Shown here: piece by piece, positions 1 to 64,000 of the stretch
Position numbering within the stretch: position 1 is the first letter of the stretch
How the letters are laid out: every line of letters starts with the position of its first letter
Source: a virus
Strand: one strand, 5' to 3'
IMG/VR virus record: IMGVR_UViG_3300020157_000001
Coordinates: 1 to 64,000 of that record
Length of the DNA: 64,000 nt
The notes under the pieces: model-generated
What the model saw: only the letters and a program-made list of their open reading frames with translations
Database searches by the model: none
What the model was told of the DNA's origin: nothing
Program-made: the position numbers and the translations under genes

Positions 1-1
1 G

Positions 2-172
2 CTCAAGTCCATGCCGGAGGGCATCACTACCGAGCAGGTAGCTGCTGCTGCTGCTCTAGCTACTGAGGCCACGATGCTTAGCATCGCCGCCGCCGCCGCC
101 GCACCTAGCACGGCAACGGCAACGGATACCGCCGAGGCATTCGCCACGGCATCGGTACTCGCCACGGTCTGA
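2..172 (+). CDS. Partial (5'-truncated) Ala/Thr-rich hypothetical protein
   Basis: Open frame from the window edge (LKSMPEGITTEQVAAAAALAT...VLATV) to TGA at 170-172; lies directly before the first palindromic element. Confidence 0.6.
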   Translation, partial: LKSMPEGITTEQVAAAAALATEATMLSIAAAAAAPSTATATDTAEAFATASVLATV

Positions 173-191
173 CCGTGGCAGGAGTTCGGCC

Positions 192-300
192 GAGCATGTC
201 AATAAAGTAACACTTTATTGACATGCTCAGTAGAGCTACTAGCGGCAACGCTAGTGGCTCTACTGAGCAACAACGCTCTAATATGCCATAAGGAGGCATA
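192..300. repeat. Double-hairpin cassette element, copy 1
   Basis: Perfect 17-bp arms 192-208/212-228 (GAGCATGTCAATAAAGT-AAC-ACTTTATTGACATGCTC). Overlapping hairpin 224-269 with GCAA loop and one G-T pair. Then CGCTCTAATA and TATGCC-ATAAGGA-GGCATA around the SD. Confidence 0.95.
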
Positions 301-645
301 GTGCATATATTCGCTACAACACAGGACGCCGCCATTGATGTCATCGGCATCATTGAGTGCCTCACGCAGGAGGCCATGCGAGCGTGCCAGACCACGTATC
401 GGGGCGAAGTGGCAGACCCCGATCTCGTCAAGGATCTGGCTGAGCGCATGGGGCGCTGGGCATTGATGTTGGCAGAGTACGCCGACGACATGCCGCACAC
501 GGATGAGCAACGTCTCATGCAGCGGCTCAAGCTTGAGCACAACAGAGGTGCTCACGGCTTGGGTTCGGATAGCTACTGGTTTGAGTCCGGTTGCCCTGAG
601 TGCCAGAACGTCAAGCAGTTCGACATTCTCCTCGCTTCGGAGTAG
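301..645 (+). CDS. Hypothetical protein with C-terminal HxxxxH...CxxC motif
   Basis: AGGAGG RBS, GTG start; C-terminal HNRGAHG...YWFESGCPECQN motif is shared with 1134..1472. Confidence 0.75.
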   Translation: MHIFATTQDAAIDVIGIIECLTQEAMRACQTTYRGEVADPDLVKDLAERMGRWALMLAEYADDMPHTDEQRLMQRLKLEHNRGAHGLGSDSYWFESGCPECQNVKQFDILLASE

Positions 646-671
646 TCCAAGCGTGGGCGGAGTTTCCGCCG

Positions 672-790
672 CTGAGCATGTCAATAAAGTATTACTTTAT
701 TGACATGCTCAGTAGAGCCACCAATAAAGTAACACTTTATTGGTGGCTCTACTGAGCATTCCGCTCTAATATGCTTAGGAGGCATACGTC
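672..790. repeat. Double-hairpin cassette element, copy 2 (variant)
   Basis: 19-bp arms 672-690/694-712 (spacer ATT); perfect 26-bp arms 705-730/734-759 (spacer AAC); SD hairpin 770-786. Confidence 0.95.
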
Positions 791-1003
791 ATGGGTTACC
801 GATCAACATGGCAAGAGGACGAGGCCGCTCGTCTGGCAGAAGCGGCAGACGTAGCCAGAGGCATCTGGCTCAATGGCTTCCCCATCGGGGACTGCCAGAC
901 CACCTCTGGCGAGGTGGAGTACCCCCACGGTCGTGGGGGCAGGGGGTACAGGGTGGTAAACACCACTCACTCCGCCCACGAATGCCGTCGGCAAGGACGG
1001 TAG
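791..1003 (+). CDS. Hypothetical protein (70 aa)
   Basis: AGGAGG RBS and ATG immediately after element copy 2; ends just before copy 3. Confidence 0.7.
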   Translation: MGYRSTWQEDEAARLAEAADVARGIWLNGFPIGDCQTTSGEVEYPHGRGGRGYRVVNTTHSAHECRRQGR

Positions 1004-1019
1004 GCGGAGTTTGCGGTAC

Positions 1020-1133
1020 CTGAGCATGTCAATAAAGTAACACTTTATTGACATGCTCAGTAGAGCTACTAGCGGCAACGCTAGTGGCTCTACTGAGCAT
1101 CAACGCTCTAATAATGCCATAAGGAGGCATATC
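1020..1133. repeat. Double-hairpin cassette element, copy 3
   Basis: 19-bp arms 1020-1038/1042-1060; hairpin 1053-1100 with GCAA loop; near-identical to copy 1. Confidence 0.95.
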
Positions 1134-1472
1134 ATGAACACCACCACCCAATCGCCACGCTGCAACGACACACCGGCGGTCGTGGAGGCCGCTCGTCGAG
1201 CAGTACGAGAGTGCCTCGCCGCCCGTGAACTCCGCAATCACTCCGACCGCCTTGCCCACGCCCACAACGAGGGGCTGCACGGCAACGACCCATCCGGCTA
1301 CTGGTCGGAGTCGGCGGCGGAGTTTGGCTGCTACCTCTGTCAGAATGCCAAGGAGGCCAAGTACATCGCTGACACCGCAGCGTGCAGCGCCAAGTACGCC
1401 GCCACCATCAAGGCCGCACGGCTGGAGTACAACGACGCTCTGCGTGCGCTGGGCTACGAGGCACTCTACTGA
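1134..1472 (+). CDS. Hypothetical protein with HxxxxH...CxxC motif (related to 301..645)
   Basis: AAGGAGG RBS, ATG at 1134; HNEGLHG...YWSES...GCYLCQN. Confidence 0.75.
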   Translation: MNTTTQSPRCNDTPAVVEAARRAVRECLAARELRNHSDRLAHAHNEGLHGNDPSGYWSESAAEFGCYLCQNAKEAKYIADTAACSAKYAATIKAARLEYNDALRALGYEALY

Positions 1473-1513
1473 TGGTGTGAATCCACGCCAGCCACCTTGG
1501 AGAAGCTGAGCCA

Positions 1514-1545
1514 TGCCCCTCTGTCCTGTAGACAGGACGGGGGCA
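1514..1545. terminator. GC-rich intergenic hairpin (possible terminator or processing site)
   Basis: TGCCCC-tc-TGTCCTGT-AG-ACAGGACG-GGGGCA; no U-tract. Confidence 0.35.
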
Positions 1546-1599
1546 AGGTCACGCCCGATAGGTGGCACCCATACCCATACAGATCATATGGGTTGGGGG

Positions 1600-1636
1600 C
1601 GACATGCCAATAAAGTAACACTTTATTGGCATGTCG
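1600..1636. promoter_or_regulatory. Single long palindrome carrying the early-gene core motif
   Basis: CGACATGCCAATAAAGT-AAC-ACTTTATTGGCATGTCG, perfect 17-bp arms with compensatory changes relative to copies 1-3. Confidence 0.9.
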
Positions 1637-1669
1637 TTCTCAACAACATACAACGCCTGAGGAGGCAAC

Positions 1670-1981
1670 ATGGAATACACAACGCACAAACTGGAGGCGT
1701 GCTCGGATTGCTACTACGCAACCGAGTACGGCACCGATGCCATTGACGACCTCACCCCTGAGCGTAAGGCTCGCATTGATGCGGGATTCGCCAAGTGGAA
1801 TGCCGATAGTGACGAGCCGGTGCTCGTTACTGGCGGAGACGAGCACGGATTCGTGTGGGCATCATGTGAAATCTGCGGAGACTTCGCAGGTATCGAGGCG
1901 TATGAGGTCATCGCAATGTACCCCAATAAAGTAACACTTTATCCAACAACAACAACAATGCCTGAGGAGGCATCACAATGA
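1670..1981 (+). CDS. Hypothetical protein with two CxxC motifs (putative Zn-binding)
   Basis: GGAGG RBS; CSDC and CEIC; ATGA overlap with the next gene. Confidence 0.75.
   Translation: MEYTTHKLEACSDCYYATEYGTDAIDDLTPERKARIDAGFAKWNADSDEPVLVTGGDEHGFVWASCEICGDFAGIEAYEVIAMYPNKVTLYPTTTTMPEEASQ
1926..1942. promoter_or_regulatory. 17-bp palindromic operator-like site
   Basis: ATAAAGTA-A-CACTTTAT followed by a CAA tract and RBS. Confidence 0.8.
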
Positions 1982-2589
1982 GAATCAATAGCTATGTCGA
2001 AGCGGTAAGCGCCCTCAAAAAGGGGCGACCGAATCAAGCCAGCCGCAAGGTTGGAAACAACACCTACCTTGAGGAGGACATCATCAGCGAGTGCATCCAT
2101 CTGCGATTGCACCGCACTCGCATCATCACTTGGTGGGCAGACGGCCATATCACCGTGCAAGGTGAGAACTGGCAGACGAACACGACCCGTGACAGGCTCA
2201 ACAGCTTCTTGCCGGTGGGCTTCTACATCAGCACACGGTTGGTGACTACATGGAAGGACAGTCAGTACAACTGGTATTCCAACCCGAGCGTCGGCCGTTA
2301 CGACCGCCGTGAGTGGATTGTCTGCAAGGTGGGCAGCGATGAGTTCGTCAGGCATTACGACCGCATGGACTTGTCCTTGTGGGACGACCTCGTTGCAGAG
2401 CAGCAGGCCACGGACGCAAGGCGGTTGCGTGCCAACGAAGTACAGCGCCCCCTTGTCATTGCTGCACGACGTGCCGCTCGTCAGGGTGAGAAGGCAGAGG
2501 CAGAGTTTGCCGAAGCGGCGCTGGATGCCATGTTCGCTGCCGATGAAGCAGCAGCCGCCGCCCGTCGTAGTGAGTGGGTATCGCAATGA
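1978..2589 (+). CDS. Phage hypothetical protein
   Basis: GAGGAGG RBS; segment LHRTRII...WQTNTTRDRLN resembles a recurrent phage early-gene family; coupled on both sides. Confidence 0.75.
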   Translation: MRINSYVEAVSALKKGRPNQASRKVGNNTYLEEDIISECIHLRLHRTRIITWWADGHITVQGENWQTNTTRDRLNSFLPVGFYISTRLVTTWKDSQYNWYSNPSVGRYDRREWIVCKVGSDEFVRHYDRMDLSLWDDLVAEQQATDARRLRANEVQRPLVIAARRAARQGEKAEAEFAEAALDAMFAADEAAAAARRSEWVSQ

Positions 2590-3011
2590 TACGCACAATC
2601 GACACCGACCTGCTCTGTAGCGTGCCGGATATCGCCGCAGACGCTGGCGTGACCTCTGCGGCCGTGAGCAACTGGCAGAGGCGCTACAGCGACTTCCCCA
2701 CGCCGGTCTACAGCAACGGCGAACGCCTCAAGGTGTGGTATTGGCCTGAGGTGACTGAGTGGTTACTGGCACGCAACGTCGATGAGGGTCGGGCTAGTAG
2801 CATGGCAGACGTTGACACCGACGTGCTGTGCGGGATACTTGACATCGCATCATTGGCAGGCGTAAATGTGAACTGCGTGTCGAACTGGGGTAAGCGTCAT
2901 GCTGACTTTCCTAGAGCGTTGACGTGCAGAGGGCGCATCGGGGGGACGTTGGTCAAGTTGTGGTACTGGTCAGAGGTATCATCGTGGCTCTATCAGAACG
3001 GGAAGATATGA
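2586..3011 (+). CDS. Tandem winged-HTH (AlpA/excisionase/MerR-like) DNA-binding protein
   Basis: Two internal copies of DTDxLC...DIAxxAGV...VSNWxxRxxDFP...KxWYWxEVxxWL. Confidence 0.8.
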   Translation: MIRTIDTDLLCSVPDIAADAGVTSAAVSNWQRRYSDFPTPVYSNGERLKVWYWPEVTEWLLARNVDEGRASSMADVDTDVLCGILDIASLAGVNVNCVSNWGKRHADFPRALTCRGRIGGTLVKLWYWSEVSSWLYQNGKI

Positions 3012-3118
3012 GAGACCCCGACCTTGACTGGATTGAGTGGGTCGAGTACCGTGACGATCTCGACCCTTACAACGATCAAGTAATACTTTATTCATCAACA
3101 AAGGAGGAAGTGCAATGA
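3008..3118 (+). CDS. Small acidic hypothetical protein (36 aa)
   Basis: ATGA overlaps at both ends. Confidence 0.5.
   Translation: MRDPDLDWIEWVEYRDDLDPYNDQVILYSSTKEEVQ
3075..3091. promoter_or_regulatory. 17-bp palindromic operator-like site
   Basis: ATCAAGTA-A-TACTTTAT upstream of an AAGGAGG RBS. Confidence 0.8.
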
Positions 3119-3375
3119 AGTGGAACCGCTACATCGAACAGTCCGGCTGGCTTCGTCGGCTCACCAACAACGGGGCGTTTGCGTACGACGAGCCAACCGT
3201 AACCATTCCACTATCGTGGTTGGGGCTGGAGGAGCATGAAGGCAATCCCTTCATGGTGAACCCTGCGCTGATCGCTGCGGATTACGTCGCCATGCAGAGT
3301 ATCAAGGAGACAATCGGTTCGGTGCATACCGAACAGCTCCGATGCTCACTAGCAATGAAAAGGGCATCAGAATGA
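3115..3375 (+). CDS. Hypothetical protein
   Basis: AAGGAGG RBS, translationally coupled. Confidence 0.7.
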   Translation: MKWNRYIEQSGWLRRLTNNGAFAYDEPTVTIPLSWLGLEEHEGNPFMVNPALIAADYVAMQSIKETIGSVHTEQLRCSLAMKRASE

Positions 3376-3668
3376 GTACACCAGCGCCATATAGAAGGTA
3401 TGAGCAGGGGTACTGCTCGTCGTGCGAAGAGTGGCTCCCTCATTGGGATATCACTTACGCAGATTGGACGGAGGACTACCCCCGTGGGACGTACCTCTGC
3501 AAGGAGCACTATGAGGAGCAGTTTCCTCACGAAGTGTGCATCGTGTGCCGTACTAAGCACGATGCCCGTGAGATGACCCCGATGGGGTTCTGGGACGATG
3601 AAGAACTGTTCTTCTGCGCCCCCTGTATCACAACATACCCAACGCCTGACAAGGAGGCATCACAATGA
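3372..3668 (+). CDS. Cys-rich double Zn-finger-like protein
   Basis: CSSC, CKEH, CIVC and CAPC pairs; ATGA overlaps. Confidence 0.7.
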   Translation: MSTPAPYRRYEQGYCSSCEEWLPHWDITYADWTEDYPRGTYLCKEHYEEQFPHEVCIVCRTKHDAREMTPMGFWDDEELFFCAPCITTYPTPDKEASQ

Positions 3669-3952
3669 CCAATGAGCAGCAGACCGCACACAATGAGTGT
3701 GACAGCGTATACAAGGTGTGGCGTGAGGCAAGCGATGAGCTGGCGGCCGCACAGTCCAGCTTCATATCAATGCGTAGCCTCATCATCAATCTCAACAGAG
3801 AGGGCGAGTGGGAGATAGCAGACGAACTGCTTGGCGCTTGCCGAATCCTCAAGGAGAAGCGTGATGAACTGCGCTTCTTCCATGACAACGTGGCACAGCC
3901 AGCAATGTCGGCATCGTTGCAGGAGTTTTCGGCGCTGGGCGGCTCACGATGA
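3665..3952 (+). CDS. Hypothetical helical protein
   Basis: AAGGAGG RBS, coupled. Confidence 0.7.
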   Translation: MTNEQQTAHNECDSVYKVWREASDELAAAQSSFISMRSLIINLNREGEWEIADELLGACRILKEKRDELRFFHDNVAQPAMSASLQEFSALGGSR

Positions 3953-4089
3953 ACCCTCTCGCAACATATACCGTCTGCATGGTGGTGTACGTCATTGTTA
4001 TGGCGGCGCTATGGGCAGAACCCAAGATCAAGAACCAATCAAGTAATACTTTATCCAACAACAACAACAAGGAGCAATACCGTGCGTAA
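3949..4089 (+). CDS. Small putative membrane protein (46 aa)
   Basis: ATGA overlap; MNPLATYTVCMVVYVIVMAALWA hydrophobic stretch; below the ORF-track cutoff. Confidence 0.45.
   Translation: MNPLATYTVCMVVYVIVMAALWAEPKIKNQSSNTLSNNNNKEQYRA
4038..4054. promoter_or_regulatory. 17-bp palindromic operator-like site
   Basis: ATCAAGTA-A-TACTTTAT followed by a CAA tract and AAGGAG. Confidence 0.8.
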
Positions 4090-4333
4090 TCCATTCAGAA
4101 AGAAGAAGCAGACAGTCGCCCTAGTGTTCCCTAGTCAGCTATGGGTAGCTGAGGACGGCTCATATGGTACGGGAGGCATCATGCTCCTACATGGTCTGAG
4201 CGCTCTCAAAGAGCATGAACAAGATGCTCTGCTGCAACTCATCTCAGAGACACAGGACAACGACCGCTACAACATGACCCAAGCAACTCTTGAGTACTGG
4301 GGCTACGACTACGCAGAGTTGGTGCGGGAATGA
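4082..4333 (+). CDS. Hypothetical protein
   Basis: AAGGAG RBS, GTG start at 4082. Confidence 0.7.
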   Translation: MRNPFRKKKQTVALVFPSQLWVAEDGSYGTGGIMLLHGLSALKEHEQDALLQLISETQDNDRYNMTQATLEYWGYDYAELVRE

Positions 4334-4464
4334 GCATCCTCATCGGCACAGTACAGAACCTGCTCACAGCAGCACACCAACACGCCGCCCCACTCATCAC
4401 CATCATCGGGGTGTTCTTGGTGTGCAGGGCAATCGCCAAGCAATACGACCGGAGGTCACAATAA
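4330..4464 (+). CDS. Small putative membrane protein (44 aa)
   Basis: ATGA and TAATG overlaps; hydrophobic segment PLITIIGVFLVCRAIA. Confidence 0.5.
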   Translation: MSILIGTVQNLLTAAHQHAAPLITIIGVFLVCRAIAKQYDRRSQ

Positions 4465-4688
4465 TGCATATCAAACTCAACGGCGACTGCTACCCCATCT
4501 TCATTGATGAGGAAGCGTGCGATGTTGTAGACCAACTCATCTTCGCAGCAGATGAGGCTGGCTACACGCCCCCAAATGACCAGCCAGTAGGAGAGTGGGC
4601 AGAGGATGCCGCACTCGTAATACTCGCCCGATATACCGCCATACCATCAAGTAATACTTTATTCGACCCAAAAGGAGCAACACAATGA
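4464..4688 (+). CDS. Hypothetical protein
   Basis: GGAGG RBS, ATG at 4464. Confidence 0.65.
   Translation: MHIKLNGDCYPIFIDEEACDVVDQLIFAADEAGYTPPNDQPVGEWAEDAALVILARYTAIPSSNTLFDPKGATQ
4646..4662. promoter_or_regulatory. 17-bp palindromic operator-like site
   Basis: ATCAAGTA-A-TACTTTAT upstream of AAGGAG. Confidence 0.8.
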
Positions 4689-5086
4689 CCATCGACTACG
4701 ACGCAATGGACAGCTACGGCAGAACCCTGCTGCGAGAAGTGGCAAACTCCGCCCGTGACTACGACAAGTGCCAAGCTGAAGCTGCTGAGTTCCAAGCAGA
4801 GCAGGATGCACTCATCATCAAGCGTGACTTGATGGTGCAGAAGCACGCTGCGGCTGACCTGCGGCTGAAGTACGCCTTTGATGCGTACAACCAGCACCTT
4901 TCCGCGATGAAGTACGCCTTTGATGCGTACAACCAGCACCTTTCCGCATGGAAGCAGGCCGACTATCTTGGTCACGACTACACCGACTGCGACCATTGCG
5001 CCAACTGTGGCGCTGAGCAGTACGAGGGCGACGACTACTACGGGGGCTGCGCCACAGGACACAATGCCAAGGAGGCAACACAATGA
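4685..5086 (+). CDS. Coiled-coil protein with Cys-rich C-terminus
   Basis: AAGGAG RBS; internal 14-aa duplication; HDY...CDHCANC...C. Confidence 0.7.
   Translation: MTIDYDAMDSYGRTLLREVANSARDYDKCQAEAAEFQAEQDALIIKRDLMVQKHAAADLRLKYAFDAYNQHLSAMKYAFDAYNQHLSAWKQADYLGHDYTDCDHCANCGAEQYEGDDYYGGCATGHNAKEATQ
4866..4947 (+). repeat. Tandem direct repeat, 42-bp period (40 nt identical)
   Basis: TGAAGTACGCCTTTGATGCGTACAACCAGCACCTTTCCGC at 4866 and 4908. Confidence 0.95.
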
Positions 5087-5475
5087 GTACAACAACCACG
5101 CCAGCTATCTGGAAGCACTACCACAACATCTTCGTCACAGCAATGGAGGGGGGCATCAACTATTGGGCTGGTGTCAACAACTACCATTGGGCTGAGGACG
5201 GGGTCGATGACCTTGAGTGGTTCTCCGCTGAGGTGTTCGATGACCTCGCAGCCGAAATGGCTGACGAGGGCGAGAAGGTCAAGGTCTACACGGTCAACCG
5301 TGCCACCATCACCAAAGGGTGGCGCTTGGCAACCACCACATTCCGTGACACGATCAGTTGGTCGTGCGGCAAGCCCCCTGTCGTCTGGAACGAAGATTAC
5401 GACTGGGACATGGATGCCAGCGATGCCGACTGCATCGTGCAGCTTGGCCTCTTCGGAGATGTGGTGTACGGATGA
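5083..5475 (+). CDS. Acidic phage hypothetical protein
   Basis: AAGGAGG RBS; TAMEGGINYWA...DADCIVQLGLFGDVVYG resembles a recurrent phage family. Confidence 0.75.
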   Translation: MSTTTTPAIWKHYHNIFVTAMEGGINYWAGVNNYHWAEDGVDDLEWFSAEVFDDLAAEMADEGEKVKVYTVNRATITKGWRLATTTFRDTISWSCGKPPVVWNEDYDWDMDASDADCIVQLGLFGDVVYG

Positions 5476-5645
5476 CCCGTGAAGAAACACTCATGGATGC
5501 CTACAAATCCGCCTTCGCCGCCGCCTACACCGCCGCAGTTGATGCCGGTTTGATTGCCCACAACGCCTACGACGCTGCTTACGCCGCCGCCCACGCCGCC
5601 CTCAAAACCGAACTAGACAGAATCAACAAGGAGTACACGAAATGA
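5472..5645 (+). CDS. Ala-rich helical microprotein (ELDRINKE family)
   Basis: ATGA overlaps; 3' end shared with ORFs at 14127 and 14344. Confidence 0.65.
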   Translation: MTREETLMDAYKSAFAAAYTAAVDAGLIAHNAYDAAYAAAHAALKTELDRINKEYTK

Positions 5646-5839
5646 CCGATCAAGAGTTTGCAGCCAAGTGCCAAGCCGACTGGAAGCGCATTGAGGTACA
5701 ACTAGCCAATGGCGTGATGCTTGCGACAGATGTCCTCAAGATTCTCCAAGAGAGCTTGGATGAAGTAGACAACGCAGACCCAGCTCTTATTAGAGAGCTA
5801 AACCGCCATTTAGTCACTAAACAAGGAGAGCAAACATGA
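5642..5839 (+). CDS. Hypothetical protein
   Basis: AAGGAG RBS, coupled. Confidence 0.65.
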   Translation: MTDQEFAAKCQADWKRIEVQLANGVMLATDVLKILQESLDEVDNADPALIRELNRHLVTKQGEQT

Positions 5840-6036
5840 GCTACGTCATCGTAGACGCAATCAAAGGGGAAATCCAGTACTGGTCAAACAGTATTGGGTG
5901 GGTCAGCATCCATGATGCAGACGTATTCTCCGACGAAGAACAACGCACACTGAACCTTCCCTACGAAGGACACTGGCTAAAACTAGTAGGAGAACAGCAA
6001 AGTAATACTTTACTCAACAACAAGGAGAGCAAGTGA
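5836..6036 (+). CDS. Hypothetical protein
   Basis: AAGGAG RBS; YWSNSIGWV motif. Confidence 0.7.
   Translation: MSYVIVDAIKGEIQYWSNSIGWVSIHDADVFSDEEQRTLNLPYEGHWLKLVGEQQSNTLLNNKESK
5997..6013. promoter_or_regulatory. 17-bp palindromic operator-like site
   Basis: GCAAAGTA-A-TACTTTAC followed by CAACAACAAGGAG. Confidence 0.75.
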
Positions 6037-6380
6037 ACATCAACGACCAACCAATCATCGTGACCAACCTCACAGAAGAGGAGGCCAGCAGCGTATACCA
6101 CTACTTCCACCGCAAGTTCGGGTGGGGAGGCTACCACTTCGACTCAAGCGACATTGCGTCAGCGTGGGAATATCAGCAAGAGGTATACAACAACGGCCTA
6201 GTTGCTGGCGGTGAAGCCCCCATTCGGGACATCACCGAAGAAGACATCGACAACATGCTCATCACTCGCGACTGGGTCAAATACCTGCCCGACGCACTTG
6301 GGTTAGAGGGAGGCCAGTTGGTGCAAGAAATGGTAGAGGGATACATCAACGAGATCACAAAGAAAGAGGCACAGCAATGA
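6033..6380 (+). CDS. Acidic hypothetical protein
   Basis: AAGGAG RBS, GTGA overlap. Confidence 0.7.
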   Translation: MNINDQPIIVTNLTEEEASSVYHYFHRKFGWGGYHFDSSDIASAWEYQQEVYNNGLVAGGEAPIRDITEEDIDNMLITRDWVKYLPDALGLEGGQLVQEMVEGYINEITKKEAQQ

Positions 6381-6619
6381 TTCATCACATCGAAGTAGTC
6401 ACGGTGGTACACCACAAGTACATCATGACGGTGGATACCGATCAGCCACTCTGCACCGTGGAGGAGATCATCAGGGGCATCAATCCACGCAATCTTCACC
6501 ACTCATACGAAATCGCCAGAGCCATTGATAATGTCGTCAGCGGTGACGGCGATCAGACGCGTGGCAAAGAATACGAAACCGAAGTCGAAGGCATCTACAT
6601 CCAAGGAGACAAGCAATGA
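6377..6619 (+). CDS. Hypothetical protein
   Basis: GAGG RBS, coupled. Confidence 0.65.
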   Translation: MIHHIEVVTVVHHKYIMTVDTDQPLCTVEEIIRGINPRNLHHSYEIARAIDNVVSGDGDQTRGKEYETEVEGIYIQGDKQ

Positions 6620-6843
6620 GAGAAGTTAGATCGACAAACAGAAAGGCAATCATGCCCCACCAATTCATGCAACTCATCGACGACTTCATGGACGAGATGC
6701 TTGAGAACTACCCACTCTCAACACTCGGCCAAGACTACGACGGGCAGCTCGTTATCTATACAGGCTTGCTTCTTGACCCAACCGACGCCGACAAGGTCAT
6801 CCCCTTCGATGAAGAGGATGACTTTCCAGAGGGGGAATCATGA
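6616..6843 (+). CDS. Acidic hypothetical protein
   Basis: AAGGAG RBS; DGQLVIYTGL motif. Confidence 0.7.
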   Translation: MREVRSTNRKAIMPHQFMQLIDDFMDEMLENYPLSTLGQDYDGQLVIYTGLLLDPTDADKVIPFDEEDDFPEGES

Positions 6844-7262
6844 CCACCACCCGACAAGCAGAGTTCATCTGCTCCCTCGTAGAGGCAAGGTATCGCACCC
6901 TAGGGTGCGATACCTTGGACGAGGCGGTAGCCAAGGTGTTAGCGCAGGCTGACCTCTTGGACACCAAGGCAGCAAGCATCCTCATCGACCGAATCAAGAG
7001 TTTGCCGCCCGACCCCGATAACGATATGCCCGCTAAGGTCGCCGCATCGGTCAAGAACGGTCGTAACAGCCGCAGCCAGCCGTGTGTTGATTGCAACACA
7101 ATCGTAAATGCCGGTGAGGGTTACTACTACCTCAACAATGGCAAATGGGATATCGTGCATAAGATCGACCAGTGTGTCGAAGCGCACCTCGCCCCCTCTC
7201 TTGAGGCTGGCTACGGCAAGGTGTGTGCTGGTAACAACGGTTGGCCGTGGGGCGCAAAGTGA
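6840..7262 (+). CDS. Hypothetical protein with CxxC...HxxxxC Zn-ribbon-like segment
   Basis: TxRQxxFIxxL...ASxLIDRI helical domain followed by CVDC...HKIDQC. Confidence 0.7.
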   Translation: MTTTRQAEFICSLVEARYRTLGCDTLDEAVAKVLAQADLLDTKAASILIDRIKSLPPDPDNDMPAKVAASVKNGRNSRSQPCVDCNTIVNAGEGYYYLNNGKWDIVHKIDQCVEAHLAPSLEAGYGKVCAGNNGWPWGAK

Positions 7263-7582
7263 CCGCATTCTCACCAACGCCAACGTCATTCATTGTCTTA
7301 GGAATAGTTGGATTCATACTATTCATAGGGGTATGGGTATTCGCATTCTCCGTGGCTAAGCACAAAGAGAATCAGATGACACCTGAAGAACTTGATGCTG
7401 CGTCACCATTAGGTATCAAACCCAGTCAAATGGTGGCAGCAGCATTCGTAGTGAGCACGATCTACTCAACTAATCAATGGTCGAAGCAAGACAAGATTCG
7501 CCATGAGAAGATGATTGCACTAAGAGAAGCACAAAGTGAACAGCAACACTCTGACCCGTTCGGGTCTAGCGGCCGCTACTAG
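7259..7582 (+). CDS. Putative membrane protein
   Basis: GTGA overlap; TM helix FIVLGIVGFILFIGVWVFAFSVA. Confidence 0.65.
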   Translation: MTAFSPTPTSFIVLGIVGFILFIGVWVFAFSVAKHKENQMTPEELDAASPLGIKPSQMVAAAFVVSTIYSTNQWSKQDKIRHEKMIALREAQSEQQHSDPFGSSGRY

Positions 7583-7584
7583 CA

Positions 7585-7601
7585 ATAAAGTAATACTTTA
7601 C
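7585..7601. promoter_or_regulatory. 17-bp palindromic operator-like site
   Basis: ATAAAGTA-A-TACTTTAC, intergenic, followed by CAACAACAAGGAG. Confidence 0.85.
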
Positions 7602-7621
7602 TCAACAACAAGGAGCATAAC

Positions 7622-9151
7622 GTGTCAGTATTAGATGACCTGTTTGCAGGTCTTACCCCAGCAACCGCTGCTACCACAACGGTTGCCACTCAACTCGCAG
7701 TGCCTAAGTTGGCACTCCCACTCAAAGACTTCCAAGAGGAAGCAGTAGAGCACGCTCTACGAGATACCGCCAACCATGGCTACGCATACCTCGCCCTAGA
7801 CATGGGGCTTGGCAAGACACCATGTGGTCTGGCTATCGCTGCTGCCTCAGTAGCCGCAGGCCAACGACCTGTGCTGGTAGTCGTGCCACCATCGCTTCGC
7901 ATCAACTGGAAGCGTGAGGCTGCTAAGTTCACGCCATGGCTGACAGTCGAAACAATCCAAGGCACTCGCCCCGAAGCTGGAGTTTCCAGCCTGCCCGATG
8001 CCGACGTGCTTATCATCGGCTCATCTTCGCTAATGCCTGCCAAAGCTACCAAGGCTGATATCGCTGCTGGTGTTAGAGCGCCTATCGGCTGGTATGACCT
8101 GATGAAGGGCAACATCAAGGGCTTCATCGTTGACGAGGCTCACTTCTTTAAGAATAAGTCGGGGCGCACTAAAGCCTTGAGGGATATCGCTTCCACGACT
8201 ACTGGTATCCGAGTGCTGATGAGCGGCACCCCCACTCCCAACGGTCGCCATGAGGAGCTTGCCAATCAGATTCATATGCTGGGGCGCAAGGCATGGAATG
8301 ACATTGGTGGCGAGGGCGTGTTCTGGACACGCTATGCGCCCCAACACTCATCTGGCTACGGTCGTACAAGTGACGAGTCTGTTGCTCTGTACGAGGCAAT
8401 GACAGCCTCTTGGTACTTCCGTCGCCTCCGTGGTGATGTCATCGAACTACCCAACAAGGGGCGCTCAATGCTTGCCATTGAGGGTCGTGGTGCGGCTGTC
8501 AGTGCATACAAGCGTGCCGAGAAAGACCTCATCTCATGGCTAAAGTCCGAGGGTAAGGATGCCCGTGGTGCTGCAAGGGCTGAGGCTCTTGTTCGTTTGA
8601 CCACTCTACGTCGCCTAGCTGGTGAGGCTAAGGTGCAGGCTGTAGTAAGCCATGTCAAAGATCTGCTTGACGAGGAATCGGGTGGGGTGTTCGTGGTAGC
8701 CGAACACCGCAATGTGATGGACGGCCTCTTGATGGGGCTGTCATCACACCACCCGACCTCAATCGAAGGTGGCATGAGTGACAAGGAGAAGCAGTGGAAC
8801 ATTGACGAGTTCACATCAGGCCGTAGCCGTGTGCTCGTTGGTCAGATCGTTGCCGCTGGCGTGGGACTCACGCTGCACGGTGATGGTAGGAACCGCCGTG
8901 AGGTTGTTGTCCAACTCCCTTGGACTCCAGCCGCCCTCATGCAAGTAGAAGATCGTCTCCACCGCATTGGCCAGACCAAGGATGTGGAGATCGAAGTGTG
9001 CCTAGCAGCAATCGAAGGCACACTCACCATAGACGAACGTCTGTGGGCAATGCTGGAAGCCAAAGCATTCAGCGCATCGTCCATCACCGATGGTGAGGGA
9101 CAGTTCCTACTAGAAGAAGTACAGGGCGAGTTACTTGACTCGTACCGCTAA
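7622..9151 (+). CDS. SNF2-family (HARP/SMARCAL1-like) helicase/ATPase
   Basis: DMGLGKT (motif I), VDEAH (II), SGTP (III), AGVGLTL (V), QVEDRLHRIGQ (VI). Confidence 0.92.
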   Translation: MSVLDDLFAGLTPATAATTTVATQLAVPKLALPLKDFQEEAVEHALRDTANHGYAYLALDMGLGKTPCGLAIAAASVAAGQRPVLVVVPPSLRINWKREAAKFTPWLTVETIQGTRPEAGVSSLPDADVLIIGSSSLMPAKATKADIAAGVRAPIGWYDLMKGNIKGFIVDEAHFFKNKSGRTKALRDIASTTTGIRVLMSGTPTPNGRHEELANQIHMLGRKAWNDIGGEGVFWTRYAPQHSSGYGRTSDESVALYEAMTASWYFRRLRGDVIELPNKGRSMLAIEGRGAAVSAYKRAEKDLISWLKSEGKDARGAARAEALVRLTTLRRLAGEAKVQAVVSHVKDLLDEESGGVFVVAEHRNVMDGLLMGLSSHHPTSIEGGMSDKEKQWNIDEFTSGRSRVLVGQIVAAGVGLTLHGDGRNRREVVVQLPWTPAALMQVEDRLHRIGQTKDVEIEVCLAAIEGTLTIDERLWAMLEAKAFSASSITDGEGQFLLEEVQGELLDSYR

Positions 9152-9154
9152 CCA

Positions 9155-9171
9155 ATAAAGTAATACTTTAC
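9155..9171. promoter_or_regulatory. 17-bp palindromic operator-like site
   Basis: ATAAAGTA-A-TACTTTAC, intergenic, followed by a CA-rich tract and AAGGAG. Confidence 0.85.
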
Positions 9172-9205
9172 TCAACAACAACCACAACCAAACAAGGAGT
9201 TCGCA

Positions 9206-9838
9206 ATGACAAGCTGGTGTATCAATAACTTAGAAGTCATATCCGATGAGGCCACTCGTAAGAGCATCCTCGCAACAGTAACAACTGTGCCGCCAACTGT
9301 TGACGGTATCAACAACGAGGGTCAGGAGGCATACATCTTTCAGAACCTGCTCCCTTGCCCAACTCGCCCAGAAGCTGATGAAATGGACGGATACTATTGG
9401 AGGATTGCCAACTGGGGAACTAAGTGGGCTGACAACAACACAGAGATCACAAGCATGTCAGACGACGACCTTCAGTTCGTCTTCAGCACAGCATGGTCGC
9501 CCCCCTGTGCAGGTATCCAGAACATCTCCAAGAACTACCCAGATGCTCACTTCATCCTGACATGGGAATCCAGCGAGGATTGCTACATGGGCGGTGCTGT
9601 CTACAAGGCTGGCGAGACTCTTCACGAAGTGACCATCGAAGGGGACGATTACCCTCAGTTCGACGGGGACTTCGCCAGTGAAGAAGACGCTGACTCGTAC
9701 CAAAAGTACGCCGACGACATGTGCGATCTTCGTGACCGCATCCAAACCGAACTGTGGGAAGTAACCCAAGACAACGACGAAGGTTGCGGTAAGTGGGGCT
9801 GCAAGGACTGCTACCCCGATGACGAGGTGACACAATGA
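9206..9838 (+). CDS. DUF1281/YubB (Api92-like) ferredoxin-like fold protein
   Basis: WCxNxL, WRIANWGTKW and FSTAWSPP signatures. Confidence 0.8.
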   Translation: MTSWCINNLEVISDEATRKSILATVTTVPPTVDGINNEGQEAYIFQNLLPCPTRPEADEMDGYYWRIANWGTKWADNNTEITSMSDDDLQFVFSTAWSPPCAGIQNISKNYPDAHFILTWESSEDCYMGGAVYKAGETLHEVTIEGDDYPQFDGDFASEEDADSYQKYADDMCDLRDRIQTELWEVTQDNDEGCGKWGCKDCYPDDEVTQ

Positions 9839-10032
9839 CCAACGTCGCTAAGCAATGGATAGTCGTGTTCGGTAGTCCCATCGACGGGCTACGTTTCCAC
9901 GGTCCTTTCGTAGACACAGCATGTGCCTGTGATTACGCAGACAACGTGCGAGATGAACACGGCGAGTTCGGGGAATACTGGATCGCCCCGATAGAAGTCC
10001 TTCCCCATACGGCATGGACGTACACCAGCTAG
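9835..10032 (+). CDS. Hypothetical protein
   Basis: GAGG RBS; GxPxDGLxFxGPF motif. Confidence 0.7.
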   Translation: MTNVAKQWIVVFGSPIDGLRFHGPFVDTACACDYADNVRDEHGEFGEYWIAPIEVLPHTAWTYTS

Positions 10033-10059
10033 TAACCGTGACATAAGTCACATATATAT

Positions 10060-10102
10060 GAGGGGGTATGGCTTGACTGTCATACCCCCTCTTTGTAATA
10101 CT
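10060..10102 (+). promoter_or_regulatory. Putative SigA-type promoter whose -35 hexamer forms the loop of a 13-bp hairpin
   Basis: GAGGGGGTATGGC-[TTGACT]-GTCATACCCCCTC, with TAATACT 17 bp after the -35. Confidence 0.5.
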
Positions 10103-10146
10103 GACCTCTCAACAAGTTCTCTACAACAACAAACAGGAGCAATACC

Positions 10147-11454
10147 ATGGCTAACGCCTCAGCCCTTCGTAAGGGTATGCAAGTAACAGTAACATCCGGT
10201 GTGTACGGTGGCCGTAAGGCAACCGTCATTGACCCAACCGTCATCCCCGACGGTGACCCAAGCGGCCTCCAGCGCCGCATCCTCATTGAGATCGAAGACA
10301 TCGGTGAGACTCACATCTTGCCCCGTCTCATCGACATCGGTGACTCCGTGGCAACTCGTCGTACCGACAAGGATATGGCTGCTCTTCGTACCGACCAGTA
10401 CGAGGAATTTGCGGGGCGCAGTGCCAACCGTGTCTTCCTTGAGAAAGCAGAAGCTATCACCGACCCAATGGACAATGCGCTGGATGTCTTCCGTCCAAGC
10501 CGTGACGTTCTCAAGCGTTTCGTTAGTCGTACGGTGGCTGGCGGTATGACTGACCTTGAGTACCTGCTCGCCATTCGTGACGACCGTAACAGCGATGGGT
10601 ACAGCCCCAACGTGGCATTCGTTGGTGAGACTCAATCAGGCAAGACCATGCTGGTGCAAGCGCTCGCTGTTCTTGCTGCCGACCGTGACGGTCTTCCCAA
10701 GCCATACCCAGTGTTCACACTCAACGGCTCGTCTGGCATCTCGTCTTACGAGTTGTATGGTCAGACCACTGCTGTAGAAGTCAACGGGGGCGAGACACTC
10801 GTATGGATGGAGGGTCTTGTGCCCATGGCACTCAAGTGCGGTGGCTTCCTCTACCTTGACGAGTTTAACGCTGTGCCACCATCACAGGCTGTCGCTATCC
10901 ACCCCATCACTGACGACCGTCGTGAGTTCACCAACTACCAGCGTGCAGTCCCCGATGGTCACAATGGGTTCCGTCCAGAGATCGTCAAGGCTCATAAGAA
11001 CTTATGGGTTCTTACCACTATCAACCCCGGTTACAAGGGGTTGCAGACGTTCTCTGAGGCATTGACCAACCGTTTCGTGTGGTTGGAGTGGGACTACGAC
11101 GAAGAGGTTGAGAAGATTCTCATCCCATCCGTCACCGTTCGTATGATCGGTGAGGCGTTGCGTACACTGCGTGCTCATCGTTCGATCACCGTGCCAGTCG
11201 GTACGTCTGCCTTGCAGAAGCTCAATAATAGCTGTGCCCGATATGGCGTGGACAACGCTGTGTGGAGCTTCACCGCTATGTTCCCACCGAACGAGCGCCC
11301 CAAGGTGACAGCTACCTTGGAAGCACGTGGCTTCCTTGACCTGCTCAAGCAAGAGTTCCCCGACGAAGATCGCATCTTTAAGGGTGCTGTTCCTACTCCG
11401 GTAGTCGAAGAAGAAGAAGCCAAGTCACAGCTTGACTGGCAACCAGCGTTCTGA
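10147..11454 (+). CDS. MoxR/CbbQ/CobS-type AAA+ ATPase with N-terminal KOW-like motif
   Basis: Walker A GETQSGKT, Walker B LYLDEFN, TINPGY, EALTNRF (Arg finger); adjacent to a vWA gene. Confidence 0.88.
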   Translation: MANASALRKGMQVTVTSGVYGGRKATVIDPTVIPDGDPSGLQRRILIEIEDIGETHILPRLIDIGDSVATRRTDKDMAALRTDQYEEFAGRSANRVFLEKAEAITDPMDNALDVFRPSRDVLKRFVSRTVAGGMTDLEYLLAIRDDRNSDGYSPNVAFVGETQSGKTMLVQALAVLAADRDGLPKPYPVFTLNGSSGISSYELYGQTTAVEVNGGETLVWMEGLVPMALKCGGFLYLDEFNAVPPSQAVAIHPITDDRREFTNYQRAVPDGHNGFRPEIVKAHKNLWVLTTINPGYKGLQTFSEALTNRFVWLEWDYDEEVEKILIPSVTVRMIGEALRTLRAHRSITVPVGTSALQKLNNSCARYGVDNAVWSFTAMFPPNERPKVTATLEARGFLDLLKQEFPDEDRIFKGAVPTPVVEEEEAKSQLDWQPAF

Positions 11455-11462
11455 CCTAGCCA

Positions 11463-11517
11463 ATGAGATGAGTGAGTCAAGTATTACTTGACTCACTCAT
11501 CTCATCAATGTTACGTT
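11463..11517. promoter_or_regulatory. 20-bp perfect inverted repeat with the core motif, overlapping a SigA-like promoter
   Basis: ATGAGATGAGTGAGTCAAGT-ATT-ACTTGACTCACTCATCTCAT; TTGACT (11488) N18 TACGTT with a TG extension. Confidence 0.8.
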
Positions 11518-11522
11518 CTCAT

Positions 11523-11543
11523 CAACAACAACAACAACAACAA
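11523..11543 (+). repeat. (CAA)7 tract in the 5' leader
   Basis: Lies directly upstream of the GAGGAGG RBS of the vWA gene. Confidence 0.85.
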
Positions 11544-11561
11544 CAGCAGAGGAGGCCAATC

Positions 11562-13685
11562 ATGGCCAAGCAAGATACCAACAACAACTACAAAGCCAAG
11601 CGGGGCTTAGGAGGCGCAGTCACTCGTCAGCGCCGCCGAGCCGCAGATGGAGTTCGCGCCGACAAGGATGCGTTCTGGGCAAGCAACAGGAATGCTGCCA
11701 TTGACGAGCTAGCTCGCAATCAACGAGAGTTTGAGAACCGTGCCGAGATGCTTCGCAAGCGCTTCATCCGTGGCATCTTTAACTCCACTATCTCCAACTC
11801 AACAGCCGTGACACGTTCACGTGGCTTGACCGCAAGCGTCAGAGCACACGTGACCGAAAACTGGTACGGATTCAGCGCTTACACTGACTTCTCTTCTATC
11901 ACCATCAACTGGCCTGAGAAGATGCTCCCTAAGAGCGACACCGATCACAGCGCAGTGTTGGACTCCATTGCTCAGATTCGTGGAGTGTACTTCCACGAAG
12001 AGGGGCACATTCGCTACACGGTTCCATTCACTCAAGTGTCAAACTCAGTCTATAACTCAGCGCAACCACCCGAGTACAGTGACTATGTGCTAGTCAAGAC
12101 TTGGAACATCTTGGAAGATCAGCGCATGGAGTGTGCAGTAGTTGCAGACGTGCCCCGTATGGCTACCTACTTCACTCCAATGGCTCTCAAGATTCTCCTA
12201 CAGCGTGACACCCCCATTCCAAGCAACGATCTCCGCAGGGCATATATCTTGGTGGCCGGTCGTACCTACCTTGCCGCCAACGTCCGTCAAGAGTGTGCAA
12301 ACGGATTCGACAAGCTGTGCGATGGTTACAACGTACCGAACGGTGCTGCTACTTGGTTTGATATTGTTAGCCGGTATAAGGCAGCAGTAACCAATGCTGA
12401 TCTGTACTCCATCATTGTCGAAGCTCATAAGTTCCTCTGGAGCATCAACGACACGACAGGTGATGGGTACGGCAACGGTGACCACACTAGGCAACGTGAG
12501 AACCCCAACGCAACGCCTGACAAGGGTGCCACCCCCACTGACCCATCGGATGCTCCATCAGATACTACTGATAAGGGTGACGCAGACGATGGTGATGCCG
12601 GTAACGGTGACGCAGACGATGGTGACGCAGACGATGGTGATGCCAAGGGTGACGGTGATGCCAAGGGTGACGGTGATGGTGATGGTGATGCCAGCGACGA
12701 CAATGACTCCAGCCCCTCACCTACCAAGGATACCTACGGTGATGATTCCGGCAAGCCCGTCGAACGTCGTGACGGGGAAGAGCGTGAGGCTCCAACCTCG
12801 TTGCCAGACGGTAGTCAGTCCAACCACGGTGACGGCTCGCATGTCTTCAACAAGGATGCCATTACACAGGCTATCGAAGAAGCTATCGCTGGTGCTGACA
12901 GTGCTGCTCATAATGACACCGAGGTTCTTGACATCTTTGAGAACCTTGGCGAATACGACACGACCTCATCGCTTCCTGAGTACGACGGCTATGTAATAGA
13001 CATGACAGATGCAGAACTGAGCCATGCCAATGACATCACTGTCGGTATCCAGAACGCCCTTGAGACGTACGTGTCAGCGTCGTCACCTCAATGGAGGACT
13101 CACCAAGAGCGGGGGGCTATCCAGCCTCTCCAGTACCGTACCAAGGAGATCGGCTCGCAAGAGTTCCATCGGTACCTTGAGGGTAACGGTAACACTGGTC
13201 TGGACTTGCATGTGTCCATCTTGGCTGATGCGAGTGGCAGCATGGGGTACCACATGACCGAGCTTAGCCAGTTCATGTACGCTGCGAGAAATGCTTGCGA
13301 GTCATTAGGTATCGGTATCACTCAGTCGCTATGGTCATCCGAAGGTCAGAACTACCGCATCTGGAGTTCGGGGCCTAAGCCAGAAGTGTTCCCTGCCATG
13401 GGCGGTACAGAACCCACCATGGCGTTAGATGACCTAGCTACCCACAACCCAGAGGGTGCAAACAATCACCTTGTGTTGGTCTTCACCGATGGTGAATGGT
13501 CATATGAGTTCCCTAGCCTCGCTAGGTGGTCAGCCCCCGGTCGTAGCATCATGTTCATCCGGTACGGTGGTAACTCTGATAAGAGCATGGGCGCTGATAC
13601 TCATATCAGCATCAATAGGGTCAGTGAGCTAGGTGAGCAGTTGACCTACGGCATCAGCGACGTGCTAGCCTCGTCTAGTCACTAA
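11562..13685 (+). CDS. CobT-like protein: HEXXH metallopeptidase-like domain, acidic linker, vWA domain
   Basis: HEEGH...NILEDQRME; D/G-rich linker; MIDAS residues DASGS, GGT, FTDG; GAGGAGG RBS before ATG 11562. Confidence 0.85.
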   Translation: MAKQDTNNNYKAKRGLGGAVTRQRRRAADGVRADKDAFWASNRNAAIDELARNQREFENRAEMLRKRFIRGIFNSTISNSTAVTRSRGLTASVRAHVTENWYGFSAYTDFSSITINWPEKMLPKSDTDHSAVLDSIAQIRGVYFHEEGHIRYTVPFTQVSNSVYNSAQPPEYSDYVLVKTWNILEDQRMECAVVADVPRMATYFTPMALKILLQRDTPIPSNDLRRAYILVAGRTYLAANVRQECANGFDKLCDGYNVPNGAATWFDIVSRYKAAVTNADLYSIIVEAHKFLWSINDTTGDGYGNGDHTRQRENPNATPDKGATPTDPSDAPSDTTDKGDADDGDAGNGDADDGDADDGDAKGDGDAKGDGDGDGDASDDNDSSPSPTKDTYGDDSGKPVERRDGEEREAPTSLPDGSQSNHGDGSHVFNKDAITQAIEEAIAGADSAAHNDTEVLDIFENLGEYDTTSSLPEYDGYVIDMTDAELSHANDITVGIQNALETYVSASSPQWRTHQERGAIQPLQYRTKEIGSQEFHRYLEGNGNTGLDLHVSILADASGSMGYHMTELSQFMYAARNACESLGIGITQSLWSSEGQNYRIWSSGPKPEVFPAMGGTEPTMALDDLATHNPEGANNHLVLVFTDGEWSYEFPSLARWSAPGRSIMFIRYGGNSDKSMGADTHISINRVSELGEQLTYGISDVLASSSH
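12576..12700 (+). repeat. Degenerate GDADD/GDAK coding repeats
   Basis: GGTGACGCAGACGAT and GGTGATGCCAAG units encoding the acidic linker. Confidence 0.85.
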
Positions 13686-13691
13686 ATAGTC

Positions 13692-13749
13692 TCCCTCTGG
13701 GGCGTGGGAACGGTGGAGTTGTTGCTGCCTAGTACCTGCCTCAGGGGGA
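13692..13749 (+). other. Long G-U-rich RNA hairpin after the vWA gene
   Basis: Stem TCCCTCTGGGGCG/TGCCTCAGGGGGA plus inner GGTGG/CTGCC; loop AGTTGTTG; the wobble pairs work only on the + strand. Confidence 0.5.
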
Positions 13750-13780
13750 TGCCCCTCTTATATCTATGAAGGAATATGAA

Positions 13781-13927
13781 ATGATTATCAAATCAAGCAA
13801 ACTACACAAGAAGCACAAGTATGAGTCATGCACTCTCTGCGGACAAGAGTTCACCATTGGCACTTGGACAAAGAGAATCAACAACAGGCATGACGAATGC
13901 CCACCTACACAAGAAGGAGAATCATAA
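13781..13927 (+). CDS. Zn-ribbon-like microprotein (48 aa)
   Basis: AAGGA RBS; CTLC...HDEC; TAATG overlap with the next gene. Confidence 0.55.
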   Translation: MIIKSSKLHKKHKYESCTLCGQEFTIGTWTKRINNRHDECPPTQEGES

Positions 13928-14130
13928 TGAACACATCCGCAACCGACCTCACCAACGCAGCCGACCGCTGCGATGCCGCCGATGAAGCCGTCCGCTCCGC
14001 ACGTTTGGTTCGTGACTCAGCAGAGGACGCATACAAGCTTGCCTGCCGCCTCTACAAAGATGCGCGTGAAGCGGCAAGCGCCGCAAACAAGGCGTACTTC
14101 CACACAGCGAACGGCGTTGTTGGCAAGTGA
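13927..14130 (+). CDS. Ala-rich helical microprotein
   Basis: AAGGAG RBS, ATG at 13927. Confidence 0.65.
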   Translation: MNTSATDLTNAADRCDAADEAVRSARLVRDSAEDAYKLACRLYKDAREAASAANKAYFHTANGVVGK

Positions 14131-14357
14131 TAGTCCTCGCCGCCTATCTCTATGGTGCCGACACCCTCGTTGTGCTCCGGCAAGTGTTATTCCTCGCCGC
14201 ATATCTCTGTGGTGCCGCCATCCTCGTTGCGATCCGGCTTGCGCGGTACGTGCTCCAGCTGCGTCGTGAACTCGACACCGCCTACGACGCCGCCGACGCC
14301 GCCCTCAAAACCGAACTAGACAGAATCAACAAGGAGAATCATAATGAACAGAGATGA
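14127..14357 (+). CDS. Hydrophobic microprotein with internal duplication and ELDRINKE tail
   Basis: GTGA overlap; 57-bp-period repeat (LAAYLxGA twice). Confidence 0.55.
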   Translation: MIVLAAYLYGADTLVVLRQVLFLAAYLCGAAILVAIRLARYVLQLRRELDTAYDAADAALKTELDRINKENHNEQR

Positions 14358-14517
14358 AGCAATCGTCGCCGCCGTAGCCACCTACAACGCCGCCTACGAC
14401 TCCGTTGACTCATTCCTAGATGCCGCCAACAAAGCCGCCAAAGACGCTTATAACAACGCCAGCGATGCCTTCAACGCCGAACTAGACAGAATCAACAAGG
14501 AGTACCCAAGGGCATGA
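14344..14517 (+). CDS. Ala-rich helical microprotein (ELDRINKE family)
   Basis: AAGGAG RBS; MNRDEAIVAAVATYNAAYD...FNAELDRINKEYPRA. Confidence 0.65.
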   Translation: MNRDEAIVAAVATYNAAYDSVDSFLDAANKAAKDAYNNASDAFNAELDRINKEYPRA

Positions 14518-14729
14518 AGTTCCAACGCATAGACAACCCGAACAGCTGGAACCGCTTCCGTTACGAGATCGTGGTGGACGGCAGGGTCGTGGGCACCGTC
14601 ACGCAGCTTGACAAGGCCACATGGAACCGCAGCGCAATATGGCAAGCCAAGATCGGTGACCGCATTGGTCAGGGCAGCACCCGCTCACTCGCCGTCGATT
14701 ACGCACAGGGCCGGGGGCGTGATGAGTGA
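14514..14729 (+). CDS. Hypothetical protein
   Basis: AAGGAG RBS, ATGA overlap. Confidence 0.65.
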   Translation: MKFQRIDNPNSWNRFRYEIVVDGRVVGTVTQLDKATWNRSAIWQAKIGDRIGQGSTRSLAVDYAQGRGRDE

Positions 14730-14922
14730 AGACTTCGTAGAAGAGCTACGTGACTGGGGTGACATCATCAACGGGTCAAAGGGTTCTGCGGTAGTGGTGT
14801 TCGTGTCGGGAGACTTACTACACGAAGCGGCATCAGAGATCGAACGACTACAGGCAGAGATCAAGGTTCTACACATGGCACTTGACAGTAACCATAACGA
14901 GGAAGTAGGGTACCCAGAATGA
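14722..14922 (+). CDS. Hypothetical protein with EAAxEIERL coiled-coil motif
   Basis: MSEDFVEELR...EAASEIERLQ. Confidence 0.65.
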   Translation: MSEDFVEELRDWGDIINGSKGSAVVVFVSGDLLHEAASEIERLQAEIKVLHMALDSNHNEEVGYPE

Positions 14923-15152
14923 GCAAACGCATCAAGTTAGAAGTGTGGCAACAACCACTCACGTTTAAGGACCCCAACGTCACTACCCTCACCAAGGCTG
15001 AGCACAAGAAACTCACCAAGAGTCTGGATCACCCCCTCACGTGGAAGAAGCGTGCGGAGAAGGGCACCACCGTTCAGGCCATTAGTAAGTCTGAGACTCT
15101 TGGCTCTGGCATCAACAGTGGCATAGAGGTGTCACAGTATGGAATTGTCTAA
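14919..15152 (+). CDS. Basic hypothetical protein
   Basis: ATGA overlap. Confidence 0.55.
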   Translation: MSKRIKLEVWQQPLTFKDPNVTTLTKAEHKKLTKSLDHPLTWKKRAEKGTTVQAISKSETLGSGINSGIEVSQYGIV

Positions 15153-15300
15153 GACGGAGAAGGAGTTTGCTAACCTGTGCAAGCAGATTAGCTTGTGGCA
15201 GCACTTAGCAAACTCCTTTGAGGATATGTACAACGAAGCCCAAGCCGACCTACTATCTGCTCTAGGAATCATTAAGGAGATAACTAATGAAACAGAGTGA
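15139..15300 (+). CDS. Small helical hypothetical protein (53 aa)
   Basis: GAGG RBS; fills the gap in a coupled chain. Confidence 0.5.
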   Translation: MELSKTEKEFANLCKQISLWQHLANSFEDMYNEAQADLLSALGIIKEITNETE

Positions 15301-15433
15301 CTGGCCGGTATATACCTGTTCGATATGTGGTCAAACCATATCAGCACCCACTAAGTACGCACCTAGTTGCGAACACGTGGGCACAACACATTCCGCACAC
15401 AAGTTGACTGTTATGAGGCAACTAGAGAAGTGA
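15287..15433 (+). CDS. Zn-finger-like microprotein (48 aa)
   Basis: AAGGAG RBS; CSICG...CEH...H. Confidence 0.55.
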   Translation: MKQSDWPVYTCSICGQTISAPTKYAPSCEHVGTTHSAHKLTVMRQLEK

Positions 15434-15523
15434 GGTACTTGTACCAATGGCAGGTACGAGTAGAGAATCGAATATCATTGATAGTCCATACATTGGCTAA
15501 ACACACTAGAAGGAGCACAAGTC

Positions 15524-15775
15524 GTGGCAACAAAGAAATATAACCCAGAAGAGCAGAAGTGGCCTAAGAAGAACCCTGCTATCACAGGTAAGCATTGGGA
15601 CGTAGAGGACGTTGGCAAGGTGACCAGTTACGACACGGTACAGCAGCACCGTGACGGTACGTGGGTCGTGGAGTACATGGTCGGCAAGACAATGACCATC
15701 GGCTTCATGCCTCTTGACGAGTTCTTCGACAAGAGCACCCTGTTATCCCCATGGCTAGGCAAGAGAGTTTCGTGA
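15524..15775 (+). CDS. Hypothetical protein
   Basis: AAGGAG RBS, GTG start. Confidence 0.65.
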   Translation: MATKKYNPEEQKWPKKNPAITGKHWDVEDVGKVTSYDTVQQHRDGTWVVEYMVGKTMTIGFMPLDEFFDKSTLLSPWLGKRVS

Positions 15776-15981
15776 CCTTCGTTGAGGGTGCCAAGGGCTT
15801 GACCTTGGTGGGGGGCAAGACAAGAGCGAAGCGTATCAAAGGCCGTCATACCCCTTGGGGCATATGCTGGGTGATGGAATCGCCCCACTCAGATACCTAT
15901 CCAGCAGGTGACCCCTGCATGAACGACCGTGAAACGCTAGTGGAGATCATCAACTGGCAGAGAGAGGAAGGGTGCTCATAA
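15772..15981 (+). CDS. Hypothetical protein
   Basis: GTGA overlap. Confidence 0.5.
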   Translation: MTFVEGAKGLTLVGGKTRAKRIKGRHTPWGICWVMESPHSDTYPAGDPCMNDRETLVEIINWQREEGCS

Positions 15982-16280
15982 TGTGGTATAGTACTGAGGA
16001 CACATATGATACAGGTAACACCGAGGCCCATTATAGCTACGGTGACACCTTCCATAGGTTGCATATTGAGAAGTCCGGTCACGGAAAATGGCTGGTGCTC
16101 ATATGCGTGAAGTCACCACCGCGAGATGAGTTAGGAAACTTCTCTTTCGACTTCTGGCCTGACGACGACGAATGCCGTTACACCATTAAGGCATCCTCAT
16201 ACCTAAAGTCCAAAGCATCGGCACGTGAATATGCCAAAGCTATGGACGTATTCTGTTACACCAATGATGATCCGTCGTAG
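15981..16280 (+). CDS. Hypothetical protein
   Basis: TAATG overlap. Confidence 0.55.
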   Translation: MWYSTEDTYDTGNTEAHYSYGDTFHRLHIEKSGHGKWLVLICVKSPPRDELGNFSFDFWPDDDECRYTIKASSYLKSKASAREYAKAMDVFCYTNDDPS

Positions 16281-16357
16281 GAACATACATATGTGTCACT
16301 AACAGTAAAGATACGCACATGCCGTGTGCATATCCTAAACAAAGGAATAACGAATAA

Positions 16358-16765
16358 ATGCTAAAGAAGATTGTAGTTACCGCAGTACTTGCTAGCACGT
16401 TAGGAATGCCGCTGGCATCGCCAGCGCAAGCAGTAAGTTCATTCCCATCTGTTGAGCAGCGTCAGGCGTGGGAAATGCCCACAGTCCGTACCTGCTACAA
16501 CAAAGAGTTAGTCACACTGGCATACTACGCAGGCTGGGAACCTAAGGACATCCCCAAGGTCATGCGTATCATGTACCGAGAGAGCCGCTGTACGGCTACT
16601 GCTCGCAGTCGTACACACGATTCGGGTCTCATGCAGATCAATGACTGTAACTTGAAGTGGCTTCACACTACTTCAGCAGCATTGATGGACCCCTTCACCA
16701 ACCTGTATGCAGCACACCTTGTATACGTTCGTCAAGGGTGGAAGGCTTGGCGAGTTAAAGGATAA
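16358..16765 (+). CDS. Secreted lytic transglycosylase (SLT domain)
   Basis: Signal peptide ending AQA; MYRESRC (catalytic Glu), DSGLMQIN, DPFTNL, GWKAW. Confidence 0.88.
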   Translation: MLKKIVVTAVLASTLGMPLASPAQAVSSFPSVEQRQAWEMPTVRTCYNKELVTLAYYAGWEPKDIPKVMRIMYRESRCTATARSRTHDSGLMQINDCNLKWLHTTSAALMDPFTNLYAAHLVYVRQGWKAWRVKG

Positions 16766-16888
16766 GGAGTTTGCGGGTCGGGGCATCACGGATGGTGTAT
16801 TATCTGTGAATGTCCCCTCTTCCCCTAATCCTGTACGTAGGTTCAGTCTTACTGTTCCTATACGTATGTAGTAAGATACCTAATGACT

Positions 16889-16918
16889 AGAGGGAGGGGG
16901 GTCTTCCCCTCCCTCTTT
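16889..16918 (+). terminator. Terminator-like hairpin
   Basis: AGAGGGAGGGG-GGTCTT-CCCCTCCCTCT followed by a short T run. Confidence 0.5.
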
Positions 16919-16937
16919 CATATCCTAAGGAGCAATA

Positions 16938-17420
16938 ATGATACCTAAGAAGCACAGTCTCATAATCATTGGATCTGTCGGTGTAGCTGTGCTGTGCGTG
17001 GCTCTGTGGGTGTGTTCGGGGTCGCCTAAGACTTCGTGCAGTCCCCCTCCTTCGGTTATCCCTACCACTACAACGTGGAAGGTGCTCCCGACTACCACTA
17101 CGGCAGCTACCACTACCACCACCAGTGTCCCTGAGACGACTACCACAACGATCAAGAAGAAGACCGTCAGTACTCCCGTATCGACTACCACTACAAGCAC
17201 CACAACTACGGTTGTAGTGGATGTCGGTACCCCACCGACCGTTCCAACCACGACAACGACTACGTTGCCTCCTCCAACTACCACCACCCCCGATACAACG
17301 CTTCCTCCTCCCACTACGACGAGCACCACAGTGCCTCGTAAGGATGATGACGACAAAGATGATGGTCATACCAAGTACGGATTCCACCACAAGGTTGTGA
17401 AGCACAAGCGTTTCTCGTAG
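16938..17420 (+). CDS. Thr/Pro-rich (mucin-like) membrane-anchored protein
   Basis: AAGGAG RBS; N-terminal TM helix; long TTTT/PP tracts. Confidence 0.75.
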   Translation: MIPKKHSLIIIGSVGVAVLCVALWVCSGSPKTSCSPPPSVIPTTTTWKVLPTTTTAATTTTTSVPETTTTTIKKKTVSTPVSTTTTSTTTTVVVDVGTPPTVPTTTTTTLPPPTTTTPDTTLPPPTTTSTTVPRKDDDDKDDGHTKYGFHHKVVKHKRFS

Positions 17421-17446
17421 GCTGTAGTTACAGCCCCCGAATACAG

Positions 17447-17472
17447 GAAGGGGGGCCGCAAGGCCCCCCTTC
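17447..17472. terminator. Strong hairpin near the convergence of the two arms
   Basis: GAAGGGGGGCC-GCAA-GGCCCCCCTTC. Confidence 0.7.
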
Positions 17473-17494
17473 TCATATCATATGAAAGATTAGA

Positions 17495-17650
17495 GTGTCG
17501 TTACCGCTGGTTAAGCCGATAGTAGAAGTGCCCCATGGATTGAAGCGCTACCGTCACAGAATGCATAAGTGCAGGTGTGAGGTATGCCGCAAGGAATGGG
17601 CTAACTACATCAAGGGATACCGACTCACCAAGAGGAAGCGTAAGTACTGA
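17495..17650 (+). CDS. Small basic Zn-finger protein (HG...Y...CRCxxCR type)
   Basis: PHGLKRYRHRMHKCRCEVCRKEWANY, a motif common in actinobacterial phages. Confidence 0.6.
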   Translation: MSLPLVKPIVEVPHGLKRYRHRMHKCRCEVCRKEWANYIKGYRLTKRKRKY

Positions 17651-17656
17651 GGAAGT

Positions 17657-18754
17657 TCAGCGAGGCTTCAAGCTCTCAAGATAGCCGATGAGCTTTGCGG
17701 CCCCGACAGCGATATCCCTAGTCTTTACATTCTCCAGCAATGCTTCCTGATTCTCCTTACGGAAGGATGGGTCACGAAGACGGTTGATGTTAGAGATCCA
17801 ATGAGAAGCTTTCTTGGCGAGAAGGAATCCCTGCACCCCTCCCGTACTCCAATCCTTGTAAAGGTCTGAGTATGAGGGCATATGGGCAGCAACAAATGGT
17901 ATTCCAGAGGCTGCGTACTCCAGCCCCTTCAGGTCACTCTTGGCCTCGTTAAAGGGGACATCGTGAAGTGGTACGAGACCAACCTCAAAGTCAAGAATTT
18001 CTGGGTACCTGTCAGAGTTGCGACGAGGGGATAGCCTATGAACAAGAGAGTCAGGTATTCCAAGCTGGGAAGCAAATGAAGGAGCGCCTTCACCATCGCC
18101 AGCGTGGACTATTTTGATATCACCACGCTCAGCCATAGGTCCCAATACCCCTTTGAGGGTCTCAACGTCACCACTACGGTGTTGGGTAGATCCAACCCAA
18201 CCAACCTCTGGGCAGGTCGTGTCGGTGATACTAACCGGATTAAACCTATCAACTTGAACATAGTTAGGTATAACTGTGACTGGAACTATTCCAGACGATG
18301 GGACTCTAGAACCTAGAAACGGTGTGCTTACAGTGATATAAGAGGACTTAACGATACTGTTCTTATAAAACGTCGTGTTCTCAACAGAGTTTACCTTTGG
18401 ATGGGTATTAAGGAATGCCATGTTACGGGTGCTAAGCCCCCAATACCAGTCGTCCACGTCGTTGACAACTATCTGCCCAGCCTTACGCGCTCGGACGTAC
18501 AAGTCACCTAGGGTTCCGTGCATGAGACGTTGAACATACACGATGTCGGGAGCGAGCCTCCTACCCTCAGCAAACTCAACCTCTATGTGCGTACCAGCAT
18601 CTACCATGGTACCGCTTACCGCAAAGTGTCCAGCGGCGCGAATAAAGGGCATGTACTGACCAATACGTACATGGCCACTACCACCCCACTGCTCTAACCA
18701 GTCTCCCGACTTATCAGCGCGTACATGGTCTGCCGCTACTACACCTATAATCAT
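17657..18754 (-). CDS. Glycosyltransferase, GT-B fold (GT4-like)
   Basis: VNDVDDWYW, ITVSTPFL, VGWVGS, FNEAKSDLKGLEYAASGIPFVA. Confidence 0.88.
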   Translation of the reverse strand: MIIGVVAADHVRADKSGDWLEQWGGSGHVRIGQYMPFIRAAGHFAVSGTMVDAGTHIEVEFAEGRRLAPDIVYVQRLMHGTLGDLYVRARKAGQIVVNDVDDWYWGLSTRNMAFLNTHPKVNSVENTTFYKNSIVKSSYITVSTPFLGSRVPSSGIVPVTVIPNYVQVDRFNPVSITDTTCPEVGWVGSTQHRSGDVETLKGVLGPMAERGDIKIVHAGDGEGAPSFASQLGIPDSLVHRLSPRRNSDRYPEILDFEVGLVPLHDVPFNEAKSDLKGLEYAASGIPFVAAHMPSYSDLYKDWSTGGVQGFLLAKKASHWISNINRLRDPSFRKENQEALLENVKTRDIAVGAAKLIGYLESLKPR

Positions 18755-19119
18755 CCTGCAAGCTCCTTACGCATTTCTTTAATCATGGGCTTTCGTTCTT
18801 TCTCATCAAGTCCTCCCCAGATACCGAACTCTTGCTCAGTAACAATGGAGAACTTTTGACATGCATCGACTACGGGGCATTGCCTGCACAGCGCCTTGCA
18901 TTCTTCCTTGGTTGCTGCTGCTCCTGAGAAGAAGTCAAGCTTGGGATGGGTAGCACAGATCCCATGGTCAATGAAATCCCAGTTAGCAATCTCCCAGTTC
19001 TTGAGACGGGGGAGCTGAACTCCAAGTTCTGCTCCGTCAGAAACGGGTACGGATACGAGGGGGCGGGGGGCTACAATCATGCTGGCATCGTACTCCACCA
19101 TGAGTGACATTTCAACCAC
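18751..19119 (-). CDS. whiB: WhiB-family Fe-S transcription factor
   Basis: C...CRQCPVVDAC...GIWGGL. Confidence 0.92.
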   Translation of the reverse strand: MVEMSLMVEYDASMIVAPRPLVSVPVSDGAELGVQLPRLKNWEIANWDFIDHGICATHPKLDFFSGAAATKEECKALCRQCPVVDACQKFSIVTEQEFGIWGGLDEKERKPMIKEMRKELAG

Positions 19120-19480
19120 TCTTCTTACGAATAGAGATAACTGAGATGCTCACACGTAGAGACTTTATGTCTATTGGTACTGCACTATCGTGGTTAGGGA
19201 TACTGACCGATATCTGCTTAGTTGTGAGAGAACGACGAGGAGAGGTATACGGTATCTTGCGGAATCTCTCCTGCGGGGCGCGCCCACCCCACATACCGTA
19301 TTCCTCTTCCGCACCAAGCAGATCGCATTCCTTACGTATGGAACATTCGGCGCATACCATACGGGCAATATCGTAATACTGGTTGTGAGAGGCACGGGTA
19401 GCAGGCTCATCTCCATACTGCGGAGGGAACCATAGATCCATATGCTTACCTTTGCAAGCTGCCTCGTCAAGCCAAGCCAC
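19112..19480 (-). CDS. whiB: WhiB-family Fe-S transcription factor (second copy)
   Basis: WLDEAAC...WFP...CAECSIRKEC...GMWGG. Confidence 0.92.
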   Translation of the reverse strand: MAWLDEAACKGKHMDLWFPPQYGDEPATRASHNQYYDIARMVCAECSIRKECDLLGAEEEYGMWGGRAPQERFRKIPYTSPRRSLTTKQISVSIPNHDSAVPIDIKSLRVSISVISIRKKSG

Positions 19481-19482
19481 TA

Positions 19483-20073
19483 TTAGATAAGCCCGATTGA
19501 TTCGGCTAGCTCTTCGTGCATCTTGAGGTACTGCACCTTGGCCTTGTGAGGAGACAAACCCTTACCTAAGATGGGGCGTTCTGCCCTCTCCTTGAGATAC
19601 ACGTATACGTCTGCACGCTTGACGTATCCCCAATCCCTCTCAAACCCCTCAAAGTCTGTTTTGCCTACCGGCCCAAGCACTCCAATAGCTGTGAAGAAGG
19701 AGTACTCAAGAGTCTTCTCAAGGTCGTGCATCGACTCTGCTATAAAGTCCCCAGTGTCAACTAGCAGGAGGTGTTTATGGGGAGATGGGATATCCCCGAT
19801 AATGGATTCCATATCATCGTGGTGGAGGCCAAGGAACTGTACCAGTTCGCTGGCCCCCCAACTACGAAGAGTCTTAGCCACCCGAACAGCGTGCTCAGCA
19901 ACTGAGTAGAAGTTCTCAATATGACCATTGAATCGGCATATGTTAGAAAGTGACTGTGCAATGGTTTCGATATTATATGACCACGTTGATGTGTTCAGAA
20001 TATCGAAGTACGTGTTGTCTACGAGACTGATCGCTGTTTTGCTCAATGGTTCTCCTAAACGGAACTCAACCAT
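19483..20073 (-). CDS. HD-domain phosphohydrolase (YfbR/YfdR-like deoxynucleotidase)
   Basis: IAQSLSNICRFNGH...YSVAEH...LHHDDMESIIGDIPSP; start codon uncertain. Confidence 0.85.
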   Translation of the reverse strand: MVEFRLGEPLSKTAISLVDNTYFDILNTSTWSYNIETIAQSLSNICRFNGHIENFYSVAEHAVRVAKTLRSWGASELVQFLGLHHDDMESIIGDIPSPHKHLLLVDTGDFIAESMHDLEKTLEYSFFTAIGVLGPVGKTDFEGFERDWGYVKRADVYVYLKERAERPILGKGLSPHKAKVQYLKMHEELAESIGLI

Positions 20074-20096
20074 AAGAGATTCCAGCGTTGGAGCTA

Positions 20097-20486
20097 TCAC
20101 GAAGGAATGTCGTGGGTATGAGTGATGACATCCCAACCACAGGCTGCGTACCCTGCGAGGTCTGCCCAGTGATCCTTCTTCTCAGGTGACCAGCGGATAC
20201 GGCTGACCTTGACGAGGGCGATCATTACTGCAACATCGTGAGGCTCAAAGAACGTACCCAAGTAAGCGCCCCACAGGTCTGCTGTGCGACGGAAGTCCTC
20301 AATGGGGTCACCATACTGCACGTTACGATCACCGTTGACATACTCATTGGCTGTACGGAGGATATCTTCACGGGGGTTCATCGGCTCGTCTACAGACGAT
20401 TCCAGAACATCTTTAATCAAGTCATCCAAGGCACCGCCAAGGATCTCCTCGGTGGTGAATGTGACAGGGGTAGCTTTACGTGCCAT
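20097..20486 (-). CDS. DUF6378-like protein (nucleotide-metabolism-associated)
   Basis: GDRNVQYGDP..DF..TADLW...VKVSR...DHWADLAGYAACG. Confidence 0.7.
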   Translation of the reverse strand: MARKATPVTFTTEEILGGALDDLIKDVLESSVDEPMNPREDILRTANEYVNGDRNVQYGDPIEDFRRTADLWGAYLGTFFEPHDVAVMIALVKVSRIRWSPEKKDHWADLAGYAACGWDVITHTHDIPS

Positions 20487-20516
20487 ATGATGCTCCTAGT
20501 TTTCGGCAATAGTGTA

Positions 20517-20546
20517 ATCATATACCGTCAACTAGTGCTCAGTCAA
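20517..20546 (-). promoter_or_regulatory. Putative SigA-type promoter
   Basis: TTGACT-N18-TATGAT upstream of 20486. Confidence 0.5.
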
Positions 20547-21984
20547 GAACGTCGGCATCTAATATCGGACGCATAAGAGCGTCCACTTGTTCCTCGGTCA
20601 TAGGGTTTGAAACCATCTTGGATTGCTCTCCAGCCTTAGCCCCGAAGATACGGCTGAGTACCCCTGAGCCGCCCCTTGCTTCCATCTCAAATCGAACCAT
20701 ATCGCGAGTGTCAGCGATATCTTTGGATGCCTGAATAAGACGGAACAATCTGTCCATCTCCGCCGAAAGAGTGGGGTCCATACCTTGACCCTCAAGCTCT
20801 TCTGCGAACCTAGCGAACATGACTCGGCTCGTCTGCATCTCAATAATGGCCCGAACTACAGCGTGAAGTTGGTCCTTGGTACGAAGCTCAATAGGGAGCT
20901 TAAAGGCACATTCTGCATGTGCCATAAACTTAGGGCAACGGGGTGCGAGATAACAGCTATCACAGTTCCTAAGAACCTGCCCTGTAGTGCGTATCAAATT
21001 GACTGGTTCTGGATCAAACCCTTGTGTTTGCTGGTCCGAATCTATATCGGCACCCGTATGAACCATGGTCTCGATACCCATCACGGGTAGCAGTATTTTG
21101 TCACCTTCGTGCCGGGTCTGAGGGGGTACGATAGCAGTATCAGTACCCCCTAAAGCCACCTTATTGCGGGAGTGCGGAATACTCGCGATAGCTGGTATCG
21201 GGGCACTTTCCTCGTCTCCGAACTCATCTTCGTCGGAGTCATCCATGGGGTCATAGGCCGAAGTTTGGGTAGCCCCGAAGTTGTGCATCTCCCATTCCAG
21301 CCACGATCTGACTGACAGTTTTGCCACTTCATTTACGTCATCCTCTAGAACTGCGTCGTAATCAATACCCAATCGAACCATATCGGCTCGGTGCTTCTTA
21401 CGGGATGAATCCTTTTGCTGAGCGGGGTACCGCCGGAGGCCGTGACCATCCCAGACCTGCGTCTCCCCGTATCGGACAACTGATGTCCATGACGATACGA
21501 TAACAGTATCCCATGCAATAGCTTCGATAGTGTCAGCCTTGCTGGTAATGCCGATGAGGGACGCCCCCCACCGATGCTGCAACTGCTTAACCCTTGAGAT
21601 GGTCTTACTGGTAAGGGAATCGTCAGGTATGGCTACTCGTCCATACTTCTCCATAAGGAATGCAAGACGCTCTTGGTCTTGGGGGTCGTTCCACAGCGGG
21701 TAGTACTTATCCCCGAGCCAATCACCGTTGTAGTCTTTACGACCAATGATGATGTCCAGCTCTGATTCGTGGACGCGGATGAACTCGTCATAAGCCGCCA
21801 CATTCTCGTCATTAGGGGAGGTATAAAGGTATATGTCAGCCCCCCCTAACATATCCTTAAGCTTCAATTCCTTGGTCTTAGGTATGTTGAGCTGAGTAAG
21901 GTTTACGGCTATGCGCTTAACCCCGTTACCCACAAGGATGCTGCGATAGCTACCCTTTTCACCCCCGGATAGAACTACCCTCAT
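20539..21984 (-). CDS. Degenerate TGT/DpdA-like barrel with a Cys4 Zn site and helical C-terminus
   Basis: YYPLWN...YGRVAI...LIGIT...VSSWTSVVRYG aligns by eye to TGT-like motifs; CDSCYLAPRC...C. Confidence 0.4.
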   Translation of the reverse strand: MRVVLSGGEKGSYRSILVGNGVKRIAVNLTQLNIPKTKELKLKDMLGGADIYLYTSPNDENVAAYDEFIRVHESELDIIIGRKDYNGDWLGDKYYPLWNDPQDQERLAFLMEKYGRVAIPDDSLTSKTISRVKQLQHRWGASLIGITSKADTIEAIAWDTVIVSSWTSVVRYGETQVWDGHGLRRYPAQQKDSSRKKHRADMVRLGIDYDAVLEDDVNEVAKLSVRSWLEWEMHNFGATQTSAYDPMDDSDEDEFGDEESAPIPAIASIPHSRNKVALGGTDTAIVPPQTRHEGDKILLPVMGIETMVHTGADIDSDQQTQGFDPEPVNLIRTTGQVLRNCDSCYLAPRCPKFMAHAECAFKLPIELRTKDQLHAVVRAIIEMQTSRVMFARFAEELEGQGMDPTLSAEMDRLFRLIQASKDIADTRDMVRFEMEARGGSGVLSRIFGAKAGEQSKMVSNPMTEEQVDALMRPILDADVLD

Positions 21985-22469
21985 ACGTCATCCTCATTCC
22001 AGTTAGACCAAGACTTCTGCGCTCTGCGAAGGTTCTGCCTATCGGCTTCCTCTACTAGTTCAGCCCAAGGAGTAATAGGCTTCTCGGTTTCCCACTCGGG
22101 GCGAATGGTGTATGGAGCGCCCATAAGAAGGCTAGGGATACCCTTAGAGATGGTTAGAGCAACCGTACGAGGGTCAGTATCTACATACCAGTTAGCGCGT
22201 CCGAAGGTGTTACTGAACAAATGTACCTTTTCAGCCTTGGCTGTAGGGTCTTTAGTCTCAAGAAACTGGTATGTAGAAGCCTTAAACCTCTCCCGTAATA
22301 GCCACGACTCAAAGAAGAAGGGAGGGTACTCTTCGTCGCATACGATAGCCATATTTCCACCCGTAACAGCGTGAAAGGCACGCCACAGGAACTTTCCCTC
22401 TGCATTTGGCTGACGAGACATAACATCTGGGCCGGGGTTAGCTATTACGTCGAAGTTGAATATAATCAT
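21981..22469 (-). CDS. HAD-like fold protein (degenerate motif I)
   Basis: MIIFNFDV N-terminal strand; WYVDTDP...GIPSLL resembles motif IV. Confidence 0.45.
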   Translation of the reverse strand: MIIFNFDVIANPGPDVMSRQPNAEGKFLWRAFHAVTGGNMAIVCDEEYPPFFFESWLLRERFKASTYQFLETKDPTAKAEKVHLFSNTFGRANWYVDTDPRTVALTISKGIPSLLMGAPYTIRPEWETEKPITPWAELVEEADRQNLRRAQKSWSNWNEDDV

Positions 22470-22475
22470 ACGGTA

Positions 22476-22931
22476 TTACCCGTACATACCCTTAGCTTGA
22501 CGAGCCTTGAACACGTAGTGATCTGCCGCTGGGCAGTAGTTACAGAGGTACTGGCGATTCTCTTTAGGTACACCAGTCTTGCGTCCGATAGTCTTGGACT
22601 CGTCTAACCAATCAAGGCATCCCGCCTGAGGACGACCATGCTTGTTAAAGCATTTAATAGCTTCTACCTTGAGATCATCACGTGTCTCTCTAATCCAAAC
22701 ACCCTGCTCGGACAGCTTCTTCTGCACTGCTGACTCAACGTCAATAAGGCTAGCGTCCTTATCGTCAATACGATAGACGTTAGATCTATGAGACTCTGGA
22801 CGGGGGTCCGTCGCGATGGCTAAGTGGCGCTCAATGATGTGCTTAAGCTCCATGTCATATTCGGCTTCGCCGTCGTAGTTGCTCATTCTCCAGAGAATGC
22901 CGCAGTCGTTACAGGCCAACATACGTGCCAT
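22476..22931 (-). CDS. Cys-rich hypothetical protein
   Basis: CNDC, CF..H.RP..GC, LCNYCP. Confidence 0.7.
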   Translation of the reverse strand: MARMLACNDCGILWRMSNYDGEAEYDMELKHIIERHLAIATDPRPESHRSNVYRIDDKDASLIDVESAVQKKLSEQGVWIRETRDDLKVEAIKCFNKHGRPQAGCLDWLDESKTIGRKTGVPKENRQYLCNYCPAADHYVFKARQAKGMYG

Positions 22932-22981
22932 ATCGTTATACTCCTAAATTGCAATGCGGATTGTGTTACAGGTCTTACGTA

Positions 22982-23239
22982 CTAAGCAGTAATCTGATCT
23001 GGACGATCTTCATGCGAGATGTAGTGGTTAACATGAGGAATCTTAGTGATCCGATCCGACACTGCTCGGGCGACAGAATCACTGGCCACTGCATCATAAA
23101 TAGACGCTAGTACTGGCTTGAGGAGGTCGTCGTCTGACGTAACGTCCCCACCACGGTCAGGGGTGAGACGCTTAACTGAGCCGTCAGCAATGCCCATGGA
23201 CAGTTCTTGGTTAGGACTACGAGATGTGTTTACTGCCAT
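22982..23239 (-). CDS. Hypothetical protein
   Basis: Fits the operon, ATG start. Confidence 0.6.
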   Translation of the reverse strand: MAVNTSRSPNQELSMGIADGSVKRLTPDRGGDVTSDDDLLKPVLASIYDAVASDSVARAVSDRITKIPHVNHYISHEDRPDQITA

Positions 23240-23270
23240 GGCTAATATCCTATCATACTTGTGTTGCCAA

Positions 23271-24356
23271 TCACTTGGCTCTTGGCTTGGACTTCTTTAC
23301 CGGCTTACCTGCTGGGCCACCTTTGGGGGCACCCTTTACTTCTCGGGTAAGAGGCTTAGTGAGATTCTTCTTACCGCTAGGAGACTTGATATCGTTCTCT
23401 GGAGTCAACTTAGAATCCTTCTTACCGGCATTAGCCCCCATACCACTACGAGGTGCCTCGTATGGAAGTTTACCACCAGTGTTACTATTTGCAAGATTCG
23501 TCTGGGCATCAGTAAGTGGTCGGAGAGCGTGTATAGCAAACCTAGCATCTGCTCTGGCTGTAGCAGTCTGCTGGTCTCGGTTACGCTGGGTGCGCTCCAT
23601 GGGGGTCATACCCTGTGACTGAATGGGGGCCGTTCCCTGCGCCCGTACTGTCCCCGGCCCCTGAGCATATGCGTTAGGAGCGTTTGTAACATCAGTTGAG
23701 CTAGCGTCGATAACTGGACCTGATCCACGTGCAGGACGCTGCTGCTGAGCGGGGGAGGAAGGCTCTCGACTTGACCATTGTGCAGGTCCGGTGTTCTCAT
23801 ACGCTGCCATACGCTTAGCGTCCATACCAGCCTGAGTAGAAGCCCTACGGGGACGGGTAGTAGAGGTGGCATCTATAGAGCCGGGGAACTGCTGACCTAT
23901 TGCTTTCGGCATACCCACTGTGCGAGGGTTCTCGGGGCTTCCAGCGAGTGGTCCAGCACCAAGACCAAGGGGAAGGTCCCCAGTGTTCTCAATAGCTCCT
24001 GAAGGCTGCGGTCCCATACCTATGCCAATGCGTGTAGGACCGGGACCTAGTGCTTTAGGGGGATTGTTCTTGATAAGAGGGGGAGCGACCATGACTGGAC
24101 CTTGGAGACGACCGGGAGGTTCAGGTTTTGCTTTCTTAGCACGACCTAGGAACGCCCCAGCCATATCTCCTGCGATATCAGAAAGCTGCCCCATATCCTG
24201 AAATGGTATACGAGGACCTGTGGCCCCCTTACCGTAGATACTGCGGTACATACCAGAACGAGCAACCGGCACTTCTGGTGCAGCTAGTCGTTTTGGATTT
24301 GATATCTCGCCAATCCATGCTTTAGGAGCTTTTGGAACAGGAACGTAGCTAGCCAT
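23271..24356 (-). CDS. Basic Pro/Gly-rich disordered protein
   Basis: 361-aa ORF, Lys-rich C-terminus. Confidence 0.7.
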   Translation of the reverse strand: MASYVPVPKAPKAWIGEISNPKRLAAPEVPVARSGMYRSIYGKGATGPRIPFQDMGQLSDIAGDMAGAFLGRAKKAKPEPPGRLQGPVMVAPPLIKNNPPKALGPGPTRIGIGMGPQPSGAIENTGDLPLGLGAGPLAGSPENPRTVGMPKAIGQQFPGSIDATSTTRPRRASTQAGMDAKRMAAYENTGPAQWSSREPSSPAQQQRPARGSGPVIDASSTDVTNAPNAYAQGPGTVRAQGTAPIQSQGMTPMERTQRNRDQQTATARADARFAIHALRPLTDAQTNLANSNTGGKLPYEAPRSGMGANAGKKDSKLTPENDIKSPSGKKNLTKPLTREVKGAPKGGPAGKPVKKSKPRAK

Positions 24357-24357
24357 A

Positions 24358-24735
24358 TCAACCTATCTGCGTCTGTGTTGAGGTATGGGGGGTTCCCGCC
24401 ATACCTTCGGCTATCGGACCACGCTGTACCTGCATACCAGACTGCCACGAACGATACGTGGGGGTATATCGGTCTACGTTTAGAACTGCTCCGATAGTCC
24501 AAGTCTGACGACGACCCTTCCTAGAAGGGAACAATTCTTGGCCTACAATGGCTGCGGGGCGCATCTCCCGCAGCCACTTGGCAGGGACAGTAGCGGTGTT
24601 GAGAGCCTGCGTCACAATCATCTCTGCACGTGACGAGAATGGATTGGGAGCGTTGGTGAACTCAGGAGGGTTAATGGCTTGTGGGGAGTTACGCAGCGTA
24701 TTACGGGGAGATCCCCCCATTGATTCGTTGGCCAT
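24358..24735 (-). CDS. Hypothetical protein
   Basis: GGAGG RBS, fits the operon. Confidence 0.7.
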   Translation of the reverse strand: MANESMGGSPRNTLRNSPQAINPPEFTNAPNPFSSRAEMIVTQALNTATVPAKWLREMRPAAIVGQELFPSRKGRRQTWTIGAVLNVDRYTPTYRSWQSGMQVQRGPIAEGMAGTPHTSTQTQIG

Positions 24736-24738
24736 TAC

Positions 24739-25170
24739 TCACCTCCAGCTTGGTATCAGCGTACGTAGTCTACTACGCCTCTGCTCATCTATAAGCTCCA
24801 TATGGGGTCTATCAACAACAGTTGGAACGCCTTTCGGCCCAGCTTTACCATCGTTTGTAAGCATCATAGGGGCGATGCCTGAGGGGGCGAACTTCTTACC
24901 CTTAGCTTCGTATTGGAGACCAGTCATTGGGTTGAACTCATCTGGCCAGAAGTAGTCCCCCGGATTGACTCGTTCACCTTTATGCACACCACGGCTATAT
25001 GAGCGGGTATTGGTACGCATACTGCCGAGCTTGTCATCACGACGGTCAGTCATAGTGCCCAAGTAACCGTCAGGGTACTGAGCCTCTGGAGTCACAGCAA
25101 ACTGCTGCATCTTCTGGTCTTTGGCGCTACGGAACGACGGCATGGGACCAAGATCCACCTGCGTGGACAT
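24739..25170 (-). CDS. Hypothetical protein (YPDGYLG...RGVHKGER motif)
   Basis: Conserved-looking motif; the frame stays open upstream to at least 25221. Confidence 0.7.
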   Translation of the reverse strand: MSTQVDLGPMPSFRSAKDQKMQQFAVTPEAQYPDGYLGTMTDRRDDKLGSMRTNTRSYSRGVHKGERVNPGDYFWPDEFNPMTGLQYEAKGKKFAPSGIAPMMLTNDGKAGPKGVPTVVDRPHMELIDEQRRSRLRTLIPSWR

Positions 25171-25217
25171 GCGGGATTGAGGGTCGTATGCTCCCCAGCT
25201 ATTGAATGTTTGCTGAT

Positions 25218-25379
25218 TTATGGCGATGGGGGGCCTCCCTGACCTGCGAGGAACGATATGAGAGTGCCTTCACGCCCCCCACCTATTGATGAAACAGGCT
25301 TAGGAGCATTCTTCTTAGCTTTTTCTGCCGCCATACGGTGAGGGGTACGATATGTATCGCCTGTGATTACCAGCGGCAT
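25218..25379 (-). CDS. Small basic hypothetical protein
   Basis: GGTGA RBS, ATG at 25379. Confidence 0.5.
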   Translation of the reverse strand: MPLVITGDTYRTPHRMAAEKAKKNAPKPVSSIGGGREGTLISFLAGQGGPPSP

Positions 25380-25383
25380 AATG

Positions 25384-25536
25384 TCACCATTGATCCTTTG
25401 GATGAGATGCGTGAAACGGTTCAAAGTTCTCTTTAGTGCAAACCTTCTTGAACCGATCAGGCACAAGGTACTCCCAGTTGTCTTCCTCCTCGATATCAGA
25501 GTTGATATGTCGGTATTCGCCTTGCTTTGAGGTCAT
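25384..25536 (-). CDS. Small hypothetical protein (50 aa)
   Basis: MTSKQGEYRHINSDIEEEDNWEYL...; fills an operon gap. Confidence 0.45.
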   Translation of the reverse strand: MTSKQGEYRHINSDIEEEDNWEYLVPDRFKKVCTKENFEPFHASHPKDQW

Positions 25537-25542
25537 TTGAGG

Positions 25543-27156
25543 TTATGCCTTCTTACTTCTTTTGCTTGGAGCCTTGGCGGCTGGCTTTCCCCCACGCATT
25601 GCGGCCTGAAGTCGGGCGGCATCTTTGCTTCTCTCAGCCTCAGCGTACGTTGATGCGTCAGTCTTCTTGGCAGCGGGCTTGGCAGTGGATTTAGCAGCGG
25701 ACTTGGCTGGTGCCCGCTTAGATGCCGCCTTGCCACGAATCTTAGGAGCAGTTGAGGCAGGGTCATTCTCATCACCAGAGACGTACGGGATACGCTTGGG
25801 CGGCGCTGAGGTCTTACCCTTAGGGGCTTCATCAGGCTTTCTTGGATCAAGTATTCCTTCCCCCTTCTTAGGACGAGATTCTGGCGCAGTAGATGTTCCC
25901 GGCTTCCGCTGCAACTCAGCGATACGCGCTGCTTCAGCGATACGAGCTGATGCGGTTTCATGGGTAGAAGTTGGATATGCGGACATATCAGGAGCAGAGA
26001 TGGTGCTGCCTAGGTCGTAAGCGGCACCTGCTGGTCGCTTAACCTTGATTGGCTCAGACTTGATAGGGCCAGTAGGTGGCTTTTTGAGGCCGTCCTTGCC
26101 CTTGCGTCCCTTGACCTTGCTCTCGTTCACCTCGCCTTCACGGGTCCGAGTGACTTTATCTTTTAGCTTCGATACGACGGGCTTACGACCACCGGCTGGC
26201 TTCATTACGCTACCCATAGACTTAAGAACAGACTCGTTAACATCAATAAGTTGCGATGCTTGCTCTGGCATTTCAAAGAACTCTCCAACGGAGCCATGTG
26301 GCATGATAGGTCCCCTGCCCGTCATACCAGCCTCATGGAAGTACTTACCAGTACTAATTTGTGATGGACCTTTAACCCTGCTCTCTCTGCGAGTTTCGGG
26401 CCTGCGCTGTTCCAATGCGCGTTGAAAATCAGGAGAGGCGGGCTGACCAACAGAAGTTCGTGGTGCTCCGGGGTCCGTACGACCGCCCTCAGAACCAGTA
26501 CCTTCTTTTCGGTCAGTATACGGATGACGTTGAGCGAAAGGAGGACCGCCCTGCGAGTATCCATTAAACTTTGGTCTGGTGGTATTGTACGCAGCACCGG
26601 CGTTATGATCCCGATCATCTTTTGATGAGGATTTTGTATTGGGCTTGTACCCCCCTTGACCTTCGTACTTCCCTCCGGGTGCGTAATCCCCTGTACGTTC
26701 GATGCGCGCAGCTTCCTTGCGGTGAGTATCGAACGATGAAGTCTTAACCTCAACGCCAGCTTTTGTACGGGTGTTACCTATACGCCCCTGCATTTCATAC
26801 CCACGCGCGAGGGCAACACCAAGTTCCCTCTTGTTGTATGGGTCTACCCGCTGGGGTCCACCTGTCTCACGTGGAATGATATGGCCAACTGGACGAGATG
26901 CACGGTCAGCCTTACCCTGTGCGCGACGAGCTTCATCAGCTTTACGTGCGTTTAGAGCAACTGAGGCATCTGGAACGGTATTCACAGGCATTGGGCCGCG
27001 AGCAGCATTGCCCCGAGCACCAGTAGAGGGTAGACTACGGTGAGTATCCCCTGCTTTTGGATAAAGGGAACCGAGCGAGTTACCCAAGCGATCGTTTACA
27101 CGATCACCAAAGGAACTGCGGGCTGGATGGGAACTGGTGTCTTCACCACGTGCCAT
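25543..27156 (-). CDS. Large basic disordered protein with histone-H1-like Lys/Ala tail
   Basis: AGGAG RBS; KAASKRAPAKSAAKSTAKPAAKK. Confidence 0.75.
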   Translation of the reverse strand: MARGEDTSSHPARSSFGDRVNDRLGNSLGSLYPKAGDTHRSLPSTGARGNAARGPMPVNTVPDASVALNARKADEARRAQGKADRASRPVGHIIPRETGGPQRVDPYNKRELGVALARGYEMQGRIGNTRTKAGVEVKTSSFDTHRKEAARIERTGDYAPGGKYEGQGGYKPNTKSSSKDDRDHNAGAAYNTTRPKFNGYSQGGPPFAQRHPYTDRKEGTGSEGGRTDPGAPRTSVGQPASPDFQRALEQRRPETRRESRVKGPSQISTGKYFHEAGMTGRGPIMPHGSVGEFFEMPEQASQLIDVNESVLKSMGSVMKPAGGRKPVVSKLKDKVTRTREGEVNESKVKGRKGKDGLKKPPTGPIKSEPIKVKRPAGAAYDLGSTISAPDMSAYPTSTHETASARIAEAARIAELQRKPGTSTAPESRPKKGEGILDPRKPDEAPKGKTSAPPKRIPYVSGDENDPASTAPKIRGKAASKRAPAKSAAKSTAKPAAKKTDASTYAEAERSKDAARLQAAMRGGKPAAKAPSKRSKKA

Positions 27157-27204
27157 TATAAACTCCTAGAAGGTGTTAGATATGAAATAATCATAGCATA
27201 GGTA

Positions 27205-27486
27205 TCAACGGATGACAGGTTTGATGGAGATAGCAGAGATAGTATCCCCAGTCTCCCCTTCTACGTCATCAAACCCTATAACGAATAGGAGATCTATGCC
27301 TCGGGGGGCGACGAAGCCACGTGCAATAGCACATGCTTTAGCTGCTTGGTTGACTGCACTAGCGCCAATGGCACGGAGCTTGGGGGTTTGCCCAGCTACA
27401 ACGGCCCTTGCGAGAATGCTTCCAACACTTTGCGGGTTACTAGATCCGCCAACACGGATCATGTCATCAGACGGTTCGATACTCAT
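27205..27486 (-). CDS. spoVS: SpoVS-family (Alba-like) protein
   Basis: RVGGSSNPQSVG...RAIGASAVNQAAKACAIARGFVAPRGIDL. Confidence 0.92.
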   Translation of the reverse strand: MSIEPSDDMIRVGGSSNPQSVGSILARAVVAGQTPKLRAIGASAVNQAAKACAIARGFVAPRGIDLLFVIGFDDVEGETGDTISAISIKPVIR

Positions 27487-27527
27487 TGATACTCCTTAGC
27501 AAACGACTTATATCGCTTCTAAGCCTA

Positions 27528-27902
27528 TCAGAGGTATCCTGCGTCTTTTAGGAGATCAGCTAGATCTTCCAATCTAAGTAACGCATACGTATTACCTAGG
27601 GTTTTAGTACCTACGCCGGGGCGCTTGAACACCACTACGGGAAGGGCGTTTCCCCCTACCTTAGTCATAGCAGCCTGCGTAACAGCATCATTTAGCCAGC
27701 CAGATAGGTGGAATGTCTTGTGGTTCTTGCACTGTATAATAGATTGTCTATGGGGTGCTTTGATACCGTTGATATCACCGCTATCCAGCGCACCACTTGT
27801 GGCAGGGCGGTAGGCATTACCGAAGCCCTTTTCCTTGAGGAAGTCAACTACCTGAGTCTCAAAGGTCGTGCCCTTGGCCTTCATACGGTTTCCTGAACTC
27901 AC
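27528..27902 (-). CDS. Holliday junction resolvase (Hjc-like PD-(D/E)xK)
   Basis: KGTTFETQV...DSGDI...IQCKN...W...PVVVFKR. Confidence 0.8.
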   Translation of the reverse strand: MSSGNRMKAKGTTFETQVVDFLKEKGFGNAYRPATSGALDSGDINGIKAPHRQSIIQCKNHKTFHLSGWLNDAVTQAAMTKVGGNALPVVVFKRPGVGTKTLGNTYALLRLEDLADLLKDAGYL

Positions 27903-28279
27903 GCAGTAGCCACCATGAAAGGGACTCCATGTCCTGCTGCGATAATGCGCTGAGACAGACTGAGGGATGCGTGATCCTGAGCAGGCCAAATGTTGGCTAG
28001 CCAGCGACCGAACGAGTCTGCCTTGGCTGTCTCAATGTACAGAGGCCAAGGTGAGCCGTCGTCCCACGACCGGATCATAGCGTCGGTGAAGTTCATAGCC
28101 GCCACTCCTGCAACATGAGAGGCGGTGCGATGAACCTCGGGGCAGTTGACCCCCAGCAGACGCATATGGTCGGTACGAGTGGTACCAAACCCTGTGTCTA
28201 CGACAAGCTCAACGGTGTCCCCGTCTACTACTCGTACGAACTTAGCTGGGTAACGATAAAAGAACGGTGCTGTAGCCAT
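27899..28279 (-). CDS. Thermonuclease (SNase-like)
   Basis: RVVDGDT...RLLGVNCPE...DSFGRWLA. Confidence 0.9.
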   Translation of the reverse strand: MATAPFFYRYPAKFVRVVDGDTVELVVDTGFGTTRTDHMRLLGVNCPEVHRTASHVAGVAAMNFTDAMIRSWDDGSPWPLYIETAKADSFGRWLANIWPAQDHASLSLSQRIIAAGHGVPFMVATA

Positions 28280-28551
28280 TACGGAAGTCTACTATCCAAG
28301 ATATGGCCGATGTATGCGAATCCCTCCATCATGGTAATCAAATCATGGAGTTGCTTGGGGTCAAGATTCTTCCAACTGCCCTTGCTATCTTTGTCAACAG
28401 ATGGCAGCATCTGTGCAAGTTCGTACCGCTCGTCATCATTAAGACCTATATCAGTAGCCATACTAAAGGCTTTGCGTAGCCTGTTCTGGCGCTTCTCTTC
28501 AATGATATTCTCGGAATCCTCTGGGAGGGGGCCTCTTACTATGTTTCTCAT
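28279..28551 (-). CDS. Hypothetical protein
   Basis: ATGA and TAATG overlaps. Confidence 0.65.
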   Translation of the reverse strand: MRNIVRGPLPEDSENIIEEKRQNRLRKAFSMATDIGLNDDERYELAQMLPSVDKDSKGSWKNLDPKQLHDLITMMEGFAYIGHILDSRLP

Positions 28552-29435
28552 ACCGGCTTCCAACATGAAGTCTTGTAGGGACAGTACTTACAGGTATCGC
28601 ATGTCTTATGCGTGGCCGATGCGGGCCTATCTGGAGTGGTTTTAGTGTGGAGGGCAGAAATTACTTCGACCGCTCCTACAAGTATGCCATTTACTAGGTT
28701 GGGGTCGAACTTGATGGAGAACTCTTTGATGTCCTGCGTTGGCTTCCACTCGTAGATAACAACAGCATCGTGTACGCCAAAGCAGTACATGTAGAGCTGG
28801 ATCTGACGGTTGTGAGAAGCAAGGGGGCGCTTGATGCGCTTCCATAGTTCGTCTAACCCAATCAAACCATCTGAGTAGGGCTTGTACAGGGCGGGGGCAT
28901 CCATACGGATCGTACCTAGTCCTACGCTCTTGATCTCTACGAGGGCTTGCCCTTTGTCGTCTTCGATAAGACCATCCGCATGACCCATAATCATATGCTC
29001 TTCGTTACGGATAGGAATCTCTGCGTATACGAGGTCCATCTCGTAGCATGAAGGGCAGCGATCAGGGGACTTAGCCCACCACTTGTGGGAGCACCGCTTA
29101 CACTTCCAGTCCCCTACGAGCATCCCCGTCTTGTACATCCAGTGCTGCCACTTGGCATGGATGGAATGCCCCTCCTCAAAGATGTTCAGCCGTTGGAAGC
29201 TGAACGAGTCAGGATCACTTACCTCGGTGTCGGTGATCTTGAAGTAAGACTGACGGGGGCACCAGTTCTCCTTAGCCATTTCGGATGGGTGGAGGTGGAC
29301 GGTATCACGCTGGGCATTACGCTCTGCCGAATCATAGAGCAGCACACGTTCGATAACTCCAAGAAGGCGACGCTCTGCCGTAGAAGACAGCATCTCCTTG
29401 TAGGTCTTAAGGTACCAAGGGATTGTGTCGCTCAT
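28548..29435 (-). CDS. Cas4/RecB-like PD-(D/E)xK exonuclease with Cys cluster
   Basis: HPSE...CPR...GHSIH...GHADG...VEIKS...QIQLY...CKYCPYKTSC. Confidence 0.88.
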   Translation of the reverse strand: MSDTIPWYLKTYKEMLSSTAERRLLGVIERVLLYDSAERNAQRDTVHLHPSEMAKENWCPRQSYFKITDTEVSDPDSFSFQRLNIFEEGHSIHAKWQHWMYKTGMLVGDWKCKRCSHKWWAKSPDRCPSCYEMDLVYAEIPIRNEEHMIMGHADGLIEDDKGQALVEIKSVGLGTIRMDAPALYKPYSDGLIGLDELWKRIKRPLASHNRQIQLYMYCFGVHDAVVIYEWKPTQDIKEFSIKFDPNLVNGILVGAVEVISALHTKTTPDRPASATHKTCDTCKYCPYKTSCWKPV

Positions 29436-29752
29436 TCGATGCCAGCTATCTCTAAGAAGTCGTCTTCCAGTAAGACTACATAGTTGTGACCACCCAAGTC
29501 AAACTGGAGAACAGGAATCCTGCTCGACGCGATGGCGTTCTTGGTTAAATCACGCAAGTCAAGGGCTTTAACGCTATATGACTTGGCGTTGATATCCATC
29601 TTGGTCTTGTTCTCAATAAGGAAGCGCTCGGTAGTCACGTCATTCTTACGTTTCCAGCCAGCTCCAGACATGATGTTTCGGGAGCCGTTGTACTTCTCAG
29701 CAGTGCGCTTCTCTTGAGCGTCTGACTTCTTCTGTACGTCAGTCCTGCTCAT
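29432..29752 (-). CDS. Second resolvase-like PD-(D/E)xK nuclease
   Basis: QEKRTA...SGAGW.RKNDV...LIENK. Confidence 0.65.
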   Translation of the reverse strand: MSRTDVQKKSDAQEKRTAEKYNGSRNIMSGAGWKRKNDVTTERFLIENKTKMDINAKSYSVKALDLRDLTKNAIASSRIPVLQFDLGGHNYVVLLEDDFLEIAGIE

Positions 29753-30845
29753 CTTCGTCCTCATATGCAAGGTCGCTCACGGGGGCGGTCATGGTATCAC
29801 GCTCGGCAACGGCAGCGAAGGCTGACTCCCAGAGGTCACGCTGCAAGTCCAAGTCTTCACGCACGGCAGCAGGGATGATCGTCGTAGCGCAGTCCTTACC
29901 ACGCCACGTGTTCTCCTTAAAGCTGTACGTCGCACCTCGGCGCTCAATGACTCCAAGAGACAGACAGACGTTGACCATATCCTTGATGGTATCGAACTGC
30001 CCCATCTTGAATGCACCGTTCTTGGTATCTGCGAAGTAGAAGTCAACCTGTGCCACCTGCTGTGGACGATAGGTCTTGTTCTTGAAGACTCGGGTCTTGA
30101 TGGTCTGACCCACACGGTCTTCGATGCTGCTACTTTCCTTGATCCACTCGGCATTGGTGACTTCCATGCGAGTGAAGAAGTAATAGTTCTTAGCCTTACC
30201 GCCGGGGGTCGTGCGTGGGTCACCGAACATGACACCGATCTTGTCACGCCACTGGTTGATAGCGATCATCGTACAGCCACGCTCTTCGTCAGTAAGACTA
30301 CGACGCTGTGCCACGGCTGACTTCTTGAAGAATCGACTAAGGATCTGTGCGCCCGTAGCAACCGAAGGTTCGTCCATATCCTTGTTCATCTCGGTGACTG
30401 TCACCATGGCAGGCAGGGAGTCTAGCACGACTAGATCGACGGCACGGTTAGACACGGCCTTGAGCACTAGGTCTAGTGCAGGCTCCATCTCGTTGGTCTC
30501 AATGACCCACATGCGATCAAGGTCTACCCCGAACGATGATGCGTACGACGGGACGTACTCCTCGGCAGCTACCCATAAGGCAATGAAGTTGGGGTCTAGT
30601 GCTTGGTTGGCAGCGATGGTCTTGTAGCAGAGGGCGGTCTTACCGCTGCTCTCTAGTCCAACGATCTCATTCCATTGGTTCTTAGCCCAGCCCCCACCAA
30701 GGGCAAGGTCATAAGCAAGGATGCCTGTGGTGAGATGAGGCACTTCTTGCCTAGCCTCTGATCCTAAGATCAGGATGGGGGCCTTCATCTTCTTGTTGAT
30801 ATCGGATGCTAGCTCTTGTAACGTCCTGAAACGGTCGTCAGCCAT
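29739..30845 (-). CDS. recA: RecA-family recombinase
   Basis: DLALGGG, GLESSGKT, LVVLDSL, INQWRDKIGVMFGDPRTTPGGKA. Confidence 0.95.
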   Translation of the reverse strand: MADDRFRTLQELASDINKKMKAPILILGSEARQEVPHLTTGILAYDLALGGGWAKNQWNEIVGLESSGKTALCYKTIAANQALDPNFIALWVAAEEYVPSYASSFGVDLDRMWVIETNEMEPALDLVLKAVSNRAVDLVVLDSLPAMVTVTEMNKDMDEPSVATGAQILSRFFKKSAVAQRRSLTDEERGCTMIAINQWRDKIGVMFGDPRTTPGGKAKNYYFFTRMEVTNAEWIKESSSIEDRVGQTIKTRVFKNKTYRPQQVAQVDFYFADTKNGAFKMGQFDTIKDMVNVCLSLGVIERRGATYSFKENTWRGKDCATTIIPAAVREDLDLQRDLWESAFAAVAERDTMTAPVSDLAYEDEDEQD

Positions 30846-30913
30846 AGTATTGTTCTCCACTTTATAGTTGTCTTGTGTAATGTCTTGTCTTTTAATGTTC
30901 TTACTACTAACCA

Positions 30914-31312
30914 TTACACCCAGCTAGATTGATCCCCCTGAGTAATTCCATTGGCTTTCCAGCCACACTCAAAGCATCGGGCAGAGGTGCGTGCCGGTGT
31001 TCCCGAATTGAGGTTATGAATGGCTCCGGTGTTGCTCATACCGAACACGTTTCCAGAGCCACAATTAGGACAGGAGTTATGTCCTTCGGAACGCATAGCT
31101 TGCCCACCCTTAACGCCCCAAGTGTTAAGGGCATCAATGAAGGTCTTGGGGATAGTTGGATCGTCTTGAGGAATGGGAACGGGTGACTGCTGCTGATATG
31201 GGGGTTGTTGAGGGGGAGGAGCATAAGGTTGCTGATATGGAAGTTGGTATGGCTGCTGCTGGGGTTGGGGGGTTCCACCCAACTTGCGGCTCCACCAATC
31301 AGAATTGCTCAT
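30914..31312 (-). CDS. Gln/Pro-rich protein with Zn ribbon
   Basis: CPNCGSGN...RCFECG. Confidence 0.7.
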   Translation of the reverse strand: MSNSDWWSRKLGGTPQPQQQPYQLPYQQPYAPPPQQPPYQQQSPVPIPQDDPTIPKTFIDALNTWGVKGGQAMRSEGHNSCPNCGSGNVFGMSNTGAIHNLNSGTPARTSARCFECGWKANGITQGDQSSWV

Positions 31313-31775
31313 AGTCGTCATCCTCATCATCTTCGTAGTCTGGGTCGAAATCCATATAGCCTATATCTTCTTTGTAACTATATTCTAAGGAATCAATTGG
31401 AACTGCTGTCTCAGTATCAGCATCGTATTCTGCTAACACGATGGTAGGAGAGTACGCCAACATGATGAGACCTTCCTCCTGTAGGCGCATAAGTGTAGCA
31501 GCCATAAGGGATACGAAAGCACTATAGGTTGATGACATATGGTCGAGATCCCAATCGGGTTGGCACACAAGATGCGTCATCCAACTAGCAGACTCCTTGG
31601 TGATATCAAGGACTCCTGAGGCGTTGAGTGCCGCCCACCTCCGTAGTACTGCCATGCGCTCAAGGAATACACCTTGGTCATCTGGGGTGCCATACCCGAT
31701 CTTCGCCGCCAACTCCTGTCCGTCGGTAACTGACATGTTGAGTATGAAGTTACGATGGTCAAGCATTTTACCCAT
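31299..31775 (-). CDS. Hypothetical protein with acidic tail
   Basis: Fits the operon between pol and recA. Confidence 0.7.
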   Translation of the reverse strand: MGKMLDHRNFILNMSVTDGQELAAKIGYGTPDDQGVFLERMAVLRRWAALNASGVLDITKESASWMTHLVCQPDWDLDHMSSTYSAFVSLMAATLMRLQEEGLIMLAYSPTIVLAEYDADTETAVPIDSLEYSYKEDIGYMDFDPDYEDDEDDDYEQF

Positions 31776-31781
31776 ATGGAA

Positions 31782-33905
31782 CTACCCCTTAGCGTCGTAC
31801 CAAGACCCAGCATACCCTGCCGAAACTTTGATAGGTATACCCCTAATGATACTCCCATCTCCCATAGCATGTATGATCTTGGGTTCCCATTCTCCTAGTT
31901 CTTCGGTAGGAACTGAGAGAACCAACTCGTCATGTACCTGAATGAGAAGCTTTACATTCGTGTTACGGATGAGCTTGTCCACGTTAACGATTGCCTGCTT
32001 GCACATCTCGGCAGCGGTGCCTTGGACAATAGCGTTCACGGCTTGGCGCTCGGCTGTCATGCGGAGAATACGTATCTTCTCATCGTTTCCAATGAGGTTT
32101 AGGTCAGGAAGTCTACGACGACGACCCCCCATAGTCTCAACATATCCAAGACGACGACCACGAACTACCACTTGTAGTTTCCAGTCTGTCATACCTTGAT
32201 ACGCCCTGTTATATTCCTTAATGACATCCTTAGCCCTGTCAAGGGTGATGACTCCGTTGGTGCTTTCCACCAAGCGCTTAGCTCCTCCACCGAATCCCAT
32301 GAGGAAGTTGGGGGTCTTGCCGTACACCTGACGCTCTTCGGAGGTGACATCATCTACGTGCTTGCCAAGGATAAGGGAAGCTGTGCCAGAGTGAACGTCG
32401 ATACCGCTCAAGAAGATCTTGGTGAGGTTCTTGTCCCCTGAGAACATAGCGAGGATGCGTAGCTCCACCTGATCGTAGTCAGCATCGAACAGCGAGTTGC
32501 CCGGTTCTGCTGTGAACAAGGAGCGTACCTTACCATCACGGGGGATGTTCTGTAGGTTGGGGCCGCTGCTGCTGAGACGGCCTGTAGCCGTGCGGTGCAA
32601 GTGGAACTGCGGGTGCAGTCTGCCTGAGTGGAGCATAGGGAGAAGACCTTCAACATATGTTGACTTCATCTTCGTGAGTTCCTGCCAGCCAAGGAGGTGG
32701 TCAACTACCTCATGCTTACCACGGAAGGACTCTAGTACGTCAGAGTCTACCGATGGGAGGGGGGCAGACTTAGCTCCTCCAGAGGTGAACTTCGTAGCCT
32801 TGAGGCCAAGTCCTCCCTCTTTCTTACCGGAGAATAGAAGCTGTCGCTTGTGCATGTTGGAGTCAGGGTTGAACCCCAGAGGAACGTGAGGGGACATCAG
32901 CAGGAGGAGGTTGTTCATCTCCAGAGTGAGAGACTTACCAAGCTTAGCCATTTCCCGCTTGTTCACCATCACACCAGCCTGCTCCATACGGGCAATAGGT
33001 CCGGTAACGGATATGTCCCCATACATGGCCTTAGTGAGGGAGGGGTGCTTTGTGATCTTACGGACGAGCTGCGAGTAGAGCATCCATGTCCACCGTGCGT
33101 CAAGATGCACGTAGTAACAAGCCTTGCTGAACGATATGTTCTCCATATCAGCACCCAGCTTGCCGTCACGATAGTACGGCGACCATTGCTCAAACTGGTT
33201 GCCGATCACCTTCTCCAGCGAGTAGCTCATCAGGTTCTCGCTGGTGATATGCATAAGGATCATGGTGTCGATGAGGCTGCCCTCAGGCATCCCACCGATG
33301 CTCTTAGCAATCGACCTAGCGTCGAACTTGATATTGTGCCCGACCTTAGGTATAGACGGGTCTAAGAACAGGGGGGCTAATGCACCCCATACTTCTGAGG
33401 GAGAGAGTTGCGTTGGGGGAGGGAGGAAGGTTCCCGGTACGAAGTACTTAGCCTTGGCTCCTGACTCCTTACCCGATGCAAGGACGGCGCGCATACCTAG
33501 AGGGGGCACAGTAGTACCATCGCCCCGCTCAGGAGGAGTAAGCATCTCACCGTGGGGATGAGTCATAGGGATAGCCCACGACTGCCCACGCACAGAGATA
33601 CCAATCCAAGTGACCTCGTTACGCAGAGGGTCTAGCGCCAGACTCTTCGTCCATGCCGCTTCCACTACCTGCTTGCTGCGAGCTATAACTGAGAGGTTGG
33701 TTGCCTTTAGCTCAGCCTGCTTGACGAGCCATTCCCGCTCAACCTCTTGGATGACTTCGGGATGGTTGTAGATGTTGCCGCGTGTCTCTACGTCAAAACA
33801 GAAGATACCTTCCGTAGTGATAGCGTCTACAACCTCTTGTAATGCTTCGGAGGTCGATACGTAGGGGGGCGTTGCCCCCCTACGTACCTCAGTTGGGTTG
33901 ACCAT
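31782..33905 (-). CDS. polA: DNA polymerase family A with 3'-5' exonuclease
   Basis: FDVET, GHNIKFD, TATGRLSSSGPNLQNIP, DYDQVELR (A), R...KTPNF (B), QVHDEL (C). Confidence 0.95.
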   Translation of the reverse strand: MVNPTEVRRGATPPYVSTSEALQEVVDAITTEGIFCFDVETRGNIYNHPEVIQEVEREWLVKQAELKATNLSVIARSKQVVEAAWTKSLALDPLRNEVTWIGISVRGQSWAIPMTHPHGEMLTPPERGDGTTVPPLGMRAVLASGKESGAKAKYFVPGTFLPPPTQLSPSEVWGALAPLFLDPSIPKVGHNIKFDARSIAKSIGGMPEGSLIDTMILMHITSENLMSYSLEKVIGNQFEQWSPYYRDGKLGADMENISFSKACYYVHLDARWTWMLYSQLVRKITKHPSLTKAMYGDISVTGPIARMEQAGVMVNKREMAKLGKSLTLEMNNLLLLMSPHVPLGFNPDSNMHKRQLLFSGKKEGGLGLKATKFTSGGAKSAPLPSVDSDVLESFRGKHEVVDHLLGWQELTKMKSTYVEGLLPMLHSGRLHPQFHLHRTATGRLSSSGPNLQNIPRDGKVRSLFTAEPGNSLFDADYDQVELRILAMFSGDKNLTKIFLSGIDVHSGTASLILGKHVDDVTSEERQVYGKTPNFLMGFGGGAKRLVESTNGVITLDRAKDVIKEYNRAYQGMTDWKLQVVVRGRRLGYVETMGGRRRRLPDLNLIGNDEKIRILRMTAERQAVNAIVQGTAAEMCKQAIVNVDKLIRNTNVKLLIQVHDELVLSVPTEELGEWEPKIIHAMGDGSIIRGIPIKVSAGYAGSWYDAKG

Positions 33906-33912
33906 CTTGTGG

Positions 33913-34617
33913 TCAGTCCGCTCCAATATCCTCTGCGGCAATAGCCTGCAAAGTCTTACGTGGAGTGATCTGAATGATGGAGTTGCTGTACACAGTCTTG
34001 CTCAACTCGCTGAGTTGTGTAGCTGTGAGTGGGGCGTAGTCAGGCCAGTCTTCCTCAACGTCACGCTCCTTGACCAACTGAATGGCTGTGGCAGCGGAAC
34101 CCTTTTTACCAGTCAAGGTGCAAGCCCAATAGTTCTTGCTCAGAGGACCTTGGGTTGGATTGTTGTGGAAGTTCTTCAACTGATCCAGCACTCGGGGGCC
34201 AACGTCGAAGCTACGACGGACAGCACCGCCGCCCTTCTCCATGAGGAGGACGTTGAATGAGAAGCGTGCGCTTGGGCGGTCGCCAGCATCGCACAGAGGG
34301 CAACCGCTAGGGTCAACCGATGCGAGGCACGTGAACGACTTCTGTCCCGAACGCTCAATCCAGTGCTGGTGGTAGCTGGCGTATGGATCATCCTCATCGA
34401 ACTTGATAAGGACAGGGACGGATGAGAGCTTCAAACGCTGGGCGAATGGGCTGTCAGCCGCAATGACTGAATCGGCTGCTCCCCAGCCACGCTTGATAAC
34501 CCGATTCGCTGTAGCAGCGACCTCAGGGCTAACTTGCTCACGCTCTGGAGCGGAGGGAGGAGTGTCGATCTCCTCGGTGGATACTGCACTATCGTCGGTG
34601 TCGTCGTAACGGCCCAT
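33913..34617 (-). CDS. Single-stranded DNA-binding protein (gp32-like, Zn)
   Basis: HQHW...FTC...CPLC...FSFNV; adjacent to the polymerase. Confidence 0.65.
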   Translation of the reverse strand: MGRYDDTDDSAVSTEEIDTPPSAPEREQVSPEVAATANRVIKRGWGAADSVIAADSPFAQRLKLSSVPVLIKFDEDDPYASYHQHWIERSGQKSFTCLASVDPSGCPLCDAGDRPSARFSFNVLLMEKGGGAVRRSFDVGPRVLDQLKNFHNNPTQGPLSKNYWACTLTGKKGSAATAIQLVKERDVEEDWPDYAPLTATQLSELSKTVYSNSIIQITPRKTLQAIAAEDIGAD

Positions 34618-34641
34618 GGTCTTCTCGTTTCTTGGAGTGTC

Positions 34642-35091
34642 TTAGGTAGTTGGGTATTGCTTGAGGTGCTGAATGAAACCAGTCCAGTCAGCGGTATTCG
34701 GTACGTCCAGTCGGAACTGATCGAACGCTTCGATCAAGTATACCACTTGATCTTGGGTGTACAATCGTCGCCCTTTGACTGGCTTACCTCCTAGGGTAGC
34801 ACCTTCGGGGGGGCGTGTCCTAATCTTAGGACGAGGCAACCACCCTTTGAGTTCCCATGATCGGATGGTCACAGGCTTTCTACCAAGGACTTTAGATACC
34901 GCCCCGATGGTGTAGCACTGTTGGGCTACTCCACCAACAGAGTACAGCTTAGAGGGAAGTTCGTTGAGAAACACAACCTTATCGTTCTTCGGAGGAAGTT
35001 CCCCACCCTTACGATTACGTGGGGTAGTACCACCGGGATAGTCTTTCGTATCCGTATCAGGGTTGTTGAACATGTCTAGTGGATCTCGCAC
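34642..35091 (-). CDS. MerR-like HTH DNA-binding protein
   Basis: YTIGAVSKVLGRKPVTIRSWELKGWLP...RRLYT; start uncertain. Confidence 0.8.
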   Translation of the reverse strand: MRDPLDMFNNPDTDTKDYPGGTTPRNRKGGELPPKNDKVVFLNELPSKLYSVGGVAQQCYTIGAVSKVLGRKPVTIRSWELKGWLPRPKIRTRPPEGATLGGKPVKGRRLYTQDQVVYLIEAFDQFRLDVPNTADWTGFIQHLKQYPTT

Positions 35092-35093
35092 GG

Positions 35094-35501
35094 TCAGTAC
35101 TCGTACTTCTTCTGAGGTGTGGGGGCGGCGAACGCCCACGTTACCTTCTCGGTATTGAATGAGCGCACGACGCTCTCTACCTCTGGGTGGAGGAATGCGT
35201 AGGCTGCAATCTTGTCAGGGTCAACGAACACCTGAGTTACCGTCGTGGTAACGTCATCAGTGATACCCATTTCCTTGGCCCATGCCTCTGCTGCATCGGC
35301 GTTCCAGAACTTGGATACACGACGCTCACGCTTGAGCAGGTATTCGCCCCCGGCCAGCCAGTAATGCCCTGACGAGTCCTGCTCTCCTGCTTTTTCCACT
35401 TGTGCCATGAGCATGTTCTTGAGTTCATCTTTACGCTCCGTGGCTGCTTTAACGTGTGCGGTCTGCTTCAGGTACTCTTCTGCGAGTCGGTCGATGTTCA
35501 T
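35094..35501 (-). CDS. Hypothetical protein (coiled-coil N-terminus)
   Basis: ATG lies 7 nt after a consensus -10, consistent with a leaderless transcript. Confidence 0.7.
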   Translation of the reverse strand: MNIDRLAEEYLKQTAHVKAATERKDELKNMLMAQVEKAGEQDSSGHYWLAGGEYLLKRERRVSKFWNADAAEAWAKEMGITDDVTTTVTQVFVDPDKIAAYAFLHPEVESVVRSFNTEKVTWAFAAPTPQKKYEY

Positions 35502-35508
35502 GGACGAG

Positions 35509-35537
35509 ACCATACTCCCGCTATCGAAGAAAGTCAA
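35509..35537 (-). promoter_or_regulatory. SigA-type promoter (probably leaderless)
   Basis: TTGACT-N17-TATGGT, then 7 nt to ATG 35501. Confidence 0.7.
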
Positions 35538-35540
35538 TCA

Positions 35541-37082
35541 CTAAACAGTAGATTCTTTTAAGAATGTTGTGAGGGTGCCTACGTCGATGCTCATAGCACC
35601 TTGCTCGTCTTGGTGCTTACCGTCCACGAAGGCTTCGTTGACCTGCCGCTTGTGCATGAGCATCTCGTACTGGCGCTCTTCGATGCTGCCCTGCATGACA
35701 AAGCTGACAATGTTAACGTGCGGAAAGGTAGATGATAGCCGTATGATACGCGCCTCTCGCTGTTCTAACTTACCGCTTGACCACGGGAGGTCGTAGCTGA
35801 TAAGGAAGTTAGCCATAGGGAGGTCAACGCCATACCCTCCAGCGTCAGACGATAGGAAGAGACGACACTTGGGGTCGGTAGCGAACTTCTGCTTTGCCTG
35901 ATCTCTAGCCTCTGCTGGCATACCTCCCATGAATAGGACGCTGCCAGTCATGTGGGAGGTGGCCTCTTGGATGAGGCGTAGGTTCTTCTTGAAGAAGGAG
36001 AAGAGGACTACCTTGTTCTTGGGGTCTTCCGACAGTACCTCTTCGATGAATTCTACGACTGCCTCTAGCTTGGGAGACTTAGCCACCCCACTCATCCAGC
36101 CCTCATCCACGATGTCAGATGCGTAAGCGCTGCCCATCGTCGTGGCAGGGTTCTTGTAGTCCGTGGCTGACCCTGTGACTAGAGCGGGGTTGTCGCAGAG
36201 CATACGCAAGACAGTTAGGCGAGCCATGATCTGACCCTGCGCTTCGTTGTCATCCCCACCGTTGTAGTGGGCAAACAGGCTAAATCCCCCACCGGCCTTA
36301 CGCATCACTGCTGAAAGCTGCGCTAGTAGGTCATTTGATATACGTCGATATGCCTCGGCACCCTTGCTGTCAAACGAAACTGGTACAACTGTGTGAATGA
36401 TTTTGGGGAGCTGATCCGCAATGTCTTCTCTTGTCTTACGCACCATACAGTCTTTCATAGCGGTATACATAACGGGTAAGTTGACGTACTTTAGCGCCTT
36501 GCCCCAGTGATCTCTACGAATAAACGTGCTATCAAATAGCTGGAAAGACCCTAATACATCCTTGTCTACGAACTCCATGATGGAGAACAGTTCTTCGGGG
36601 CGGTTCTCAATGGGCTGTCCCGTCAGGGCGTAGCGGTAGTGAATCGTCTTCCCAATCTTCTTGAGCAGCTTGGAGCGCTTGCTCGTACGGTTCTTAATCA
36701 TGGTGGCTTCGTCAATAATCATCGCCCCGAAGGTACCCATGAACTTCTGATCGTTGACGAGAGTCTCTGGGTTGACGATGACATAGCGAGAGCCGATGCT
36801 CATACGCCATGCCTTCTCACGCTGTGCTGGGCTACCGTCGATGACCGTTGCCTTAGCGTCTGTGAACTTAGCGATCTCTCGTAGCCACTGGAACTTGAGG
36901 CTAGCGGGGACGACAACTAGGCAGCGGTCTACCTCGCCTTGATCGTGCAGTTCCTCTAACGCAGAAAGGGTGATGACAGTTTTGCCACCACCCATCACTA
37001 CGCCAAGGAGCATCTGACCTCTATCTACCATGCGATCTTTAGCGTCCTGCTGGTATGGCCAGAGGGTTCCGTTAAAGGTCAT
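35541..37082 (-). CDS. SNF2-family helicase
   Basis: MGGGKT, IDEAT, LTGQPIEN, AGGYGVDL, QREARIIR. Confidence 0.9.
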   Translation of the reverse strand: MTFNGTLWPYQQDAKDRMVDRGQMLLGVVMGGGKTVITLSALEELHDQGEVDRCLVVVPASLKFQWLREIAKFTDAKATVIDGSPAQREKAWRMSIGSRYVIVNPETLVNDQKFMGTFGAMIIDEATMIKNRTSKRSKLLKKIGKTIHYRYALTGQPIENRPEELFSIMEFVDKDVLGSFQLFDSTFIRRDHWGKALKYVNLPVMYTAMKDCMVRKTREDIADQLPKIIHTVVPVSFDSKGAEAYRRISNDLLAQLSAVMRKAGGGFSLFAHYNGGDDNEAQGQIMARLTVLRMLCDNPALVTGSATDYKNPATTMGSAYASDIVDEGWMSGVAKSPKLEAVVEFIEEVLSEDPKNKVVLFSFFKKNLRLIQEATSHMTGSVLFMGGMPAEARDQAKQKFATDPKCRLFLSSDAGGYGVDLPMANFLISYDLPWSSGKLEQREARIIRLSSTFPHVNIVSFVMQGSIEERQYEMLMHKRQVNEAFVDGKHQDEQGAMSIDVGTLTTFLKESTV

Positions 37083-38014
37083 GGGCAGAGCTTCGTGGTT
37101 TTGAACCCTGTGATCTGGGCATCCTGCATATCGCCAACATCCTTATCGGTAGAACCCTTGTAATCCCAGTACGACACACCCTTGCGAAAGGGTAGGCGCA
37201 GCTTAGCGAGACGACGGGTCTCCATAAGGCCAGCCTTATCTACGTATGGATTATCAAGTGCCATGATAAGTCTATCAAACCTTGACAACAGCAATGTAAT
37301 TTGATCTGATGACACATTGGCTCCAAAAGATGCAACAGGGGAGATATCGGTAGTATCCATAAGCCCTGCAAACCTTACGACATCTAAGGGGGACTCCATG
37401 AGCAGGGCGGTATGGCCTGTTGCTTGGGCGATACCGAACAATGTGCGACCCTTGTGTACACCTGTGGGCACGTTGACGAACCTGCCTACCCGCTTGCCTT
37501 GCCACCCCATAAGCTCACCGAGGGGGGACACGATAGGAATGATCGTCATGTTCTCTTCGGTGCCGCTCTTGTCAATGGCTACCCCGCCCCACCGGACACC
37601 AAACTTGCGTACGGTATCTCCGTCGAGTTGACGTAGGTCAATGATCGACTGAGGGAGGGGGGAGAACTGGGCGTACTTGATCCAGTCAACAGCTACTGCT
37701 GGTTCCTCCCACTCGTCAGAACGGGTAAGCCTGTCAATACCATTGCGTATGAGCAAGGTATTGATAGCCATGATGCTGTCAGGGTTACCAGTGATCTGGC
37801 TGACGAGGACGGGGAGGTTGCCTCGCGCCCCACAGGTGAAGCAATGCCACAGACCTGAGTCGGTGTTCATGTACCAAGAGTAGCGAGACGACTCTCGCCC
37901 CTTGGTCAGATGGTGGACGGGGCAGCGACCATTGATCTCGTCCCCTGACACACGCTTTACGTCCACACCTAGATCCATGATGATGGTGGCTAGGTCTTGT
38001 GCCCGTTCAGTCAT
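37079..38014 (-). CDS. DNA primase (CHC2 Zn finger plus TOPRIM)
   Basis: CPVH...HCFTC; MESPLD; ALDN...DKAG; KDVGD. Confidence 0.88.
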   Translation of the reverse strand: MTERAQDLATIIMDLGVDVKRVSGDEINGRCPVHHLTKGRESSRYSWYMNTDSGLWHCFTCGARGNLPVLVSQITGNPDSIMAINTLLIRNGIDRLTRSDEWEEPAVAVDWIKYAQFSPLPQSIIDLRQLDGDTVRKFGVRWGGVAIDKSGTEENMTIIPIVSPLGELMGWQGKRVGRFVNVPTGVHKGRTLFGIAQATGHTALLMESPLDVVRFAGLMDTTDISPVASFGANVSSDQITLLLSRFDRLIMALDNPYVDKAGLMETRRLAKLRLPFRKGVSYWDYKGSTDKDVGDMQDAQITGFKTTKLCP

Positions 38015-39263
38015 ACGTCTCGTCCATGCCCTCTACGTCGTCCTCATGCACCTCAGAGAACTCCATAGTCTGCCAGTCCCATTTGATATGCACTTCTCCA
38101 CGGGGGGCAGTACGGGCTTCGACAACACGGATGATGGACTGGTTGTCGATGTCAGGGTTGCGCTCCACACCAAGTACCAAGTCTGCGTCCTGACCCATAG
38201 CGGATGAGTAGCCAATGGCATCGGCGGTAATCGCACGCGTACGCTTGTTGTTCAATTTCCAACCAAGAGCCTGCGTGGTACCAATGATAGGGATATCAAA
38301 CCTCTGGCATAGACGCTTCATCCCTCGGGATACATTAGTGAGCGCTTGCGGGCTACCCTTTGGCTCACCGTTCTGATCGTCCATCAGATACATACCGTCA
38401 ACCACCACCATGTCAGGCTTCATCTCCTGAATCTTTCCGGCAATAGCATCGACGGTGGTGAGGCTGGACGAGTCTTCGGAGAACATGAACGGATGCATGT
38501 TCTTACGAGCGACCATCATGTCGTGGATACGAGTCATCTCTGCGTTGCTCATATCGCCACTAAGGATTCTGTCGTAGGGGACTTGAGCGTTGAGAGCGTC
38601 CAGACGAGAGGCTTGCTCCTCGCTACTCATCTCAAACGAAATGAGTAGAGGCTTCTTGCCGTGACGGTGACATGCCTCTGCCATGATGAGAACGATCAAG
38701 CTCTTACCACGTTTCTGCTCTCCTGCTACCACGATGAACTGCTGGGGGCGCAGACCCTGAGTGATACGGTCTAGACCGTCGAACCCTGTAGGGATGCCTC
38801 GCAGCGTGTTCGGGTTAGCGCGCATGAACTCGTAGCGTGCAAAGCGATCTTCCCACGTAGAGATTACGTCGATGTCCCGTAGGCGGCTGGCCTCAACGGA
38901 TGCCTTCTGCAATCCTTTGGAGAGGATAGACATAGCGCCGTCAACGTCATCAGCCTCAAGGCTGTTCATGGCGTTAGCTGTAGCCTCAAGAACTTCCCGC
39001 TGCTTGTACGCAGTAAGGATCTCCTCAAAGAGTCCGCTGAATGTTTCGTCGGATGAGTCAAGAACCTCTACGTCACCGAACTGAGAATTGAATGCACGCA
39101 CAGACGGCACCGCTGCGTGCTTGCTGTTGTAGTCAAGTATCCATAGGTACTTCGGCTCCCAGATAGGAGAGAAGTGGAACGGCTTGATGCCAGCCTTTAC
39201 CGACTCAGTGAGCGACTGTAGCTCAATGATCTTGGAGATAGCTAGGTGCTCATGTGAGGCCAT
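38007..39263 (-). CDS. dnaB: DnaB-like replicative helicase
   Basis: GIPTGF..LD..T.GL, GEQKRGKS, SFEMS, VVVDGMYLM, QDADLVL. Confidence 0.92.
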   Translation of the reverse strand: MASHEHLAISKIIELQSLTESVKAGIKPFHFSPIWEPKYLWILDYNSKHAAVPSVRAFNSQFGDVEVLDSSDETFSGLFEEILTAYKQREVLEATANAMNSLEADDVDGAMSILSKGLQKASVEASRLRDIDVISTWEDRFARYEFMRANPNTLRGIPTGFDGLDRITQGLRPQQFIVVAGEQKRGKSLIVLIMAEACHRHGKKPLLISFEMSSEEQASRLDALNAQVPYDRILSGDMSNAEMTRIHDMMVARKNMHPFMFSEDSSSLTTVDAIAGKIQEMKPDMVVVDGMYLMDDQNGEPKGSPQALTNVSRGMKRLCQRFDIPIIGTTQALGWKLNNKRTRAITADAIGYSSAMGQDADLVLGVERNPDIDNQSIIRVVEARTAPRGEVHIKWDWQTMEFSEVHEDDVEGMDETYD

Positions 39264-39718
39264 TAGACCCCCCAAGTTGAGCCGGGGGACATGACTGTAC
39301 AGCGGGGGCCGAAGTAGGCAGCGTCGCTCTCAAACGGGGTGTACAGCGTATGCACATCCCTGTTGTACCTAAAGTCGTCCATGAGTCCCTCTGGGTCTTC
39401 GTATGAGTACACGGTTACGGATATTCCCTTACGTGCCAGCCAGTGCTCAATAGGCTCAATGTAGTCGGAGTCGTAGTACGTGTACACATCGACGTTTATC
39501 TTGAGTTGATTGACCATGTGACTCAACGACTTGATCGGCATCTCAGCGGTCTTCCATGACCGTACCACATCGTCTATCGTTATCCCCTGTTGGGGTACTG
39601 GCTTCTGCCAGAACTTCCTCTTCGCAGCGGGGGCATCCTCTTTAGGTATGAGGATCAGACCCTCAAACATGACAGCCACAGAGCTGGTCAGAAACGATCC
39701 AATGTCATTACCTTCCAC
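39263..39718 (-). CDS. Hypothetical protein (possible degenerate HAD fold)
   Basis: AVMFEGLI strand; fits the operon. Confidence 0.6.
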   Translation of the reverse strand: MEGNDIGSFLTSSVAVMFEGLILIPKEDAPAAKRKFWQKPVPQQGITIDDVVRSWKTAEMPIKSLSHMVNQLKINVDVYTYYDSDYIEPIEHWLARKGISVTVYSYEDPEGLMDDFRYNRDVHTLYTPFESDAAYFGPRCTVMSPGSTWGV

Positions 39719-40319
39719 GGAGAGTCACCATATCCATATCCTTAGTAGGACCTTCCATCCTACTGGTATAGATATGGCGTATGTCTGCCGCTGAGTGCTC
39801 AGAGGTAATAATCGTCGTAAGCATGTGAGCGTGACGGTGACGGATCAAGCTGCCGATCTCATGCTTGGCAAAGTCGGTGAGGCGCTCCTGCCCTAGACCG
39901 TCGATGACGAGGATGTCCCATGTTCCCTTGATGTACTTCAAGAGGTGCTGAGATGAGTACATCTCGGGCAGACCCTCGCTGGAGTCAAAGGAATCTTTCA
40001 CCATGGCAACGTAGTCATCGGTGTCGATGAACCGCCCACTCACCTTGTGGTTCTCCATAAGGGCGGTGAGCACGTTGACTGCCTGAAAGGTCTTGCCAGT
40101 CAATGCGTAGCCCTGAATGAGCAGGCTCTTGCCGGGGGTGTACGAGGCTACCCACTTGTCAACGGCAGCGATGGATGGGTCTTTCCACGTAGGACTGACC
40201 GCACGTGTAGCAATGGCATGGCGAGCGGGAACCTTGGCGTGATAGACACGCTCTTCTAGTGAGCGGTTACGCCACCAGTTACCGCTCTTCCACTCTCTTG
40301 GTGTCTCAAATGATGTCAC
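39708..40319 (-). CDS. DnaC/IstB-like helicase loader ATPase
   Basis: LLIQGYALTGKT, ILVIDGLGQE, TIITS; upstream of dnaB. Confidence 0.82.
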   Translation of the reverse strand: MTSFETPREWKSGNWWRNRSLEERVYHAKVPARHAIATRAVSPTWKDPSIAAVDKWVASYTPGKSLLIQGYALTGKTFQAVNVLTALMENHKVSGRFIDTDDYVAMVKDSFDSSEGLPEMYSSQHLLKYIKGTWDILVIDGLGQERLTDFAKHEIGSLIRHRHAHMLTTIITSEHSAADIRHIYTSRMEGPTKDMDMVTLRGR

Positions 40320-40831
40320 AGGTACTCCACGATGATCTCAAACTTAGCCGTGGGTCCGTCCCGTTCACTGACGATACACCTATGGCGTATCTCTTCATCG
40401 TGTTCGGATGACCAAGGCGGCTGGTCGCTGGGGGGAAGACTATCACTCCGCACGTAGTCATTGGCAATGAATGCCAAGATACGTGGTCGGTACTCAATGG
40501 GGATTGGGTTAGCTGCGAGAAGTTTGTCTTGCACTTCCTTTTTGAGGAAGGTAAGGACGGGGCGCGCAACAGTACCCGCAGTGGTTTCGTAGAAGCTATC
40601 AATAGCCTGTTTGATATGCTCCTCTGATATGCCCCGTTTAATCAGTCGGGACATACCGATGAACAAGATCGTCCTGTCATCTTCGGAGAAGACTTGGTGC
40701 ATCTTGGTCTTGGGGTGGGAGGTGAAGTACTCTCTGAGTACCGCTGCCCTACCTCCAATGGGTTTACTCTTCTTTGCTTTTGGTGCTACAGAAGGGGGGC
40801 TGACATCTTCTGATCCTGCTCCATAGATCAT
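40316..40831 (-). CDS. Hypothetical protein (position typical of a replication initiator)
   Basis: GGAAGG RBS; directly upstream of the loader gene. Confidence 0.6.
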   Translation of the reverse strand: MIYGAGSEDVSPPSVAPKAKKSKPIGGRAAVLREYFTSHPKTKMHQVFSEDDRTILFIGMSRLIKRGISEEHIKQAIDSFYETTAGTVARPVLTFLKKEVQDKLLAANPIPIEYRPRILAFIANDYVRSDSLPPSDQPPWSSEHDEEIRHRCIVSERDGPTAKFEIIVEYL

Positions 40832-40850
40832 ATGTGCCTTCCATGAGAAA

Positions 40851-40950
40851 TTGAGGGGCGGGGGGAAAGGAGGGGAATCCTACTCAGTCACGTGCCGATG
40901 CTGGTACGGATACCCTCTTCACCCTTGCGGAAGAAGCCCCCGCCCCTCAA
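40851..40950 (-). ncRNA. Candidate structured RNA/DNA element (three-way junction)
   Basis: Perfect 14-bp closing inverted repeat (40851-40864/40937-40950) enclosing a GCAA-tetraloop hairpin and a long imperfect stem. Confidence 0.45.
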
Positions 40951-40953
40951 GAC

Positions 40954-41976
40954 TTATCCGAGGATGATACCCTTTACTGACCGAGACACAACATCCTCAA
41001 GCGCTTTTAGTGCGAGTGAACGGTGACGGCCTGCGGGAACATTGGAAATGATGTGCTCACCCAACTGGAAGGCGGCGCTGGTGAGGTCGTTGATTGTCTC
41101 TGTCTCTCTACGGCTTGGCTCGCGAGCGTGATCGAAGAGGCTGGCACGAAGTTCCTCATAGCCAACGACTACTGGAGTAGTGGGAGCTGGCAAGGTCAGG
41201 TCGCTATCACCAAGGGTGACGGGCATGGGCTTACCAATGTGCTGTGAGGGAAGAGGACCTGCCGTAGGCTTGTTCGCTGGATAAGGCTTAGCTGCCTTGG
41301 GAGTAACGTGTACGGGGAGATCTTCCTTTGGGGGAAGAGCCTGCGCTGGCAAGGTAGTACCAAGGATGACCTTGATGTAGTTGGCCTTGCCTGACACCCC
41401 ATCGGGGAGGTTGCCCGTCTCCATAGCGAGTCGCTTGAGCGATGCGACTGGCATGATGTTCAGTTCGTCCTCTGTGAACGCAACGGGGGCATCATCGGTC
41501 GGGTCATCTTCTACGTACGATGTCGCAGCAGGTGTGACCTCTTCCTTTTCGGGAACAAGGGACAGAGAGATGGGGGCGAGTCCGTTGGACAACTCCAGTA
41601 CAAGGGCGCTCTCTGGCACTGTGTCGAACACGAAGTTGACAAGCTCTTCTGCCTCGTTGTCATCCCAGAGGATGAGCACCTTACCCTTGTTCGCCATAGC
41701 GCCAAGGATCTGCTTCTCCACACCGTTCACCTCAAGGGTGCTGCCGGATTCTGCGGATGTGAATGCCTTGGGGGGCTTGTTGTCAGGGTTGTGGTACATG
41801 AGGAACTGCACGTCGTTGTCAAGAATGTAGTCGTAGGCAGCAGCCAGACCATCGGTTGGCTTGCCGTACCACGGTAGTGCAACTACATCGTCCTCTTCAA
41901 GAAGATCACGGAGACCTTCTTGGATTACTGTCTTGGGGGCATTACCTGTCCCCAGCAAAGCGTGGATACGTGACAT
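40954..41976 (-). CDS. Multi-domain hypothetical protein
   Basis: GGAG RBS; alpha/beta N-domain, Rho-N/HeH-like segment ELNIMPVASLKRLA...KANYI, small helical C-domain. Confidence 0.7.
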   Translation of the reverse strand: MSRIHALLGTGNAPKTVIQEGLRDLLEEDDVVALPWYGKPTDGLAAAYDYILDNDVQFLMYHNPDNKPPKAFTSAESGSTLEVNGVEKQILGAMANKGKVLILWDDNEAEELVNFVFDTVPESALVLELSNGLAPISLSLVPEKEEVTPAATSYVEDDPTDDAPVAFTEDELNIMPVASLKRLAMETGNLPDGVSGKANYIKVILGTTLPAQALPPKEDLPVHVTPKAAKPYPANKPTAGPLPSQHIGKPMPVTLGDSDLTLPAPTTPVVVGYEELRASLFDHAREPSRRETETINDLTSAAFQLGEHIISNVPAGRHRSLALKALEDVVSRSVKGIILG

Positions 41977-42008
41977 CGGGTCTCCCTGTCGTAGGTCTAA
42001 GGGTCGTC

Positions 42009-42037
42009 ACTGTACACCCCCACCAACGTCAATGCAA
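42009..42037 (-). promoter_or_regulatory. SigA-type promoter at the start of the replication module
   Basis: TTGCAT-N17-TACAGT. Confidence 0.6.
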
Positions 42038-42059
42038 GTAAGACTTGGTGTGACCCTTG

Positions 42060-42635
42060 TCACATACCTCGAACAGCGTTGTACGCAACGATTGAGTATT
42101 TAGCTTCCTCGGTGATCGGAAGGGTCGAAGTAAACAAAGTCTGCATTGCACCAACTGTCTTCTGATAGTCCTCGGAATAGATTGATACCGAGTTGTTAGC
42201 AGAGCTTACCCATCGGTAGTCACTGACCGCTGAGAGTATGCCGCCTATGGGCGTTGACCCGTCAAAGTACGTGCCAAGGAAGTTCACCTCTGCAAGGAGG
42301 TTTGCCGCTGTAAACGACCCTACCGACAGGTCAACCATGAACTCAACGAGGCAGTTGGTGTAGGTGGATGCGTTGGTAAAGGCAGTTACTGGGATCTCTA
42401 CTACAGATACACCATTGATGATCTTGGAGCCGCTGCTCATCCCGACGATGCGGTTGGCTGAGTCGATGAGCCGCCCCCACTTAATCGCTGTGGTAGTACC
42501 TACGGAGAAGTAAGCACGGTCACCAAGTAACACGGGGATCACACTGTAGGCGGGGGAGAGGCTACCTATAGTAATGACCGCCCCCGTAGAGGGAGTAGTA
42601 GCAGTCCAAGTCTGACCAGAGAGAGTAACAGTCAT
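42060..42635 (-). CDS. Baseplate/tail-associated protein (resembles a detached C-terminal domain of the gpI-like wedge protein)
   Basis: YFDGS...DYRW...NNSVSIY...TLP; starts 1 nt after the stop of the giant gene. Confidence 0.6.
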   Translation of the reverse strand: MTVTLSGQTWTATTPSTGAVITIGSLSPAYSVIPVLLGDRAYFSVGTTTAIKWGRLIDSANRIVGMSSGSKIINGVSVVEIPVTAFTNASTYTNCLVEFMVDLSVGSFTAANLLAEVNFLGTYFDGSTPIGGILSAVSDYRWVSSANNSVSIYSEDYQKTVGAMQTLFTSTLPITEEAKYSIVAYNAVRGM

Positions 42636-42636
42636 A

Positions 42637-45600
42637 CTAAACCGTCCCGTAGTAGGTGTTGATTGCTGCAATTTCAGTAGCGGTGAGCGCCCGTCGGAAT
42701 ATGGCTACAGCGAGAAGCTCCATCTGTGCGTATTGTGCCCCCCCAATGTCTTGACGACCTATGGTCATTGGTCCAGAGTTAGCAAGAGTTCCTACGGTGA
42801 AGTCTGTAACGGGTGTTCCCGCTACACCGTTTGTGTACAGAGTAACTTGGTCTGTCGCGGTATCCCGAACGCCAATCACGGTATTTACGGTCCCCGTTGT
42901 CGCAGTCGTATTTCCAGCAGCGATAGTTCCACCTGCGTCTCCAGTGATGGCCATGAATTGGGTGGAGCTTGGATTACCGTTGGTCAGATACCACCCTGAG
43001 GAGACACCGACGTTTGACCACTTCATTGCTATACGGGTGTCGGCGGGCGTGGTGCCCCATTGGCGTACAACTCCCACCACTGTGAATGAGTCTGTGGCAG
43101 AGAAATCAAGTAAGTCGTTGTCTGGCACTTCCATATAGCTGGAAGATCCAAAAAGCCATGTTGGGCGGGTGACAGCTACTGCCTTCTTACCTGCTGCTGT
43201 GCTACGGTTGATTGCCATTTCTTGACTTGATCTGGCGGGGTCGATCCATAGCACAGCAGTGGAGAGAAGCGCTACTGACTCTGCTGTCTCTTCTCCTTGG
43301 TAGTGCGTATTGATGAGAGCAACTTCAGTTGCAGTGAGAGCACGACGGAATACTGCTGCACCGTACATTTCAAACTCACCAAAGTAGACGGGGGTTCCAC
43401 CTCCGTAATCAGAGCCAATGAGGAATGGAGCGGCGTTCGCTACACCCAATGTAGTTATGTCCGTAACACTAGCTCCAGCACTAGCACCAGAGTATGTGAC
43501 TAGTGAGTCTGTTGAAGCGTTACGTACCCCAGAGAATACAGTTAGCGCACCAGCAGCAGGAACAGGTGAAAGTGACTCCGAGGTTTGACCTGTGGTACCA
43601 GCGTCTATTCTTAGACTTGTACCAAAGCTTGATTTTTGCAGAAAGCTAATAGTAGGAGAGGAGGGTGTTCCCGCTGATCCTTTAGAGAAGATACGCACAT
43701 CGTTTGAGGGAGACCCCCACTGTCGGAGAGCAGCAACCATTGTGAATGAATCAGTAAGAGCAAAGTCAAGCAGGTCGTTGTCTGCTATAGACATGTAGTC
43801 GTTACCACCGAATAGGAAGGTGGGGCGCACAACCGTCGCCCCCTTGTGTCCAGTGGTAGAACGAACCACAAGCGCCTTCTGTTGTGACGAAGCTGCATCA
43901 ATCCAGAACTTAGCTGTATTGAGGATGGTTACAGCAGCGCTATCGAAGGCAGTGGTGTAATGGTTAGTGATCGTTGTGATCTGTGCTGCGCTTAGTGCGG
44001 ACTTGAACACTGCTACAGCAATCAACTCAAAGTCTGTGTTAGTTCCGAAGAATGTTCCTAGTTGGCTACCTATACGAAGGGGGGACGTATTGGTCAGAGT
44101 TGATGTAGTGGTATCTGACACAGTAGTGCTAGCTGTGCCGTTGTTGTAGGTACGAAGCAACAAGTTGGCCCGATCACGAACACCTGCCATTACGTTGATT
44201 GTTCCCGCTGTTGGGGCGACAGCGGAAGCTACGTTGGGTGAGGCGGCAGTGTCACTAACAAGGAACTTAGTGGAGGTTGTGGTACCACTGTTATACAGGA
44301 GCCAACCGGGTGTGTTAATTAAAGAGGTATACGCACCCTTGGTAACGAGTTGACCGTTAGTTTGAATAGTGTTCCATTGTCGGGTAACCGCTATTACCGT
44401 GAACGAGTCTCCTACTGCAAAGTTAATGTCAGCATGATCGGGGGCTTCCATGAAGTCGTCCCCACCAAAAAGCCAGACCGGGGCTTCAACAAGAACACCC
44501 CTACGACCACTTGTTCCTCTTGAGGCTGTCCACACTCGTCCATTGGACGTTCCACCAGTTTGCCCCATGTCATTAGCTGACCAGTTAAGAACTGGGTTAG
44601 CGGTCATATCTAATCCTGACCAAATCTTTGCCGCATAGTACTTGCCAGCAGTGAACGCTGCGCCTGCGTTATCTCCACCTACGTTGACGGGGACGGCACT
44701 AGCACGGATGTTTGTCACACCGGAAGTGGTCACAGTTTCGTAGTTAGTCCAGTTAACCCCATCGGAAGATCGGTAGAAACGACAGGTAAAACCACCCGCA
44801 CCGTTGTCAACGTCTAGAGATGCTCCAACCCACATCTTCTTGCCAGCAGGTATGCCATGAGGAACGATTCCATAAGCTGCACCGCTAGTACCTGCTGCTG
44901 TATTCCATACAAACGCTAAGGTTCCGCCTAACGTAGCGCTGCTATGAGCATTCAGTTGGTAGTTGTTAAATGATGAATCTACACCGCTAGCACGCTTTCC
45001 AAGAAGCCCTCTTTCAGAAGTAATATCATCAAGCTGAACCTGAACAGCTACCGCAATATCACCTGTAATACATACATCAGTAGTTGAGGGGGTTGACATG
45101 TAGTTTGCACCGCTGGTGAGACCGGGCTGATACCAATACTTATCCCCGTAGAAAGGCAGGTGCAGGGGGTCAGAAGTATCAGAAGCAGTAGCGTACTTAC
45201 CGGCTTTAGCATTGAGAGCAGATCCTGTAGCACCAAGGTTCTTAATCAACTGGGAAGATGACCCCGCAACAGGGATCGAAGTCTGCGTGCCAGAAGTGAT
45301 TTGCTTAGTGAAATCAATATCTACAATCGCCTGTCCAGCAATACCATTTCGTACTATAGCCCGATAATGCTTTCCTGTCATTGAGCCGTACCATGTACCC
45401 GATGTGTTCTGTGTAGTTGCACCAAACCCCATTGGATATCCGGTGTTAGCACGGGTGTTAACTATGCGTGTGTCTGTGTTAGCACCGATAGTTGTCCACG
45501 TAGTCGGTTCTGCTACTTGATCGGGGGCGTAGTAGAAGGTGGTAACGCCAGCACTAGCGGAGCGTGTGACCTTCAGCCAAAGTGTTGTACCGTTAGCAGG

Positions 45601-48600
45601 ACGAGAAGCTGCTGCCCAAGTAACGGTTGGGTAAACGGCGGGGGCCGACCCCAATCCCAAAACAATGGTGGTAGAGGTAATGTAGAACCAGTAGTCGTTG
45701 CCAAACCCTTTAGCTACCATAGCAGGAGAAGTACCTATGGTGTCGTACCAGTCGTCCATTGCAACACGGCACACGATTTCTACATCACGGTTACGCTCTA
45801 TACGAGCAAAGTTTGTATCAGCCTGAGTTAGGCTAACGGTTGCAGCTAGAGAAGATCGTTCTGTAAACGATTGAGTGAACTGTGTTTGTTGGGTGAAGTC
45901 GGCATCTATAGCAGCGGCTACTGATGCTCCTCCGATACCATTTCGTACCTTAACATTATAGATTCGCCCACTGAAGTTTCCTAACCCACCATCACGGCTT
46001 CCAAACTGAACTTGTTGAGCGCCTGCTGTTTCTGGGGCAGTAGCGATTGTCCCCGTGCTGGAAGCTGTCCATGTAGTAGGTTCGTATGCTTGATCGGCTG
46101 CGTAGTAAAAGGACACGGAACCACCTGTTGAGGCACGGGTCACCTTGTACCAGCGAGTTGTCCCCACAACGAAGATGCCAGTGGTACTAACGGCGTTAAC
46201 AGCCCAGTTGTTAGCGGAAGTTGAGTAGTGGGCAAGAACAATCTTGCTTGGGTCCGTCCCGTCCATGAGGACTCTCCAAGCAGTGTCTCTGACAACTAGT
46301 GCAGCGTTTGCGTTAACACTAGCGGGAGTGCATCGGAACACTATTTCGTAGTCACCGGGAAGGTCATAGGCGGTGTTAGTGGGGACAGCAACCCTGTAGC
46401 CGCTTGCTTGTGTACCGTGCAAAGACAAGAAGGTTGTTCCACTAGTAATCTTTGATGCGTTGCTAGTGCTAGCAACGGTAACTAGCGCGTTGTTAGCTGA
46501 CCCTTCATTAAAGGTGGTTGCAAGTGCTACCTGCTTTGAGAAGTCAGCATCAAATACTGTTGCGCCAGAAGTGGTGTTACGGACAATGACACGGTAGATC
46601 TTTCCAGAAAAGGGGCGAGATAGTCCTGTCATATTACCGATACGCAAATCCATAGTATTATCTGCGATGGTAGTAACCGTGGTGTTTCCTGTGCCAATAG
46701 CTGTCCAAGATGTAGGTTCTATTGGCGAGTCCGCTGCCCAGAAAAAGGCATAAGCTCCGGTTCCCGTAGTCCAAGTTACTCTACCCCAAATGGGTTGACC
46801 TGCTGAAGCGTTGTGGGGGCTAGAGGAAACACCTTGGTTTGTGGTTCCATTACTTATTTGAAAGTTAAAAACTCCACCACTGCTATATACCTCATACCCA
46901 CCACCGCTGGGAACACCTGCTCCATTAAGCTTAGAGACAATACGACCTCCAACAGCGGAGGTGTAACTATCAGCAGCAATCCTGAAGACTATCTCTACGC
47001 TGCTGCTTGGCATATCCAGTATGGTGCCGTTATCGGGGGTAGTTGCGTAGTTGCCGTCTATACCAGCCAACGATAGGAAGGTTGAACCGTCAACTATTTG
47101 CGCCCCACCTGCTGCTGTAGCTAAAGCTTTGCAGCGTGATTGGTCGGGGATAACTGTGGCACCGATTTCTGCCGAACTGAAGTCGAGATCAAGGACGGGG
47201 TTAGTCGATGGAGAGGATGGCCTAATAATGGTTCGGTACAACCTGACGTTGCCACCACTACCGGATACAGCTCCAATTGTAAGTGAGCTGGTGTTTGCAC
47301 CCAACGCCCCAGAAGTGACACCCCCCGTACCATTAGTTGCTGTACCCCATGAGGTTGGCTCAGTAGCTTGATCTGGTTGCTGATAAAAAGTAACCGCACC
47401 AGTAGAAGTGAATCGAACGACCTTTAGCCAGAAGGGGGTGCCTAGGGGGTAAGAGAAGCCAGAAGCTATCGCGTACTGGGGAGTACCGGGAGTGGCGGAA
47501 AGCTCTGTGCCGAGGGAGATTCCTCCGGTACCTAGTAACGATAGGAAGAATCCACCTGACGCTCCTAATCCCAATCCCTTTGTGATAAGAAGGTTGTCGT
47601 TAGTAAGGGCGGTATTGGCGAGCTTGTCAACTTGAAGCCTCATTACTATTTCAATAGTAGAAAGGTTGAACTGGTTGAGCACGGCATCGTTAGGTATTTC
47701 TACTCGCGCCCCACCTCCTGTACACGCCAAGAAGTTAGTACCGTTAGAGCCAAGTAATTCCATTGCTCCGTTGTCTGGTATAACAGCATAGTTGTCAGCG
47801 CTCTGACCTGACGCGCCAACCACGCTACTGGTGGAGTAAAAGTAGTTCTCACCTGTGTGGGTAAGGAGGAGGGGGTCGTTAGTGTCAGGAGTACTTGAGC
47901 TACCAACCTTTGCAACAAGGGCGCGCCCCCCAGTACCAAGGTTACTAAGGTATTGAGGAGTATAAGTAGACAAGGCTGTCCCCGTGAAAGGTACTGATAC
48001 TTGATTACCTGAGGTAAGACCTGTAGTGAAGTCAACGTCTACAACTGTGGGGCCACCACTTCCATTGCGAATAATGGTTCGGTAAATCTTCCCAGCAAGT
48101 GGAAGCGTTGATCCCGATTCTACGGTTCCTATTTCCAGAGGAGAGGTAGTCTGGAATACACTCAAAGATGCGGAACTTGTAGCAGTAAGAGTAGTGGTAT
48201 AACTTGATGGTTCAGCCTGCCCTGTATCTACTGAGTAGCCAACAACCAATGTCCTTGTTGAAGGGGTGTACCTAGCCCGAATCCAATAAGAACTTCCATC
48301 GACTAGGGCGGGGGAGGGGACACCAGTAGTCTCCGAAAAAAAGGTGGATACTCCATCGGTAGAAACAAAGAACTGGAAGTTACCCGTTGCAGTCACTCTG
48401 AGGTGCCATGAATACTGGGTTGCCCTCCACTTACCAACTAGTATCTGACCTCCGGTAGGAGTCCAGTCGTCAAGGGATACACGCATTACAATTTCAATGA
48501 CACCAGTCAAAGCCAACGACGGGTTATCGGGAATGGAAACATAGTTGCTTGCAACTCCCGGAAGGTACAGGTGGTTAGTACCTGTGTGCGGAAGGAGGAG

Positions 48601-49749
48601 GGGGTCGTTACCATCTACTCCAGTACCAGAACCGTAACGAGCGTTAAGAACAGACCCACCAGTACCTTGGTTGAGTGCAGCCTGCTCAGCGTTGACTGCT
48701 CTACCAGCATCAATGAAGAACTCAGCCCCCCGTAGAAGGTTAAGAGCAGTACCAGCAGTACTCTCACCGGGGTATGCCTCACGCCATACTGGGTTGACTG
48801 ATGCATTGGTAAGACCAGTCTTGGGGGTCGTGATGTAGTTAGCACGCTGACTCTGAATTGTGTACTGATGGTTTGTGTCGTTGTAGATTACGTTGCTTCC
48901 GGTGATACCGCCTATCATCTGCTTAACAGCAGCGGGGGTTCCCTTGCTACGCTTGTACACACCGATGTTGTCAACGATGCCACGGAGACGCTGCTCACCA
49001 AGTTGTGACCCTTGGAGAGCGACGTTCATCAGGGATGCCAATGCATCCAAGGTCTCACCGTTAGCTACAAGTGGGTCACTTGAAATCATTACGTAATCTA
49101 TGAGAGTACGTAGGTAATCCATATCATACCCAATGATGCTGAGGTACTTGAAGAGGGGGCCGACCTTATCCCCATGCGTCGTACCAATGTTCGATGAGTA
49201 GTTGGTAGTACCCTGCCGTATGTCTGCTGTGCGGGCGTATTCGGGAAGCTGATTCCACAAGGTAAGAGCTGACCCGTAATCTACTGGGACTAGGACTTCC
49301 AACTCAGCTACTTTGACAAAGTAGTTATCACCAGCGGTAGAGGTGTAGTTAATGAACAGTCCGTAGTATGCCCAAGACCCACTAGCCAAACTATCGTGCG
49401 TGAAATCGCTGATACCGTTAGTAGTGCTAACGATTCGCTGACCGGACGATACAGTCTGAGGAACACCCGCTGGGGAATACACGACTGCAAGAGATGTCGG
49501 CCCAACCGCAGAAGAGGCAGTTACTAGCGGTACTGACCAGTCAAGAAGAACAGACTGGTAAGTAATGGTCGTAGCGCTAAAGGTGCTCAGACCTGTGGCG
49601 GCGGCAGGAAGCTGAAGGCCGTCAGCACGGAGGGCACTGTCGTAGTCAGTACGAGCAGGGAATGCTCCACCTGTTACTTCTGGGTAACGGAGGAAACCAC
49701 CTGACCCGCTAGAGGGCAGTTGGCGTAGAACAAAAGATACTCTTGCCAT
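42637..49749 (-). CDS. 2370-aa baseplate wedge (P2 gpI-like) protein fused to multiple LamG/ConA-like domains
   Basis: LWNQLP...GPLFKYLSIIG...YKRSKGT (gpI-like) followed by about nine beta-sandwich repeats. Confidence 0.8.
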   Translation of the reverse strand: MARVSFVLRQLPSSGSGGFLRYPEVTGGAFPARTDYDSALRADGLQLPAAATGLSTFSATTITYQSVLLDWSVPLVTASSAVGPTSLAVVYSPAGVPQTVSSGQRIVSTTNGISDFTHDSLASGSWAYYGLFINYTSTAGDNYFVKVAELEVLVPVDYGSALTLWNQLPEYARTADIRQGTTNYSSNIGTTHGDKVGPLFKYLSIIGYDMDYLRTLIDYVMISSDPLVANGETLDALASLMNVALQGSQLGEQRLRGIVDNIGVYKRSKGTPAAVKQMIGGITGSNVIYNDTNHQYTIQSQRANYITTPKTGLTNASVNPVWREAYPGESTAGTALNLLRGAEFFIDAGRAVNAEQAALNQGTGGSVLNARYGSGTGVDGNDPLLLPHTGTNHLYLPGVASNYVSIPDNPSLALTGVIEIVMRVSLDDWTPTGGQILVGKWRATQYSWHLRVTATGNFQFFVSTDGVSTFFSETTGVPSPALVDGSSYWIRARYTPSTRTLVVGYSVDTGQAEPSSYTTTLTATSSASLSVFQTTSPLEIGTVESGSTLPLAGKIYRTIIRNGSGGPTVVDVDFTTGLTSGNQVSVPFTGTALSTYTPQYLSNLGTGGRALVAKVGSSSTPDTNDPLLLTHTGENYFYSTSSVVGASGQSADNYAVIPDNGAMELLGSNGTNFLACTGGGARVEIPNDAVLNQFNLSTIEIVMRLQVDKLANTALTNDNLLITKGLGLGASGGFFLSLLGTGGISLGTELSATPGTPQYAIASGFSYPLGTPFWLKVVRFTSTGAVTFYQQPDQATEPTSWGTATNGTGGVTSGALGANTSSLTIGAVSGSGGNVRLYRTIIRPSSPSTNPVLDLDFSSAEIGATVIPDQSRCKALATAAGGAQIVDGSTFLSLAGIDGNYATTPDNGTILDMPSSSVEIVFRIAADSYTSAVGGRIVSKLNGAGVPSGGGYEVYSSGGVFNFQISNGTTNQGVSSSPHNASAGQPIWGRVTWTTGTGAYAFFWAADSPIEPTSWTAIGTGNTTVTTIADNTMDLRIGNMTGLSRPFSGKIYRVIVRNTTSGATVFDADFSKQVALATTFNEGSANNALVTVASTSNASKITSGTTFLSLHGTQASGYRVAVPTNTAYDLPGDYEIVFRCTPASVNANAALVVRDTAWRVLMDGTDPSKIVLAHYSTSANNWAVNAVSTTGIFVVGTTRWYKVTRASTGGSVSFYYAADQAYEPTTWTASSTGTIATAPETAGAQQVQFGSRDGGLGNFSGRIYNVKVRNGIGGASVAAAIDADFTQQTQFTQSFTERSSLAATVSLTQADTNFARIERNRDVEIVCRVAMDDWYDTIGTSPAMVAKGFGNDYWFYITSTTIVLGLGSAPAVYPTVTWAAASRPANGTTLWLKVTRSASAGVTTFYYAPDQVAEPTTWTTIGANTDTRIVNTRANTGYPMGFGATTQNTSGTWYGSMTGKHYRAIVRNGIAGQAIVDIDFTKQITSGTQTSIPVAGSSSQLIKNLGATGSALNAKAGKYATASDTSDPLHLPFYGDKYWYQPGLTSGANYMSTPSTTDVCITGDIAVAVQVQLDDITSERGLLGKRASGVDSSFNNYQLNAHSSATLGGTLAFVWNTAAGTSGAAYGIVPHGIPAGKKMWVGASLDVDNGAGGFTCRFYRSSDGVNWTNYETVTTSGVTNIRASAVPVNVGGDNAGAAFTAGKYYAAKIWSGLDMTANPVLNWSANDMGQTGGTSNGRVWTASRGTSGRRGVLVEAPVWLFGGDDFMEAPDHADINFAVGDSFTVIAVTRQWNTIQTNGQLVTKGAYTSLINTPGWLLYNSGTTTSTKFLVSDTAASPNVASAVAPTAGTINVMAGVRDRANLLLRTYNNGTASTTVSDTTTSTLTNTSPLRIGSQLGTFFGTNTDFELIAVAVFKSALSAAQITTITNHYTTAFDSAAVTILNTAKFWIDAASSQQKALVVRSTTGHKGATVVRPTFLFGGNDYMSIADNDLLDFALTDSFTMVAALRQWGSPSNDVRIFSKGSAGTPSSPTISFLQKSSFGTSLRIDAGTTGQTSESLSPVPAAGALTVFSGVRNASTDSLVTYSGASAGASVTDITTLGVANAAPFLIGSDYGGGTPVYFGEFEMYGAAVFRRALTATEVALINTHYQGEETAESVALLSTAVLWIDPARSSQEMAINRSTAAGKKAVAVTRPTWLFGSSSYMEVPDNDLLDFSATDSFTVVGVVRQWGTTPADTRIAMKWSNVGVSSGWYLTNGNPSSTQFMAITGDAGGTIAAGNTTATTGTVNTVIGVRDTATDQVTLYTNGVAGTPVTDFTVGTLANSGPMTIGRQDIGGAQYAQMELLAVAIFRRALTATEIAAINTYYGTV

Positions 49750-49752
49750 GGG

Positions 49753-51210
49753 TTAAACAGTTCCTCCAGATGTGGAGAACGTATAGCTACCCTTTTTAGG
49801 TAGCTTTAGAACGTCTATCAATATGTAGCTTTGAACTGCTGTACCGGGGTTTGCGTCAAACTTGGTAATGATCGCATAGTCCACACCAGTAACATTGTTT
49901 ATTATTCGGTACACCTGACCGAGGTGAATACGCTGACCAAAGAATACGTTGTCAAACGAGAACAATTCGTCTAGGGCGGTAGACACGGCAGTCTGGACAT
50001 CGGCCCGAACAAACCTGTCCTGAACGACCAAGGTGATACCAAGGTCGATGTATGTCCAAGCAACAGCGGAAGCACTGAGCACACTCACGCCAAGAAGGGC
50101 GAGTGGTTGGAGAGTGTTGATAACTGCCAAGGAAGTTGCTGTAGAAACAGTTTCCGCTGACGCTGTAGTGGTGAGATAGTCTGACCTGTAGATCTGAGGA
50201 TAGATGGTAACGGAAGAGTTAGAGCTTGCCCCACCCTGCACGAATGAGAGCGACGCTTTAGCTACGCCCGGTACTTGCGATGCAAGAGCGATGAAGTCAG
50301 CGCGGGTTACAGCCCTGTTGTTGGTACCAGATATGGCTGGGATAGACCGCTTCATTGATGTGATTGATTCGTTGTCTGTGCCTCCTGTAAAGGAAGTACT
50401 AGACGTAATGGAGATACCAGTGGGGGTAGTCCCCGAGAACGCAGTGATGCAGTTAGCAGGGATGTTACCATCTGCGCCTGATGACTCTGTGTAAGTAGCT
50501 TTGATCTTGGCTCCGGTAGGGGGGACGAAACCGTTTAGGTAAGTTCCAAAAATAACCTGAGTAGAACCGTCAGCAGCAGAGTAAATAGCGAATACCCGGT
50601 CTCCGGTGGGGGCATCAATGATCCGAGTAACACGTCGGTACTGGGTAGCAGTCAGTCCGTCCTCCAGTACATACACATAGATCGAATACGGATCAACATT
50701 GGTCGTGGTCAGGGAGTATCGCTGCCCAACGGTGCCGTCAGAACTTGAGGCAAGAACCTCTTCTACGTGGCGGGTACCCTCAGATACTGTTACCGCTGCG
50801 TTGTTTCCTGCGTTGATAGTTACGTTGCTAGTGGTGTAACACTGGTAACTCTTGCTGTTGTACTGAGCAATAAGGGGTGTGTACTGCGGCACTGAAATAG
50901 ACGCTGCGGTTGAGTTCGTCAGGGTCAAGGTAGATACTGCACTGCTGCGCCCCCGAGGGGTGTAGTCCATAAGGTTAGCTATAGCAAGAAGACTTTCTCG
51001 CTGTGTAGCTGTGGTTATGGAAGTCTCCCCTGCTGCCCGATCAATGTAGTAGTGCATGATATCAGCAGCGTGCGCCCACAGGTCAACAAGCAACATACCG
51101 AAGTCAGAAGGATCTCGCTCTGTCCATTCAGGCATAACTTCTGTAGCGCGAGCCAACATATCCGCACGGATAGTATCGAAATCTCTTGAAGTGTAGTTAA
51201 ATGCTGCCAT
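49753..51210 (-). CDS. Baseplate J/gp6-like wedge protein
   Basis: NYTSRDF...PEWT...SDFG...RAVTRADF. Confidence 0.9.
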   Translation of the reverse strand: MAAFNYTSRDFDTIRADMLARATEVMPEWTERDPSDFGMLLVDLWAHAADIMHYYIDRAAGETSITTATQRESLLAIANLMDYTPRGRSSAVSTLTLTNSTAASISVPQYTPLIAQYNSKSYQCYTTSNVTINAGNNAAVTVSEGTRHVEEVLASSSDGTVGQRYSLTTTNVDPYSIYVYVLEDGLTATQYRRVTRIIDAPTGDRVFAIYSAADGSTQVIFGTYLNGFVPPTGAKIKATYTESSGADGNIPANCITAFSGTTPTGISITSSTSFTGGTDNESITSMKRSIPAISGTNNRAVTRADFIALASQVPGVAKASLSFVQGGASSNSSVTIYPQIYRSDYLTTTASAETVSTATSLAVINTLQPLALLGVSVLSASAVAWTYIDLGITLVVQDRFVRADVQTAVSTALDELFSFDNVFFGQRIHLGQVYRIINNVTGVDYAIITKFDANPGTAVQSYILIDVLKLPKKGSYTFSTSGGTV

Positions 51211-51212
51211 AA

Positions 51213-51602
51213 CTAGAAACCAGTCTCTTCTGATAGGTCGCCGGGGAGAGCGACGCGGAAGGTTGTCTGGCGGGCAGGTGCCAAAGGAAACTTGTAGTAC
51301 ACAGTTATGTCCGCTTCTGAATCGTTTACTCCAACAACTTTTACATCCATAAAGATAATACCACTTATTCTGTCTGACAGTTCCGTCATTGCTTCCATAC
51401 GGAAGTCTGCTGATATCAAATCGTCAATGGGGCCAAACAGAAGCTGGTTAATCCCCGCCCCATATGAGGGTATGCCAATACGCTCATACCTATCAGTGGT
51501 AAGTACGTTGAGCATCTTTTGTTCAGCCTGAGTTACAAGGTCTGTTGTCTGTCCAATGTGCCCACCTGTAACTGAGAAGGGGGTCAATATTGTTGTTGGC
51601 AT
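51213..51602 (-). CDS. gp25/GPW-like baseplate protein
   Basis: PF...LTT..ER..PSYGAGI..LLF. Confidence 0.88.
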   Translation of the reverse strand: MPTTILTPFSVTGGHIGQTTDLVTQAEQKMLNVLTTDRYERIGIPSYGAGINQLLFGPIDDLISADFRMEAMTELSDRISGIIFMDVKVVGVNDSEADITVYYKFPLAPARQTTFRVALPGDLSEETGF

Positions 51603-51615
51603 TAGTTAGATCCTG

Positions 51616-51756
51616 TCAGGGGGCTTTGAGGGATGCGTTCTCTTCTTCAAGTTCTTCTATACGAAGAATAAGTAGAGCACGCTCTATGATGTGGGGCGCA
51701 TCGCGCTGGATGATCGCTAACACTTTGTTTCCGTCGATCTCTTTATTGTCTGACAT
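51616..51756 (-). CDS. Small coiled-coil protein (possible fibre-associated)
   Basis: AAAGG RBS, ATG at 51756. Confidence 0.5.
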   Translation of the reverse strand: MSDNKEIDGNKVLAIIQRDAPHIIERALLILRIEELEEENASLKAP

Positions 51757-51831
51757 TTTATGTACCTTTCTGGGTTGAGTGAATACTACACGCCCGCTAC
51801 TGGATGCCAGCAACAGTAAGGCGACTCTTTC

Positions 51832-53781
51832 TTATGGGATTTGGGTCTCAAGGTATTCTATTCTGGTCAATGCACCTTGCAGAGCACCGACTACATCTGC
51901 GATCGTTGCAAATAAGTTCCACATGACTGGTACTGCATCGTTTAGATCAGGTTGGTTATCCATTAGCTCAATAGACAAAGTCCGATACTCGTCTTCTGGG
52001 TCAACCCACCCCCAAGAAGCTAGGTAGTGATCAACTAGAGCGACCTCTTCTGCGACGAAACCTCTCTGAAGATGCAGCGAGGTGTACTCGTTATCGTCAG
52101 ATAAAACGCCCCTCTTGAAATAGAACTCAACTGGACGTAGACCCATTATCCGAGCAGTTGAATCTGAGTTCGGGATGCTTTGAATACGCTCTTTCAACAC
52201 CTGCCGAGATGCGACTGTAGTCATAACTCCGAAGCCGTCTGGAGTGCAAACATTTCCTCCGTTAGCTACGGCCATGTTGATGGCTACAGCTCCACTTGTT
52301 CCGTTAATGGCTAGACGCTGCGCTCCGTTCGCATTCATGGAGACTCCTCCGGCTGTTATCGTGAACCCTCCGGAGCTAACGGTCAAACCGCCTGCAACGG
52401 TCACTACGGTATTACTTACCTGAACTTGATGACTGGCATCGTTAGCCGGTCCTCTTATGTATGTACCTCCTGAACCAGAACTAATAAAAGTATCCGATGT
52501 AGTCATTAGCATACCGTAACCATTACCGCCCGTCATTCCTGTAACGGTTATAGCGGAATGAGCTGTCGATAGGGTTCCACCGGGACTCCACACGGTACCT
52601 AGTTGCATTTGGGGGCTTCCACGCCCACCAATCAAGGCGTTACCAGTGCTGGTGCTTATTTCACCATTGGTAACCGTGAACGCTCCAGCGTTTACTGTTA
52701 ACCCAGAGGAGTTTACCGTAGTACGGGCGGTTGTCAGTGTTCCATCCCTTACCTGAACGGAGGTCGCCCCAATTAAGATCAGGGGGGAACCGGAGTCAGC
52801 AACTAAACGAACATCCGAACCGACAACCCCCTGCAAATACCCAGTTCTTACAGCTGCACCTGTATCCCACATACTTAGGTAAGGGTTATTGCCAGACATG
52901 CGTACCGCTTCACCTGTAGCTGCGAACGTAGACATTGCAGAAGCTATAAACGATGTCGTCGTAAGAGCGCCAGTAGGTGCAAGGGAAGCAATACTAGTAG
53001 CATTAGAGAACCATTTGAAAGATGCTCCTGTGGGGGCTGACGACCATAAAGTGCCACTGTTTATACCTATGGCGTAATCAGCATTAGAAGCGTCTAATGA
53101 TGGGTAAAGAACTGCCTTAGTTCCTACTGACCTAGTGGTAGTAGCGGGGGCACCAAGACCAGCGTTGTTCCACTCCAACCAGTTAGATGTAACGCCCCCT
53201 AAGGCTAACTTGACTCCAGCAGCATTGTTTAGAGTAGCGGAAGCAAAGGTAGGAGCAGACGTAGTGTTAATGCTTTGCGGGGTTGATAGAGTAACGGAGT
53301 TAGCAGCGTGGGTAACTACTACTTGATCGGTTGTTCCTGCAACTGTCTTGTACTCGGGGGCCGTGGCAGCAGCATTCATGCCGACTACCTGATTGGCTGT
53401 TCCCTTTGCTAAACGAGTGAACGCAGATGCCCCCGTGGTTGCAGCATAGATAGTGTCTCCTGCAACATATGCTGAGGCACCAGTGCCCCCCTTAGAGGTG
53501 ACAAGGGTAGTAGACAGAGTATCAGCGATTCCATTTCGCTGTTCCGATACAAAGAACACTCGGTCAGACACTCGGTTAGATGCTACAAAAACTGTGGAAC
53601 CTACGGCAGGCACGTTGTAGAGACCAGCGACCATGGACAGTCCGATGTTGGATACATAGGTAAGAACCCCCGCTCCAGTTAGTTCAGGTATCTCAACTTG
53701 GCATATGCCGGTAGAGGCATTAGTTACTCGTACTACGGCTCTGTGCGCTACATACCCTACGGAATGGTTAGACGTAAACAT
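51832..53781 (-). CDS. Baseplate spike OB-fold fused to a tail fibre with peptidase S74 chaperone
   Basis: RAVV...GICQVEIP...PAVGSTVFV (gp5/gpV N-terminus); SRQVLKERI...LRPVEF...GFVAEEV...RIEYLE (S74). Confidence 0.78.
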   Translation of the reverse strand: MFTSNHSVGYVAHRAVVRVTNASTGICQVEIPELTGAGVLTYVSNIGLSMVAGLYNVPAVGSTVFVASNRVSDRVFFVSEQRNGIADTLSTTLVTSKGGTGASAYVAGDTIYAATTGASAFTRLAKGTANQVVGMNAAATAPEYKTVAGTTDQVVVTHAANSVTLSTPQSINTTSAPTFASATLNNAAGVKLALGGVTSNWLEWNNAGLGAPATTTRSVGTKAVLYPSLDASNADYAIGINSGTLWSSAPTGASFKWFSNATSIASLAPTGALTTTSFIASAMSTFAATGEAVRMSGNNPYLSMWDTGAAVRTGYLQGVVGSDVRLVADSGSPLILIGATSVQVRDGTLTTARTTVNSSGLTVNAGAFTVTNGEISTSTGNALIGGRGSPQMQLGTVWSPGGTLSTAHSAITVTGMTGGNGYGMLMTTSDTFISSGSGGTYIRGPANDASHQVQVSNTVVTVAGGLTVSSGGFTITAGGVSMNANGAQRLAINGTSGAVAINMAVANGGNVCTPDGFGVMTTVASRQVLKERIQSIPNSDSTARIMGLRPVEFYFKRGVLSDDNEYTSLHLQRGFVAEEVALVDHYLASWGWVDPEDEYRTLSIELMDNQPDLNDAVPVMWNLFATIADVVGALQGALTRIEYLETQIP

Positions 53782-54913
53782 TTACTGTCCTATATGAGCT
53801 AGTCCATTGGTCATTGACATAGGTTGGCTTGGGGGGCAGTGAGTACGCTTGAGTACCTTTATCCCACAATACATCTACTTTGTTCTTGCGAAGGTCTAAG
53901 GTTGTAACAAACATTCCTGTCCTAAGGAAATGTCGAACACCTTCTACATACCATAGTCCATCAAATAGCCCGTCATACCTATCCAAGTTAACTATCCCAC
54001 CGGGAAGTGCCCCAAGTAATCCAATTACAACTGCTGTTGCGGTGTAGTCGTAGTCTTCTCGTTGGGTGGATTTGAGGAGTCGAACAGCTTGGTCGTATGT
54101 GTTAACAGCCGTATTAAGAGAAGTAGTTATCTCCCCAGCAACATCTAGCTTCTCAACATCGCTGGTAGAAACATCAAAGATTACGCCTAAGTCGGTATGC
54201 ACAGTGGTGCTGGCATCTAGGTACGTGCCGTCTATTGTCATTCTAGAAAACTTTCCATCAAAGGAAGTGATCTGTCCGGGGGAAGGCTTAGACCCCGTAC
54301 GAGTAATGGTGGAGATCTTATGCACGGAAGTGCTTCTTCCAAAGGCTTTGTGGGGGTCAAAGATATGCATATGGGTACCGTGTACGGTTACGCAATACCC
54401 CATGATGTCACAGTACCTAACCAAGAACTGCCAATCGGATTCGTTGGATTGAGTAAGGTTTTCAAATACCAGATCGTCTTTTGGTACGTCAAGAGACAGT
54501 CCGTATGTACTACAGAACTCTCTGGCTACGTACTCCAATGTGTTATTGGCCCACACTCGGCTAATCATTCCCCTCATTTTGTAGGAGGTTCCGAAGCAGA
54601 CAAACACTACCTCTTGAAGGAGGCTTCGGTTAACCGTTCCGTCAGCGGTAACAGACAACGGTTTAACGAATTCTATAGTTCCATAGAACTCTGATACATA
54701 TGAGGGGCCGCTATCCATACGGACAAACACAGGCTTACCTATGTACTCAGTAACGAATCGTGCAGGAACTCCAGCCATAGTTACCTCGCACATATCGTGT
54801 GAGTCAGACTTAAGGTCAATAGTTACAGCAACAACTGAGTTGTAATCGACAGGTACATCACCAATGGTAATGGTAAGAGTTGGAGATATGCCTGTGGCGC
54901 TCTGACGGATCAT
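53768..54913 (-). CDS. Baseplate hub (gp27/P2 gpD/VgrG-like)
   Basis: QSNESDWQFL; G.W.V..V.H; gene order. Confidence 0.82.
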   Translation of the reverse strand: MIRQSATGISPTLTITIGDVPVDYNSVVAVTIDLKSDSHDMCEVTMAGVPARFVTEYIGKPVFVRMDSGPSYVSEFYGTIEFVKPLSVTADGTVNRSLLQEVVFVCFGTSYKMRGMISRVWANNTLEYVAREFCSTYGLSLDVPKDDLVFENLTQSNESDWQFLVRYCDIMGYCVTVHGTHMHIFDPHKAFGRSTSVHKISTITRTGSKPSPGQITSFDGKFSRMTIDGTYLDASTTVHTDLGVIFDVSTSDVEKLDVAGEITTSLNTAVNTYDQAVRLLKSTQREDYDYTATAVVIGLLGALPGGIVNLDRYDGLFDGLWYVEGVRHFLRTGMFVTTLDLRKNKVDVLWDKGTQAYSLPPKPTYVNDQWTSSYRTVNVYV

Positions 54914-55155
54914 CTAGGAATCCGTAGATAATCCCCAACGACAAGATCTTCGGGGAACTTAACCTGAGGATTGATATCAGCAATCTCCCACCAACGGCGA
55001 TCATTGCCCAGAAGACGAGCAGCGACATTGCTAATAGTATCTCCCTGAGCAATTAGGTGTAGGGAGTACTGAACACCGTCAGTATTGACTTTGACAGAAG
55101 CTGTCTGTCCAGAAGCGTCTAGTGCGTAACGAGAGGTGGTGTCAAGTGCAACCAT
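54910..55155 (-). CDS. LysM-like baseplate protein (P2 gpX-like)
   Basis: QGDTISNVAARLLG...WWEIADINP...LRIP. Confidence 0.82.
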   Translation of the reverse strand: MVALDTTSRYALDASGQTASVKVNTDGVQYSLHLIAQGDTISNVAARLLGNDRRWWEIADINPQVKFPEDLVVGDYLRIPR

Positions 55156-55156
55156 A

Positions 55157-56968
55157 TCAGCGACCCGGCCTTGAGATAGATGGTTTTGGATTAACCGTAG
55201 TGGTGGTAGCACCAACAGTAGAGGAGGTACCGGGAACTAGAGACCCTGCTCTACTTTGCGAGGGCTTCACTACGGGAGGAGTGACAAATACTGTGGAGGG
55301 GGACACAGAAGGATTTGATTGGGGACCGTTAGCTGGGGGTAAGGTAGATCCCGGCATGATTCCACCATCCCAGTTAATAACTACATCATTCCAAATAGTT
55401 GCGGAGTCGTTGTTCTCTGCGGGGTTGGACACTGATTTGTAGGACTTTCCATGTCCAGTAACTGAGTCTGCCCCGATAGTAACAGTAACCGACACGTTGA
55501 AAACCATCATCCATACAGAGTTACCTCCAAACCAGTCACTTGTATCCACTAGGGTTCCCTCGGGAGGGGTTGATTTGGAAGTAACAACTTTTCCAACTGT
55601 ACTTTTATTTAAGTAGTTTGTCCTGTAGTTGGTGTCAGAACCCCAGTTAGTGTTAGCAATCTTCTCTATTCCGTATAGATGTGACCAGTCTGGAATGTCA
55701 GATTGAACTGAGGAGGACAACTTGTGTAGTTTGGAGTCAAGAGTCCCGTCGTCAACAAAATCAGTTGTCTTAAGAAGTGGACCATACACATCCACACTTG
55801 CATCTACGTGGATAGTTGCGTCTTGGTCGGATGTTGAATCTAGTTTATTCTTTATCTTGTCAGTTGTAGACCACGCGCACACAGCCTGAAGCCAATCAGA
55901 TCCATACTTTTGGCTACCCATGCTTTTAACATTAGCTACTCTAAGGGTGGTATCAGGACCGTTCCAATTATCTTTATAAAGGAGAGCTACCTTTACGGAA
56001 GGGAACGATTGAATGAGTGAGTTTGCATGTGCTATCTGAGCAGCGGTTGCTGCGGATTGCGTAGCTACCCACGTGTCATGCTGAGACTTCAGAGACTCAG
56101 TGGTGAACGTAGACTTCTTAGCGTATCCGACGTACGTTGCAACCATCTGTAATGTGCATCGTGCTCGCATAGGAACCATTGTCGAAGTAAACTTCTGATA
56201 CTCAATATCCACGTTGCTAACAAAACCCTCAACGATAAAGAGTGAGGAGAACACAACACGAACAGGAAGAGGCTGCAAGAACGCCGAGTTACCGAAGTTA
56301 ACAGCTCCAATGATATTAGGAACATTGGTTTTAGCTTTTTCGTACTTCGCGGCATCGGCTGATGAACCTTGAGCTTCCTGCTCAGCCACGATCTGCCGCA
56401 TAGCTACCTTCTGTGCGTAGTCAACGCTTTGGGGGGTGAGTCCAACTCCGATGACAGCGTTAAGAGCAGCGATGTCCCTGAGTACACCAACTTGGTTAGG
56501 GTTCAAATCCAAGAGCATGTTGTTAGCCATATCTGGATTCACCCCTGACAAGTTACTTGACTCATTCAGTTCCATGGATCTATCGAAGTCAATGGAAAAC
56601 TGAAAGTTGGTATTGGCTGCAACTGGGACTGAGAACTGACCTATGTCCTGCTGCATCATGTTCAAAAGGTCTTGTGCCATAGCTACGGAAGTGGCTAAGC
56701 GTTCTGGATTAAACTGAAAGGCGCACTTGCGTATCTGTAAGGATACGCCTTCCATATCTGTCATAAGAGATCTGATATACCCACGTTGAATCTTTGTGGT
56801 GTATACGTTTCCAGAACTAGATTGATTGCGTATGGTATTGCCGGGGAACTTAAAGGGTGGATTGTCTGCGGAGCCGGTAGCCCAGTGACCATTAGGTCCT
56901 GCGGATAGTTGTTCTTCTCCAGCCTTACCAGCACCGAAGAACTGATCGTTGTTAAATCCTGTGCTCAT
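55157..56968 (-). CDS. Tail tube initiator / CIS tube-like protein with C-terminal extension
   Basis: FQFNPERL, FDRS, EGFVSNVDIEY..F...MVP; lies between tape measure and LysM genes. Confidence 0.65.
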   Translation of the reverse strand: MSTGFNNDQFFGAGKAGEEQLSAGPNGHWATGSADNPPFKFPGNTIRNQSSSGNVYTTKIQRGYIRSLMTDMEGVSLQIRKCAFQFNPERLATSVAMAQDLLNMMQQDIGQFSVPVAANTNFQFSIDFDRSMELNESSNLSGVNPDMANNMLLDLNPNQVGVLRDIAALNAVIGVGLTPQSVDYAQKVAMRQIVAEQEAQGSSADAAKYEKAKTNVPNIIGAVNFGNSAFLQPLPVRVVFSSLFIVEGFVSNVDIEYQKFTSTMVPMRARCTLQMVATYVGYAKKSTFTTESLKSQHDTWVATQSAATAAQIAHANSLIQSFPSVKVALLYKDNWNGPDTTLRVANVKSMGSQKYGSDWLQAVCAWSTTDKIKNKLDSTSDQDATIHVDASVDVYGPLLKTTDFVDDGTLDSKLHKLSSSVQSDIPDWSHLYGIEKIANTNWGSDTNYRTNYLNKSTVGKVVTSKSTPPEGTLVDTSDWFGGNSVWMMVFNVSVTVTIGADSVTGHGKSYKSVSNPAENNDSATIWNDVVINWDGGIMPGSTLPPANGPQSNPSVSPSTVFVTPPVVKPSQSRAGSLVPGTSSTVGATTTTVNPKPSISRPGR

Positions 56969-59900
56969 CGCGTCCTCAATAATTCAGTGTCTAGTTCTGA
57001 CTTGATCGCGTCTCGAACCTGATTGGCTATCTTTCTGATATCAACATCTGCTGGTACCCCTTGAAACGTGAAGTTCATAGGCATCGTTATAGACGGGGAT
57101 GAGTTGATATGCACGGTGCTGTTACCGCTAGTCGGTGGAGCCATATTCCCAGAAGACCTAGGCATGGGGTCACCGGATACTGAGACCCTGCTAGATGAAA
57201 CTGGCGTGCCACCAACTGGTAGGTTTTGGATAGGCATAGGGTCACCGCTATTAAACCCTGCCTGCTTAACTCCATCTATTGCAAGGGGCATCTGCTTCTG
57301 AATGGCGGGGGAATCTATACCGTTCTCTGGCTTGTAACCTAGCCAGTCGTAAAGAGCTTTATCACCCTTAGCAGATCCACCCCTCTTTGAATACGCCGCA
57401 AAGGCTGCTTTAGCAGCAATGTTAGGATCAAGGAGTTGAGATCCTGTGTACCCTAGTTTGGTCATTAGGGGGCCGAGTGCTTCTGGGCGCATGTTGATCT
57501 GCCAGAGACCATAGGATTGATCCTTGGTCGTGTTATTCATGTTCATGCTGCTTGGGTGACCACTGGATTCACGAAGAGCTACAGCGACCATTGTTGTTAG
57601 ATCTTTGCCACGGAACCCAGCGTTGAAAGCTACTTGAGCGATCTGTGCTGGTGTCATAGTTCCATCTTTGGGAATGGAAAGACTAGCTCCCGTAGGTGCG
57701 GGGGAAGCTCCCGACGACGTACCGGCTAATGTATTCTGACCTTGGCTATTCCCTCCTGACCCCATAGCTTCCCCTAGGGAAAGTCGTGGTCGTACTCTTC
57801 CACGATCTAGGGTAAGTCCAAGGTTACCTCTGCCCGTACTCAGCGGATTAGGTGATGAGGTAGTTCCAGCTACGTTTGCACCATCAGTGATGCTTATTGC
57901 TGGGGGAGATCCTGCGGTGGCCTCTTTGGGAAGGGGGGAATCGGTAGAGCCGTCTGCGTACTTACCCTTTGCAACGCCCTTCTCATACTCTCCTCTACCT
58001 GCTGGAAACTCTGAAGGTTGAGTATGCCAAGGCTCTGAGTTCTCATTAGCAAACGTCTTCAGACCAAAGCGAGCAGCATTGGATTGCCACCAGTTGAGGT
58101 CTCCCTTAAGGTCAGCGGCAAGACCGATCTCATGCATGGACTGGCCGGGAGGGGCGGCATCCGCACCCTTAACTTTTATCCAGTTAGACCCTTGCCACTC
58201 AACTGTGTCTTTCGTCTTCGTAGCAGTCTTGCGATACCTGTCCAAGAAGGTACGCTCTTGAGTAGCTGAGCTTCTCCAACCTTCACCTATACCGAGGGCT
58301 GGATGTTCACGGAATGCTTTAAGAAGACGTTCCTTCAGAATCGGCTTGAGCTGAGCAAACGTGGACCAAGACTTTAGTTGAGTAAGGGTCTTTGTCTCGT
58401 TCTTCCAACCAACTGGGATGGAAATGTTATCGTCGTTAGCTGCTGAGGCAGAATTGGCCGGAGGGGTGGGGGTGGGCTGAGCGGACGGAGTAGCGGCAGG
58501 TGCTGGAGAGGCTGACGGTACTGGAGATACGGAGCCGGGGTTGGCGGTAGAAGAAGACCCAGCAGTGGCTGTAGACACATCGGCTGGGTTAGCGGGGGCA
58601 CCGTCGCCACCTGTTGCTACCGACGAAACTCCACTGACTACTCCTCCTGCAAGAGCAAGTGGGATACCAATTTCTGGGGCGATAAAGCTCATGGCGGCAC
58701 CGGCAGTACCCATAGCATTGCCAACGAACTTGCCAATTCCTCCTAGTGCTTGCTGGAAACCACGGGTATTAGCGCGAGCACCTATAAGGCCACTCAGTTT
58801 GTCTTCAACCTTACCCAAAGCTTTAATCAGAGACTGGTTTGACTTCTCAAGCTTGGAGTAATTATCAGCTTGCCTGCGATACATGTTCTCTTCGCGCTGA
58901 CCCTGTACACGCTTGGTCTCTTCAGACTGGTTAGCGAAGTTATCCTCAACGCCCATGCGCTTGCGGTCAGCCTTCTTGCTAGGGTCGTAGTCCCCCTTGC
59001 CACCCTTCTTCTTAAACTGGATGTTCTCTTGGGCGTACTGAAGCATCAAGTCTTGAGCTTGAGCGTCAAGTCCTAGGTTGGAGAGGTTTGCTCGTACAGC
59101 GGAACCTTGCTGGAAGGCTCCTTTAAGAGTCTTCTCATTACCAAGACCGGACATCTTTCCAATCTTCTGGAAAGACTGGAACATGTCTGCTGCCCCGCCA
59201 CCCATCTTATTGAAGTTAGTACCTCCAGTAAGGGCGAACATTCGGTTAGCAACTTGAGGACCCATCAATGAGTTCTGCATACCAACGAGGTCTTGCGTTG
59301 ATACGGAGTATCCAGTCGCAGCACGCATCGCCTCATATCCAGCAGCTTGTTTACCTGCGTCGATACCATATCGAACTTGATTAGAGAGAAGGGCGTTGAG
59401 TCCACCATCTCCAAGCTTGTAGTTGGTGAGAGGTTTACGAAGGTTGTTAGCAACCTGATTCTGGGACATGCCCGTCATCTGTTGCTGCACCATGCTTAGA
59501 CGATCAGCGGGGAGGGCGTACGCCATGTTCTCGTCAATGCGACGGTCTGCTAGTTGAACACCTTTACTCGCAATTGATGTTGCTGCGGCAAAGGCCCCCG
59601 CAACAATAGATCCTTTAGACGTTCCAGAGGACTCAGCGATAGCGCCGCCAATGCCCTTAATCTTGGACATGAACCCACCGGCTTCGGGGGGACCGGAGGT
59701 GGAAGGAACGGAACTACCGGGGGCACCGATAGTAGTGGACTTAAGCTTACCTACGGTTTTAGGACCACCGCTTGGTGTACTGGTGGACACTGCTCCCGCT
59801 ACAGAGGTACCAGCTTTAGTAGCGTCAGAGATTAAACCTTGAAACTCTGCTCTGGCCTTCTTAATGGCTTGAGTGAGGCTATTAAAGGCTGTGGTGATTG

Positions 59901-59994
59901 ACCTGACAGAAGACGTGTCAGCGGTAACACCTGTTTTAGACGAAGCTATAGAGCGGGTGTGTTCACCGCCAATACCTGCCTCTGAATCTGCCAT
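56965..59994 (-). CDS. Tape measure protein with M15-type peptidase and lytic transglycosylase domains
   Basis: Helical N-half; GWRS...Q...PGQSMHEIGLAAD...EPWH; ALRESSG...YGLWQINM...DPNIAAKAA. Confidence 0.85.
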   Translation of the reverse strand: MADSEAGIGGEHTRSIASSKTGVTADTSSVRSITTAFNSLTQAIKKARAEFQGLISDATKAGTSVAGAVSTSTPSGGPKTVGKLKSTTIGAPGSSVPSTSGPPEAGGFMSKIKGIGGAIAESSGTSKGSIVAGAFAAATSIASKGVQLADRRIDENMAYALPADRLSMVQQQMTGMSQNQVANNLRKPLTNYKLGDGGLNALLSNQVRYGIDAGKQAAGYEAMRAATGYSVSTQDLVGMQNSLMGPQVANRMFALTGGTNFNKMGGGAADMFQSFQKIGKMSGLGNEKTLKGAFQQGSAVRANLSNLGLDAQAQDLMLQYAQENIQFKKKGGKGDYDPSKKADRKRMGVEDNFANQSEETKRVQGQREENMYRRQADNYSKLEKSNQSLIKALGKVEDKLSGLIGARANTRGFQQALGGIGKFVGNAMGTAGAAMSFIAPEIGIPLALAGGVVSGVSSVATGGDGAPANPADVSTATAGSSSTANPGSVSPVPSASPAPAATPSAQPTPTPPANSASAANDDNISIPVGWKNETKTLTQLKSWSTFAQLKPILKERLLKAFREHPALGIGEGWRSSATQERTFLDRYRKTATKTKDTVEWQGSNWIKVKGADAAPPGQSMHEIGLAADLKGDLNWWQSNAARFGLKTFANENSEPWHTQPSEFPAGRGEYEKGVAKGKYADGSTDSPLPKEATAGSPPAISITDGANVAGTTSSPNPLSTGRGNLGLTLDRGRVRPRLSLGEAMGSGGNSQGQNTLAGTSSGASPAPTGASLSIPKDGTMTPAQIAQVAFNAGFRGKDLTTMVAVALRESSGHPSSMNMNNTTKDQSYGLWQINMRPEALGPLMTKLGYTGSQLLDPNIAAKAAFAAYSKRGGSAKGDKALYDWLGYKPENGIDSPAIQKQMPLAIDGVKQAGFNSGDPMPIQNLPVGGTPVSSSRVSVSGDPMPRSSGNMAPPTSGNSTVHINSSPSITMPMNFTFQGVPADVDIRKIANQVRDAIKSELDTELLRTR

Positions 59995-60006
59995 TGCCGC
60001 CTCCGT

Positions 60007-60153
60007 CTACTTACTACGCCAGACCGCCATTCGGAACCAGTAATCCCGAGCACGAACTGACATGTTCTTTATTGATTCTAGATTAAACCCTTTGTAGACA
60101 GAGGCTATGGCTTCGTATTCCCAATAAAGTTCTCCGATATTAACCGAGTAGAA
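60007..60153 (-). CDS. Probable frameshifted extension of the tail assembly chaperone
   Basis: +1 frame FYSVNIGELYWEYEAIA...RDYWFRMAVWRSK overlaps the chaperone end and has no start codon of its own before the YWEY segment. Confidence 0.6.
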   Translation of the reverse strand, partial: FYSVNIGELYWEYEAIASVYKGFNLESIKNMSVRARDYWFRMAVWRSK

Positions 60154-60931
60154 GTGAGACCCAGTTGAGCGCAACTGTCATATCAACTTCACAATGGGCA
60201 CAATGGGTATTCACCGCCCCCAACTTTGGTCCTAGCTCGATACTAAGAAGTCGGTCAACAATCTTATGGCGGTCACCTAAGTTTATCTTACGCGCCCACT
60301 CCAAACGGTTAGAAGGCTCATCCTCAGCAGAGAATACTGCACACCGAGAGAGGATAAGGGTGTTGGCTTCTGCATCGTTCTTACACTTTGATGCAGCAGT
60401 TGTGTCTGCTCCTGTGGGAATGTTGAAGAGGTAGGTGCGATTACGGCCCTTGATCTCTATTGGGGAATCAACTTTGAAGTCAGGCTTCTTGTAGATGAAG
60501 TCCTTATCAAGTTCAATATCAATATCGTTCTTCTCTCCGCAAGAGTTGCAAGCAGCTTGCACGGTGCGGATCAACCCATAGGTAGCACGGATAACAGCAA
60601 GATACAGAATGTCCCGATCCCCATTGATAAGGGTATCAAGAACACTAGGACTGGTGATAGGGGTATCACCTATGCTGATAACTGTTCTGCCAAGGAGGGC
60701 AGTTAGGTATTCACCAAAACTTACTCCATCCTTGGCAGCTAGAACAGCTAATGCCTCTTCGTCGGTACCATCCATCTCACGAACTTGTGCCTTAGTGTCA
60801 AACTGATTGGTATCAGCGTTCCACAACCCACGTATAAGTTCTGTTTCAGTTGATAGTGCTGGCTGCATATAGGGGGCTTTTTCTTCCGCTATAGCATCGT
60901 TGATTGAATCTACCCCTGCGGTAGCGCTCAT
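60140..60931 (-). CDS. Tail assembly chaperone (T4 gp26/gp51-like, CxxC pairs)
   Basis: VREMDGTDEE...GDRD...TYG...CNSC...PTGAD...CAHC; between tube and tape measure genes. Confidence 0.8.
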   Translation of the reverse strand: MSATAGVDSINDAIAEEKAPYMQPALSTETELIRGLWNADTNQFDTKAQVREMDGTDEEALAVLAAKDGVSFGEYLTALLGRTVISIGDTPITSPSVLDTLINGDRDILYLAVIRATYGLIRTVQAACNSCGEKNDIDIELDKDFIYKKPDFKVDSPIEIKGRNRTYLFNIPTGADTTAASKCKNDAEANTLILSRCAVFSAEDEPSNRLEWARKINLGDRHKIVDRLLSIELGPKLGAVNTHCAHCEVDMTVALNWVSLLLG

Positions 60932-60973
60932 GGTGTTCTCCTAGTGTAAGACGTATGTATAACTAACTCAGAA

Positions 60974-61588
60974 TTAGAGTCCGGTGAGTGGTGCTTCTCC
61001 GTTAGCGTCCGAAGCAAACGACACAGCGAAACCTTCATGGTTGATAACCATCTGCTGAATCATAATGCTGCTTTCGCCAGCCGACAAGTCGGTGAGCGAG
61101 TACGAAGCTGGCCAACAGTTGTACAGCTTGAAAGCAAGCTTACGCCTGCCGGGGCTGGCGTTGTTGTTAACAGCTTCACCGGGGGTGGTGTAACTGCCGC
61201 TTGATACGGGATGATCATATACTGATACGAGGATATCGGCGCGGTAGTCATTGTCGTTGGACGATGAGCCGCCACCAACACCACCCTGAGTCCAGTTATG
61301 CATGAAGGTTTGCCACTTGTACAGGCTTGCTTCGTGGGCAAAAAGGCCCTTGCTAAAGGTGACTGGGGCGTAATCAGACTGCCCGATCATCTTATGAGGG
61401 TGGGTATTCATGCCACCCTCACGGTACTGGATGAGTTCGTTGCTGACCGAAAGACCGGAGACAACCGCGAAGCCAAGTGTACCTATCTGCTGATCACCGA
61501 CTTGGTTCTTCAGGGCTGCTCCCTGAGGAAGAATCTGCACTCGGAACTTAAAGTTGCGAATTGGATCTGTTTTATTTGGACGTGCCAT
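60974..61588 (-). CDS. Tail tube protein (T4 gp19-like)
   Basis: DPIRNFKFRV...GF..VSGL...YREGG...VTFSKG...LYNCWP. Confidence 0.92.
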   Translation of the reverse strand: MARPNKTDPIRNFKFRVQILPQGAALKNQVGDQQIGTLGFAVVSGLSVSNELIQYREGGMNTHPHKMIGQSDYAPVTFSKGLFAHEASLYKWQTFMHNWTQGGVGGGSSSNDNDYRADILVSVYDHPVSSGSYTTPGEAVNNNASPGRRKLAFKLYNCWPASYSLTDLSAGESSIMIQQMVINHEGFAVSFASDANGEAPLTGL

Positions 61589-61606
61589 TGCTAACTCCTA
61601 GGGTAC

Positions 61607-63175
61607 TTAGACGTTGATCTCTGCTGCATTGCTGCCACCAGTCCACTGGCTGAGGTTAATCACAATGAACTCTGCGGGATAGACAAGTGCTACGCCGACA
61701 GATACGTTGACTATGCCTTGGTCAATCGAAGTGGCGTTGTTGTTAGTCGAATCGCAGACAACAAAGAATGCGTCAGTTGACTTCGCGCCCTTGAGTCCAC
61801 CTGCACGCCAGAAGTTGAGCAAGAAGTTACTAATACCATTGTTAACTTCGATCCACAAGTTGGCATCATTAGGCTCAAACACCGAAGGCTGAACAATTTC
61901 CTTAATGGATTTACGGATGTAGTTAAGCGACCGGCGAACAGGGATGAACTTATCGGGGTTAACTTTCTCAAGGGTACGGGTACCGTTGATAAATACACCT
62001 GCGCCCGGTACCGCTTTAAATGTGTTGCAAGGAGGGGTGAGGTCATACAGCTCACCAACTTGAGCGTCGGAAAGTTTAATAGTCAAACCAAGAGCACCAA
62101 CAATGGTGGAATCATAACCAGCAGGAGCCTTTGCAACCGACCGAGCAAGTTCGGTGCGAACGTACACACCTGCAACCGCGCCTCCGGGGAAGGTAGTACG
62201 CAATGCACCGGGGCCAGTCTTCAGTGGGTCAACCATCTCAAGCATAGGAGTGTATTGAGCGACGAAGTTTCCTCCCGTGACGCCACTGGCACCTGTAGCG
62301 GTGGTTTTCAAACTACTGTAGCTAGCGTCAGTACCGTTAGGGTCTGCGATAACAAAGCTATCACCTCGGGAGGCTGCCTTAGTAGCAAGGTACTGCACAA
62401 CTGTTGTACCCTTGCCCACTGCATTAAGCAGCAAGTTACCGGGAATGCTGTCAATAAGATCAATACCGCTAGCTCCGTTGTAGGCTGTGTCGCCTACAGA
62501 TCCTCCGCTTGCTCCACCAGAAAGACTGGCTGAGGCGGATGTAAACGTACCAAGTGTTGAGGCGGCAGCAACCGAGCTAGATGTGATTGTAGAAATACTT
62601 GACGCAGTAATAAACTTACTGTATCGGTTTAGCATCTCTGGGAAGAATCGGTTTGCATTTTCATCCATAGAAAGCTCTTTCCAGCTTTCTACCTCTACGT
62701 TATTTAGAGCAACAGACAAGTTAAAGGTTGGCTTTGCTACTGACGAACTTGTCACAAGGCCAGTCGAGGTAGTTAGCTTTAGGCTGTTACCCCATGTACC
62801 GGGACTGTTAGCCGAGAATGTAGCTAGGGATACAGATCCACCTACGCTACTTCCAGTGTAAACCGTAATAGAGGAAGCTCCAGTAGAGGGGCTGGTAGAA
62901 GCAGAAGTGGCAGAGCTATTATAAATACGGATAATGTAAGCCGAGCGACCACCATTAGCGAAGTAGTGGTACACGCTGTAGCACATGTCGTAAGCGTTGT
63001 CAAGATCCCCAAACAGAGTCTTGTAGGACTGCCAATCAGTAATAAGCGTTGGACCTTGGGGGCCGCGGGGCGACTCACCAAGGAACACAGCAGCGGTAGG
63101 ACCACTAGGTGCCTGAATCAGTGATGCGAGCTGCGATTCCGCGATGTAAACGCCGGGAACATTATAGGTTGCCAT
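61607..63175 (-). CDS. Tail sheath protein
   Basis: PGVYIAE, YFANGG, KAPAG, GTRTL, PVRR, FEPND, PAEFIVI. Confidence 0.95.
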   Translation of the reverse strand: MATYNVPGVYIAESQLASLIQAPSGPTAAVFLGESPRGPQGPTLITDWQSYKTLFGDLDNAYDMCYSVYHYFANGGRSAYIIRIYNSSATSASTSPSTGASSITVYTGSSVGGSVSLATFSANSPGTWGNSLKLTTSTGLVTSSSVAKPTFNLSVALNNVEVESWKELSMDENANRFFPEMLNRYSKFITASSISTITSSSVAAASTLGTFTSASASLSGGASGGSVGDTAYNGASGIDLIDSIPGNLLLNAVGKGTTVVQYLATKAASRGDSFVIADPNGTDASYSSLKTTATGASGVTGGNFVAQYTPMLEMVDPLKTGPGALRTTFPGGAVAGVYVRTELARSVAKAPAGYDSTIVGALGLTIKLSDAQVGELYDLTPPCNTFKAVPGAGVFINGTRTLEKVNPDKFIPVRRSLNYIRKSIKEIVQPSVFEPNDANLWIEVNNGISNFLLNFWRAGGLKGAKSTDAFFVVCDSTNNNATSIDQGIVNVSVGVALVYPAEFIVINLSQWTGGSNAAEINV

Positions 63176-63948
63176 TAGAAAGCCTCCGTGAGGTCGTAGT
63201 TGTTATTAGCGGTAGGGGGCGAATGGTTTTCCACGTTCAACGTCGGCTTGAAGGCCCATACACTATTTGTAAGAGAAAGATCAGATGCGGGTATCTCTGC
63301 GTTCATCCGAAGGGTAAATACCTTTCGGAATATACGTTTTGTGTACGCCGCCTCTACGTCAAGAAGATTAGATGAAGACCAGTTTAGTAGATCTAATCGT
63401 CTAATTGTGCCATCTTCGGGTATATCAATAAATCCCCTTCTAAAAGGAGTTATACGACGAAGCATGGTGTTTGTTATCTGCCTATCGTGATCTTGTGATC
63501 TTGCATAGGAAGTAACCTGATACATCAGATCCACAGGTACGAATGAGTCAGTAGACATAAATGACCCAGCGGGAGTCAGTGCGTCCAATTGGTCATGGGT
63601 ATACGTGGACGGATAATATGCTAAGTCATCTCGGTACCAAGCAGCTTGGGCAGCGGTCATGCGAGATGTATCCGACACATTGTAATACGTAGTCTCTGAT
63701 TGCTGACGATCAGTAGCATGGTTTATATTGAGAAGATCTATAGTTAAAAATGGATATGACTTTTCGGTGACATCATGAGGATATCGAAAGAATACATCGC
63801 ATATCCGTTGACTCTTGCGATCATCTGTAACGGGGATATTCGCTATACGACGCTTGATAGCAGCGTCTTCTGCTCGTATGAAGTTGGTGGTAACAGGGGC
63901 AATACTTGCCCGAGTATTCCTCCACGTACGATAGACCAGAAGTGTCAT
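63175..63948 (-). CDS. Tail terminator/neck protein
   Basis: EDAAIK...YPFLTID...YQVTSYAR...TIRRLD; directly upstream of the sheath; start uncertain. Confidence 0.6.
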   Translation of the reverse strand: MTLLVYRTWRNTRASIAPVTTNFIRAEDAAIKRRIANIPVTDDRKSQRICDVFFRYPHDVTEKSYPFLTIDLLNINHATDRQQSETTYYNVSDTSRMTAAQAAWYRDDLAYYPSTYTHDQLDALTPAGSFMSTDSFVPVDLMYQVTSYARSQDHDRQITNTMLRRITPFRRGFIDIPEDGTIRRLDLLNWSSSNLLDVEAAYTKRIFRKVFTLRMNAEIPASDLSLTNSVWAFKPTLNVENHSPPTANNNYDLTEAF

Positions 63949-63998
63949 TAAGGAGTCAACTCCGTACCAATAAGAGAACCGCTGCCGTCAGCAGCCCA
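63948..63998 (-). CDS. 3' end of a gene truncated by the window edge
   Basis: ...WAADGSGSLIGTELTP then TAA overlapping the next ATG. Confidence 0.4.
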   Translation of the reverse strand, partial: WAADGSGSLIGTELTP

Positions 63999-64000
63999 TG

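Follow-up and report, generated by a model that had tools for sequence, protein, structure and literature searches.

Thirteen copies of an oriented palindromic motif, several set within long hairpins, head the operons of a small-gene arm in a myovirus genome

The window analysed here (the whole stretch of 64,000 nucleotides, positions 1 to 64,000 of the 91-kb myovirus genome recorded as IMGVR_UViG_3300020157_000001) opens with a set of long, near-identical hairpin elements, each placed ahead of a small gene. The apex of these hairpins is a 22-bp oriented motif, CAATaAAGTAAYACTTTAyy, of which there are 13 copies (0 expected). All 13 copies lie on the + strand within positions 205–11491, and no copy occurs in the other 80 kb of the genome. 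The long elements are not a separate class; they are the first five of the 13 copies of this single core. The reading that we favour, with a probability of roughly 0.45, is that the elements are composite cassettes resembling the promoter-early stem-loops (PeSLs) of T4-type phages: a phage-specific promoter/operator core combined with RNA hairpins that would insulate, process or stabilise monocistronic early mRNAs, the whole having spread by duplication and recombination. In this arrangement the core itself is most likely a phage-specific promoter, and perhaps also an operator.

The record represents an uncultured, actinophage-like and probably lytic myovirus, distantly related to the BRock/GiJojo-type Streptomyces myoviruses. 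Around 3% of the genome, upstream of position 1, may be absent from the record. The + strand arm of small genes is a putative early region; its core-headed operons also include SNF2 helicase and CobS/CobT-like genes. The phage encodes RecA, and its largest virion protein—the only giant one—is a LamG-rich fibre.

Three of the long elements have a double-hairpin layout on the + strand. In copy 1 (192–300), sequence, repeat finder and folding all give a hairpin 1 at 192–230, with 17-bp arms (192–208 and 212–228) around a 3-nt AAC loop and the core, AAGTAACACTTTA, at 205–217. Hairpin 2 has 21-nt arms (224–244 and 249–269) that are 95% complementary, include one U·G (T·G) wobble, and are capped by a GCAA tetraloop of the GNRA type. 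The box CGCTCTAATA follows at 274–283, and an ATGCC/GGCAT hairpin (283–299) overlaps the Shine-Dalgarno sequence (SD) ahead of the GTG start codon at 301. Copy 2 (672–790) has a perfect 20-bp hairpin 1 (672–712; arms 672–691 and 693–712; equivalently, 19 bp and a 3-nt loop) with a variant core, AAGTATTACTTTA, at 687–699. The 26-nt arms of its hairpin 2 (705–759; arms 705–730 and 734–759) are 100% complementary and are tipped by a second core, CCAATAAAGTAACACTTTATTGG, at 721–743, the two cores within this copy being at 687 and 727. Its box and SD hairpin occupy 762–790 (CGCTCTAATA at 762–771), and ATG follows at 791. Copy 3 (1020–1133) consists of a perfect 19-bp hairpin 1 (1020–1060; arms 1020–1038 and 1042–1060; core at 1035–1047), a hairpin 2 located by the repeat finder (1053–1100; arms 1053–1074 and 1079–1100), and a box and SD hairpin at 1104–1133 (CGCTCTAATA at 1104–1113), followed by ATG at 1134. 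Copy 4, also on the + strand, is a single hairpin: its arms (1592–1616 and 1620–1644) form a perfect inner helix of 17 bp that extends to 25 via three G·U (G·T) pairs, with the core at 1613–1625, and it lies before the ORF at 1670–1981. Both the sequence and the repeat finder thus bear out the original prediction of three full copies and a single-hairpin fourth, with one small ORF between successive copies (301–645, 791–1003 and 1134–1472).

The long copies are 92–99% identical in sequence. Positions 1022–1113 (copy 3) match 192–283 (copy 1) at 99% identity over 92 nt; alignment of copies 1–3 reveals that this identity runs no further than the stop codon on one side and the start codon on the other, while the genes behind copies 1 and 3 are only 33% identical. 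Four unrelated arm sequences surround the same centre, and two distinct hairpin tips (721–743 and 1607–1629) carry an identical 23-bp core. TTGACA lies within the right arm of hairpin 1; the symmetry places it on the opposite strand as well. Each component of the predicted layout—GGAGTT boxes, arms, and a 5–6-bp hairpin overlapping the SD—is present, but the SD hairpin (GCC...GGAGGC) is not specific to the element: it recurs at further genes of the phage (repeat families D9 and D17).

When folded as RNA, the four elements give z scores of −10.3, −11.3, −9.0 and −11.1, with none of 200 shuffles performing as well. Hairpins 1 and 2 share a 6-nt segment, ATGCTC(AG), and were predicted to compete for it. 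Forcing the shared AUGCUC to pair to the left or to the right shifts the folding energy by 0.8–2.1 kcal/mol; since the alternatives are near-isoenergetic, the competition between the two folds is real in silico. An RNA that begins just past the core folds into a 5'-terminal stem of 21–26 bp. Several traits of the stems are typical of RNA: the tetraloop is GCAA, copy 4 has three G·U pairs, and one position is a U·G wobble in copies 1 and 3 and C-G in copy 2. Unlike the evident T-tailed terminators of the phage (10060, 16890, 17440 and the contig end), hairpins 1 and 2 have no T-run.

Beyond the first four elements, seven shorter copies of the core are found, all on the + strand. The copy at 1925–1943 has a stem of only 7 bp, and is followed by a CAA-rich leader and the SD of gene 1978–2589. 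Others lie at 3074–3092 (before gene 3115), 4037–4055 (before gene 4082; only a 4-bp stem and no stable hairpin), 4645–4663 (before gene 4685), 5996–6014 (before gene 6033), 7584–7602 (before the SNF2 helicase gene, 7622–9151) and 9154–9172 (before gene 9206–9838). The thirteenth copy (11460–11502, + strand) is again long: a variant core, AAGTATTACTTGA, tips a perfect palindrome with 20-bp arms unrelated to the others, and a (CAA)n leader connects it to the CobT-like gene at 11562–13685. CA-rich spacers occur also between genes of this phage that have no core, and in its relatives. The original view of the elements as an array of their own therefore needs revision: the copies are real, but they belong to the 13-copy core family, with copy 2 carrying two cores.

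The position of the core is regular. It lies 20–91 nt from a start codon equipped with an SD, and heads about 12 transcription units of 1–6 genes; it can be said to head operons because genes that abut the gene upstream lack it. Sequence is better conserved than structure. The ACTTTA right arm is unchanged in 12 of 13 copies, and the 3-nt loop, AAY, is present in all 13. The left arm varies between A and C, with three copies uncompensated. The inner palindrome is AAGT-N3-ACTT, extended to 9 bp in five copies. A stable hairpin is formed by 6 of the 13 copies (z −9 to −15); in these six long versions, five of which are in the first 1.6 kb, the centre is AT-rich and the arms are GC-rich. The remaining seven cores have no stable hairpin, with DNA folds of −0.6 to −3.7 kcal/mol and the copy at 4041 doing no better than shuffles; those at 3078, 4041 and 4649 have just four contiguous pairs and do not fold significantly. 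The 9-bp core helix covaries only weakly: four pairs never change, three show double changes, and 22 of 500 shuffles reach the same level. Because seven copies lack a stable hairpin, whatever function the 13 share would be read from the sequence.

The core does not look like a host-type promoter. A scan of the arm for sigma70-like promoters returned four matches against 6.7 in shuffles, none of them at cores or operon heads. No −10 element is found at 16–18 bp from the TTGACA of hairpin 1, and the sequence ahead of the core shows no conserved −35 across the copies. Canonical TTGACA/TACAAT promoters exist outside the arm, at record positions 89740 and 74173, and the elements resemble neither these nor the T-tailed terminators of the genome. 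An Frpo-like ssDNA promoter, or a cruciform aligning TTGACA and TAATAT at 17 bp, was rejected on geometry (the two hexamers are 55 nt apart, and 9 nt apart after full extrusion). By eye, no ECF, sigma28, NtcA, IHF or DnaA-box match fits all copies.

Genes for a dedicated reader were sought across the genome. A six-frame Pfam search of the 91-kb record and relatives gave no PF00940 match for a T7/N4-like polymerase (the T7 enzyme, as positive control, was detected at E 1e-109), and tblastn of the genome for T7/N4-type polymerases gave none either. The two-barrel polymerase motif DxDGD was not found in the genome; nor was a sigma factor gene, nor a tyrosine or serine recombinase of the integrase or resolvase kind (PF00589 and PF00239). 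A 707-aa protein was considered as a hidden polymerase and rejected as CobT-like, with a vWA MIDAS motif. One candidate reader of the palindromic core is a tandem double helix-turn-helix (HTH) protein encoded at 2574–3011 on the + strand, in whose translation two repeats are visible and which has weak HTH matches only.

The microgenes behind the first elements, all on the + strand and without a Pfam family, are related to each other in pieces. ORF1 (301–645, 114 aa) resembles ORF2 (791–1003, 70 aa) in its N-half and ORF3 (1134–1472, 112 aa) in its C-half, ORF3 being a diverged ORF1 paralogue (33% identity, E 4e-8). ORF3 orthologues of 75–91% identity are found in public metagenomes, ORF1 and ORF3 orthologues at 75–94% identity lie on independent public contigs, and relatives carry homologues of the ORF1 N-half alone.

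The closest named element is the PeSL. In T4-type myoviruses, PeSLs are stop-to-start cassettes of ~100 bp; each combines an early promoter of host sigma70 consensus (−35, −10 and an AT-rich upstream region) with an overlapping stem-loop that acts as a terminator or attenuator. They lie beside ORFans in a hyperplastic region and recombine, mediating indels or replacements between related phages, with mini-circles (Arbiol et al. 2010, PMC2839356; Comeau et al. 2014, PMC4122927). The present elements are alike in that (i) a stem-loop, stable here in 6 of 13 copies, overlaps or abuts a promoter-like element, with an SD at the 3' end; (ii) they sit next to small ORFan-like genes in a putatively early, perhaps plastic part of a myovirus genome; and (iii) homologous recombination could act on repeats of this length, and the microgenes here are duplicated and modular. 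The differences are also clear. Our elements have a 22-bp phage-specific palindromic word in place of a sigma70 −35/−10 pair or AT-rich UP element, and two abutting hairpins that share a segment rather than one G/C-rich stem. With no T-run behind hairpins 1 and 2, a role as terminators, which the PeSL analogy would call for, is doubtful. In addition, the core here also heads ordinary multi-gene operons, and the lineage is BRock/GiJojo-like, not T4-like. The original prediction that the elements are regulatory modules ahead of putative early microgenes is supported. Its statement that they match no named element is right as regards Rfam, and is qualified by the PeSL resemblance, which is the nearest we found despite the missing sigma70 promoter.

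On the PeSL-like reading, host RNA polymerase would recognise the core in double-stranded form, guided or gated by a phage factor for which the tandem-HTH protein is one candidate. The first four units and the thirteenth have palindromic arms added around the core and behind it, and these arms would act as RNA. Read-through transcripts arriving from upstream would fold both hairpins and so insulate each microgene, the 17–26-bp perfect helices being suited to RNase III processing or to blocking 3' exonucleases. Transcripts initiated at the core would instead begin at the foot of hairpin 2, with a GNRA-capped 5'-terminal stem that may stabilise the mRNA; behind this stem would come a CA-rich leader free of structure, and then the SD. 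By virtue of the X-core-X'-Y-tip-Y'-X arrangement, read-through and newly initiated RNA would thus fold differently. The near-identical ~100-bp copies may have arisen by duplication of element-plus-gene units, and could have been kept alike by homologous recombination or gene conversion (with the encoded RecA), which might also reshuffle microgenes. RNase III-type processing and recombination between copies, both raised in the original prediction, are live options.

Several observations argue for this PeSL-like organisation: the arm is otherwise without promoters, the core is strictly at operon heads on the + strand, element identity stops at the start codon, the microgenes are modular, the long stems look RNA-like, and the Streptomyces phage GiJojo has a microgene arm of the same layout. 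Against it, the core has no acceptable −10/−35 pair, and no phage sigma or polymerase that could read it was found in the genome. Furthermore, if the arm is truly immediate-early, a phage-directed start at the core would have to come before the synthesis of any phage protein.

The alternative that survives best, although we consider it unlikely, is that the core is an operator only: a site at which a phage DNA-binding protein (that encoded at 2574–3011, or another small HTH protein) blocks transcription from an upstream promoter, as stoperators do in cluster A mycobacteriophages, or in the manner of anti-defence operons under Aca control. The AAGT-N3-ACTT palindrome has the usual shape of a dimer site, an HTH gene lies within the same arm, and the core lacks promoter hexamers. 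Like the repeated operators of actinophages, our sites are many, short, intergenic and co-oriented with transcription. Small MerR-like HTH repressors acting on repeated sites are known, as for Gp36 of the lytic actinophage D29 (PMC12266134). Yet 12 units over 11.5 kb would still need a promoter, and none is visible; the sole canonical + strand promoter (89740) runs into the strong terminator at the contig end. The motif is asymmetric, co-oriented with the genes, and placed at operon heads directly before leaders, and the 17–26-bp arms far exceed any protein site. Repeated actinophage sites also include the conserved inverted repeats of phiC31. The present sites differ from actinophage operators in being confined to the operon heads of one arm, inside long RNA-type hairpins, with no repressor or integrase evident.

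It is rather less probable that the elements act as RNA only, the arm being transcribed as one or a few long transcripts in which core and hairpins serve as RNase III/E processing sites, translational-regulator sites, or put-like two-hairpin antiterminators. The perfect 17–26-bp helices, the GNRA loop, the G·U pairs and the + strand orientation all accord with this, as does the presence of CA-rich spacers where there is no core. The abutting hairpin pair recalls the R-sites of T7 and the put sites of HK022. T7 RNase III sites and 5' stabiliser stem-loops likewise provide long helices between early genes and a stem at the predicted mRNA 5' end; T7's sites, however, contain internal loops and imperfect pairing, and no promoter-like word lies at their centre. 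Several points speak against an RNA role: the hairpin is negligible in 7 of 13 copies and left-arm changes are uncompensated, yet arms and loop are conserved in sequence. A distance of 20–91 nt to the start codon is unlike a translational operator, and no Rfam family reaches its gathering threshold (only generic, miRNA-model hairpin matches were returned, at 24–33 bits against thresholds of 51–102).

A distinctly unlikely proposal is that the core is a new class of promoter. Its reader would be unrelated to sigma70, T7/N4 or two-barrel enzymes and might be delivered with the DNA, while the AT-centred palindromes of the leading end would be supercoil- or transcription-sensitive switches between read-through and fresh initiation, serving the very first genes.

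An N4-style promoter that depends on a hairpin or cruciform, recognised by an injected or unrecognised polymerase after the AT-centred palindromes of the leading end extrude under supercoiling, was among the mechanisms first suggested; we find it improbable. There is some likeness: a short stem (5–7 bp in N4, 5–9 bp in most copies here), a 3-nt loop in 13 of 13, a conserved sequence, a concentration of sites at the leading genome end and, in the long copies, pairing kept at non-conserved stem positions. An AT-rich centre between GC-rich arms would favour extrusion, and the symmetry centre is kept under four different arm sequences. N4 promoters, on the other hand, have a GC-rich heptamer centred at −11 and specific loop purines (G/A), whereas our motif is the AT-rich AAGTAAYACTT with other loop bases (PMC4496689). 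There are 13 copies over 11.5 kb here versus three in N4. Several copies cannot form a 5-bp stem, with three showing 4-bp stems and an uncompensated mismatch, and seven have no stable hairpin. The G·U pairs point to folding of RNA, not DNA. This phage is a myovirus with no detectable vRNAP/T7-like polymerase, and its only giant virion protein is the LamG-rich fibre.

Mobile or site-specific recombination elements carrying single-gene cassettes, whether attC-like integron sites or MITE/Correia-like palindromes, are very improbable. The element does alternate with single small genes, one 23-bp core is found on two different hairpin tips, and the microgenes are modular. The originally suggested site-specific shuffling finds no enzyme, in that neither a tyrosine nor a serine recombinase is encoded. 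On reading the sequence, no terminal inverted repeats with target duplications and no GTTRRRY at the borders were noted; the copies are near-identical in sequence where attC sites conserve structure only; and the same core heads ordinary multi-gene operons (helicase, CobS/CobT-like). An assembly artefact is scarcely credible: although the record consists of one metagenomic contig and the 92 nt shared by copies 1 and 3 could confuse short-read assembly, the flanks of every copy are unique and the ORFs intact, the hairpin tip of copy 2 differs, ORF1 and ORF3 have orthologues on independent contigs, and an artefact could not account for all 13 copies across 11 kb.

If the core is a promoter, it defines a 12-unit regulon on a signal explained by neither host sigma70 rules nor a recognisable phage polymerase or sigma, and would suggest that actinobacterial-type transcription can be redirected in a way not previously recognised. 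The PeSL idea—near-identical repeats that insulate genes and allow duplication and recombination—would be extended to a lineage far from T4, with a core not of host type. The 22-bp core and 5' stem-loop could constitute a compact, portable expression module, and the microgenes that follow the strongest copies stand out as leading candidates for roles in host takeover or anti-defence.

Searches for relatives indicate how narrowly the element is distributed. Positions 1–6000 have no blastn match in cultured phages. An exact scan of IMG/VR for the core returned 38 single, chance matches in AT-rich contigs, none with a second copy, and ORF3 had no match there. The covariance model built from the 13 cores, a type of search proposed with the original prediction, recovered nothing beyond the copies it was trained on when run on 440 kb of DNA from this phage and its relatives; the element is absent from the relatives examined. 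Neither the core nor a repeated hairpin family occurs in the IMG/VR relatives of the helicase (47–51% identity), in one metagenome relative (56%) among the matches listed, or in the DNA of the Streptomyces phage GiJojo, the nearest cultured relative by capsid (55% identity). With GiJojo free of the motif and the other relatives distant (helicase 47–56%), comparative support is therefore absent. A scan of GTDB genomes returned only distant archaeal SNF2 genes. Closer helicase homologues exist in public DNA, 86% identical in P0002, encoded on a contig of 67.6 kb, and 65% in JGI contigs. GiJojo has an arm of microgenes of its own, in which most genes follow a spacer of ~70–290 nt and many of the spacers hold a hairpin and/or a TTGACA-type box.

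The window covers the opening 64 kb of one linear IMG/VR virus record of 91,205 bp, with a completeness (CheckV estimate, whole record) of 97%. Genes for tail sheath (61607–63175), baseplate wedge, portal, major capsid and large terminase identify the phage as a myovirus, and for replication it encodes PolA, DnaB, a primase and RecA of its own. Gene orientation is + for about the first 17.4 kb and − between 17.6 and 89.7 kb. Besides small ORFans, the + strand arm encodes an SNF2 helicase, an AAA_5 ATPase and a vWA/CobT-like protein whose MIDAS motif reads DASGS. Relative to the Streptomyces myoviruses GiJojo, BRock and pSt2308, the capsid protein shows 55–56% identity and PolA 31%. This kinship, together with strong AGGAGG ribosome sites, points to a host of actinobacterial type. 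No integrase or resolvase is encoded in the phage genome, and the phage is therefore probably lytic.

The repeated hairpin elements of the original prediction were confirmed: three ~110-bp elements (192–300, 672–790 and 1020–1133) and a fourth, single hairpin (1592–1644) are present where they had been placed. Perfect pairing in hairpin 1 extends over 17 bp in copy 1, 20 in copy 2 and 19 in copy 3. Hairpin 2 of copy 2 is likewise perfect, with 26 pairs; those of copies 1 and 3 have 21–22 pairs, one of them T·G. The copy 4 hairpin has 17 perfect pairs, lengthened to 25 by three G·T. Element folds beat dinucleotide shuffles by z −9 to −11 in copies 1–4. The architecture is X-core-X'-Y-tip-Y'-X (X and Y being arm segments, X = CTGAGCAT), and copy 2 carries two cores, the second at the tip of its hairpin 2. 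As proposed, hairpins 1 and 2 have in common a segment, ATGCTC(AG), that can pair left or right at near-equal predicted energy; forcing one or the other changes this by only 0.8–2.1 kcal/mol. Downstream of hairpin 2, all three full copies carry CGCTCTAATA and then a small hairpin that overlaps with the Shine-Dalgarno (SD) sequence. This last hairpin had also been predicted, but it is not peculiar to the element, since GCC...GGAGGC hairpins are found at further genes of the phage.

At the tip of hairpin 1 stands the word CAATaAAGTAAYACTTTAyy, hereafter the core. A motif search returned 13 copies, all on the + strand (starting at 205, 687, 727, 1035, 1613, 1929, 3078, 4041, 4649, 6000, 7588, 9158 and 11479), where shuffles give an expectation of 0. 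The core is the sole non-coding repeat of the whole genome, and a covariance model trained on all 13 found no others in the 91 kb or in 19 related loci. Every copy precedes an SD-equipped start codon by 20–91 nt, while genes that abut or overlap the preceding gene lack a core; hence, the cores are operon heads. They head about 12 operons of 1–6 genes each, the helicase and CobS/CobT-like genes included. The last copy is a variant, AAGTATTACTTGA, at the centre of a perfect palindrome with 20-bp arms unlike those of the other copies (11460–11502); it is located between the AAA_5 (CobS-like) gene and the vWA/CobT-like gene (11562–13685), from which a (CAA)8 leader separates it.

The common denominator of the 13 copies is sequence rather than structure. 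In seven of them the palindrome spans just 4–7 bp, with DNA folds of −0.6 to −3.7 kcal/mol (that of copy 4041 being no better than shuffles). Of the 13 copies, 12 share the right arm of the core, ACTTTA, unchanged; one left-arm position is either A or C (uncompensated in three copies), and the loop is AAY. The core word is therefore asymmetric and oriented. The six copies with long perfect arms show four unrelated arm sequences around one common centre. On the + strand these long stems have RNA-type features—a GCAA tetraloop, three G·U in copy 4, and a U·G pair, seen in copies 1 and 3, where copy 2 has C-G—while the short copies keep the sequence only, and so we read the long stems as probable RNA structures added onto a DNA-level signal.

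In logic and layout, the closest match is the promoter-early stem-loop (PeSL) of T4-type phages: ~100-bp, ORFan-flanking, stop-to-start cassettes in which a stem-loop overlaps an early promoter, and which are recombination points (PMC2839356, PMC4122927). We give a probability of roughly 0.45 to the reading that the elements are PeSL-like composite cassettes, spread by duplication and recombination. The core would serve as a phage-specific promoter/operator, and the hairpins, acting as RNA, would insulate the first mRNAs, process them or make them more stable. Unlike PeSLs, the elements lack a sigma70 consensus promoter, and a terminator role is doubtful for them. Sigma70-like matches in the arm are fewer than in shuffles (4 versus 6.7), a consensus scan places none at its operon heads, and no −10 lies suitably spaced from the TTGACA of hairpin 1; canonical promoters do occur elsewhere, among them those at 89740 (+, TTGACA-17-TACAAT) and 74173 (−, TTGACA-18-TATAGT), both intergenic and facing genes. 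A T-run is missing from hairpins 1 and 2; the phage's terminators elsewhere are classical, G-rich and T-tailed (one at the contig end). The nearest cultured relative, Streptomyces phage GiJojo, has a − strand microgene arm (L158:32600–43162) in which most genes sit behind a ~70–290-nt spacer, many of these spacers containing a hairpin and/or TTGACA-type box; the layout resembles that of PeSLs, with promoters of host type and spacers that differ from one another. Searches of GiJojo, including with the covariance model, gave no copy of the core.

What weakens the promoter reading most is that no reader of the core was found among the phage genes; this also makes the case more than routine. A six-frame Pfam search for PF00940 (T7/N4-type polymerases) was negative in the phage and five relatives, and positive on T7 as a control; tblastn with T7 RNAP gave no match in the phage, nor did we find there a DxDGD two-barrel polymerase motif or sigma70 region 2 or 4 domains. 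The early ORFs match no Pfam family. Within the motif-headed arm, 2574–3011 encodes one chain of two ~65-aa helix-turn-helix repeats, with weak HTH Pfam matches only; this protein may bind the palindromic core. That the core is an operator and nothing more is unlikely, though for the core itself it is a serious rival, repeated operator sites being precedented in actinophages (D29 Gp36, PMC12266134).

An element acting solely as RNA is less probable again: the short copies speak against it. For the long stems, processing of RNase III type is to be taken seriously. The original interpretation is supported in part; its N4-type promoter and its cassette-shuffling recombination sites found no support. 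An N4-like structural promoter read by an unknown enzyme is improbable, given three defining features of N4 hairpin promoters (PMC4496689): every copy has a full-length stem, the centre is GC-rich, and the polymerase is carried in the virion. Here, some stems are short, the centre is not GC-rich, and no such polymerase was detected. A mobile or site-specific recombination element is more doubtful still, because the phage lacks integrase and resolvase and, unlike in integrons, the copies are conserved in sequence and not in structure alone.

Copies 1 and 3 are 99% identical across 92 nt, ending at the start codons, while the genes behind them, ORF1 (301–645) and ORF3 (1134–1472), are just 33% identical (E 4e-8). 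ORF1 has a modular build, with a C-half similar to ORF3 and an N-half that carries a CQTTxxGEV motif common to ORF2 (791–1003; hhalign E 0.01, weak) and to N-half-only homologues of 76–82 aa from related contigs (P0127, P0128). This pattern fits an origin of the copies by duplication of element-plus-gene units, with recombination among units; the duplicated elements would then have been homogenised or held under strong selection. RecA is encoded by the phage. Orthologues of ORF1 and ORF3 occur on independent public contigs at 64–94% identity, so the locus is real and has close relatives, and an assembly artefact is very improbable. A 4191-aa protein (P0130) contains six repeated stretches that match residues 27–61 of ORF2 (E 2.5e-16), as do repeats of other giant proteins; ORF2 may be a free-standing copy of such a repeat unit.

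Further coding repeats are an in-frame 42-bp tandem duplication, 95% identical (4866–4949, within ORF 4685–5086), and a 66-bp tandem repeat of at least seven units in a 574-aa protein without known family (genome 79.4–80.1 kb; L061:15400–16100, a later stretch of this genome). A 340-aa protein (40954–41976) has a sub-threshold C-terminal match to the Acb2/Tad1 hairpin domain (E 1.5e-4). The near-consensus + strand promoter at 89740 (89740–91035; L062:5740–7035, also a later stretch) is the sole canonical promoter directed at the small-gene arm; downstream lie a ~170-nt untranslated leader, a small ORF, an endolysin-like gene and, beyond it, the strong contig-end terminator. On either side of this terminator (L062:6990–7130) are three GTATCAA/TTGATAC words and a GGTATCAATATACC palindrome, which may be a packaging or operator site. 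Two more distant relatives have palindromic words, different from the present core, at the heads of their small-gene arms: a TGTGACA/TGTCACA cluster (L047:2020–2090), and AATAGGCAAATGCCTATT before a CA-rich leader (L063:2050–2068).
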